A stretch of DNA of 64,000 nt from Lingula anatina. Its lineage: Eukaryota; Animalia; Brachiopoda. The stretch lies in contig CM120640.1 in assembly GCA_051362555.1 (NCBI GenBank), positions 6,758,001-6,822,000 of the forward strand, given 5' to 3'. The notes beneath the pieces are model-generated. The model was not told the origin of the DNA, did no database searches, and was given only the letters and a program-made list of their open reading frames with translations. Shown here one piece after another: positions 1 to 64,000 of this stretch (position 1 is the first letter of the stretch; each line of letters starts with the position of its first letter). Made by a program: the position numbers and the translations under genes.

Positions 1-317
1 AATTTTTTTTTTCTTGGATATTTTGAGAATTCTTGTTTATTGCATTTTATGGAGCTTGTCATTGGTAGTGGTGTTCCTTTTTTTTTTTTTGGTTTTCCAT
101 ACGAATGAGCTTACTCCAGCTGGTGGTACAATATCCAGAGGCGGTATTGGCTCTCTGATCCTCTAGTTCATGAAATGAATTTAACTTTTTACATTTAACA
201 ACTTCAGATTTTGATAGAACTTCTAAGGTGGAAAGGAGCAACGGTCTGGGCCTGGCTTTGGGGAGAAGAGGCAGCAGAAAAATCTGACAAACTAGAACAA
301 CTAAACCAGGAAGACTC

Positions 318-538
318 AGACCCCATTTCCAGAGATTAGATTGATCTACTTTAGATAGACCTAACTCCCTGGGGGTTCACGCTAAATAGCTGTCAGCCGA
401 GCGGACATGAAAGTTAATTACCCCCTTACAGCTTGAAGTAGGCGGGACGGCCATTTAAGCCGGATTATCTGACAGTAATCTAGTGAGACTCCCCGTGGGG
501 ATAGATTGATCTAAAAGCTCTGGGAATACAGCCTAATT
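318..538. mobile_element. ~220 bp MITE (PIF/Harbinger-like), copy 1
   Basis: Closely matches 54921-55137. Imperfect terminal inverted repeats (cccatttccagagatt ... ctctgggaata). Confidence 0.7.
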
Positions 539-1030
539 TTCAGTGCTGCTGTTGGGATACTGTATGGCATTCTGTTTCTTAATAAAATTGATACAGTTGC
601 CACTGGAACAACTTTGTTTTTGCAATGTGGATCAGATATTTGAAACTCATGGATTAATACCCAGTCAACTAATTTTTGCAAAACTGTTTTCAGTGAATCA
701 TGTAATAAAAAAAGTTTTAACTATAGGGGTTAACATTTAAGATAATTGTATATTACAGTATTTTGTTTTGCAATTATCATCATGGGATGTTGTCAATTAT
801 CAATATATTAATTAATCAGACATGAGCCTGGGTTTCAAAAGAAAAAAAAATTTGAACATATATAATGGAACCCAACACTTAACAGACCTTGGGGTCCAGG
901 ACTGCCTTAGAATTAAATTTAAAAAAGTTGAATTCCACGTTTCTGTAGAAAAAGCTCATGTCTGCTAAATTGGGTTTTGGTGTTAAGCGGAAGATTCCAC
1001 TAAAATCCCATTTTACAGGACCTATTTAAG

Positions 1031-1621
1031 TGCTCATTGACATTCCTTTGCAAACCAGAAAACCGGCTTCGTTGCTACCCATTTACACACAAATACACAT
1101 TACTTGTCTTCCCATGAAGAGCAGGGGTAGGAATCTTGAAGTTAAATCAATTAATAATTATAATGTGAGTTCATCAGCGCAATGATAAGGGATAATTGAG
1201 CATTGCAATTCTTCCAAATGCATTATCAGCTATTGACTACCTTATCATCAACTTTATTTCTAAAAAAATTATGAAGGCAAATTAGGGTGGACAATGCCAG
1301 CACTAATGGTTTAGCTTTTCTGATTTGTAGTGGTCCTGAAAAGGGCCGTTTTGTTGAGAGTAAATGCAGAATTTAAGCACGCTCTCTCTTCTTTTCAGGA
1401 CCAACAAATATCAGTGAAAAGCTATGCCAATAAGGTCAATGATTATACGTCTTCTGGCCACTATGTTAACACCCCCACCCCCGAATAAAAACAAAATCCA
1501 TATTATACAGTTACCTTGTATGTCTTGAAACAGCATATTATGTCAAATTAATGTTTAACTTATTATTTTAGGTATACCTTTTAATCAAATTTCTTAGGCA
1601 AACAAGTCCCTCGTGTATAAG

Positions 1622-1685
<64 letters not shown>

Positions 1686-2350
1686 TAGATAGATAGATAG
1701 ATAGATGATGCAGGCCTAATCTACCCTGAGTGTAAGGGCACAGTAAAGCTAGCTTGCTCACTATACCTTTATAGGTTATATATATGAAATCAAGTTGACA
1801 ATACCGAAATGTAGAGCCTAGGTCAGCCTAATCCTAATCCAGTCAGCTTTGTGCTATGTCAGCGAGTTGAGTTGGGTACAATGCATCGTCATCAGCAATT
1901 AGTAAAAAAATCTGCTTGCGTAGGGTGAATCTATCTATTAATAGTAGACTCTTACCTGTTGCAAAACAATCTTTACATAATAAGAGAAAATCCTGAAATT
2001 TCAAGCCTCTAAGCTACTACTATTCTTCACATAACCAATGACTGCCTTATAACAAAATTAATTTCGTTGAACATATCATTCAATGCAATCATAAACTGAT
2101 CAGACAAGATCCCTTTCAAGGAGAGGAGTCATTTCTCAAAGCAAAATCTTTTTACCAACTAAACAATCATTCATTACTTGAAAATGCTGTTAGTGTGAAA
2201 CCTAAATCCTTCTTAGCATAGTTAAGTAAACTGACAGTGCTCATGAAATAATCTATTACGAAAATTTGATATCTTGATCAGTATGAACAGAATGAAAGAA
2301 TATCATGGTAAAATTGTGTGTTGTTTCGTTGATGTCATTGAGTATTGTCA
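1031..2350. pseudogene. Decayed left-terminal histone unit: H3 3' end (-) fused to H4 3' end (+), both coding regions deleted
   Basis: 1332-1347 is a degenerate H3 stem-loop. ttaagcacgctctc is the H3 stop plus last codons, joined directly to cttttcaggaccaacaaa (H4 half stem-loop). Downstream spacer is homologous to 5404-5683 and 6553-7205. Confidence 0.85.
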
Positions 2351-2743
2351 ACTCAAGATCTTCACTTTATATGTCAAACAGTTTATGTTCATTTTCATTA
2401 GAACCTTTGCATCCGAAATACATAAACTTGCTGTTGAAATCTCCAATAAAGAGACAGTGTGTATATTGATTTGCGAAGAAACTGTTTCCTTGTTTGGACA
2501 AGTATTCTGTGGGTTATAAATAGCGACAATAGCAGTTTTTCACTTTTGTACATTGGTCTCAATGCCCACTACTTCTGCAGTCAGATTGTCGGTGTTTATA
2601 TCGTGGTGCGGTAAGTCTTTTCTAATTAGAATGGCCTCACACCCTCCTCTTGAGTCTCCATCTTTTCTGGTCGTATCAAATCCTGTGAAGGACTCATTTA
2701 AGGGGACCACGTCCGGTTTATGTTCTGATAAGTATTCTACAAG
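2351..2743 (-). mobile_element. Degraded APE-domain fragment of a Jockey/I-like LINE (element E)
   Basis: Minus strand encodes LVEYLSEHKPDVV... and aligns by eye with 52090-52500. Confidence 0.8.
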
Positions 2744-2753
2744 GGAATACTGG

Positions 2754-3650
2754 AAACAGTACAGTAGTAGTATAAGTTTGCTTCGGTAGAGCCATTGCGG
2801 GAAAGTTACGAGGTCTCATGCATCGAGATGCAAGAGCCTCTTTCAATCCCCCGAGTTCTTGTATATTGTCTTTTGCCTCTGTTACTGTGGCACGTCTGTC
2901 CGTGGTGTTATTTGGACGACTTGGATTTTTTTCTTTGCCCTTCCTCTTACACCGAATATGGGGCGTATGAATGCCTTGTATGCTCTAATCAAGGTAGAGC
3001 TTGAGGCACCCCAGCTGGAGCCTCTCAGTCTTACTAGGAGATTTGTCCTCTGTCTTGCTTTGGTTGTTAGATTTCTTATATGTGTTTTGAATGTCAGTTT
3101 TTGGTCTAGCGTGATGCCGTGTAAAGCGGCTTCCTTGACTTGTTTGATTTTTTCACCAAATAGATGAACTTCAGGCTGTATTTTTCTTTTTTTTTATTAC
3201 GGAAAACCACTAACTGAGTTTTTTGGGTGTTTAATTTGAGCACCAGAGTTCCAAGTCTCTGAGTACCAAGTTTAGTCTTATTTCTAGTGCTTTAGTGCTT
3301 TTAGCACTGGTCCATATCCCGAGATCGTCAGCAAATTGTGACGCCTCCACTTTGTGGGAAGGGTGTATGGGGAGGTCATTAATGAATTCACATAAATTAT
3401 GAAGAGAAGAGGGCTGAGAACTGACCCTTGCGGTGTGCCCGCATTCAGCCTGACTGGATGGGAGAGATTTGTTCCCACTTTGACTTTTATTTCTCTTTCA
3501 TTGAGGAAAGAAGATAGCAGTCTTACGAGTTTGTTTGGAATGCCGTAATGCCCTAGTTTGTACTTCAGTCCATCATTGCCACACGCTGTAGAATGCTTTT
3601 TTCACATCGAGCAAGATTGTTCCTGTGGCCCACTGTTTATTCATGGCTAG
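2754..3650 (-). mobile_element. Degraded Jockey/I-like LINE, lineage D (RT remnant plus 3' structured end)
   Basis: RLNAGTPQGSVLSPLLFIIYVN in ORF 3284-3478; frameshifts; internal deletion near 2945; conserved 3' motif at 2779-2852. Confidence 0.85.
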
Positions 3651-3668
3651 GAAAATATAAGTTTCCTC

Positions 3669-4107
3669 TGTAATACGAATGCCCTCTCTCCCCCGGATAT
3701 GTTTATACACATCATGAGAAATGAAATGTGATTAAAATTTTGTGATACAAAAGAAATGGATGTGATTACGCCCCTCCTCATATTTGTACAGAAATGCTTG
3801 GAGAAGAGAGTAAGTCTTTTTGCGCATGTCCAAACCAGATCATGATACCAGTGTGAGACCCGTTATGCGCTGTCAGCAGAGACTGGGCGTGTAGATCAAA
3901 CCTTGTAAATTAATTATGAAATGCGACATACGTATCCATTTGTATAGTCATTGACATCAGCAATATGCTAATCTATATAGATATTTATTTATCTATTTAT
4001 TTGTCTGTACTATGTTATAGTTACTAGTATTGTTATTGATTGTACCTTTATGTGAAGGTGTTTGTCAATAAAGAATCGTATCGGCTAGTTCGGCTGTTTC
4101 CACTAAT
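3669..4107 (+). mobile_element. Possible solo-LTR-like insertion
   Basis: Starts TGTAA, has AATAAA near its end (~4067) and is unrelated to the histone unit. The right end is obscured by the adjacent MITE. Confidence 0.3.
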
Positions 4108-4110
4108 CTG

Positions 4111-5027
4111 GGCCCGGTTGCACCAACAGGGCGTAAATTTACTCGGCTACGACTGTCGTAAACAGCAACGCCTGGCGTCCGTGCGCCAGGTTTACTCTCC
4201 CTGCTTACGCCCGTTGCACCAAGACAAAAACTGATCGTCGTAACTACGCCCGAGTAACGCTCCGTTGCGCCACTGGCCAACAATACGTGGATGGTATAAT
4301 TGGGCAAATGAGGAGTTCTCAGCTGCAGTCATAATGGAATGATGACATAAATAAACACAAAAGGAGCATTTCAGTGACGGAGAAATTCATGAGCTACATT
4401 ATTCCATTTTGATTTAGAAATAAGAACGTTAAAATACGTTAACTTTGCTGTTGCCTTGGATATATAGCAATAAAATCGTAAATATATTCCGAATCAAAAT
4501 ATTATTATAGAATGCTATGTATGCTATTATAGTATGCTGTTGTAAATGAGAAAAACGCGTTGGAGGCAGTACGTATTTCTATTAATGGATTTGAACACTT
4601 TCACATTTGTTATTGGAACATTTGAGTCTGAAAATAATCAAAAAAAGCCAGCATTGCTTTCTTTTTATAATTTTACTACAATTTCATGACCTTTTTTATC
4701 TATGGTTACACCGTGAGGTATCATTTAATTCAATCGAGCTTACATCTTGGAGATTGAGAAATACAAGAGACCTAATACATATTATATGAGCCTTAAAATG
4801 TTGATATTTTAAGCTTTCGTCTCTATGTTTATATATAGTAAAATATGAATGATATAAAATGTGAATAAAAAATGACTATGGTTTGTTATGGTTTGTCAAA
4901 AATCGTGAAAAGAATTAAAGACACCGTACTGCTGAGAGCCAAGGCGTGTCGACATGAGTGGTAAGATTTAATTTGAACACATGCATGTACATGTACATGG
5001 CTACACACATAATGTATTTAATAATCA

Positions 5028-5077
<50 letters not shown>

Positions 5078-5401
5078 TGTATAAAATTAGTTTTTTAAAA
5101 ACCAAGCTATACAGACGGAAGTTTTGTGTAAGAAATAAACAAAAAACAACCCACATAATCTACGTTAACTACGATAATTGTCATCAAACTCTCTCTGTGC
5201 CAGCCTAGCCATAGTGGAAAACGAGCTACGACCGACTTACTCCACCTAACTAGCAGGCGTAAATTTACGACTAAGTTAAGACCGACGTAAACACTACTCC
5301 AGTTTGGTGCAACTGGCTTTTCTCGGGCGTAGCATTTTGCGCCCGGTTTACGCCGGCGCAACTGCTACGCCTCACTTACGACCGGTTGGTGCAACCGGGC
5401 C
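4111..5401. mobile_element. Non-autonomous PIF/Harbinger-type DNA transposon (~1.3 kb)
   Basis: TIR ggcccggttgcaccaac / gttggtgcaaccgggcc; flanked by CTG at 4108-4110 and 5402-5404 (CWG-type TSD); subterminal cgtaa/ttacg repeats; no transposase ORF. Confidence 0.8.
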
Positions 5402-5683
5402 CTGACCAACAAATATCAATGAAAAGCTATGCCAATAAGGTCGAATTATTAGACGTCTGCTGGCCACTATATGAGCATCCCCGAATAAAAACAAAACCTA
5501 TTATATTGGAACCTAGCTTGTGCGTCTGTTTAACTCATTATTTTACATACGCCTTTTAATCGTTTCAAAATAAATTCAAAGTTTTAGGCGAACAAGTCCC
5601 CCGTGTAATAGCAACAATGTACACAGATGCCTAATCTACCCTGAGAGAAAGTACAGTAAAGATAGCTTGCTCACTATACCTTT

Positions 5684-5984
5684 TCGTGTGTTGGCTTTAC
5701 AGTGCGGTATTGCTGATGTGGGCTATATACTGCACAGAAAGCTCTTTTTGGTCTGAAAAGCTGTAAGCCACTTTCTACTAGACTGTCGTCATCAATAAAA
5801 GAAAAAAAGTACTATTTCATACTCTCGATACGGCTTTTCAATGATCACTGACAGATCTCCCGTAGAAAAAAATCAACTTACGCTTTTGCAACGAACTTCT
5901 AGGTGTACATACTAGACCAAAGATGTGATAAAAACTCTATCCAGAAGTTTAGGGAAAGATTCAGGGACAGAATAACACAAGAAT

Positions 5985-6022
<38 letters not shown>

Positions 6023-6552
6023 ACCAACACCAAGTCCAAATTGCAATTTTATTGTCAATACAAGAACAAATATGTGAAGGAAAGATACTTAGATACAATT
6101 AAAGATAGAGATAAATACACCACTTTAACTCGATTCCGCATAAGTGCACACAACCTATAGGTATGGAAACAGGTAGACATGAAAGAATTTCTCAAGCAGA
6201 GAGAATTTGCAAAAAGTGTGATTCTGGGAAAATAGAAGATGAAATCCATTTCCTAGTGTCTTGCCCTCTTTATACAGATCTCCGATATGATCTTTATTCA
6301 CTGTACAAAAGACAATATAGTAACTTTGAGCATCTTACCAGAATGGATAAATTTATAACACTAATGACTGGTTAGAAGAATGAACATATATGGCCACTTA
6401 GGCTCTGCCAAATATGTTTTGCTTTTTTTCTTACAAGTAGTCATACTATATCACTATGTAAAATAATTGCTATTTATTTATAATTGCATTCCTATAGTAC
6501 ATTTTCATCTACCATGATGTAGATGCATACGATGCAATGAATAAAGCAAAGC
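5684..6552 (+). mobile_element. RTEX-like LINE 3' relic fixed in every homogenized unit (also ~13405, ~21768, ~29498, ~40478)
   Basis: KYTTLTRFRISAHNL*..ETGRH..ERICKKC..IEDEIHFLVSCPLY, a C-terminal zinc-finger-type motif; internal (GA)n; AATAAA near the end; absent from the left terminal unit (~1770). Confidence 0.75.
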
Positions 6553-7759
6553 ATATATATGAAAACAAGCCGGCAATACCGAAATCTAGAGCTTAAGGTG
6601 GCCTAATCCCAATCCAGTCAGCTTCATGCTATGTCAGCAAATTGAGCTGGGTACAATGGATCGTCATCAGCAATAAGTGCTAAGGTAACCACTTACAACA
6701 GATAATAAATCGCCCTGGGTAGGGTGAATCTATCTATTAAAAGTAGACTCTTACCTGTCGCAAAACAAACTCAACATAAAAGAGAACATCCTGAGATTTC
6801 AAGCCTCTAAGCTACTACTATTCTTCACAAAACCATTGATTACCTTATAACAGAATTGATTTCGTTTAACAAATCGTTCAATGCAATCATTAAGCAGCAA
6901 TCAAACACGGTCCATTTCAAGGAGAGGAGACAAGATTTCACTTAATTTTCACCAACTAAACAATCATTAATTAATTGATAATGCTGTTATTGTGAAATCT
7001 AATTCTGTCTTAGCAAAGTTAAGTAAACTGACAGAGCCCATGAAATAATCTATAACGAAATTTTGATATCTTATTCAGTACAAACAGAATGGAAGAAAAT
7101 CACGGTAAAATTGTCTTTAAAAAAAAAAAGCTATTATTTCCTTTTTATTGATTTTAAAATTTGTCTTTCTTGTTGTAGATGTTATTCATAATAATATTGT
7201 CAACTGTGCTGAAGTGCATGCTTAAGGCACTTTATTTTTAAGAGAGAATTTTTTAAAAGTATTTTATCTGCCACTAAAACCATAGTAGCTCCAATGTCCT
7301 GTAGCTGCTAACAAATAATCAAATAAAAACTCCAGAATACACAGTGATTTCACCTAATTTAAATGCATTTGTCAACATATTGTATGTGAAAATAAAAAAA
7401 GGAAAGCGTGTGCTAATCAGCAGTGTAATACATAACAATTAAGTAATATTTCCACTTGTTACTGTAGATTACGTATGTTATGTCTTTCAAATTCAATTGT
7501 GTGCCGGGGATCATCAAGGCCTCTACTTTTCAAACAGCTGATAATTTACTTATTGGTTTAGATGTTGAGAAACATGCCCACAATGAGAGCAGAGACAATG
7601 CTATACTGTGTAAATAAAAGATTGTAGAATGCAAAACGAATTCTTCTATGTCAGAGTGTAGGGATTCTTGTGCGTGTGTGAACATGCACATTTCTTGTTT
7701 GTTATCACGTGTATGTCTTATAATAACATTTGGTATAGCTTTCCTGGAAAGATATGGTT

Positions 7760-7775
7760 GGTCCTGAAAAGGACC
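7760..7775 (-). terminator. H2B histone mRNA 3' stem-loop
   Basis: Sense GGTCCTTTTCAGGACC followed by a purine-rich GAAAGCT downstream element; present after every H2B copy. Confidence 0.95.
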
Positions 7776-7802
7776 GTTTGTGTAAATCACCGACTTGCTG
7801 AT

Positions 7803-8171
7803 TTACTTGGAGCTGGTGTACTTGGTGACGGCCTTTGTGCCCTCACTGACAGCGTGCTTAGCAAGCTCACCGGGCAGCAAGAGACGGACAGCAGTCTGAA
7901 CCTCTCGGCTGGTGATGGTGGAACGCTTGTTGTAGTGGGCAAGGCGGGAAGCTTCACCGGCAATACGCTCAAAGATGTCATTGACAAAGCTGTTCATGAT
8001 GCTCATGGCTTTGCTGGAGATACCGGTGTCAGGGTGCACCTGTTTCATCACTTTGTAGATGTAGATGCTGTAGCTTTCCTTTCTCTTCCTCCTTCTCTTC
8101 TTGTCACCACTACGTGCGGCCTTAGCCTTACCGGCTTTCTTGGCGCCCTTGGAGCTCACTTTGGGAGGCAT
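7803..8171 (-). CDS. H2B: Histone H2B
   Basis: 122 aa, [27 protein letters not shown]...KYTSSK. Confidence 0.99.
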
Positions 8172-8230
8172 GGTACTTGTATTCTACCGTACAAATTGAA
8201 CGTTGAATACTGGCAGAAGAGAGCGTTTTG

Positions 8231-8258
8231 TATTTATACAACGCGTTATGCAAATAAG
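8231..8258 (-). promoter_or_regulatory. H2B promoter: TATA box plus octamer-containing H2B box
   Basis: Sense CCTTATTTGCATAA...TATAAATA (octamer 8248-8255, TATA 8231-8238). Confidence 0.85.
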
Positions 8259-8369
8259 GGGATCCAGCGCTACACGTTGTGAAATTCACAATCGGATTGG
8301 GTGAAGTTCCCAGCGCGCAACAAATGCAGCGTCGAAGCCGAGGCAATTGAAAGTAGCATATGTCTTATA

Positions 8370-8465
8370 GGTATAGCTTTCCTGGAAAGATATGGTTGGT
8401 CCTGAAAAGGACCGTTTGTGTAAATCACCGACTTGCTGATTTACTTGGAGCTGGTGTACTTGGTG
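8370..8465 (-). repeat. Duplicated H2B 3' end (last codons, stop, stem-loop, downstream element) upstream of the H2B promoter
   Basis: Identical to 7732-7827; present in all homogenized units. Confidence 0.92.
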
Positions 8466-8640
8466 TGCTTAGATAGAATATTTTATGAGTAATTTTACTA
8501 GTACTTATCTTCATTATATAAAGATGGTAATGCACTAACTGTATTGTATCATCATTTGTATTTCATATTGTACAAGGTCATGACAATCTATGTACCAGTA
8601 CAGAAATAAATTGAATTGAAATAAATTGAAATTAAATTGA
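8466..8640 (+). mobile_element. 3' tail of an RTEX-like LINE fixed in the unit
   Basis: Near-exact reverse complement of 20441-20587; ends in aaataaattg-like tandem tail. Confidence 0.8.
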
Positions 8641-9226
8641 CTTCATGAAAGCACTTAGTCTACAGTCCAAAGTGGTCTCATCATAAACGAAAACAACGTG
8701 CGTATGCTGTTATTTTCAACTTCTTGACAGCAGTTTATTTATCAAAACAAGACGTTATCTTCAATGAGGTGTCAAAGCAATGATCTGATTGCAATCAAGA
8801 AGCTGACAGCAATTAAGGTGTCCTAAGATTTCAATCAAGTCTGACATCAAGGCACTTTTGATACTCAATTAAGCACAATACAATACGAGCCTATATCATA
8901 TACTTCTATGCCTATATGAGGTATTCACCATGGCAGTCAAACCGTGCTCGTTATATCATTAACAATATTAATAAAAATACGTTTCTGGAAGGAGGATGTG
9001 AAGCACTTGTTTTGTATCATGCAAAACCACATGTACCTATAGTTATTTCATGGCCCCTGTGGTACCAAACAATCTATGTAGAGTTATGCAAATTAGAGGC
9101 TCGTATGTTGCACAGTGAGAACGAGGGCAAGTTAAGCGCTCTCTTTACCTATTGGCAGTTATTTCGACTATGCTGTCTTATTGGACAGATTTGCGTGCAG
9201 CACTGAATCCCCATCGATGGCTATAA

Positions 9227-9670
<444 letters not shown>

Positions 9671-9697
9671 ATTGCTGTTTGCAAATTTACAACAAAC

Positions 9698-9713
9698 GGT
9701 CCTTTTCAGGACC
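9698..9713 (+). terminator. H2A histone 3' stem-loop
   Basis: GGTCCTTTTCAGGACC then GAAAAGCT. Confidence 0.95.
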
Positions 9714-11146
9714 AACCACATATTCATAGAAAAGCTACGCCAATGAAGTTCATTACGAATTAATTTTCACATCCCAAATACTCTCTCGTAATGCTAGACG
9801 CGATTAATCCCACTATTCTCTGTATATCGTGAATATGAAACCATAAATAAGAATTGGTCCTTGTCACCCAGAAGAGTGAAAAATCAAGTTTATAATTGAT
9901 ATCTGCAAAATCAACTTTGACTTAATCACTGGTGACAGACAGCTGAACTAATTGTCACAGTGTCATGTACAAGCCAAGCTTTGCTGTATTGTAAACATAC
10001 ACATTCATTTTATATATTTATTTGCACGCGTGAGAGAACAGAGGATTTTATTGTCTTCCCAGGAGTTAAGAAGCACAAAAAAACATATCTATAGGCTCTA
10101 ATTTGTTTATGGGATCTGTCTTTTTTCTTTTTTTTTTTTTTTTCACAATATTGATAAATATTTCTGATGAAAAGAGCATCTTTTGTCTTTTTTCCTTCTT
10201 TTAATAAAGGTACGAAAATTATGTTTTAGGTGTCTTTTATTTAATTCTGTATAGGAAAAGGTAGACAATTTAAATGGCCCGCTTTTCTTTTACCTTTTTC
10301 TAACACTAACACTTACAGTTACCCTTTACTGCAAAAAGAGTGATCATTTTCTTGCAGAAAAGCAGTTTTAGCACTCAATATACATGTTGTATGTAAAATG
10401 ATATGGGCCTGCCCCTAAATGGCTTAATTTGATAACTGTTTTAAACATGTACTGCTACTTTTAGGTAGCTTATTAAACGAAAGAATTTTATGAAATCCTT
10501 TTTCATTATTTCGCAAAGGCAAAAGAAATCCACGACTGTCTCAATTTTAATTTAGTTTTTAATTTTTACTATGTCTAAAGTTACATAATGTAAGGAGCCC
10601 TAAATGGTAACATATATGCTCCAGTAACGTATGTTCCAGGTCATTTAATTTTAATTTTTATATCGGTTTCCCTATATTTTGTAGTGATTCAATCATGGTA
10701 TATTATGCATAATGTAAATATGTTTTTGTAAATATTTAAACTGTAACTCCACCTTTCCACGGAAAAAGCTCATATCCGATAAAATAAATATATAATTGAT
10801 AAAATTACTAGAAATTTGGACAGTTTGTTAGTTTATGTGAAGAATCATATTCCCTGCACTGTATTAAAGTTATTTATTCACAGATTTTGGAATTTCTTTT
10901 CAAATCTAATGAATGTTGAATACAGCAAAATGTATTTCATTAGTTTTTTATTAAACAAATATATAAATGCATGTTATGAAGGAACCAAACTGCCAATGTG
11001 CTGTTTTATATCCAAATACAGGACTGTGTTATTTTGAAATTAGATGATAGTTGATGTGATAAATGCACCTGAAAGAAAAGTTAAGACGATCCTTGATGTT
11101 AACGGTTGGTGGAGATTTTGCCTATAATACGAGTACAACAATATTA

Positions 11147-11186
<40 letters not shown>

Positions 11187-11757
11187 TGTAATGACTTGAT
11201 CTTTTCAACGGGGAAAACTTTGCATTTTTTTTTTTTTTTTCAATTTATTTTTGTGGTGCTTTTGCTGTACAGATAAGATGGCCTGCCATTCAGTTTTGTT
11301 GTCGAAACCCAATAGGAATGTTTCTCCTCTCTTGAAAGAATACATGACTTTAAAAGTACAGCATCTGTAAAATTCAGAATTTCCCCCACTGAAAAGATCG
11401 AGTGATTACAGTAAATGACCTAAAATACTGCAGTACTAAAACTTGAACCAAATTTTAGTATATAATAAGCATGTAAAATGCACTGCTAATGAAAATATGT
11501 AAAACAATTAAAAATCGAGGATCTGCACACTGGCATGCCTTTGCAAACCAGAAAACCGACTTCTTTGCTACTCATTATAGCGCATTTGCTACTCATTATA
11601 GAGATAATTAATTGTGAATAGTAATTCTTTCAAATGCATTATCAACTATTGATTTCCTTTTCATCAACTTTAATTATTTCAGAAGAAATTATACGAAGAC
11701 AATTCAGGGTGGACAACGTACGTCAGCACTAATGGTTTAGCTTTTCTGATTTGTAGT

Positions 11758-11773
11758 GGTCCTGAAAAGGACC
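11758..11773 (-). terminator. H3 histone 3' stem-loop
   Basis: Sense GGTCCTTTTCAGGACC then GAAAAGCT. Confidence 0.95.
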
Positions 11774-11798
11774 GTTTTGTTGAGAGTAAAAGCAGAAT

Positions 11799-12227
<429 letters not shown>

Positions 12228-12617
12228 TCAAATAACTTGAATGATTTGGGGTATATGCTACAGAGATTTGTAATATAGCGGTCTATTTGGTGATTGGATG
12301 ACCCAAATTCCTGTCCTATTTTGAGCGCACCTCATTGGATGTATTTTCATTAAAAAAAAGTCATTGAATATGTATAACTACACGTGTGCGCTTTAAATAT
12401 GCAGCATTGAATCCGAGGCAGAGTGAAGGAATGACATATTTCTGCATGTATCACCAAGTTTAGTGGATTTCTGAAAGAAATAAAAATTGGCAATATAAAT
12501 ATAATTAATTCCCACCAATTAAGATCCAACTTCTGTAACGTTCTTAAAGTGATCTCTCTTTGCTAAGAAAAACATAGTTGCAAGATAGATGAAATGTGTT
12601 TGAACTCTACGATTTGC

Positions 12618-12715
12618 CCAATCATATCACTCTACAAGCACAAGTGGTCGTTTTGGCCAATCAAGTTAAGATTTGGTGTTGAAGATCGTTGGCGTCGGAT
12701 AGGTGAGTATATAAT
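12618..12715 (+). promoter_or_regulatory. H4 promoter (CCAAT boxes, TATATAAT at 12708)
   Basis: Two ccaatc motifs and TATATAAT 67 bp upstream of the ATG. Confidence 0.7.
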
Positions 12716-12738
12716 ACGAGGCAACCTTCGGCGATTAA

Positions 12739-13086
<348 letters not shown>

Positions 13087-13113
13087 GCAAACTTCTCATT
13101 GAGACAAACAAAC

Positions 13114-13129
13114 GGTCCTTTTCAGGACC
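13114..13129 (+). terminator. H4 histone 3' stem-loop
   Basis: GGTCCTTTTCAGGACC then ATGAAAAGCT. Confidence 0.95.
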
Positions 13130-13706
13130 AACAAATATCAATGAAAAGCTATGCCAATAAGGTCGAATTATTAGACGTCTGCTGGCCACTATATGAGCAT
13201 CCCCGAATAAAAACAAAACCTATTATATTGGAACCTAGCTTGTGCGTCTGTTTAACTCATTATTTTACATACGCCTTTTAATCGTTTCAAAATAAATTCA
13301 AAGTTTTAGGCGAACAAGTCCCCCGTGTAATAGCAACAATGTACACAGATGCCTAATCTACCCTGAGAGAAAGTACAGTAAAGATAGCTTGCTCACTATA
13401 CCTTTTCGTGTGTTGGCTTTACAGTGCGGTATTGCTGATGTGGGCTATATACTGCACAGAAAGCTCTTTTTGGTCTGAAAAGCTGTAAGCCACTTTCTAC
13501 TAGACTGTCGTCATCAATAAAAGAAAAAAAGTACTATTTCATACTCTCGATACGGCTTTTCAATGATCACTGACAGATCTCCCGTAGAAAAAAATCAACT
13601 TACGCTTTTGCAACGAACTTCTAGGTGTACATACTAGACCAAAGATGTGATAAAAACTCTATCCAGAAGTTTAGGGAAAGATTCAGGGACAGAATAACAC
13701 AAGAAT

Positions 13707-13742
<36 letters not shown>

Positions 13743-15522
13743 ACCAACACCAAGTCCAAATTGCAATTTTATTGTCAATACAAGAACAAATATGTGAAGG
13801 AAAGATACTTAGATACAATTAAAGATAGAGATAAATACACCACTTTAACTCGATTCCGCATAAGTGCACACAACCTATAGGTATGGAAACAGGTAGACAT
13901 GAAAGAATTTCTCAAGCAGAGAGAATTTGCAAAAAGTGTGATTCTGGGAAAATAGAAGATGAAATCCATTTCCTAGTGTCTTGCCCTCTTTATACAGATC
14001 TCCGATATGATCTTTATTCACTGTACAAAAGACAATATAGTAACTTTGAGCATCTTACCAGAATGGATAAATTTATAACACTAATGACTGGTTAGAAGAA
14101 TGAACATATATGGCCACTTAGGCTCTGCCAAATATGTTTTGCTTTTTTTCTTACAAGTAGTCATACTATATCACTATGTAAAATAATTGCTATTTATTTA
14201 TAATTGCATTCCTATAGTACATTTTCATCTACCATGATGTAGATGCATACGATGCAATGAATAAAGCAAAGCATATATATGAAAACAAGCCGGCAATACC
14301 GAAATCTAGAGCTTAAGGTGGCCTAATCCCAATCCAGTCAGCTTCATGCTATGTCAGCAAATTGAGCTGGGTACAATGGATCGTCATCAGCAATAAGTGC
14401 TAAGGTAACCACTTACAACAGATAATAAATCGCCCTGGGTAGGGTGAATCTATCTATTAAAAGTAGACTCTTACCTGTCGCAAAACAAACTCAACATAAA
14501 AGAGAACATCCTGAGATTTCAAGCCTCTAAGCTACTACTATTCTTCACAAAACCATTGATTACCTTATAACAGAATTGATTTCGTTTAACAAATCGTTCA
14601 ATGCAATCATTAAGCAGCAATCAAACACGGTCCATTTCAAGGAGAGGAGACAAGATTTCACTTAATTTTCACCAACTAAACAATCATTAATTAATTGATA
14701 ATGCTGTTATTGTGAAATCTAATTCTGTCTTAGCAAAGTTAAGTAAACTGACAGAGCCCATGAAATAATCTATAACGAAATTTTGATATCTTATTCAGTA
14801 CAAACAGAATGGAAGAAAATCACGGTAAAATTGTCTTTAAAAAAAAAAAGCTATTATTTCCTTTTTATTGATTTTAAAATTTGTCTTTCTTGTTGTAGAT
14901 GTTATTCATAATAATATTGTCAACTGTGCTGAAGTGCATGCTTAAGGCACTTTATTTTTAAGAGAGAATTTTTTAAAAGTATTTTATCTGCCACTAAAAC
15001 CATAGTAGCTCCAATGTCCTGTAGCTGCTAACAAATAATCAAATAAAAACTCCAGAATACACAGTGATTTCACCTAATTTAAATGCATTTGTCAACATAT
15101 TGTATGTGAAAATAAAAAAAGGAAAGCGTGTGCTAATCAGCAGTGTAATACATAACAATTAAGTAATATTTCCACTTGTTACTGTAGATTACGTATGTTA
15201 TGTCTTTCAAATTCAATTGTGTGCCGGGGATCATCAAGGCCTCTACTTTTCAAACAGCTGATAATTTACTTATTGGTTTAGATGTTGAGAAACATGCCCA
15301 CAATGAGAGCAGAGACAATGCTATACTGTGTAAATAAAAGATTGTAGAATGCAAAACGAATTCTTCTATGTCAGAGTGTAGGGATTCTTGTGCGTGTGTG
15401 AACATGCACATTTCTTGTTTGTTATCACGTGTATGTCTTATAATAACATTTGGTATAGCTTTCCTGGAAAGATATGGTTGGTCCTGAAAAGGACCGTTTG
15501 TGTAAATCACCGACTTGCTGAT

Positions 15523-15891
15523 TTACTTGGAGCTGGTGTACTTGGTGACGGCCTTTGTGCCCTCACTGACAGCGTGCTTAGCAAGCTCACCGGGCAGCAA
15601 GAGACGGACAGCAGTCTGAACCTCTCGGCTGGTGATGGTGGAACGCTTGTTGTAGTGGGCAAGGCGGGAAGCTTCACCGGCAATACGCTCAAAGATGTCA
15701 TTGACAAAGCTGTTCATGATGCTCATGGCTTTGCTGGAGATACCGGTGTCAGGGTGCACCTGTTTCATCACTTTGTAGATGTAGATGCTGTAGCTTTCCT
15801 TTCTCTTCCTCCTTCTCTTCTTGTCACCACTACGTGCGGCCTTAGCCTTACCGGCTTTCTTGGCGCCCTTGGAGCTCACTTTGGGAGGCAT
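15523..15891 (-). CDS. H2B: Histone H2B
   Basis: Same protein as 7803-8171. Confidence 0.99.
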
Positions 15892-16946
15892 GGTACTTGT
15901 ATTCTACCGTACAAATTGAACGTTGAATACTGGCAGAAGAGAGCGTTTTGTATTTATACAACGCGTTATGCAAATAAGGGGATCCAGCGCTACACGTTGT
16001 GAAATTCACAATCGGATTGGGTGAAGTTCCCAGCGCGCAACAAATGCAGCGTCGAAGCCGAGGCAATTGAAAGTAGCATATGTCTTATAGGTATAGCTTT
16101 CCTGGAAAGATATGGTTGGTCCTGAAAAGGACCGTTTGTGTAAATCACCGACTTGCTGATTTACTTGGAGCTGGTGTACTTGGTGTGCTTAGATAGAATA
16201 TTTTATGAGTAATTTTACTAGTACTTATCTTCATTATATAAAGATGGTAATGCACTAACTGTATTGTATCATCATTTGTATTTCATATTGTACAAGGTCA
16301 TGACAATCTATGTACCAGTACAGAAATAAATTGAATTGAAATAAATTGAAATTAAATTGACTTCATGAAAGCACTTAGTCTACAGTCCAAAGTGGTCTCA
16401 TCATAAACGAAAACAACGTGCGTATGCTGTTATTTTCAACTTCTTGACAGCAGTTTATTTATCAAAACAAGACGTTATCTTCAATGAGGTGTCAAAGCAA
16501 TGATCTGATTGCAATCAAGAAGCTGACAGCAATTAAGGTGTCCTAAGATTTCAATCAAGTCTGACATCAAGGCACTTTTGATACTCAATTAAGCACAATA
16601 CAATACGAGCCTATATCATATACTTCTATGCCTATATGAGGTATTCACCATGGCAGTCAAACCGTGCTCGTTATATCATTAACAATATTAATAAAAATAC
16701 GTTTCTGGAAGGAGGATGTGAAGCACTTGTTTTGTATCATGCAAAACCACATGTACCTATAGTTATTTCATGGCCCCTGTGGTACCAAACAATCTATGTA
16801 GAGTTATGCAAATTAGAGGCTCGTATGTTGCACAGTGAGAACGAGGGCAAGTTAAGCGCTCTCTTTACCTATTGGCAGTTATTTCGACTATGCTGTCTTA
16901 TTGGACAGATTTGCGTGCAGCACTGAATCCCCATCGATGGCTATAA

Positions 16947-17390
<444 letters not shown>

Positions 17391-18867
17391 ATTGCTGTTT
17401 GCAAATTTACAACAAACGGTCCTTTTCAGGACCAACCACATATTCATAGAAAAGCTACGCCAATGAAGTTCATTACGAATTAATTTTCACATCCCAAATA
17501 CTCTCTCGTAATGCTAGACGCGATTAATCCCACTATTCTCTGTATATCGTGAATATGAAACCATAAATAAGAATTGGTCCTTGTCACCCAGAAGAGTGAA
17601 AAATCAAGTTTATAATTGATATCTGCAAAATCAACTTTGACTTAATCACTGGTGACAGACAGCTGAACTAATTGTCACAGTGTCATGTACAAGCCAAGCT
17701 TTGCTGTATTGTAAACATACACATTCATTTTATATATTTATTTGCACGCGTGAGAGAACACAGGATTTTATTGTCTTCCCAGGAGTTAAGAAGCACAAAA
17801 AAACATATCTATAGGCTCTAATTTGTTTATGGGATCTGTCTTTTTTCTTTTTTTTTTTTTTTTTCACAATATTGATAAATATTTCTGATGAAAAGAGCAT
17901 CTTTTGTCTTTTTTCCTTCTTTTAATAAAGGTACGAAAATTATGTTTTAGGTGTCTTTTATTTAATTCTGTATAGGAAAAGGTAGACAATTTAAATGGCC
18001 CGCTTTTCTTTTACCTTTTTCTAACACTAACACTTACAGTTACCCTTTACTGCAAAAAGAGTGATCATTTTCTTGCAGAAAAGCAGTTTTAGCACTCAAT
18101 ATACATGTTGTATGTAAAATGATATGGGCCTGCCCCTAAATGGCTTAATTTGATAACTGTTTTAAACATGTACTGCTACTTTTAGGTAGCTTATTAAACG
18201 AAAGAATTTTATGAAATCCTTTTTCATTATTTCGCAAAGGCAAAAGAAATCCACGACTGTCTCAATTTTAATTTAGTTTTTAATTTTTACTATGTCTAAA
18301 GTTACATAATGTAAGGAGCCCTAAATGGTAACATATATGCTCCAGTAACGTATGTTCCAGGTCATTTAATTTTAATTTTTATATCGGTTTCCCTATATTT
18401 TGTAGTGATTCAATCATGGTATATTATGCATAATGTAAATATGTTTTTGTAAATATTTAAACTGTAACTCCACCTTTCCACGGAAAAAGCTCATATCCGA
18501 TAAAATAAATATATAATTGATAAAATTACTAGAAATTTGGACAGTTTGTTAGTTTATGTGAAGAATCATATTCCCTGCACTGTATTAAAGTTATTTATTC
18601 ACAGATTTTGGAATTTCTTTTCAAATCTAATGAATGTTGAATACAGCAAAATGTATTTCATTAGTTTTTTATTAAACAAATATATAAATGCATGTTATGA
18701 AGGAACCAAACTGCCAATGTGCTGTTTTATATCCAAATACAGGACTGTGTTATTTTGAAATTAGATGATAGTTGATGTGATAAATGCACCTGAAAGAAAA
18801 GTTAAGACGATCCTTGATGTTAACGGTTGGTGGAGATTTTGCCTATAATACGAGTACAACAATATTA

Positions 18868-18908
<41 letters not shown>

Positions 18909-19519
18909 TGTAATGACTTGATCTTTTCAACGGGGAAAACTTTGCATTTTTTTTTTTTTTTCAATTTATTTTTGTGGTGCTTTTGCTGTACAGATAAGAT
19001 GGCCTGCCATTCAGTTTTGTTGTCGAAACCCAATAGGAATGTTTCTCCTCTCTTGAAAGAATACATGACTTTAAAAGTACAGCATCTGTAAAATTCAGAA
19101 TTTCCCCCACTGAAAAGATCGAGTGATTACAGTAAATGACCTAAAATACTGCAGTACTAAAACTTGAACCAAATTTTAGTATATAATAAGCATGTAAAAT
19201 GCACTGCTAATGAAAATATGTAAAACAATTAAAAATCGAGGATCTGCACACTGGCATGCCTTTGCAAACCAGAAAACCGACTTCTTTGCTACTCATTATA
19301 GCGCATTTGCTACTCATTATAGAGATAATTAATTGTGAATAGTAATTCTTTCAAATGCATTATCAACTATTGATTTCCTTTTCATCAACTTTAATTATTT
19401 CAGAAGAAATTATACGAAGACAATTCAGGGTGGACAACGTACGTCAGCACTAATGGTTTAGCTTTTCTGATTTGTAGTGGTCCTGAAAAGGACCGTTTTG
19501 TTGAGAGTAAAAGCAGAAT

Positions 19520-19948
<429 letters not shown>

Positions 19949-20436
19949 TCAAATAACTTGAATGATTTGGGGTATATGCTACAGAGATTTGTAATATAGC
20001 GGTCTATTTGGTGATTGGATGACCCAAATTCCTGTCCTATTTTGAGCGCACCTCATTGGATGTATTTTCATTAAAAAAAAGTCATTGAATATGTATAACT
20101 ACACGTGTGCGCTTTAAATATGCAGCATTGAATCCGAGGCAGAGTGAAGGAATGACATATTTCTGCATGTATCACCAAGTTTAGTGGATTTCTGAAAGAA
20201 ATAAAAATTGGCAATATAAATATAATTAATTCCCACCAATTAAGATCCAACTTCTGTAACGTTCTTAAAGTGATCTCTCTTTGCTAAGAAAAACATAGTT
20301 GCAAGATAGATGAAATGTGTTTGAACTCTACGATTTGCCCAATCATATCACTCTACAAGCACAAGTGGTCGTTTTGGCCAATCAAGTTAAGATTTGGTGT
20401 TGAAGATCGTTGGCGTCGGATAGGTGAGTATATAAT

Positions 20437-21069
20437 TTTTTCAATTTATTTCTGTACTGGTACATAGATTGTCATGACCTTGTACAATATGATATACAAA
20501 TGATACAAATACAGTTAGTGTATTACCATCTTTATATAATGAAGATAAGTACTAGTAAAATTACTCATAACATATTCTATCTAAGCATTGAGATAAACCT
20601 TGGTGTGATTATAAATTTACCATAAACATACTATAAACATGTTACACAAAAAGAATATGCTTTTAAAGAACTTAAAACCACCGTTACATAGCTGTTTACA
20701 TGGCTGTTTGATGACATTGATAATTACGATTAATGACAATTACATAAGACATATAAGTAAATAAGTTACACAGATATAAATATTGTGCCATGTTCAGTCC
20801 CACTGCCGAGTCACTTCTCACAACAGTGGGACCATACACTGACATTTTAAGGGGTATGCTAAGAGTTACCAAGCAGAGCAACCACTTCACTTCTTTTCTT
20901 AAATGATTTGATTATAAAGTTGGAGAGGGACACTAAAGTATCTTTGTTGGCACTGTTAAATACATGGCATAATTGACTGTCTGGTGGCCTTGAATCAGCT
21001 TTTAGGAATGAGGTTTTACTGAAAAAGGTGACTCGGTCTGTTTTGTACATTGGGCATTGGAATATAAAA
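20437..21069 (-). mobile_element. 5'-truncated RTEX-like LINE inserted in the H4 TATA box
   Basis: 633 bp with TSD TATATAAT (20429-20436 and 21070-21077); encodes FIFQCPMYKTDR... ORF2 C-terminus; tail aaataaattgaaaaaa. Confidence 0.88.
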
Positions 21070-21100
21070 TATATAATACGAGGCAACCTTCGGCGATTAA

Positions 21101-21448
<348 letters not shown>

Positions 21449-22068
21449 GCAAACTTCTCATTGAGACAAACAAACGGTCCTTTTCAGGACCAACAAATAT
21501 CAATGAAAAGCTATGCCAATAAGGTCGAATTATTAGACGTCTGCTGGCCACTATATGAGCATCCCCGAATAAAAACAAAACCTATTATATTGGAACCTAG
21601 CTTGTGCGTCTGTTTAACTCATTATTTTACATACGCCTTTTAATCGTTTCAAAATAAATTCAAAGTTTTAGGCGAACAAGTCCCCCGTGTAATAGCAACA
21701 ATGTACACAGATGCCTAATCTACCCTGAGAGAAAGTACAGTAAAGATAGCTTGCTCACTATACCTTTTCGTGTGTTGGCTTTACAGTGCGGTATTGCTGA
21801 TGTGGGCTATATACTGCACAGAAAGCTCTTTTTGGTCTGAAAAGCTGTAAGCCACTTTCTACTAGACTGTCGTCATCAATAAAAGAAAAAAAGTACTATT
21901 TCATACTCTCGATACGGCTTTTCAATGATCACTGACAGATCTCCCGTAGAAAAAAATCAACTTACGCTTTTGCAACGAACTTCTAGGTGTACATACTAGA
22001 CCAAAGATGTGATAAAAACTCTATCCAGAAGTTTAGGGAAAGATTCAGGGACAGAATAACACAAGAAT

Positions 22069-22114
<46 letters not shown>

Positions 22115-23894
22115 ACCAACACCAAGTCCAAATTGCAATTTTATTGTCAATACAAGAACAAATATGTGAAGGAAAGATACTTAGATACAATTAAAGATAG
22201 AGATAAATACACCACTTTAACTCGATTCCGCATAAGTGCACACAACCTATAGGTATGGAAACAGGTAGACATGAAAGAATTTCTCAAGCAGAGAGAATTT
22301 GCAAAAAGTGTGATTCTGGGAAAATAGAAGATGAAATCCATTTCCTAGTGTCTTGCCCTCTTTATACAGATCTCCGATATGATCTTTATTCACTGTACAA
22401 AAGACAATATAGTAACTTTGAGCATCTTACCAGAATGGATAAATTTATAACACTAATGACTGGTTAGAAGAATGAACATATATGGCCACTTAGGCTCTGC
22501 CAAATATGTTTTGCTTTTTTTCTTACAAGTAGTCATACTATATCACTATGTAAAATAATTGCTATTTATTTATAATTGCATTCCTATAGTACATTTTCAT
22601 CTACCATGATGTAGATGCATACGATGCAATGAATAAAGCAAAGCATATATATGAAAACAAGCCGGCAATACCGAAATCTAGAGCTTAAGGTGGCCTAATC
22701 CCAATCCAGTCAGCTTCATGCTATGTCAGCAAATTGAGCTGGGTACAATGGATCGTCATCAGCAATAAGTGCTAAGGTAACCACTTACAACAGATAATAA
22801 ATCGCCCTGGGTAGGGTGAATCTATCTATTAAAAGTAGACTCTTACCTGTCGCAAAACAAACTCAACATAAAAGAGAACATCCTGAGATTTCAAGCCTCT
22901 AAGCTACTACTATTCTTCACAAAACCATTGATTACCTTATAACAGAATTGATTTCGTTTAACAAATCGTTCAATGCAATCATTAAGCAGCAATCAAACAC
23001 GGTCCATTTCAAGGAGAGGAGACAAGATTTCACTTAATTTTCACCAACTAAACAATCATTAATTAATTGATAATGCTGTTATTGTGAAATCTAATTCTGT
23101 CTTAGCAAAGTTAAGTAAACTGACAGAGCCCATGAAATAATCTATAACGAAATTTTGATATCTTATTCAGTACAAACAGAATGGAAGAAAATCACGGTAA
23201 AATTGTCTTTAAAAAAAAAAAGCTATTATTTCCTTTTTATTGATTTTAAAATTTGTCTTTCTTGTTGTAGATGTTATTCATAATAATATTGTCAACTGTG
23301 CTGAAGTGCATGCTTAAGGCACTTTATTTTTAAGAGAGAATTTTTTAAAAGTATTTTATCTGCCACTAAAACCATAGTAGCTCCAATGTCCTGTAGCTGC
23401 TAACAAATAATCAAATAAAAACTCCAGAATACACAGTGATTTCACCTAATTTAAATGCATTTGTCAACATATTGTATGTGAAAATAAAAAAAGGAAAGCG
23501 TGTGCTAATCAGCAGTGTAATACATAACAATTAAGTAATATTTCCACTTGTTACTGTAGATTACGTATGTTATGTCTTTCAAATTCAATTGTGTGCCGGG
23601 GATCATCAAGGCCTCTACTTTTCAAACAGCTGATAATTTACTTATTGGTTTAGATGTTGAGAAACATGCCCACAATGAGAGCAGAGACAATGCTATACTG
23701 TGTAAATAAAAGATTGTAGAATGCAAAACGAATTCTTCTATGTCAGAGTGTAGGGATTCTTGTGCGTGTGTGAACATGCACATTTCTTGTTTGTTATCAC
23801 GTGTATGTCTTATAATAACATTTGGTATAGCTTTCCTGGAAAGATATGGTTGGTCCTGAAAAGGACCGTTTGTGTAAATCACCGACTTGCTGAT

Positions 23895-24263
23895 TTACTT
23901 GGAGCTGGTGTACTTGGTGACGGCCTTTGTGCCCTCACTGACAGCGTGCTTAGCAAGCTCACCGGGCAGCAAGAGACGGACAGCAGTCTGAACCTCTCGG
24001 CTGGTGATGGTGGAACGCTTGTTGTAGTGGGCAAGGCGGGAAGCTTCACCGGCAATACGCTCAAAGATGTCATTGACAAAGCTGTTCATGATGCTCATGG
24101 CTTTGCTGGAGATACCGGTGTCAGGGTGCACCTGTTTCATCACTTTGTAGATGTAGATGCTGTAGCTTTCCTTTCTCTTCCTCCTTCTCTTCTTGTCACC
24201 ACTACGTGCGGCCTTAGCCTTACCGGCTTTCTTGGCGCCCTTGGAGCTCACTTTGGGAGGCAT
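23895..24263 (-). CDS. H2B: Histone H2B
   Basis: Intact ORF. Confidence 0.99.
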
Positions 24264-25318
24264 GGTACTTGTATTCTACCGTACAAATTGAACGTTGAAT
24301 ACTGGCAGAAGAGAGCGTTTTGTATTTATACAACGCGTTATGCAAATAAGGGGATCCAGCGCTACACGTTGTGAAATTCACAATCGGATTGGGTGAAGTT
24401 CCCAGCGCGCAACAAATGCAGCGTCGAAGCCGAGGCAATTGAAAGTAGCATATGTCTTATAGGTATAGCTTTCCTGGAAAGATATGGTTGGTCCTGAAAA
24501 GGACCGTTTGTGTAAATCACCGACTTGCTGATTTACTTGGAGCTGGTGTACTTGGTGTGCTTAGATAGAATATTTTATGAGTAATTTTACTAGTACTTAT
24601 CTTCATTATATAAAGATGGTAATGCACTAACTGTATTGTATCATCATTTGTATTTCATATTGTACAAGGTCATGACAATCTATGTACCAGTACAGAAATA
24701 AATTGAATTGAAATAAATTGAAATTAAATTGACTTCATGAAAGCACTTAGTCTACAGTCCAAAGTGGTCTCATCATAAACGAAAACAACGTGCGTATGCT
24801 GTTATTTTCAACTTCTTGACAGCAGTTTATTTATCAAAACAAGACGTTATCTTCAATGAGGTGTCAAAGCAATGATCTGATTGCAATCAAGAAGCTGACA
24901 GCAATTAAGGTGTCCTAAGATTTCAATCAAGTCTGACATCAAGGCACTTTTGATACTCAATTAAGCACAATACAATACGAGCCTATATCATATACTTCTA
25001 TGCCTATATGAGGTATTCACCATGGCAGTCAAACCGTGCTCGTTATATCATTAACAATATTAATAAAAATACGTTTCTGGAAGGAGGATGTGAAGCACTT
25101 GTTTTGTATCATGCAAAACCACATGTACCTATAGTTATTTCATGGCCCCTGTGGTACCAAACAATCTATGTAGAGTTATGCAAATTAGAGGCTCGTATGT
25201 TGCACAGTGAGAACGAGGGCAAGTTAAGCGCTCTCTTTACCTATTGGCAGTTATTTCGACTATGCTGTCTTATTGGACAGATTTGCGTGCAGCACTGAAT
25301 CCCCATCGATGGCTATAA

Positions 25319-25762
<444 letters not shown>

Positions 25763-27239
25763 ATTGCTGTTTGCAAATTTACAACAAACGGTCCTTTTCA
25801 GGACCAACCACATATTCATAGAAAAGCTACGCCAATGAAGTTCATTACGAATTAATTTTCACATCCCAAATACTCTCTCGTAATGCTAGACGCGATTAAT
25901 CCCACTATTCTCTGTATATCGTGAATATGAAACCATAAATAAGAATTGGTCCTTGTCACCCAGAAGAGTGAAAAATCAAGTTTATAATTGATATCTGCAA
26001 AATCAACTTTGACTTAATCACTGGTGACAGACAGCTGAACTAATTGTCACAGTGTCATGTACAAGCCAAGCTTTGCTGTATTGTAAACATACACATTCAT
26101 TTTATATATTTATTTGCACGCGTGAGAGAACAGAGGATTTTATTGTCTTCCCAGGAGTTAAGAAGCACAAAAAAACATATCTATAGGCTCTAATTTGTTT
26201 ATGGGATCTGTCTTTTTTCTTTTTTTTTTTTTTTTTCACAATATTGATAAATATTTCTGATGAAAAGAGCATCTTTTGTCTTTTTTCCTTCTTTTAATAA
26301 AGGTACGAAAATTATGTTTTAGGTGTCTTTTATTTAATTCTGTATAGGAAAAGGTAGACAATTTAAATGGCCCGCTTTTCTTTTACCTTTTTCTAACACT
26401 AACACTTACAGTTACCCTTTACTGCAAAAAGAGTGATCATTTTCTTGCAGAAAAGCAGTTTTAGCACTCAATATACATGTTGTATGTAAAATGATATGGG
26501 CCTGCCCCTAAATGGCTTAATTTGATAACTGTTTTAAACATGTACTGCTACTTTTAGGTAGCTTATTAAACGAAAGAATTTTATGAAATCCTTTTTCATT
26601 ATTTCGCAAAGGCAAAAGAAATCCACGACTGTCTCAATTTTAATTTAGTTTTTAATTTTTACTATGTCTAAAGTTACATAATGTAAGGAGCCCTAAATGG
26701 TAACATATATGCTCCAGTAACGTATGTTCCAGGTCATTTAATTTTAATTTTTATATCGGTTTCCCTATATTTTGTAGTGATTCAATCATGGTATATTATG
26801 CATAATGTAAATATGTTTTTGTAAATATTTAAACTGTAACTCCACCTTTCCACGGAAAAAGCTCATATCCGATAAAATAAATATATAATTGATAAAATTA
26901 CTAGAAATTTGGACAGTTTGTTAGTTTATGTGAAGAATCATATTCCCTGCACTGTATTAAAGTTATTTATTCACAGATTTTGGAATTTCTTTTCAAATCT
27001 AATGAATGTTGAATACAGCAAAATGTATTTCATTAGTTTTTTATTAAACAAATATATAAATGCATGTTATGAAGGAACCAAACTGCCAATGTGCTGTTTT
27101 ATATCCAAATACAGGACTGTGTTATTTTGAAATTAGATGATAGTTGATGTGATAAATGCACCTGAAAGAAAAGTTAAGACGATCCTTGATGTTAACGGTT
27201 GGTGGAGATTTTGCCTATAATACGAGTACAACAATATTA

Positions 27240-27277
<38 letters not shown>

Positions 27278-27890
27278 TGTAATGACTTGATCTTTTCAAC
27301 GGGGAAAACTTTGCATTTTTTTTTTTTTTTTTCAATTTATTTTTGTGGTGCTTTTGCTGTACAGATAAGATGGCCTGCCATTCAGTTTTGTTGTCGAAAC
27401 CCAATAGGAATGTTTCTCCTCTCTTGAAAGAATACATGACTTTAAAAGTACAGCATCTGTAAAATTCAGAATTTCCCCCACTGAAAAGATCGAGTGATTA
27501 CAGTAAATGACCTAAAATACTGCAGTACTAAAACTTGAACCAAATTTTAGTATATAATAAGCATGTAAAATGCACTGCTAATGAAAATATGTAAAACAAT
27601 TAAAAATCGAGGATCTGCACACTGGCATGCCTTTGCAAACCAGAAAACCGACTTCTTTGCTACTCATTATAGCGCATTTGCTACTCATTATAGAGATAAT
27701 TAATTGTGAATAGTAATTCTTTCAAATGCATTATCAACTATTGATTTCCTTTTCATCAACTTTAATTATTTCAGAAGAAATTATACGAAGACAATTCAGG
27801 GTGGACAACGTACGTCAGCACTAATGGTTTAGCTTTTCTGATTTGTAGTGGTCCTGAAAAGGACCGTTTTGTTGAGAGTAAAAGCAGAAT

Positions 27891-28319
<429 letters not shown>

Positions 28320-28830
28320 TCAAATAACTTGAATGATTTGGGGTATATGCTACAGAGATTTGTAATATAGCGGTCTATTTGGTGATTGGATGACCCAAAT
28401 TCCTGTCCTATTTTGAGCGCACCTCATTGGATGTATTTTCATTAAAAAAAAGTCATTGAATATGTATAACTACACGTGTGCGCTTTAAATATGCAGCATT
28501 GAATCCGAGGCAGAGTGAAGGAATGACATATTTCTGCATGTATCACCAAGTTTAGTGGATTTCTGAAAGAAATAAAAATTGGCAATATAAATATAATTAA
28601 TTCCCACCAATTAAGATCCAACTTCTGTAACGTTCTTAAAGTGATCTCTCTTTGCTAAGAAAAACATAGTTGCAAGATAGATGAAATGTGTTTGAACTCT
28701 ACGATTTGCCCAATCATATCACTCTACAAGCACAAGTGGTCGTTTTGGCCAATCAAGTTAAGATTTGGTGTTGAAGATCGTTGGCGTCGGATAGGTGAGT
28801 ATATAATACGAGGCAACCTTCGGCGATTAA

Positions 28831-29178
<348 letters not shown>

Positions 29179-29797
29179 GCAAACTTCTCATTGAGACAAA
29201 CAAACGGTCCTTTTCAGGACCAACAAATATCAATGAAAAGCTATGCCAATAAGGTCGAATTATTAGACGTCTGCTGGCCACTATATGAGCATCCCCGAAT
29301 AAAAACAAAACCTATTATATTGGAACCTAGCTTGTGCGTCTGTTTAACTCATTATTTTACATACGCCTTTTAATCGTTTCAAAATAAATTCAAAGTTTTA
29401 GGCGAACAAGTCCCCCGTGTAATAGCAACAATGTACACAGATGCCTAATCTACCCTGAGAGAAAGTACAGTAAAGATAGCTTGCTCACTATACCTTTTCG
29501 TGTGTTGGCTTTACAGTGCGGTATTGCTGATGTGGGCTATATACTGCACAGAAAGCTCTTTTTGGTCTGAAAAGCTGTAAGCCACTTTCTACTAGACTGT
29601 CGTCATCAATAAAAGAAAAAAGTACTATTTCATACTCTCGATACGGCTTTTCAATGATCACTGACAGATCTCCCGTAGAAAAAAATCAACTTACGCTTTT
29701 GCAACGAACTTCTAGGTGTACATACTAGACCAAAGATGTGATAAAAACTCTATCCAGAAGTTTAGGGAAAGATTCAGGGACAGAATAACACAAGAAT

Positions 29798-29837
<40 letters not shown>

Positions 29838-31619
29838 ACCAACACCAAGTCCAAATTGCAATTTTATTGTCAATACAAGAACAAATATGTGAAGGAAAGA
29901 TACTTAGATACAATTAAAGATAGAGATAAATACACCACTTTAACTCGATTCCGCATAAGTGCACACAACCTATAGGTATGGAAACAGGTAGACATGAAAG
30001 AATTTCTCAAGCAGAGAGAATTTGCAAAAAGTGTGATTCTGGGAAAATAGAAGATGAAATCCATTTCCTAGTGTCTTGCCCTCTTTATACAGATCTCCGA
30101 TATGATCTTTATTCACTGTACAAAAGACAATATAGTAACTTTGAGCATCTTACCAGAATGGATAAATTTATAACACTAATGACTGGTTAGAAGAATGAAC
30201 ATATATGGCCACTTAGGCTCTGCCAAATATGTTTTGCTTTTTTTCTTACAAGTAGTCATACTATATCACTATGTAAAATAATTGCTATTTATTTATAATT
30301 GCATTCCTATAGTACATTTTCATCTACCATGATGTAGATGCATACGATGCAATGAATAAAGCAAAGCATATATATGAAAACAAGCCGGCAATACCGAAAT
30401 CTAGAGCTTAAGGTGGCCTAATCCCAATCCAGTCAGCTTCATGCTATGTCAGCAAATTGAGCTGGGTACAATGGATCGTCATCAGCAATAAGTGCTAAGG
30501 TAACCACTTACAACAGATAATAAATCGCCCTGGGTAGGGTGAATCTATCTATTAAAAGTAGACTCTTACCTGTCGCAAAACAAACTCAACATAAAAGAGA
30601 ACATCCTGAGATTTCAAGCCTCTAAGCTACTACTATTCTTCACAAAACCATTGATTACCTTATAACAGAATTGATTTCGTTTAACAAATCGTTCAATGCA
30701 ATCATTAAGCAGCAATCAAACACGGTCCATTTCAAGGAGAGGAGACAAGATTTCACTTAATTTTCACCAACTAAACAATCATTAATTAATTGATAATGCT
30801 GTTATTGTGAAATCTAATTCTGTCTTAGCAAAGTTAAGTAAACTGACAGAGCCCATGAAATAATCTATAACGAAATTTTGATATCTTATTCAGTACAAAC
30901 AGAATGGAAGAAAATCACGGTAAAATTGTCTTTAAAAAAAAAAAAAGCTATTATTTCCTTTTTATTGATTTTAAAATTTGTCTTTCTTGTTGTAGATGTT
31001 ATTCATAATAATATTGTCAACTGTGCTGAAGTGCATGCTTAAGGCACTTTATTTTTAAGAGAGAATTTTTTAAAAGTATTTTATCTGCCACTAAAACCAT
31101 AGTAGCTCCAATGTCCTGTAGCTGCTAACAAATAATCAAATAAAAACTCCAGAATACACAGTGATTTCACCTAATTTAAATGCATTTGTCAACATATTGT
31201 ATGTGAAAATAAAAAAAGGAAAGCGTGTGCTAATCAGCAGTGTAATACATAACAATTAAGTAATATTTCCACTTGTTACTGTAGATTACGTATGTTATGT
31301 CTTTCAAATTCAATTGTGTGCCGGGGATCATCAAGGCCTCTACTTTTCAAACAGCTGATAATTTACTTATTGGTTTAGATGTTGAGAAACATGCCCACAA
31401 TGAGAGCAGAGACAATGCTATACTGTGTAAATAAAAGATTGTAGAATGCAAAACGAATTCTTCTATGTCAGAGTGTAGGGATTCTTGTGCGTGTGTGAAC
31501 ATGCACATTTCTTGTTTGTTATCACGTGTATGTCTTATAATAACATTTGGTATAGCTTTCCTGGAAAGATATGGTTGGTCCTGAAAAGGACCGTTTGTGT
31601 AAATCACCGACTTGCTGAT

Positions 31620-31988
31620 TTACTTGGAGCTGGTGTACTTGGTGACGGCCTTTGTGCCCTCACTGACAGCGTGCTTAGCAAGCTCACCGGGCAGCAAGAG
31701 ACGGACAGCAGTCTGAACCTCTCGGCTGGTGATGGTGGAACGCTTGTTGTAGTGGGCAAGGCGGGAAGCTTCACCGGCAATACGCTCAAAGATGTCATTG
31801 ACAAAGCTGTTCATGATGCTCATGGCTTTGCTGGAGATACCGGTGTCAGGGTGCACCTGTTTCATCACTTTGTAGATGTAGATGCTGTAGCTTTCCTTTC
31901 TCTTCCTCCTTCTCTTCTTGTCACCACTACGTGCGGCCTTAGCCTTACCGGCTTTCTTGGCGCCCTTGGAGCTCACTTTGGGAGGCAT
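31620..31988 (-). CDS. H2B: Histone H2B (separated from its promoter by LINE A1)
   Basis: Intact ORF; insertion begins 45 bp upstream of the ATG. Confidence 0.97.
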
Positions 31989-32182
31989 GGTACTTGTATT
32001 CTACCGTACAAATTGAACGTTGAATACTGGCATATGATGTATAGGTATGTGTCGGCGAAGCCGACACGGGAAAGTTACGAAGTCTCGTGCATTAAAATAC
32101 AAGAGCTTCTTTCAATCCCCAAAACGTGTTTATTGTCTTCTACCTCTATTGTTTGTCTGTACGTGGTTTTGGCCTCGCTTGG

Positions 32183-32218
<36 letters not shown>

Positions 32219-32528
32219 ACCGTCTCTTTCCAGTTTGCGCGCTGGCCGCCCCTTCCAGCTTGTTAATTTTTTCCAGATGTTTGTTAATATAAATATTTTT
32301 ATATGTAATATACATATATTATATACCTTTTTTCCTCCGCCTTTATAGTATTATTGTGTTTTCTCATTCCATTTCCTTGTCTCTGGTCATCGGGAGCCCA
32401 GATGTGTTTATCCTTATTTTGTGGACTGAGGTTGCCCTTTTCAGGGTTGTATTTTTCCTTTCTTCCTCCGGTCATCGGGAGACCGGGGTCGCTACCGTTA
32501 GACCGTTTCATATGCACAATTTGTACCA

Positions 32529-35255
32529 TTATTTATATAAGTCAAGGGTAGTATTTTTGCCTGGTTTGCTTAATATTATGTTTTTTAGCTTAAGTTCTTT
32601 GAATAGATGGCTATTTTCGAACCTGCTAATTGTTTTTGTGCCCAGAAAAAATAGTCTGCTTGATATATATTCAATGTTGGCCAGCTTGTGCAGCGTTACG
32701 ATCGAAGTTTTTGTTGGTAATTTGAGCGCTATTCGTAGCGCTCTATTCTGGATTTTTTGCAGATCTTTGAGCCTTGTCTTGTTGATGCCAGCTAGTATAA
32801 CTGCCCCGTACTCAAGTACGGGCCGAATGAAGGATTTATATAGTTTGAGGAGGCAGGCACTCGATGCCCCCCAGTTTGTTCCTCGGAGTCTTATGAGAAG
32901 GCCAGTTCTTTTCCTAGCTCTTTTCACTGTGTTGTCTACGTGTTTTTTGAAACCTAGTTTTCTGTCGAATGTGATTCCCAGCAGTGTGACTTCCTCACAT
33001 GTTTCTAATCGGTCGCCAAATAATGTGAGGTTAAGCTTGGGTTGTTCATTTGATTTTGAAAAGATGATTAATTGTGTTTTCTTGGTGTTTAGTTTTATCC
33101 GCCATAGAGAGCACCATAATTCGAGATCCTTTATCACGCCCGTCAGTCTGATTTCTATGCTTTTTACATTTTTGCATGATGTCCACATGCCTAAATCGTC
33201 TGCAAATTGAGAGACCTCGGTGTTGTATCTTGGGTTTATTGGTAGGTCGTTCACATATATTAGAAATAGCAACGGGCTGATTACAGACCCCTGAGGCGTG
33301 CCAGCATTGAGACTAACATATTCGGATTCCTCGCCTTTGATTCTGACCTTGATCTTTCTGTCTTTCAAAAAAGATGACAGCAAGCGGACAATCTTAACTG
33401 GCAGGTTACTATTTGCTAGTTTGTACCTTAACCCAGCGTGCCAAACTGAGTCAAAAGCCTTCTCCACGTCCAGCATCATAGCGCCCGTAACCCAGCCTTT
33501 GTTTATTGCCAGTTGTGCACTTTCAGCTAGTCTTAACACATGTTCCATTCCTTCTTTCTTGCTCATGTACGCTCTTTGCCATTTATTGAAAAATTGGTCA
33601 TTTTCTAGTTTTTCTTTTATTCTAGTGGCGATTATTCTCTCGAATAGTTTGCCTAGGCAGCTTAGCAGGCTGATCGGTCTATAATTCGTTGTTACTTTGT
33701 GATCTTTCTCAGGTTTGGGTATCATTATACCAGTCGCTTTTTTCCATATTGTGGGGAAATATCCCAACTGCAGACAGTTGTTATAAATGTCGCATAGTTT
33801 GTTTTTCAGACATACAGGCGCTTTTTTAATTATCCCGTTTGTTATTGTGTCGTCACCTGGTGACGTGTTTTTTGTATTTTTCAGATTTCCGTTAAGTTCA
33901 TCTATTGTGATTTTATCTAGAATTTTGTGATCGTCCCCTTCTTCTAATGTCGGGTTAGATAAGGGATCGAATTTGTGTTTGTCTTTACCGACGTAGTTTT
34001 CCACCACCGCTTTAAAACCGTCGTCGAATATGACCCCCTCGTGGGTGTTATGTATCTTGCCAAGGGTATTTGCAAATGCATTTGCTTTCTCCGCATCGTT
34101 TGTTGTAAGTTGCCCATTTTCTTTGAGTACAGGCTTTTCAGATGTTTCTTTAGCTTTGCCAGTGCTAGTTAGCCTTTTAAACATGTCCCAGAAGGTCTTG
34201 TCCATTTTTCTTTCATTTAGCATAGAGGTAGCGGTTTCCCAAGCTTTTTGTTTTTCTTTTTTGATGGCTTCTTTGACCCGTTTTGTCATATAGTTGTACA
34301 TGATTTTATAGAAAGGGCCTTCTTTCTTTTGAGCCAGGCGTCTTAGTTTTCTTTTCAGTTTTATAAGCTTAAGGGTGTCCTCGCTTACTCTCCATACATT
34401 TTCTCGTACCTTTGTTTTTGGGCATGCGGTTTCAAGTGCATTTACTAGTGTCTCGGTCACATTCTCACAAGCTTCGTCTATTCCAGTGGTGGTAGGTGTG
34501 ACTGCGTCGCCATTTAGATTTTCAGAAATTAGATGGTCAAACAGTGGTTGGTTTATTTTTCTTGTATTCCGCCGTAAGACAGTTGGTGCTCTTGCTATTC
34601 GGTTATTCTGAATGATTTTTACGTGTAGGGGTAGATGGTCGCTACCGACGTCTTCACCTACATAACAGTCCGCTATTTTCGAGTAAAGTTGAGTCGTGAC
34701 AAAAGCCATGTCCAGCGTATCAGTATTGCCATTAGTGGCCATGTGCGTAGTTTCGCCATTATCATTAAGATTTATCAGATCTAGTTCCTCAGTTATGTCA
34801 AAGAGAACGTTTCCGTTATTGTTCGTTTTCTTGCAACCAAAGAAAGCGTGCTTACTGTTAAAATCGCCTATAAATAGACAATTTTGATATTGATCAGTAA
34901 AGTGCTTAAATACTGCTTTGTCAGGGGTTGTATGAGGTGGGTTATACAGTGAAACTATAGCCGTTTTTATTTGATTTATCGTAGTTTCTATCCCCAGTAT
35001 TTCAGCATTAAGGTTGCTGGTATTGATAGCTTGGAACTTTACATCTTTCTTAACGAGTATAGCCACTCCGCCTCCATGCGCATCTCTGTCCCTGCGCAAC
35101 ACCTGATAGCCGCTCACAGATATTTTTGTCTTCTCACTCAACTTTGTCTCGTTTATGCATACGATGTCAGGTTTATGCTCTACCAGATATTCAACTAAGA
35201 GTTGTTTCTTGGTTTTAAGACTGTTTATGTTGATATGCATCAGGTGTGCCGCCAT
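32529..35255 (-). CDS. LINE ORF2: AP-like endonuclease plus reverse transcriptase (908 aa, intact)
   Basis: APE motifs INETK, GDFN, SDH; RT motifs YRPISLL, LDVEKAFDSVWH, GTPQGSVISP, FADD; no obvious RNase H. Confidence 0.96.
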   Translation of the reverse strand: MAAHLMHININSLKTKKQLLVEYLVEHKPDIVCINETKLSEKTKISVSGYQVLRRDRDAHGGGVAILVKKDVKFQAINTSNLNAEILGIETTINQIKTAIVSLYNPPHTTPDKAVFKHFTDQYQNCLFIGDFNSKHAFFGCKKTNNNGNVLFDITEELDLINLNDNGETTHMATNGNTDTLDMAFVTTQLYSKIADCYVGEDVGSDHLPLHVKIIQNNRIARAPTVLRRNTRKINQPLFDHLISENLNGDAVTPTTTGIDEACENVTETLVNALETACPKTKVRENVWRVSEDTLKLIKLKRKLRRLAQKKEGPFYKIMYNYMTKRVKEAIKKEKQKAWETATSMLNERKMDKTFWDMFKRLTSTGKAKETSEKPVLKENGQLTTNDAEKANAFANTLGKIHNTHEGVIFDDGFKAVVENYVGKDKHKFDPLSNPTLEEGDDHKILDKITIDELNGNLKNTKNTSPGDDTITNGIIKKAPVCLKNKLCDIYNNCLQLGYFPTIWKKATGIMIPKPEKDHKVTTNYRPISLLSCLGKLFERIIATRIKEKLENDQFFNKWQRAYMSKKEGMEHVLRLAESAQLAINKGWVTGAMMLDVEKAFDSVWHAGLRYKLANSNLPVKIVRLLSSFLKDRKIKVRIKGEESEYVSLNAGTPQGSVISPLLFLIYVNDLPINPRYNTEVSQFADDLGMWTSCKNVKSIEIRLTGVIKDLELWCSLWRIKLNTKKTQLIIFSKSNEQPKLNLTLFGDRLETCEEVTLLGITFDRKLGFKKHVDNTVKRARKRTGLLIRLRGTNWGASSACLLKLYKSFIRPVLEYGAVILAGINKTRLKDLQKIQNRALRIALKLPTKTSIVTLHKLANIEYISSRLFFLGTKTISRFENSHLFKELKLKNIILSKPGKNTTLDLYK

Positions 35256-35299
35256 CTTTGGGTAGGGGTTTGATGCGTGTTAGTGTGTTTGAGTCTGTT

Positions 35300-35725
35300 T
35301 TACTTAAAGGCAACGTGGTGGATAGTTTCACCATCTATGCTGACCTTGTAAGTAGTTGCTACAGCCTCTGCTATGTCTTTACATATGTCGCTTTCGTTTG
35401 CCTGTATTTTTAGTCTTTTTGAAGTCACTTTGATCAGTAATTTGGCTAGGCATATGGCCAGTTTGATAGATTCAGCAACATTCCCTTTCTTGGCATTGTC
35501 TATTGATATGCGTTTTTGTTCGGTGTTCATTTCTTTTTTATACACCTTGCATCCTTTGAAAGATGCCGGGTGTTCTTCTTTACAATTGGCACATTTGCGG
35601 GTGCTTTCTTTGCACTCCTTATGACTGTGCGCCCCGCCACAGTTTTTGCAAGTCTCGGCTGACTTGCAGTGTTCGGCTACGTGCCCGAACTGTTGACACT
35701 TGTAGCACTGTTGTACTGGTGCTGT
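35300..35725 (-). CDS. LINE ORF1 (gag-like) C-terminal part, three zinc knuckles, 5'-truncated
   Basis: QQCYKCQQFGHVAEHC..CKNCGGAHSHKEC..CANCKEEHPASFKGC, read by hand. Confidence 0.88.
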   Translation of the reverse strand, partial: TAPVQQCYKCQQFGHVAEHCKSAETCKNCGGAHSHKECKESTRKCANCKEEHPASFKGCKVYKKEMNTEQKRISIDNAKKGNVAESIKLAICLAKLLIKVTSKRLKIQANESDICKDIAEAVATTYKVSIDGETIHHVAFK

Positions 35726-36366
35726 GTTGAATACTGGCAGAAGAGAGCGTTTTGTATTTATACAACGCGTTATGCAAATAAGGGGATCCAGCGCTACACG
35801 TTGTGAAATTCACAATCGGATTGGGTGAAGTTCCCAGCGCGCAACAAATGCAGCGTCGAAGCCGAGGCAATTGAAAGTAGCATATGTCTTATAGGTATAG
35901 CTTTCCTGGAAAGATATGGTTGGTCCTGAAAAGGACCGTTTGTGTAAATCACCGACTTGCTGATTTACTTGGAGCTGGTGTACTTGGTGTGCTTAGATAG
36001 AATATTTTATGAGTAATTTTACTAGTACTTATCTTCATTATATAAAGATGGTAATGCACTAACTGTATTGTATCATCATTTGTATTTCATATTGTACAAG
36101 GTCATGACAATCTATGTACCAGTGCAGAAATAAATTGAATTGAAATAAATTGAAATTAAATTGACTTCATGAAAGCACTTAGTCTACAGTCCAAAGTGGT
36201 CTCATCATAAACGAAAACAACGTGCGTATGCTGTTATTTTCAACTTCTTGACAGCAGTTTATTTATCAAAACAAGACGTTATCTTCAATGAGGTGTCAAA
36301 GCAATGATCTGATTGCAATCAAGAAGCTGACAGCAATTAAGGTGTCCTAAGATTTCAATCAAGTCT

Positions 36367-39300
36367 AAGTCAGTGCTTCAAGTGCCAAAAATTTGGCCAC
36401 CTTGCTAAACAGTGCGAATCGCCTGAAGCCTGCAAAAACTGTGGTGGTGAGCACAACTATAAAGATTGCGTATCTGACAGCAAAAAATGTGTCAACTGTC
36501 AAGGAGCCCACCACTCATCATATAAAGGCTGCAAAGTCTTCCAAAAGGAAGCAATCGTTGAGCAAAAGAAACAATCAATAGAAGCAATAAAAAGTGCAAA
36601 CCCAAAAAGTATCAATGATGCCATCAAACTAGCCATCTGTCTGGCTAAAGCCCTCATAAAAATCACATCTAAAAGGCTGAAAATCCAAATCAATGAAAGC
36701 GACATATGCAAAGACATTGCTGAAGCAGTCACTACAACTTATAAAGAAAGAATTGACGGCGAAATCATTCATAATGTAGCATTCAGATAAGAAGCTACAA
36801 CCCACCTGTAAGAGTCTACTACGTAACAAAAATGACTCACATAATACATATTAATATAAATGGCCTCAGAGCACACAAACAGCTCCTCGTAGAATATCTA
36901 TCAGAACACAAACCAGACGTGGTTCTCTTAAATGAGACCAAACTTAGTGAGAAATCAAAAATATCCTTCAAAGGGTATGATATGACCAGAAAAGATAGAA
37001 ACTCACGAGGAGGAGGCGTGGCCATTTTAGTAAAAAAAGGCCTACCTTGCCAAGACATAAACACAGACAATCTGACAGCCGAAGTGCTGAGTATTGAGAT
37101 CAGTATACAGAAATGTAAAACTGCTATTGTCGCAATATACAACCCTCCAAATACTAATCCGAGCAAAGAAGTATTCAGTTTCTTCACAAAACAATATACC
37201 CACTGTCTGTTCATGGGAGATCTTAACAGCAAGCACAGATACTTCGGGTGCAAAAAATTTAATGAGAATGGGCACATATTGTTTGACATAAGTGAAGATC
37301 TTGAGCTAACAATTCTCAATGACATGAACGAAACAACGCACATGTCCCCACTTGGTAGCACTGACATACTTGACATGGCTTTCGCAACGCAGTCCACTTT
37401 ATCCAAGATCTCTGAATGCTACGTCGGCGAAGACGTAGGAAGTGATCATCTTCCTTTGCATGTGAAACTAACAAGCAACATAAACGTCGCTACAGAGACA
37501 GAGATACTGAAAAGATGCATCAGAAAACTTAACACGGTCGCCTTCGATAATGCAATAAATTGCAACCTGAATGTCGCACCAATATCCACAAACATACACA
37601 ACATAGATCAGGCGTGCGACAACGTTACAGACACATTAAGCAAAGCTCTAGACTTAGCATGTCCAAAAACACGGGTGCGTGAAAATGTTTGGAGGGTTAG
37701 CAACGAAACCCTCAAGCTAATCAAGCTAAAAAGAAAACTCAGAAGACTTAGCCAAAAGAAAGAGGGTAGTTTCTACAAAGTTATGTACAATTACATGACT
37801 AAGCGAGTAAAATCAGCCATCATCCAGGAAAAACAAGCATCCTGGGAAAACGCAACATCCAGTTTAAACAGCCAAAAAATGGACAAAAACTTTTGGCAAA
37901 CATTCAAATCACTCACAGGCACAGGAAGAACAAAAAGCGGTCGAGAAAAACAGGTGCTAAAAGAAGACGGCAGTCTGACCACTAACAATGATGAAAAGGC
38001 CAAAGCCTTCGCCACAACCCTTGGAAAAATCCACAACACACACGAAGGAAACATCTTCGATGATAATTTCAAAAAATGTGTGGAGAACTATGTGAATAAA
38101 AACAGCACACTGTTCAACCCCCTTCCCCATCCTACCATCGAAAGTAGAGACAAGCACGAGTCAGTGTCACCAATCTCCGTTGAAGAAATAGAGACGAACC
38201 TAAAGCAAACTAAGAACACCGCTCCAGGGGAAGATGAAATAACAAACGCCATCATCAAGATGACACCGCACACTCTGAAAATGAGACTGTGCAATATCTT
38301 TAACGCCTGCTTGACGATTGGATATTTTCCAACGAAATGGAAGCAAGCTACAGGCATCATGCTTCCAAAGCCAGGAAAAAACCTCAAAATAACCACTAAC
38401 TACAGGCCAATCAGTCTTCTAAGCTGTCTTGGAAAACTACTTGAAAGAATATTAGCCACCAGACTTAAAAATACGCTTAAAGCTTCCAATGCCTTTAACA
38501 AATGGCAAAGAGCGTACCTTGAGAAAAAAGAAGGAATAGAACATGTCCTTAGACTGGTAGAGACAGCAAAACTAGCAATACAGAAAAAGTGGGCCACAGG
38601 AACCATCCTGCTGGACGTAGAAAAAGCTTTCGACAGTGTGTGGCACGATGGACTGAGATACAAATTGGCTCATCACAATCTCCCTTGCAAATTAACAAGA
38701 ATACTATCGTCCTTCCTAAATGAAAGAAAGATAAAAGTGAAGGTAGAAACAAGTATCTCAGATCCTGTCCGACTAAACGCAGGAACACCACAGGGATCAG
38801 TACTCAGCCCCCTCCTATTCATACTGTATGTCAATGACCTCCCCATCCACCCAACCAACAAAGTAGAGGCATCACAGTTTGCAGACGACCTTGGACTATG
38901 GACTAGTGCCAAGAGCTCGAAAGCCCTCGAGATAAGACTGAACTCTGCATTAAGAGACTTAGAGCTGTGGTGCTCTCTATGGCGCATCAAGCTGAACGCA
39001 CAGAAAACTCAACTAGTGGTGTTTCACAACAGAAAAATTGAAATACAACCTGAAATCCACCTTTTTGGGGAGAAGGTCAAGCAAGTAAAAGAAGCCACTC
39101 TACTAGGCATAACCCTCGACCAGAAACTGACTCTGAAAAAACACGTGGAAAACCTGACAACTAGAGCAAGACAAAGAACCAACCTCTTAGCAAGACTGAG
39201 AGGCACCAACTGGGAACATCAAGCTCCACCCTGCTCAGAGTGTACAATACTTTCATACGCCCAATACTCGAATACGGAGCTGTTATTCTCGCAACCACCA

Positions 39301-39802
39301 GCAAGTCAAGACTAAAGGAAATGCAAAAAGTACAGAACAAAGCACTCCGAATAGCTTTGAAAATGCCCCAGCACACCAAAATTGAGTATCTACATGAAAA
39401 AGCGAGAATGGAAATGATATCAACCCGACTTCACCATCTGGGTAAAGAAACACTAAAACGACTCGCCAACAGCTGCCTAATGGAAGAGCTGCTAACACAA
39501 AGACAACTGTTGCAAAAAAGTGCCAGCAAAACACTACTAGGACATTACCAACAGCCCTAAATTACATATAAGGGTCTTCACAAAAACCCTCGAATATAGG
39601 CACCAAAAATGCCTACATATGGAGAAGAAGTAAAACAAAACAGCTATCTTACAATCCTTATTCATTTATTTATTTATCTATTTATTTATTTATTTCCTCA
39701 CCAGCGTCCCAAAGGCAAGTAAGAGGGTTGAAAGAAGCCGTGGTCACAAGACCTCTGACTTCGTAACTTCCCTGTCGGCTACGCCGACGAACTTATATTC
39801 AA
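36367..39802 (+). mobile_element. Non-LTR retrotransposon B1; 3' end joined to the presumed H4 start site, 5' end joined to the H2B-H2A spacer
   Basis: ORF1 knuckles to 36790; ORF2 from 36832; 3' junction ...tatattcaa|ggcgattaagc (H4 5' region); H2A, H3 and the H4 promoter are missing upstream. Confidence 0.95.
36832..39560 (+). pseudogene. LINE ORF2 APE-RT with one frameshift near 39215
   Basis: 827-aa ORF continues in another frame (39240-39560, FIRPILEYGAV...QNKALR), homologous to the A1 C-terminus. Confidence 0.9.
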
Positions 39803-39811
39803 GGCGATTAA

Positions 39812-40159
<348 letters not shown>

Positions 40160-40778
40160 GCAAACTTCTCATTGAGACAAACAAACGGTCCTTTTCAGGA
40201 CCAACAAATATCAATGAAAAGCTATGCCAATAAGGTCGAATTATTAGACGTCTGCTGGCCACTATATGAGCATCCCCGAATAAAAACAAAACCTATTATA
40301 TTGGAACCTAGCTTGTGCGTCTGTTTAACTCATTATTTTACATACGCCTTTTAATCGTTTCAAAATAAATTCAAAGTTTTAGGCGAACAAGTCCCCCGTG
40401 TAATAGCAACAATGTACACAGATGCCTAATCTACCCTGAGAGAAAGTACAGTAAAGATAGCTTGCTCACTATACCTTTTCGTGTGTTGGCTTTACAGTGC
40501 GGTATTGCTGATGTGGGCTATATACTGCACAGAAAGCTCTTTTTGGTCTGAAAAGCTGTAAGCCACTTTCTACTAGACTGTCGTCATCAATAAAAGAAAA
40601 AAGTACTATTTCATACTCTCGATACGGCTTTTCAATGATCACTGACAGATCTCCCGTAGAAAAAAATCAACTTACGCTTTTGCAACGAACTTCTAGGTGT
40701 ACATACTAGACCAAAGATGTGATAAAAACTCTATCCAGAAGTTTAGGGAAAGATTCAGGGACAGAATAACACAAGAAT

Positions 40779-40828
<50 letters not shown>

Positions 40829-42610
40829 ACCAACACCAAGTCCAAATTGCAATTTTATTGTCAATACAAGAACAAATATGTGAAGGAAAGATACTTAGAT
40901 ACAATTAAAGATAGAGATAAATACACCACTTTAACTCGATTCCGCATAAGTGCACACAACCTATAGGTATGGAAACAGGTAGACATGAAAGAATTTCTCA
41001 AGCAGAGAGAATTTGCAAAAAGTGTGATTCTGGGAAAATAGAAGATGAAATCCATTTCCTAGTGTCTTGCCCTCTTTATACAGATCTCCGATATGATCTT
41101 TATTCACTGTACAAAAGACAATATAGTAACTTTGAGCATCTTACCAGAATGGATAAATTTATAACACTAATGACTGGTTAGAAGAATGAACATATATGGC
41201 CACTTAGGCTCTGCCAAATATGTTTTGCTTTTTTTCTTACAAGTAGTCATACTATATCACTATGTAAAATAATTGCTATTTATTTATAATTGCATTCCTA
41301 TAGTACATTTTCATCTACCATGATGTAGATGCATACGATGCAATGAATAAAGCAAAGCATATATATGAAAACAAGCCGGCAATACCGAAATCTAGAGCTT
41401 AAGGTGGCCTAATCCCAATCCAGTCAGCTTCATGCTATGTCAGCAAATTGAGCTGGGTACAATGGATCGTCATCAGCAATAAGTGCTAAGGTAACCACTT
41501 ACAACAGATAATAAATCGCCCTGGGTAGGGTGAATCTATCTATTAAAAGTAGACTCTTACCTGTCGCAAAACAAACTCAACATAAAAGAGAACATCCTGA
41601 GATTTCAAGCCTCTAAGCTACTACTATTCTTCACAAAACCATTGATTACCTTATAACAGAATTGATTTCGTTTAACAAATCGTTCAATGCAATCATTAAG
41701 CAGCAATCAAACACGGTCCATTTCAAGGAGAGGAGACAAGATTTCACTTAATTTTCACCAACTAAACAATCATTAATTAATTGATAATGCTGTTATTGTG
41801 AAATCTAATTCTGTCTTAGCAAAGTTAAGTAAACTGACAGAGCCCATGAAATAATCTATAACGAAATTTTGATATCTTATTCAGTACAAACAGAATGGAA
41901 GAAAATCACGGTAAAATTGTCTTTAAAAAAAAAAAAAGCTATTATTTCCTTTTTATTGATTTTAAAATTTGTCTTTCTTGTTGTAGATGTTATTCATAAT
42001 AATATTGTCAACTGTGCTGAAGTGCATGCTTAAGGCACTTTATTTTTAAGAGAGAATTTTTCAAAAGTATTTTATCTGCCACTAAAACCATAGTAGCTCC
42101 AATGTCCTGTAGCTGCTAACAAATAATCAAATAAAAACTCCAGAATACACAGTGATTTCACCTAATTTAAATGCATTTGTCAACATATTGTATGTGAAAA
42201 TAAAAAAAGGAAAGCGTGTGCTAATCAGCAGTGTAATACATAACAATTAAGTAATATTTCCACTTGTTACTGTAGATTACGTATATTATGTCTTTCAAAT
42301 TCAATTGTGTGCCGGGGATCATCAAGGCCTCTACTTTTCAAACAGCTGATAATTTACTTATTGGTTTAGATGTTGAGAAACATGCCCACAATGAGAGCAG
42401 AGACAATGCTATACTGTGTAAATAAAAGATTGTAGAATGCAAAACGAATTCTTCTATGTCAGAGTGTAGGGATTCTTGTGCGTGTGTGAACATGCACATT
42501 TCTTGTTTGTTATCACGTGTATGTCTTATAATAACATTTGGTATAGCTTTCCTGGAAAGATATGGTTGGTCCTGAAAAGGACCGTTTGTGTAAATCACCG
42601 ACTTGCTGAT

Positions 42611-42979
42611 TTACTTGGAGCTGGTGTACTTGGTGACGGCCTTTGTGCCCTCACTGACAGCGTGCTTAGCAAGCTCACCGGGCAGCAAGAGACGGACAGC
42701 AGTCTGAACCTCTCGGCTGGTGATGGTGGAACGCTTGTTGTAGTGGGCAAGGCGGGAAGCTTCACCGGCAATACGCTCAAAGATGTCATTGACAAAGCTG
42801 TTCATGATGCTCATGGCTTTGCTGGAGATACCGGTGTCAGGGTGCACCTGTTTCATCACTTTGTAGATGTAGATGCTGTAGCTTTCCTTTCTCTTCCTCC
42901 TTCTCTTCTTGTCACCACTACGTGCGGCCTTAGCCTTACCGGCTTTCTTGGCGCCCTTGGAGCTCACTTTGGGAGGCAT
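42611..42979 (-). CDS. H2B: Histone H2B (separated from its promoter by element C)
   Basis: Intact ORF. Confidence 0.97.
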
Positions 42980-43023
42980 GGTACTTGTATTCTACCGTAC
43001 AAATTGAACGTTGAATACTGGCA

Positions 43024-43177
43024 AAATCGCCGAATAATGGTTGGTCGGCGAAGCCGAGCAGGGAAGTTACGAGGTCCAAAGTCTTGCGACAGTGGCCTCT
43101 TTCAACCCTCATGCTTTGCTTTAGGGACGTAGCAGGAGAAAATAAATAAATAAATAACTTAATAAGTTTAAAAAATA

Positions 43178-43212
<35 letters not shown>

Positions 43213-43374
43213 AATGATAATAATACAGAAAAATAAAAATGAAATAGGAAAATAAATAAGTAAAATAAAATAGAATTAAAAAAAAAAAAAAAGAGGAAGT
43301 TGAAATAAAAAAAATAAAATAAAATAAATAAATAAATACAAAAAAAAAAAATAAAAATAAAAATAAAAAAAAAA
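43024..43374 (-). mobile_element. Heavily 5'-truncated LINE of lineage C (3' UTR only) at the same H2B site as A1
   Basis: TSD gaatactggca (43013-43023 and 43375-43385); 3' motif homologous to B1; truncated within an expanded T-rich tract. Confidence 0.9.
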
Positions 43375-44398
43375 GAATACTGGCAGAAGAGAGCGTTTTG
43401 TATTTATACAACGCGTTATGCAAATAAGGGGATCCAGCGCTACACGTTGTGAAATTCACAATCGGATTGGGTGAAGTTCCCAGCGCGCAACAAATGCAGC
43501 GTCGAAGCCGAGGCAATTGAAAGTAGCATATGTCTTATAGGTATAGCTTTCCTGGAAAGATATGGTTGGTCCTGAAAAGGACCGTTTGTGTAAATCGCCG
43601 ACTTGCTGATTTACTTGGAGCTGGTGTACTTGGTGTGCTTAGATAGAATATTTTATGAGTAATTTTACTAGTACTTATCTTCATTATATAAAGATGGTAA
43701 TGCACTAACTGTATTGTATCATCATTTGTATTTCATATTGTACAAGGTCATGACAATCTATGTACCAGTACAGAAATAAATTGAATTGAAATAAATTGAA
43801 ATTAAATTGACTTCATGAAAGCACTTAGTCTACAGTCCAAAGTGGTCTCATCATAAACGAAAACAACGTGCGTATGCTGTTATTTTCAACTTCTTGACAG
43901 CAGTTTATTTATCATTTAACAAGACGTTATCTTCAATGAGGTGTCAAAGCAATGATCTGATTGCAATCAAGAAGCTGACAGCAATTAAGGTGTCCTAAGA
44001 TTTCAATCAAGTCTGACATCAAGGCACTTTTGATACTCAATTAAGCACAATACAATACGAGCCTATATCATATACTTCTATGCCTATATGAGGTATTCAC
44101 CATGGCAGTCAAACCGTGCTCGTTATATCATTAACAATATTAATAAAAATACGTTTCTGGAAGGAGGATGTGAAGCACTTGTTTTGTATCATGCAAAACC
44201 ACATGTACCTATAGTTATTTCATGGCCCCTGTGGTACCAAACAATCTATGTAGAGTTATGCAAATTAGAGGCTCGTATGTTGCACAGTGAGAACGAGGGC
44301 AAGTTAAGCGCTCTCTTTACCTATTGGCAGTTATTTCGACTATGCTGTCTTATTGGACAGATTTGCGTGCAGCACTGAATCCCCATCGATGGCTATAA

Positions 44399-44842
<444 letters not shown>

Positions 44843-46317
44843 ATTGCTGTTTGCAAATTTACAACAAACGGTCCTTTTCAGGACCAACCACATATTCATA
44901 GAAAAGCTACGCCAATGAAGTTCATTACGAATTAATTTTCACATCCCAAATACTCTCTCGTAATGCTAGACGCGATTAATCCCACTATTCTCTGTATATC
45001 GTGAATATGAAACCATAAATAAGAATTGGTCCTTGTCACCCAGAAGAGTGAAAAATCAAGTTTATAATTGATATCTGCAAAATCAACTTTGACTTAATCA
45101 CTGGTGACAGACAGCTAAACTAATTGTCACAGTGTCATGTACAAGCCAAGCTTTGCTGTATTGTAAACATACACATTCATTTTATATATTTATTTGCACG
45201 CGTGAGAGAACAGAGGATTTTATTGTCTTCCCAGGAGTTAAGAAGCACAAAAAAACATATCTATAGGCTCTAATTTGTTTATGGGATCTGTCTTTTTTCT
45301 TTTTTTTTTTTTTTCACAATATTGATAAATATTTCTGATGAAAAGAGCATCTTTTGTCTTTTTTCCTTCTTTTAATAAAGGTACGAAAATTATGTTTTAG
45401 GTGTCTTTTATTTAATTCTGTATAGGAAAAGGTAGACAATTTAAATGGCCCGCTTTTCTTTTACCTTTTTCTAACACTAACACTTACAGTTACCCTTTAC
45501 TGCAAAAAGAGTGATCATTTTCTTGCAGAAAAGCAGTTTTAGCACTCAATATACATGTTGTATGTAAAATGATATGGGCCTGCCCCTAAATGGCTTAATT
45601 TGATAACTGTTTTAAACACGTACTGCTACTTTTAGGTAGCTTATTAAACGAAAGAATTTTATGAAATCCTTTTTCATTATTTCGCAAAGGCAAAAGAAAT
45701 CCACGACTGTCTCAATTTTAATTTAGTTTTTAATTTTTACTATGTCTAAAGTTACATAATGTAAGGAGCCCTAAATGGTAACATATATGCTCCAGTAACG
45801 TATGTTCCAGGTCATTTAATTTTAATTTTTATATCGGTTTCCCTATATTTTGTAGTGATTCAATCATGGTATATTATGCATAATGTAAATATGTTTTTGT
45901 AAATATTTAAACTGTAACTCCACCTTTCCACGGAAAAAGCTCATATCCGATAAAATAAATATATAATTGATAAAATTACTAGAAATTTGGACAGTTTGTT
46001 AGTTTATGTGAAGAATCATATTCCCTGCACTGTATTAAAGTTATTTATTCACAGATTTTGGAATTTCTTTTCAAATCTAATGAATGTTGAATACAGCAAA
46101 ATGTATTTCATTAGTTTTTTATTAAACAAATATATAAATGCATGTTATGAAGGAACCAAACTGCCAATGTGCTGTTTTATATCCAAATACAGGACTGTGT
46201 TATTTTGAAATTAGATGATAGTTGATGTGATAAATGCACCTGAAAGAAAAGTTAAGACGATCCTTGATGTTAACGGTTGGTGGAGATTTTGCCTATAATA
46301 CGAGTACAACAATATTA

Positions 46318-46355
<38 letters not shown>

Positions 46356-46963
46356 TGTAATGACTTGATCTTTTCAACGGGGAAAACTTTGCATTTTTTT
46401 TTTTTCAATTTATTTTTGTGGTGCTTTTGCTGTACAGATAAGATGGCCTGCCATTCAGTTTTGTTGTCGAAACCCAATAGGAATGTTTCTCCTCTCTTGA
46501 AAGAATACATGACTTTAAAAGTACAGCATCTGTAAAATTCAGAATTTCCCCCACTGAAAAGATCGAGTGATTACAGTAAATGACCTAAAATACTGCAGTA
46601 CTAAAACTTGAACCAAATTTTAGTATATAATAAGCATGTAAAATGCACTGCTAATGAAAATATGTAAAACAATTAAAAATCGAGGATCTGCACACTGGCA
46701 TGCCTTTGCAAACCAGAAAACCGACTTCTTTGCTACTCATTATAGCGCATTTGCTACTCATTATAGAGATAATTAATTGTGAATAGTAATTCTTTCAAAT
46801 GCATTATCAACTATTGATTTCCTTTTCATCAACTTTAATTATTTCAGAAGAAATTATACGAAGACAATTCAGGGTGGACAACGTACGTCAGCACTAATGG
46901 TTTAGCTTTTCTGATTTGTAGTGGTCCTGAAAAGGACCGTTTTGTTGAGAGTAAAAGCAGAAT

Positions 46964-47392
<429 letters not shown>

Positions 47393-47422
47393 TCAAATGA
47401 CTTGAATGATTTGGGGTATATG

Positions 47423-50400
47423 ATGATGTATAGGTTTGTGTCGGCGAAGCCGACACGGGAAAGTTACGAAGTCTCGTGCATTAAAATACAAGAGCTTCTT
47501 TCAATCCCCAAAACGTGTTTATTGTCTTCTGCCTCTATTGTTTGTCTGTACGTGGTTTTGGTCTCGCTTGGATTTTTTTATTTATTTTTTTTTTGACCGT
47601 CTCTTTAAAGTTTGCGCGCTGGCCGCCCCTTCCAGCTTGTTAATTTTTTCCAGATGTTTGTTATTACAATATAAATATTTTTATATATAATATACATATA
47701 TTATATAATATACATATATTATATACCTATTTTCCTCCGCCTTTATAGTATTATCGTGTTTTCTCATTCCATTTCCTTGTCTCTGGTCATCGGGAGCCTA
47801 GATGTGTTTATCCTTATTTTGTGGACTGAGGTTGCCCTTTTCAGGGTTGTATTTTTCCTTTCTTCCTCCGGTCATCGGGAGACCGGGGTCGCTACCGTTA
47901 GACCGTTTCATATGCACAATTTGTACCATTATTTATATAAGTCAAGGGTAGTATTTTTGCCTGGTTTGCTTAATATTATGTTTTTTAGCTTAAGTTCTTT
48001 GAATAGATGGCTATTTTCGAACCTGCTAATTGTTTTTGTGCCCAGAAAAAATAGTCTGCTTGATATATATTCAATGTTGGCCAGCTTGTGCAGCGTTACG
48101 ATCGAAGTTTTTGTTGGTAATTTGAGCGCTATTCGTAGCGCTCTATTCTGGATTTTTTGCAGATCTTTGAGCCTTGTCTTGTTGATGCCAGCTAGTATAA
48201 CTGCCCCGTACTCAAGTACGGGCCGAATGAAGGATTTATATAGTTTGAGGAGGCAGGCACTCGATGCCCCCCAGTTTGTTCCTCTGAGTCTTATGAGAAG
48301 GCCAGTTCTTTTCCTGGCTCTTTTCACTGTGTTGTCTACGTGTTTTTTGAAACCTAGTTTTCTGTCGAATGTGATTCCCAGCAGTGTGACTTCCTCACAT
48401 GTTTCTAATCGGTCGCCAAATAATGTGAGGTTAAGCTTGGGTTGTTCATTTGATTTTGAAAAGATGATTAATTGTGTTTTCTTGGTGTTTAGTTTTATCC
48501 GCCATAGAGAGCACCATAATTCGAGATCCTTCATCACACCCGTCACTCTAGTTTCTATGCTTTTGACGTTTTTACATGATGTCCACATGCCTAAATCGTC
48601 TGCAAATTGAGAGACCTCGGTGTTGTATCTTGGGTTTATTGGTAGGTCGTTCACATATATTAGGAATAGCAACGGGCTGATTACAGACCCCTGAGGCGTG
48701 CCAGCATTGAGACTTACATATAAGGATATCTCGCCTTTGATTCTGACCTTGATCTTTCTGTCTTTCAAAAAAGATGACAGCAAGCGGACAATCTTAACTG
48801 GCAGGTTACTATTTGCTAGTTTGTACCTTAACCCAGCGTGCCAAACTGAGTCGAAAGCCTTCTCCACGTCCAGCATCATAGTGCCCTTAACCCAGCCTTT
48901 GTTCATTGCCAGTTGTGCACTTTCAGCTAATCTGAGCACATGCTCCATTCCTTCTTTTTTGCTCATGTACGCTCTTTGCCATTTATTGAAAAATTGGTCA
49001 TTTTCTAGATTTTCTTTTATTCTAGTGGTGATTATTCTCTCGAATAGTTTGCCTAGGCAGCTTAGCAGGCTGATCGGTCTGTAATTCGTTGTTACTTTGT
49101 GATCTTTCTCAGGTTTGGGTATCAGTATACCAGTTGCTTTTTTCCATATTGTGGGGAAATATCCCAACTGCAGACAGTTGTTATAAATGTCGCATAGTTT
49201 GTTTTTCAGACATTCAGGCGCTTTTTTAATTATCCCGTTTGTTATTGTGTCGTCACCTGGTAACATGTTTTTTGTATTTTTCAGATTTCCGTTTAGTTCA
49301 TCTATTGTGATTTTATCTAGAATTTTGTGATTGTCCCCTTCTACCAGTGTGGGGCTGGATAAGGGATTAAAATTGTTTTTGTTTTTTTCGACGTATTTTT
49401 CCACCACCGCTTTGAAACCGTCGTCGAATATGACCCCCTCGTGGGTGTTATGTATCTTGCCAAGGGTATTTGCAAATGCATTTGCTTTCTCCGCATCGTT
49501 TGTTGTAAGTTGCCCATTTTCTTTGAGTACAGGCTTTTCAGATGTTTCTTTAGCTTTGCCAGTGCTAGTTAGCCTCTTAAACATGTCCCAGAAGGTTTTG
49601 TCCATTTTTCTTTCATTTAGCATAGAGGTAGCGGTTTCCCAAGCTTTTTGTTTTTCTTTTTTGATGGCTTCTTTGACCCGTTTTGTCATATAGTTGTACA
49701 TGATTTTATAGAAAGGGCCTTCTTTCTTTTGAGCCAGGCGTCTTAGTTTTCTTTTCAGTTTTATAAGCTTAAGGGTGTCCTCGCTTACTCTCCATACATT
49801 TTCTCGTACCTTTGTCTTTGGGCATGCGGTTTCAAGTGCATTTACTAGTGTCTCGGTCACATTCTCACAAGCTTCGTCTATTCCAGTGGTGGTAGGTGTG
49901 ACTGCGTCACCTTTTAGATTTTCAGAAATTAGATGGTCAAACAGTGGTTGGTTTATTTTTCTTGTATTCCGCCGTAAGACAGTTGGTGCTCTTGCTATTC
50001 GGTTATTCTGAATGATTTTAACGTGTAGGGGTAGATGGTCGCTACCGACGTCTTCACCTACATAACAGTCCGCTATTTTCGAGTAAAGTTGAGTCGTGAC
50101 AAAAGCCATGTCCAGCGTATCAGTATTGCCATTAGTGGCCATGTGCGTAGTTTCGCCATTATCATTAAGATTTATCAGATCTAGTTCCTCAGTTATGTCA
50201 AAGAGAACGTTTCCGTTATTGTTCGTTTTCTTGCAACCAAAGAAAGCGTACTTACTGTTAAAATCGCCTATAAATAGACAATTTTGATATTGATCAGTAA
50301 AGTGCTTAAATACTGCTTTGTCTGGGGTTGTATGCGGTGGGTTATACAGTGAAACTATAGCCGTTTTTATTTGATTTATCGTAGTTTCTATCCCCAGTAT

Positions 50401-50634
50401 TTCAGCATTAAGGTTGCTGGTATTGATAGCTTGGAACTTTACATCTTTCTTAACGAGTATAGCCACTCAGCCTCCATGCGCATCTCTGTCCCTGCGCAAC
50501 ACCTGATAGCCGCTCACAGATATTTTTGTCTTCTCACTCAACTTTGTCTCGTTTATGCATACGATGTCAGGTTTATGCTCTACCAGATATTCAACTAAGA
50601 GTTGTTTCTTGGTTTTAAGACTGTTTATGTTGAT
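47423..50634 (-). mobile_element. Non-LTR retrotransposon A2 at the presumed H3 start site, truncated at the beginning of ORF2
   Basis: TSD atgatttggggtatatg (47406-47422 and 50635-50651); highly similar to A1. Confidence 0.96.
47929..50634 (-). pseudogene. LINE ORF2 APE-RT lacking its start codon, with GGA>TGA nonsense at 50467-50469
   Basis: 845-aa open remainder (47929-50466); compared with A1. Confidence 0.9.
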
Positions 50635-51131
50635 ATGATTTGGGGTATATGCTACAGAGATTTGTAATATAGCGGTCTATTTGGTGATTGGATGACCCAA
50701 ATTCCTGTCCTATTTTGAGCGCACCTCATTGGATGTATTTTCATTAAAAAATCATTGAATATGTATAACTACACGTGTGCGCTTAAAATATGCAGCATTG
50801 AATCCGAGGCAGAGTGAAGGAATGACATATTTCTGCATGTATCACCAAGTTTAGTGGATTTCTGAAAGAAATGAAAATTGGCAAAATAAAAATAATTAAT
50901 TCCCACCAATTAAGATCCAACTTCTGTAACGTTCTTAAAGTGATCTCTCTTTGCTAAGAAAAACATAGTTGCAAGATAGATGAAATGTGTTTGAACTCTA
51001 CGATTTGCCCAATCATATCACTCTACACGCACAAGTGGTCGTTTTGGCCAATCAAGTTAAGATTTGGTGTTGAAGATCGTTGGCGTCGGATAGGTGAGTA
51101 TATAACACGAGGCAACCTTCGGCGATTAAGC

Positions 51132-54033
51132 GGTGTCATCTTGATGATGGCGTTTGTTATTTCATCTTCCCCTGGAGCGGTGTTCTTAGTTTGCTTTAGG
51201 TTCGTCTCTATTTCTTCAACGGAGATTGGTGACACTGACTCGTGCTCGTCTCCACTTTCGATGGTAGGATGGGGAAGGGGGTTGAACAGTGTGCTGTTTT
51301 TATTCACATAGTTCTCCACACATTTTTTGAAATTATCATCGAAGATGTTTCCTTCGTGTGTGTTGTGGATTTTTCCAAGGGTTGTGGCGAAGGCTTTGGC
51401 CTTTTCATCATTGTTAGTGGTCAGACTGCCGTCTTCTTTTAGCACCTGTTTTTCTCGACCGCTTTTTTTTGTTTTTCCTGTGCCTGTGAGTGATTTGAAT
51501 GTTTGCCAAAAGTTTTTGTCCATTTTTTGGCTGATTAAACTGGATGTTGCGTTTTCCCAGGATGCTTGTTTTTCTTGGATGATGGCTGATTTTACTCGCT
51601 TAGTCATGTAATTGTACATAACTTTGTAGAAACTACCCTCTTTCTTTTGGCTAAGTCTTCTGAGTTTTCTTTCTAGCTTGATTAGCTTGAGGGTTTCGTT
51701 GCTAACCCTCCAAACATTTTCACGCACCCGTGTTTTTGGACATGCTAAGTCTAGAGCTTTGCTTAATGTGTCTGTAACGTTGTCGCACGCCTGATCTATG
51801 TTGTGTATGTTTGTGGATATTGATGCGACATTCAGGTTGTAATTTATTGCATTATCGAAGGCGACCGTGTTAAGTTTTCTGATGCATCTTTTCAGTATCT
51901 CTGTCTCTTTAGCGATGTTTATGTTGCTTGTTAGTTTCACATGCAAAGGAAGATGATCACTTCCTACGTCTTCGCCGACGTAGCATTCAGAGATTTTGGA
52001 TAAAGTGGGCTGCGTTGCGAAAGCCATGTCAAGTATGTCAGTGCTACCAAGTGGGGACATGTGCGTTCATGTCATTGAGAATTGTTAGCTCAAGATCTTC
52101 ACTTATGTCAAACAATATGTGCCCATTCTCGTTAAATTTTTTGCACCCGAAGTATCTGTGCTTGCTGTTAAGATCTCCCATGAACAGACTGGGTATATTG
52201 TGTTGTGAAGAAACTGAATACTTCTTTGCTTGGATTAGTATTTGGAGGGTTGTATATTGCGACAATAGCAGTTTTACATTTCTGTATACTGATCTCAATA
52301 CTCAGCACTTCGGCTGTCAGATTGTCTGTTTTTATGTCTTGGCAAGGTAGGCCTTTTTTTACTAAAATGGCCACGCCTCCTCCTCGTGAGTTTCTATCTT
52401 TTCTGGTCATATCATACCCTTTGAAGGATATTTTGATTTCTCACTAAGTTTGGTCTCATTTAAGAGAACCACTTCTGGTTTGTGTTCTGATAAGTATTCT
52501 ACGAGGAGCTGTTTGTGTGCTCTGAGGCCATTTATATTGATATGAATTATGTGAGTCATCATTGTTTTCTTAGAAGTTCGCTTTCTTTGTTGTTATTATT
52601 TCTTACTTGAAAGCCACGCTATGAATAATTTCGCCGTCAATTTTTTCTTTATAAGTTGTAGTGACTGCTTCAGCAATGTCTTTGCATATGTCGCTTTCAT
52701 TGATTTGAATTTTCAGTCTTTTAGATGTGATTTTCATGAGGGCTTTAGCCAGACAGATGGCTAGTTTGATGGCATCATTGACACTTTTTGGGTTTGCACT
52801 TTTTATTGCTTCTATTGATTGTTTCTTTTGCTCAACGATTGCTTCCTTTTGGAAGACTTTGCAGCCTTTATATGATGAGTGGTGGGCTCCTTGACAGTTG
52901 ACACATTTTTTGCTGTCAGATACGCAATCTTTATAGTTGTGCTCACCACCACAGTTTTTGCAGGCTTTAGGTGATTCGCACTGTTTAGCAAGGTGGCCAA
53001 ATTTTTGGCACTTGAAGCACTGAGTAAGATCTGATTTTGCTGGTGTGTAATCTAGAGCAAAGTATTTTTGGTGTGCTAGAGTTATGCCATTTTTTAGAAA
53101 CTGTTGTTTCTGCTGTTGGTCATTGCATTTAACCTTGACTTTGTGTATAGCTTTATTAGTTTGGTTGCTGTGCATGCGAAAAGCTGCAAGCTTTAGTTCA
53201 TCTGAAATTTCTTTGTCAGTGACCTTTGGTGATATATTTTTAATCACAATGAACAGGTTTTCTTTGTTTTCTCGGTTTTTATTTTCTGATGTTTTTCTTA
53301 TTGTTGTCCCTTTCAGGGCCCCTGAATTAACGTTTAGCTGAAGAATTTTCTCAGCTGATTTTTCGTCTTGGGCAAAGATGAGGGTGTGACCTCTTTTTGT
53401 CTTGACTGTTTTGAATATCTTAACATCATTGCCTACTACTCTACGTAGGGCTAGAGGGTTGTCAGCAATGCTGCTGGGGAGGTTTTCTAGTAGTATTGGT
53501 CTTGGTTTTGGGGATTTGAAGTACTTCTCCTTTTTAGGAGGGACTTTCCATTACTTGTGGGGTCCTGAAAACCGCTCCAGGGGAAGATGAAATAACAAAC
53601 GCCATCATCAAGATGACACCGCACACTCTGAAAATGAGACTGTGCAATATCTTTAACGCCTGCTTGACGATTGGATATTTTCCAACAAAATGGAAGCAAG
53701 CTACAGGCATCATGCTTCCGAAGCCAGGAAATAACCTCAAAATAACCACTAACTACAGGCCAATCAGTCTTCTAAGTTGTCTCGGGAAAACTACTTGAAA
53801 GAATCTTAGCCACCAGACTGAAAAATACGCTAAAAGCTTCCAATGCCTTTAACAAATAGCAAAGAGCGTACCTTGAGAAAAAAGAAGGAATAGAACGTCC
53901 TTAGACTGGTAGAGACAGCAAAACTAGCAATACAGAAAAAGTGGGCCACAGGAACCATCCTGCTGGACGTAGAAAAAGCTTTCGACAGTGTGTGGCACGA
54001 TGGACTGAGATACAAATTGGCTCATCACAATCT
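51132..54033. mobile_element. Non-LTR retrotransposon B2 with 5' inversion at the presumed H4 start site; 3' part deleted
   Basis: Follows ggcgattaagc (51121-51131); inverted segment 51132-53570 (ORF1 plus 5' ORF2, minus strand); sense segment 53571-54033. Confidence 0.93.
52603..53550 (-). CDS. LINE ORF1 (gag-like, three zinc knuckles), near full length, start not seen
   Basis: Open frame WKVPPKKEKY...CFKCQKFGHLAKQC..CKNCGGEHNYKDC..CVNCQGAHHSSYKGC...VAFK. Confidence 0.8.
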   Translation of the reverse strand, partial: WKVPPKKEKYFKSPKPRPILLENLPSSIADNPLALRRVVGNDVKIFKTVKTKRGHTLIFAQDEKSAEKILQLNVNSGALKGTTIRKTSENKNRENKENLFIVIKNISPKVTDKEISDELKLAAFRMHSNQTNKAIHKVKVKCNDQQQKQQFLKNGITLAHQKYFALDYTPAKSDLTQCFKCQKFGHLAKQCESPKACKNCGGEHNYKDCVSDSKKCVNCQGAHHSSYKGCKVFQKEAIVEQKKQSIEAIKSANPKSVNDAIKLAICLAKALMKITSKRLKIQINESDICKDIAEAVTTTYKEKIDGEIIHSVAFK

Positions 54034-54463
54034 ACCTAAAGTAGCTTATTTGACTACAGTCCAAAGTGGTCTCATCATAAACGAAAACAACGTGCGTATG
54101 CTGTTATTTTCAACTTCTTGACAGCAGTTTATTTATCAAAACAAGACGTTATCTTCAATGAGGTGTCAAAGCAATGATCTGATTGCAATCAAGAAGCTGA
54201 CAGCAATTAAGGTGTCCTAAGATTTCAATCGTCTGACATCAAGGCACTTTTGATACTCAATTAAGCACAATACAATACGAGCCTATATCATACTTCTATG
54301 CCTATATGAGGTATTCACCATGGCAGTCAAACCGTGCTCGTTATATCATTAACAATATTAATAAAAAATACGTTACTGGAAGGAGGATGTGAAGCACTTG
54401 TTTTGTGTCATGCCAAACCACATGTACCTATAGTTATTTCATGGCCCCTGTGGTACCAAACAA

Positions 54464-54671
54464 TCTGGCTGCTGAGGTCCTCGAGTTGGCGGGGAATGCT
54501 GCCCGTGACAACAAAAAATCAAGAATTGTCCCCTGTCACTTGCAGCTGGCTGTCTGCAACGACGAGGAATTGAACAAGCTGCTTGGAGGCGTCACCATTG
54601 CCCAGGGTGGTGTTCTGCCAAACATCCAGGCTGTCCTTCTCCCCAAGAAAAGCAAGGCAGCTGCCAAGTAA
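54464..54671 (+). pseudogene. H2A: Histone H2A pseudogene (promoter and first ~57 codons deleted)
   Basis: Spacer caatct is fused to ggctgctgagg via ATCT microhomology; two Arg>Cys changes; stem-loop retained. Confidence 0.93.
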
Positions 54672-54920
54672 ATTGCTGTTTGCAAATTTACAACAAACGG
54701 TCCTTTTCAGGACCAACCACATATTCATAGAAAAGCTACGCCAATGAAGTTCATTACGAATTAATTTTCACATCCCAAATACCTTCTCGTAATGCTAGAC
54801 GTAATTAATCCCACTATTCTCCGTATATCGTGAATATGAAACCATAAATAAGAATTGGTCCTTATCACCCAGAAGAGTGAAAAAGTTTATAATTGATATC
54901 TGCAAAATCAACTTTGACTA

Positions 54921-55137
54921 ACACCCCATTTCCATAGATTAGATCGACCTACTTTAGATCGACCTAACTCCCTGGGGGTTCACGCTAAATAGCTGTCAGC
55001 TGGGCGGACACGAAAGTTAATTACCTCCTTACAGCTTGTAGTAGGCGGGACGGACATTTAAGTCGGATTATCTGAAAGTAATCTAGTGAGACTCCCCGCG
55101 GGGATAGATCGATCTAAAATCTATGGGAATAGAGCTT
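54921..55137. mobile_element. ~220 bp MITE (PIF/Harbinger-like), copy 2
   Basis: Absent from other units at gacttaatcact (9920); TAA-like TSD; imperfect TIRs. Confidence 0.8.
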
Positions 55138-56290
55138 AAATCACTGGTGACAGACAGCTGAACTAATTGTCACAGTGTCATGTACAAGCCAAGCTTTGCT
55201 GTATTGTAAACATACACATTCATTTTATATATTTATTTGCACGCGTGAGAGAACAGAGGATTTTATTGTCTTCCCAGGAGTTAAGAAGCACAAAAATACA
55301 TATCTATAGGCTCTAATTTGTTTATTGGGATCTGTCTATTTTCTTTTTTCTTTTTCTTTTTTTTTTACAATATTGATAAATATTTCTGATGAAAAGACCA
55401 TCTTTTGTCTTTTTTTAATAAAGATACGAAAATTATGTTTTAGGTGTCTTTTATTTAATTTGTATAGGAAAAGGTAGACAAATGGCCCGCTTTTCTTTTA
55501 CCTTTTTCTGACACTAACACTTACAGTTACCCTTTACTGCAAAAAAAGTGATCATTTTCTTGCAGAAAAGCAGTTTTAGGGTTCAATATACATGTTGTAT
55601 GTAAAATAATATGGGCCTGCCCCTAAATGGCTTAATTTGATAACTGTTTTAAACACGTACTGCTACTTTTAGGTAGCTTATTACATGAAAGAATTTTATA
55701 AAATCCTTTTTCATTATTTCGCAAAGGCAAAAGAAATCCACGACTGTCTCAATTTTAATTTAGTTTTTAATTTTTACTATGTCTAAAATTACATTATGTA
55801 AGGAGCCCTAAATGGTAACATATGCACCAGTAACGTATGTTCCGGGTCATTTAAATAATTTAAATTTTTATATCGCTTTCCCTATATTTTGTAGTGATTC
55901 AATCATGGTAAATTATGCATAAAGTAAAGATGTTTTTGTAAATATTTAAACTGTAACTCCACCTTTCCACGGAAAAAGCTCATATCCGATAAAATAAATA
56001 TATAATTGATAAAATTACTAGAAATTTGGACAGTTTGTTAGTTTGGACATTTTATGTGAAGAATCATATTCCCTGCACTGTATTAAAGTTATTTATTCAC
56101 AGATTTTGGATTTTCTTTTCAAATCTAATGAATGTTGAATACAGCAAAATGTATTTCATTAGTTTTTTATTAAACAAATATATAAATGTATGTTATGAAG
56201 GAACCAAACTGCCAATGTGCTGTTTTATATCCAAATACAGGACTGTGTTATTTTGAAATTAAATGATATTTGATGTGATAAATGCACCTG

Positions 56291-56311
56291 GGCCCAGTTT
56301 CATAAGGGGCC
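56291..56311. mobile_element. 21-bp collapsed Harbinger-type remnant
   Basis: ctg|ggccc...gggcc|ctg inserted at cacctgaaag relative to the other units. Confidence 0.55.
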
Positions 56312-56366
56312 CTGATGGTGAAAGAAAGCTAAAACAATCCTTGATGTTAACTGTTGGTGTAGATTT

Positions 56367-56423
<57 letters not shown>

Positions 56424-57074
56424 TTAAGTATACTTACAATATTACAAAAAAATATGGTAATGACTATCTTTACAATTGGGAAAAATTATCAGTTTATTCA
56501 ATTTATTCATGTAGTGCTTTTACTGTACAGATAAGGTGGCCTGCTTTTCAGTTTTGTTGTGGACACTCAAAAGGAATGATCTAGTTTCAAGAATACATGA
56601 CTTAAAAATACACCACTCAGAATTTCCCCCCACTAAAAAGATGGAGTAATAAATAAAATGACTTAAAATACTTCAGTGCTAAAACATGAACCAAACTTTA
56701 AGTACATAATAAGCATATAAAATGCACTGCTAATAAAAATATGTAAACAATCAAAAATCGAGCAAAATATGCAAAATATATTTAACTTGGCAGGTTCACA
56801 TTTACAAATTACATGAGACTTAAAAATGATCTTGACAAAGATTAAACTGACAACTCTTCTTGGTCCATCAAAACACCGCGCAGAATGCATTTTCTAATCC
56901 AGACAAATGTGTGTAAAAACAACTTTTTACAGCCATAAAGCATAAAGAGTATCAAAAAATGTGTAGCAAACAAAGATTCAGTATTGCATGCTATCTGGGC
57001 TGTCACAATTATCCCCCCCCCCCCAAAAAAAAAAAATTAATAATAATGATAATAATAAGTATCTAGTATTGCTG

Positions 57075-58582
57075 CTACCTCCTCTTTTCAAACTCCCTGC
57101 GAATCCATTCAGAGTCTTGATAAAACCTGGGATCACCCAGTCTTAAGGCTGTCCTTTTGTAAAAATAATAATAAAACACGGCACCTGCAATTAACAAAAA
57201 TGTTATAACATTTTTATGCCTTTTTCCATTTTCATTGGCTGGTGTTAATTTAAAATACCTCATTAATTTGTTCGAGCATCAAGGGCAAAGCTATAATCAT
57301 TACGTCAAAATTAAAAGGAAGTCATACAGCAGAATAATTCACTAAAAAATATGTATATATAATAATGAAAATTAAAAAAAATATATTTCAACAACTCACC
57401 CACTCTCTGTAACACATACAGAGCAATGAAACCACTGCTCCAAATGTAAGCATTGGGGTCTTCCCATCTAAGGGTCTAAAATAATACCAAAAAAGATTAA
57501 CCAAGACATTCAATGCTATTATTCAATATAAAAAAAAAAATGGTTCTTACAAGATGCACAAATAATATGTATCTGTTCTACATGCTGTATGATATGATTG
57601 TTACAGCAACAATTTACAATATTAGAATAAGCAACATTCTAATATTTACAAAGCCATGCACTAAATGAAATTCAAATTAATGAAGCAAAAAAAAAAAAAA
57701 TTAATAAATAATAAAAAACTCACCATTCCCCATATATGAAGTGCTAGACATAACACAAAGTATATGAAAGTGACAATAATGGTGTTCTTGAATTTATTCA
57801 CCAAGAGACCCACCAGGCCAGCTTGGAAGATGTAAGTGTTGAAGAACAACAGGAAAACAACTATAACAGCAAACACTATGCAGACATCTTGGATTCTGAA
57901 AGAAAAAAAAAGGAATAGAATCAATGTGTAACCATGTAATCCTACATACTAAATGCTACTATCATAAATTGCAAAGAAAAAATATTTTATCACCAACTGG
58001 CCCAGAAACCACTGTACTTTATTTGCTTATGATATACTAGTAGTCTAGTACTAACTTGCTACCTTATTGCATCCCATTTTGTTACATTGTAAAAAAACAT
58101 TATTCTGATCTGGATTTTCATGATTAAACAAACAACCACCCAAATAAACAAAATGAATAATACATTGTTATATCAGTCATGTCTGAAACTGGTATTTTTT
58201 AGATTTTTTTTACACCCCAACAGCAAATCCTTTAAAAAAGAAAAAACAAAGGTGTAAAATTGTAATTTTGCTGTATTACACATATAAGAACATGCCCCCG
58301 AGGGTTTCAGTTTGTGTCTTCTTTCCTCCTCATGGGTTAGAGGTGGGAGCCAAATTATCAATTTTGTTTTGAAAGGGGTTGGGGATATTCCTTCAATATA
58401 GTAATGATAGATTACAAGACTGGAATCAAAAATGGGCTTAAAAATATAAACACTTACACATATATAACCAGCAAAATTACATTCTCAAATCTAAGTAAAT
58501 CCGAAAAAGAGTTGAGAAATAAATCCACAAACAACAGAAAATACTGGAGGTACAGGATTGGACGGTAACGGCTGACTTGCAT
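57075..58582 (-). CDS. TMEM138: Transmembrane protein 138 (coding exons 58458-58582, 57724-57895, 57400-57475, 57075-57184; 160 aa)
   Basis: IQD...[21 protein letters not shown], and [22 protein letters not shown] match remembered TMEM138; GT-AG introns with consistent phases. Confidence 0.92.
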
Positions 58583-60272
58583 CTTCTGTCAAATTAAGGA
58601 CACATTATCTCGAGTAATTCTGGGAGTCTTCTATGTCCTCTTCTTCTCATCACACGTGTGAAGAATTGGAAGTAATGAGGATGGCATACCTACGTTTAAA
58701 AATGAATAAACATCTTAATGGGATTTTAATTTTTTCTTTCTCTAAATTAAACCATACATATGCGTTGCGTATATCTGTATAGATTTAGATCTATTAGTTT
58801 AGTCTTCAATTGTGCATTTATGACGATTTTATCAAATTCGATTTCGCACTGTGGTAGATTGGTGTGGTATCTAAAATCGTTACATATGCATATGTGATTT
58901 TAGTTTTGTTGACCGTGCAACACTAACAGTAATCTAGGTCCTGTCAAAAGTAAATGTATATTTATCCTCCATCCACTGTAAGCAGAGCATTTCACATAAA
59001 TAAATATATTTTACAAAAGACAGATACCAAAGAAATTACAATAATTCTATCGACTCCTATCTAATGCCTACCAATACATTTTTCTCTCGTATTGTTTGTA
59101 AATAAGCGGGCAGGGCGGAAGTAGTACAACCCCTCTCGTGTTATCTCCTGGAATCACGCACTGGGGACATAAAATTTATGACCTTCTTAGTCCTTCAGAC
59201 TTTATTGTGCCGTTTAAAATGAGACAGATAGAGTAATGGTTGTCAGACTTAATCAAAATTGAGAATTTTGTCTTTCTAATTAATGAATAAATAAAGTTGA
59301 AAGGTCTAAACATGTAAATCACATGATCAATTAACGAGATTCAAAATGGAGTAGCCGGCGGGAAGTAGAACTGTAATTCTATATTTTGGTAATGGAATGT
59401 ATGTTTGTAGTTTAGTGTATGTGTGTTTGCGCAAAAAATATCTAGAATTACTGAAACTGAAAACATAAATTTTGTATAAAACCTCAACCAGCTGTAAGTG
59501 AGTGAAGTTTTGCTGATGTGCAACCTGATGTACATGTAGACATGGAGATTGACATTTAAACAATTGTGAACAAATTATTTCCAAAAAACTTTAATTGTTA
59601 GGTTTAAGTTATTCGATGTTAAAAAGCATTTTGCCGATCCTAACTTTTATACAACCGATACGTACATGTATTTGAATAAATGTAGAGTTAAGCATCTTCA
59701 CTTCAATCTTCAAATTAAAATCCCATCCAGTAAAGTATCTTGGCTTTCTGAATTTGTATTTTTTAGTAGACTGAACAGGTTTGGCAGAGAAAATGAGTTG
59801 ATCCATCAGCTTGGTGTCATTCATATAGACAAACATGTATATGTCATGCTCCCGGATATTCCATAAGTCTCCCAGATACAGAACAAATCTCCCAATCTCC
59901 TGTATGGGTAACAAAATATCCCGAATAAACGCAATTTTGAATGTTTGCACCACTGTCAGCTAACGTCCTATCTCAATAACCAAATCAAAACATCAGAATA
60001 GTTGGATGATCATTTGAAAACTTAATCATTCTTTGCTAATTGTTTGGGGGAGGGGGGGGGTGAGAGAATGGTTGCTCTCCCATTGCCCCACTCCCCCTCC
60101 ACCACCACAACCACCACCACTGAGCACAATGGCAGAGACCACTCCCCCACCTCCCTACTGAGCAAAATTTTAGAATCTCCAGATTTTAGATTTCCAGAGG
60201 TTGGTATCTCATTATAGATCTAATAACACTTTCAATTTTAGGTAAAGTGAGGAACACAAACAACGTTGAACA

Positions 60273-62051
60273 ATGAGTGAGTTTAAGGTTCACCACAGTG
60301 TCAGTGAGCTAATGTCACTTCTTGGGTAAGGAGGAATTCTAATTGTCTTATTTCTGAAGTAATTGATAAATTGAAGTTTTGCATAAGGCATTGTGCCTTG
60401 AGTTCCTACATTTTTTCAATGCAGTTTTGGAGACGGGTTGGTTTCCAGCTCTCGCCTTTGCCTGGAAACAGGATATTCATTACGTTTCTTACACATTACA
60501 CATATCCAAGTGTAGCTATTAATTGATATCTTTATCTTGATACTAGGTAGAGCTTTTGGGTATTTCATCAGTTAACAGATACAAACCAAACTTTTTTACT
60601 TTCAGAGTGAAATCTGGGGAAGTTGGTGCTGAGGTATACACAGATATGCTCTTGAAGAATATGACTCCATATGTGACAACACAGGTACAATATTCCCCAT
60701 GTTGCTACTTTATCTGTATATGGGAAAATACCTTTTCTATACTTTGGTCATAGTTAGTGAATTACCAATATAAATTTAAAAAAAGAAGAATCTTATGGAA
60801 AAGGAATTATCCTATGTTATGATGTTGATAACTAAAGTATTAGATCCACATATAAATCACATAGTAAAAACTCTGACTTGAATGATGCTGTTCACGTTCA
60901 CTCTGATCTTATATTCTACAGGTTTCTGCTCATAATGCTAAGAGGAAAATTGCAGAGCACACCCAGAGTCCAGAAGAATTCCTGCAGAAATATGATGAAC
61001 TTAAAGCCAAAAAGTATAAGGAACAGAATTGTTTTTTAGCAGTGATTTAAAGATGCATATAAAGTCAATTTGACCACCTCAGAAAGATTCATTTGTATTT
61101 GTCATGTTCCAAAATTCCATATGTGTAGTGTCTTTGAATGTATTGTTAACTTTGTTTTGTTTAAATTTACATAGGTAAATGTGTATTAACAACCTTTTTT
61201 CTTCTTTCAGCATAAGAGACCTTGATTCCTTGGTGTTTTTACTGTCCAAATTATCTGATGATGAAAAGGTATGTGCAGATAGTGTGATTATATAGATATT
61301 TTGTCAGAATCAGATTTTACCTGTAAAAAATCAGAATAAAGCAATGTAAAGTGCATAAATTTCTTATCACACTTATACTAGTAAGCCTTTGGTGAATGTT
61401 TCATAGTGGCTGATAGTGCATGCTCATTGGCCAATGAAATTTTTTAGTAATAATATTGGATCTGCTTTATTACAGACAAAATCTTTTCTTGAGAAAAATG
61501 CACTGGACCGAGCTGCTGCCTCAGGAACAACCTTGTCCTCCCACAGTAATGTTCTGTCACAGCTTCCTGCTTCTGGCTCCAAAATAACACAAGAGGAGCT
61601 GTCCCAGGTAAGCTAAATCTAGAGATTTAAGAGGAGCTGTCCCAGGTAAGCTAAATCTAGAGATTTAAGAGGAGCTGTCCCAGGTAAGCTGAATCAAAAG
61701 ATTTGGTTGGGAACTGACAAAGCTATCAGTACATGGTGACAGCTGGTAAGTTTCAGACAGATTCTGAGGTCTTCCTTTGATTATTAGATATTATTATTAT
61801 GAAGATCACAAGGCAGTGTAAATATGGAGACATATTTGGTATAACATTTGTTTCCTTTCATTTCTGAATGTCTGATGTTTTGAACTCTTCAGTTGCGAGA
61901 TAAGTTGTTGAGAGAAGCCAGCAGTACAGCCAGTCATGTAGGTTCAGATGTTTTGAGGAAAGTGATGAGGGACAAGCATGCCACTAGAAATGGTAGGTAC
62001 CAGCTTGCCTTGTAGATTAAAAAAAATATTTATTTATATTTCTCTCTTTAT

Positions 62052-62083
<32 letters not shown>

Positions 62084-63952
62084 TTTATTTTTTATTTATT
62101 TTTTTATTTTTTTATTTATTTATTTTTTTTTTTTGCATTTCAGAAATAGTAGCTATCAGGTATTTTCAGACTTTGCTTTTAAATCCTTTGATGAAAAACT
62201 TCCAGTAGATTTGAAGTGAATATTTGTCAAACCATTTTGTTTTAATGTTTTTCCAGTCCAGTTGCCTCCTCAGCCAGACTGGCTTTTCCAGAGGCCACAC
62301 TTAACCCTGGACTTTGTGGTGGGAAGTCAAGGGCAAGGAGATGGTGTATGTACTGTAGTTTATTTCTTCAGTTTTTTAATGTCATATAATTGAATAATCT
62401 TTTCTAATATATGTGCATATTTGCCTGTTATTCCAATGTGGATTTTGTAATCAGGACATAATTTTCAGCACAATGGCATGGGCTTTGTTTATAGATTGGA
62501 ACAGATTTCTCTATTGCTTCCTTATTTTTAGACATTGACCTTGTTATGAGTTTGTATAACTTTTTTTCAGAATGTGGTCAGTTTAGGCACTCTCCCAGCA
62601 GCTCTACAAGAGCAAGCTGTCATAGAAGATTTGTTTTTCTGCATGGAGGTTAGTTAAACTTGCTGAAACTTTCTAGCTTGTTTTTATTACCTTTCTTCCC
62701 TAGGTTTTGGAAATGTTATTGTTTGGTGAAGAAAAATACTAAGTAAGGTTATGAATACTGTATACTCGTATTTGCAGGGCATTGAAGGCAAATATATCCA
62801 TGCTCTTACGCTGAAAGATAGATATGGGCCAAGGGAGTTTACCATTGACCAGAGTTTAGGTGAGTATACATGGTGTAAAGGAGTCAAGACAAATCTTAAA
62901 ATGCCCAATACTTTCATTCTAAGGCACAGTTTGTTATCTATACAGGGGCTCAAAATTGAATGTCTGTTTCATCACTTGTCTTGTCATTTACCAGATCCGT
63001 CCTTGAGAGAGTTGGTCCGGCGTATTCTGCCAACATGTTCCAATTACTCCACAGTGATACGATTTGTAGAAGGTAAGGCTTGGCCTCTTTTAAAGCTGAT
63101 GTAGATTGATTACAGACAAAAACTGTTATGTATATTAGACTTATGTAAGCTGGTGTGCTTGATCTCTACTGCTGGTCACTGTAGATCAACATGAATCCCA
63201 AAACTGAAGAAACAAAATTTATGTTTAAAAAAAATTTGACATAGGTGGAAACATCTTGTCTCATAAATAAGATGTCTGATATCTGAAGAAACAATTTGTC
63301 TTACCATTTCTCTTGAAACAGTGAAATACCCATTGCATTGTTGTTTTACTGTTTGTGAATAATAATAATAATAATAATTATAATAATATGCAGCAGCACA
63401 ACTTGCCCATTACAGAGAAATCTGCCTTTGAGTATGGCCTAGTAAATCATGCCCTGAGTGCTGCCATGAAGAATCTCATAAAAGACTACCTGGTCCTGGT
63501 TACACAGCTGGAGCACCAGCACAAACTGGTAGGCAGGGACAATTAGGAGTCAGTTAACATTTTATTAAAGTGACTGTTTTTATATGGAATAAGTGAAGAG
63601 CAAATATATATATAAAAAAGAGTTTGTTATTCTTTTTATAATTTTTCCCACATACTAGAATTTTAAGAAAAAATTATTTATTATAATTTATAATTGTGTT
63701 ATTTGTTGTGGTGCTAAATGAGTCGCCCAATCCAAGCTATCAGGTTTAGTTTAAATGTTTTGTGGCAAAATGTTAGTTTTCAAGGGAATCATTGCAAATC
63801 TTGGGTATAAAAGATGGATTGATACGTGGTATTCATTGAGATCTATATTCATCTTTTAAGGGTGAGCTGACTTTGCAAAAATACTGGTTTTACATTCAAC
63901 CCACCATGAGAACTCTGGAAATCCTTGCCTCTGTGGCAAATGCTGTCAATAA
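60273..63952 (+). CDS. TUBGCP2: Gamma-tubulin complex component 2, 5' part (about 12 exons, continues beyond the window)
   Basis: MSEFKVHHSVSELMSLL / GAEVYTDML.KN.TPYVTT / VSAHNAKRKIAE...FLQKYDELK / EKSAFEYGLVNHALSAAM. Approximate exons 60273-60325, 60606-60684, 60922-61013, 61211-61268, 61476-61607, and further exons to 63861-63952. Confidence 0.92.
61591..61690 (+). repeat. 38-bp tandem repeat (~2.6 copies) spanning a TUBGCP2 splice donor
   Basis: aagaggagctgtcccaggtaagct at 61591, 61629 and 61667. Confidence 0.9.
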
Positions 63953-64000
63953 GGTAATTTCAGTGGAGAAAATTGTTTTCCTCATATGATTTTATCTTTT

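Follow-up and report, generated by a model that had tools for sequence, protein, structure and literature searches.

Sense-oriented LINE insertions at the inferred start sites of multiple histone genes in the arrays of two animals

A histone array with LINE copies at its promoters

The window (i.e., the whole 64-kb stretch of DNA analyzed here) contains a tandem array of H2B, H2A, H3, and H4 genes, which has a unit of ~7.72 kb and spans positions 5404 to about 56800 (Table 1). An Rfam scan of the window detected five histone 3' stem-loops and nothing else. The H2B protein is identical to a crinoid H2B at 112 of 122 positions, and these two alone among the 30 compared carry REVQ, a resemblance that would agree with an echinoderm host without establishing one. 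At its edge, the array ends in a degenerate histone unit (54054-56762) with a partly deleted H2A gene, and the recent LINE copies all lie within the half of the array on this side. Every unit also carries, ~200 bp 5' of where H2B starts, an exact 96-bp duplicate of the region at the H2B 3' end (8370-8465; equivalents, e.g., at 35894-35989), which abuts a small fixed insert. One H4 TATA box holds an unrelated 633-bp antisense element (20437-21069; TSD, about TATATAAT; A-rich tail), the final 150 bp of which correspond to the fixed insert found at 8466-8615 of every full unit; this element was excluded from all LINE counts.

Five recent copies of one APE-RT LINE clade (A1, C, A2, B1, and B2) were identified between 32 and 54 kb, and all of them have at least one junction at the cap region of an H2B, H3, or H4 gene. 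The insertions affect two of the five H2B promoters, one of the four H3 promoters, two of the five H4 promoters, and none of the four H2A promoters.

Table 1. Coordinates of the array features and LINE copies in the window
Feature	Position	Strand	Remarks
Empty reference unit (H2B/H2A/H3/H4)	5404..13125		7722 bp
H2B-promoter octamer ATTTGCAT	35772..35779	-	sequence
H2B-promoter TATA box TATAAATA	35755..35762	-	23 nt 5' of the 3'-junction cut
LINE copy A1	32033..35725	-	5'-truncated within ORF1; conserved hairpin and (CAT)n tail at 3' end
A1 upstream TSD TGCCAGTATTCAAC	35726..35739	-	14 bp; covers the inferred H2B cap; final C common to element
A1 downstream TSD copy	32019..32032	-	sequence
A1 ORF1 remnant	35301..35725	-	C-terminus and three CCHC knuckles retained, with no start codon ahead of the knuckles
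A1 ORF2, intact	32529..35255	-	908 aa; APE endonuclease and RT
H2B gene displaced by A1	31620..31988	-	cap motif and 5' UTR retained; TATA box and octamer lost
Copy C	43024..43374	-	3' UTR alone; H2B cut identical to that of A1
Copy C TSD	43013-43023 / 43375-43385		11 bp
Copy A2, at H3 cap	47423..50634	-	starts at ORF2 codon 7
A2 TSD	47406-47422 / 50635-50651		17 bp, including 4-5 nt common with the CAT tail
Copy B1	36367..39802	+	3' end at H4 cap region; ORF2 frameshift near its end
Copy B2	51132..54037		5' junction at H4 cap (-1); 3' part lost
Old remnants D and E (A/B clade)	2307..3701	-	joined across a 9-nt H2B-TSD match, ~2745-2753 (approximate)

The 5' end of A1 is located five codons ahead of the first ORF1 zinc knuckle. 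As described in the initial annotation, A1 is preceded on the minus strand by the motif that we take to be the H2B octamer, the TATA box, and the TSD, in this order (35779-35772, 35762-35755, and 35739-35726). The TATTCA motif of the TSD, which had been placed about 30 bp past the TATA box, begins at 35733, 29 nt past the first T of the box, and the motifs put the candidate H2B +1 position at 35732 or 35728. In agreement with that annotation, the 908-aa ORF2 of A1 (an APE-RT frame) is uninterrupted, and the A2 TSD ends (at AAATCAT) within the TCATTCA motif of the empty H3 site. Eight ATGs precede the ORF2 ATG of A1. The in-frame ORF1 ATG at 35530 lies past all three knuckles and opens a 76-aa mini-ORF, which stops at the normal ORF1 stop, 46 nt 5' of the ORF2 ATG. 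The H2B gene displaced by A1 shows no coding differences from the other units; its silencing, which had been proposed, is plausible. The H3 gene displaced by A2 (46964-47374) has two coding differences, one of them an alanine-to-threonine change in the tail, and its 5' UTR is also changed; early decay of this gene is possible.

The other copies differ in structure. Copy C terminates in GGCGATT, identical to the initial 7 nt of the H4 target, and is followed by the H2B target. This terminus suggests that C descends from a parent at an H4 cap, the transcript of which had run on into the target; alternatively, it may be a native 3' end that happens to match the H4 target. In A2, the ORF2 start codon is missing, and a premature TGA interrupts the frame near its start. 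A1 and A2 have targets unlike in sequence (TGCCAGTATT and CATATACCCCAAAT) and differ at 73 of 3195 aligned positions. Their 28 synonymous and 26 nonsynonymous codon changes suggest that they derive from separate parents under selection and that neither was copied from the other. The 5' end of B1 is fused to the H2B-H2A spacer, with the H2A and H3 genes of that unit lost (about 3.9 kb), and the junction (36357-36366) runs through a short match to spacer DNA. B2 is composed of an inverted 5' part (51132-53566) and a direct part (53567-54037), a twin-priming-like structure; since the 5' part is inverted, the H4 promoter would transcribe B2 antisense. The D/E tandem is compatible with targeting by either position or sequence, depending on the order of insertion. 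The ORF2 proteins of the A and B subfamilies are 63% identical, and the two have a 3' UTR module in common. The 3' UTR consensus fold has two-sided changes at 4 of 15 pairs over five sequences, which is no more than suggestive.

Junction positions in the window and in a second animal

All four intact 3' ends in the window (A1, C, A2, and B1) join the histone gene in sense 44 to 48 nt before its ATG (A1 and C, 44 nt at H2B; B1, 45 nt at H4; A2, 48 nt at H3, or 44 nt if CATA is counted as tail). Counted from the putative cap A, four of the five 5' junctions (A1, C, A2, and B2, but not B1) fall between -1 and +3. Every clade copy found in the 64-kb window is positioned at a histone cap or is a remnant of such a copy. 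In both animals, the cap A was assigned from motifs. It belongs to a canonical YCATTY at H3 of the window and at H4, H2A, and H3 of the second animal, while those of the window H2B and H4 were picked with the junction already known. For H2B, the start of TATTCA, 4 to 5 nt upstream of the chosen cap A, is an equally fair candidate; the window H2A cap marks no CA and was left out of the junction counts.

An alignment scan for ORF2 relatives identified 89 loci (80 metagenome and 9 genome loci). A histone gene follows the element in two of the 89 (L084, 36% identity; L020, 33%), most of the contigs being short. In L020 (2400-2519), a relative from a neighboring branch ends just 5' of an H2A start codon, in sense, where the contig also ends. 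Contigs of one genome record (G001), which were located via the LINE protein and not via histones, carry an animal histone array (~90 kb; contigs C2, C3, and C5) that was binned in a bacterial genome record, i.e., assembly contamination. Locus L084 belongs to these contigs, the 4.6-kb histone array of which harbors eight members of a single related family. The H3/H4 coding DNA is 83 to 86% identical to that of the window, and the ORF2 proteins of this family are 34 to 36% identical to those of the window copies.

Seven of the eight G001 copies have a cap junction, and these are distributed across H4, H2A, and H3. The four intact 3' ends (three at H4 and one at H2A) are all located 11 to 12 nt before the A of YCATTY. 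Where the 5' end is complete (four copies), the element begins at -1, +1, +2, and +1 of the putative cap A, and the truncated copies have 5' junctions at -3, -3, and +12, the junction of the eighth copy being ~320 bp off the cap. This last 5' end (L102:9700-9720) is joined to the spacer via a short match, as in B1. The H2B cap site of G001 is occupied by a more distant family: a full-length LINE (L103:15427-20000 and L104:1-1701; 28% ORF2 identity to A1) with an 8-bp TSD (GCATTTTA) and an offset unlike the others, possibly a case of independent convergence on this target. Mis-binned contigs may be enriched in high-copy arrays, so that G001 gives no proof of histone exclusivity; the positions within the array are free of this bias.

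The full-length copy at H4 on contig C5 (about 23829-29557) has an open 602-aa ORF1 and an open 934-aa ORF2. Full-length 5' ends in G001 start with CAC or CAT, host overlap allowed, and the copy at H3 has its own CAC following the host CA; such bases would agree with transcription that begins at the host start as well as with an element-borne initiator. The full-length 5' UTR (L104:10360-10557 and L100:10130-10328, minus strand) contains a terminal hairpin and, just 5' of the ORF1 ATG, a stretch that resembles an intron (GTAT..., TACTAAC in one of the copies, a pyrimidine tract, and AG), and may be spliced or trans-spliced. Two internally deleted copies (L103:8508-10975 and L105:4161-6371) keep the 5' end and ORF1 sequence and have lost ORF2. 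One of these has a normal 3' end at the H2A cap, which suggests a nonautonomous derivative.

Taken over both animals, all eight intact 3' ends fit a first cut 11 to 12 nt before the A of the CA, with one of the eight ambiguous over 10 to 15 nt and the start sites themselves inferred. The corresponding cut lies 20 to 24 nt past the start of a TATA-like box at five different promoters. Eleven of 14 5' junctions are found at -3 to +3 (four of the five recent window copies, old remnant E, and six of the eight G001 copies), those of B2 and E having been read by eye. Off-cap cases are the B1 5' end, the G001 copy at the end of C3, the +12 junction, and the G001 H3 copy without a 3' end. The chance that an intact 3' junction falls in sense 40 to 65 nt before any of the four histone ATGs of a 7.7-kb unit is 0.0067 per event. 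For the window sites, of which three are distinct, the joint chance is 3e-7, and it falls to 4e-11 once the two distinct second-animal sites are added, the 40- to 65-nt interval having been chosen post hoc with the data already seen. The pattern of insertion at cap regions exceeds chance. The targets are unlike each other save for a loose C^NGC at three of the five (window H2B and H4, and G001 H4), and CNGC occurs 146 times in the histone unit; the distance to the inferred start is fixed across genes of unlike sequence. Near base-pair targeting to several inferred histone starts in two distant animals is the robust finding.

Element class, known systems, and RNA

The window elements are APE-type non-LTR retrotransposons (LINEs). 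The ORF2 proteins of A1 and B1 match PF03372, PF14529, and PF00078 above the Pfam cut-off, that of A1 has no Pfam match to an RNase H family, and the closest solved chains are those of LINE-1 ORF2p. The copies show the hallmarks of target-primed reverse transcription (i.e., TSDs of 11, 14, and 13 to 17 bp, 5' truncations, the inverted B2, and (CAT)n tails). The ORF1 translation contains three CCHC knuckles, although zf-CCHC is below the Pfam cut-off and PRE_C2HC is weak (E, 0.05) and limited to the G001 ORF1. The gag-like ORF1 with three CCHC motifs and the ORF2 of ~900 aa lacking RNase H are both features of the jockey clade, which the architecture resembles. In a midpoint-rooted FastTree tree of RT sequences (128 sequences, leaving out near-duplicate proteins and RT matches of <230 aa), the window and G001 families form one clade (support, 0.98), which adjoins a group with named insect proteins; the tree contained no named clade references. 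Members of the Tx1 clade have an L1-like long ORF2 with a C-terminal zinc knuckle. Membership in this clade was rejected, as ORF2 ends ~145 aa past the RT domain with no CCHC motif, and membership in the R2 or other RLE-type group was rejected given the APE domain at the ORF2 N-terminus.

Close relatives belong to clusters of 322 to 2444 members and, among the members listed, are found on large contigs; the clade is therefore probably not confined to histone arrays. Neither a metagenome scan with P0001 nor a scan of viral contigs returned a match, and Rfam had no match in 20 related loci. A TSD search of 11 metagenome loci found no convincing TSD, and the Inr-like 3' flanks there are anecdotal. 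The open literature, with subscription papers, Repbase, and supplementary target tables outside our scope, yielded no LINE that targets histone starts. Earlier surveys may list a family of the Tx1 clade in histone H2B genes. We know of no tethering factor for the LINEs described here.

According to the available text of the sources, target-specific APE-type LINEs belong to the Tx1 clade (e.g., Keno in U2 snRNA genes, and Tx1-Mar) and the R1 clade (PMC4640811, PMC4494074, PMC8869645), and the reported targets of site-specific LINEs are rRNA, tRNA, snRNA, and spliced-leader genes, as well as microsatellites, telomeric repeats, and other transposons, each being one sequence (PMC4640811, PMC8869645). 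The window LINEs share with Tx1 and R1 elements the APE endonuclease and insertion into multicopy host repeats, in which the loss of a gene is buffered, and reliance on flanking transcription, proposed for those elements in the text available to us, is similar to the idea developed below. Unlike them, one family here occupies several unlike protein-coding histone genes at a fixed offset from the start, with an ORF2 of ~910 aa. The rule for target specificity in the available part of PMC4494074 is that >20% of flanks lie in one repeat type; our counts come from histone arrays alone.

R2 elements in 28S rDNA are described in part as needing host transcription of the tandem array and 3' read-through into the target (PMC13580325, PMC4494074), and a host-transcribed tandem array and 3' read-through are likewise points of resemblance here. 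R2 differs in its restriction-like endonuclease, its single ORF, its location inside a Pol I transcript, and its long recognition sequence, as far as these sources describe it. Position-specific integration relative to the start, via host transcription factors, is reported in the accessible text of PMC5371812 for Ty3 (tethered by TFIIIB/TFIIIC), Tj1, the tRNA-gene-targeted elements of Dictyostelium, and Tf1. In that account, Ty3, Tj1, and the Dictyostelium elements use Pol III genes and Tf1 lands broadly at Pol II promoters, whereas the window LINEs occupy the inferred starts of Pol II-transcribed histone genes in one orientation and almost to the base pair. By analogy, their behavior would combine position-specific integration of the Ty3 type with the reliance on host transcription of the R2 type. 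Members of the jockey clade (Hebe of Adineta vaga and TART/HeT-A) have, in the part of PMC2861651 available to us, a three-CCHC ORF1 and an ~900-aa ORF2 with APE and RT, as do the elements studied here. Hebe is reported there to have an internal promoter with its own CATT initiator, a poly(A) end, and a subtelomeric location, unlike the window and G001 elements with their (CAT)n or short unique tails, frequent 5' truncation, and histone-cap sites.

Four RNA runs (each ~6 to 25 in 100 of the run) were mapped to positions 32340-35890 only. Run X1, a stranded poly(A) library from an animal that may lack A1, gave 455 mapped reads from 12.4 million records, and the other three runs gave 0 (X4), 13, and 10. 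The X1 reads cover the whole length of the A family and are nearly all in the sense orientation. Six of them run past 35726 into sequence whose translation is upstream ORF1. All reads differ from the A1 base at 35172 (22/22) and 35269 (12/12), while 9 of 24 carry the A1 allele at 35507, and 28 of the 37 variants listed within the A2 span match A2. Depth was zero over 35791-35890, no pile was found at 35733 or in the TSD among the start piles listed, and the last covered bin holds 483 read-letters, with room for a few chimeric reads. The reads that enter upstream ORF1 and the non-A1 alleles indicate that the family RNA in X1 comes mainly from longer copies elsewhere, and they say nothing about silence of A1.

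Targeting mechanism, alternatives, and implications

Our main reading, to which we assign a probability of roughly 0.6, is that one LINE lineage inserts in sense at several inferred histone starts, likely aiming by the position of the active promoter and not by a single DNA sequence, that its full-length copies would be transcribed by histone promoters, and that truncated copies of the A1 type are likely by-products. The endonuclease would nick the template strand ~11 nt ahead of the cap A, and target-primed reverse transcription would proceed from this -11 nick, followed by second-strand joining at about -3 to +3. The histone 5' UTR would then be replaced at +1 by a complete copy, which would be transcribed from the histone promoter ahead of it, with the multicopy array buffering the lost histone gene. 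A1 would use the same promoter, and its ORF2 protein could perhaps be made by reinitiation after the 76-aa mini-ORF; because no complete ORF1 protein could come from A1, this copy is unlikely to give rise to others on its own. The Pol II open complex is melted from about -9 to +2. The cut positions bracket this region, which would suggest that the element is tethered to the preinitiation complex or cuts at its edge. A bolder version, which we consider rather unlikely as a whole, is that a promoter-less jockey-like LINE reads the Pol II preinitiation complex (nicking the template strand at about -11, on the upstream border of the opened promoter, and joining the other strand at the start), so that each full-length copy comes to lie at +1 of a histone promoter. 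In this version, the LINE would cycle among H2A, H2B, H3, and H4, with a few host cap bases carried at its ends, and the habit would have been kept across distant animals.

The histone arrays may be merely the richest multicopy target of an element that aims at Pol II start sites in general. This proposal is compatible with the main reading, in which it changes histone specificity alone, and we hold it tentatively, at somewhat short of even odds. It would account for the high-copy relatives on large contigs, for a truncated relative in a third organism (L009:80-135) that begins ~22 to 32 nt past a TATAAGG box with a reversed CCAAT box upstream, for the four different 3' flanks of one soil/freshwater family, and for L081, which has no histone match in its 6.7-kb contig; the confinement of all clade copies in the window to histone caps, remnants included, speaks against it. 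It is improbable, in our estimate, that a loose sequence preference of the endonuclease and open chromatin at histone promoters would suffice, with an internal promoter and an incidental TATA position. The C^NGC at three targets and the Inr-like TCA(C/T)T within the first 8 nt of the full-length copies (i.e., a possible internal promoter) fit this explanation, as do the internal promoters of the jockey clade (available text of PMC2861651) and the enrichment of I-element and P-element insertions at active promoters (PMC10018349, in part). However, open chromatin fails to explain the use of a single strand and a cut within ~1 nt of a constant offset at five promoters, the H3 and G001 H2A targets fit C^NGC poorly, and the four full-length 5' ends reach upstream past their own Inr-like motif by a few bases that vary.

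The initial annotation proposed that truncated copies gain a strong cell-cycle-regulated promoter and that A1 could be a source element. Its structural part stands, as a complete histone core promoter is left directly upstream of the element, in sense; a role of truncated copies, and of A1 in particular, as source elements is not supported and seems to us very improbable. The promoter, TSD, and ORF2 of A1 are all intact, reinitiation 46 nt past the mini-ORF stop is conceivable, and the A1 alleles in some X1 reads, with the few chimeric reads that coverage allows, would agree with A1 expression. An intact ORF2 is nevertheless expected in any recent insertion. Two-ORF LINEs need ORF1 in cis, and A1 lacks the front of ORF1, the first useful ATG (35530) coming after the knuckles, which the product would lose. 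Moreover, A2 is no near-identical daughter of A1, and the X1 RNA has the characteristics of longer copies with other alleles, with no listed start pile at 35733. Promoter capture by full-length copies, as in the main reading, is plausible, since all four full-5'-end copies of G001 begin at the cap; that the window contains no full-length copy counts against it. An assembly artifact, or a single insertion spread by duplication of the array, is scarcely credible. Near-identical tandem units are indeed hard to assemble and the B1/B2 region is rearranged, but the subfamilies (with 63% ORF2 identity), genes, TSD lengths, and truncation points all differ, and the geometry is repeated in the unrelated G001 assembly.

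Published site-specific LINEs, as far as the sources consulted describe them, aim by sequence at RNA genes, simple repeats, and other transposons. Landing in one orientation within 1 to 2 bases at four histone-gene starts would point to the Pol II transcription machinery as the guide. The intact G001 copy on contig C5 makes the targeting rule directly testable, and an inserter directed to start sites would be a potential tool. If the main reading is true, expression of the retrotransposon would be tied to S phase and early cleavage, and histone arrays would constitute a transposon niche, like rDNA.
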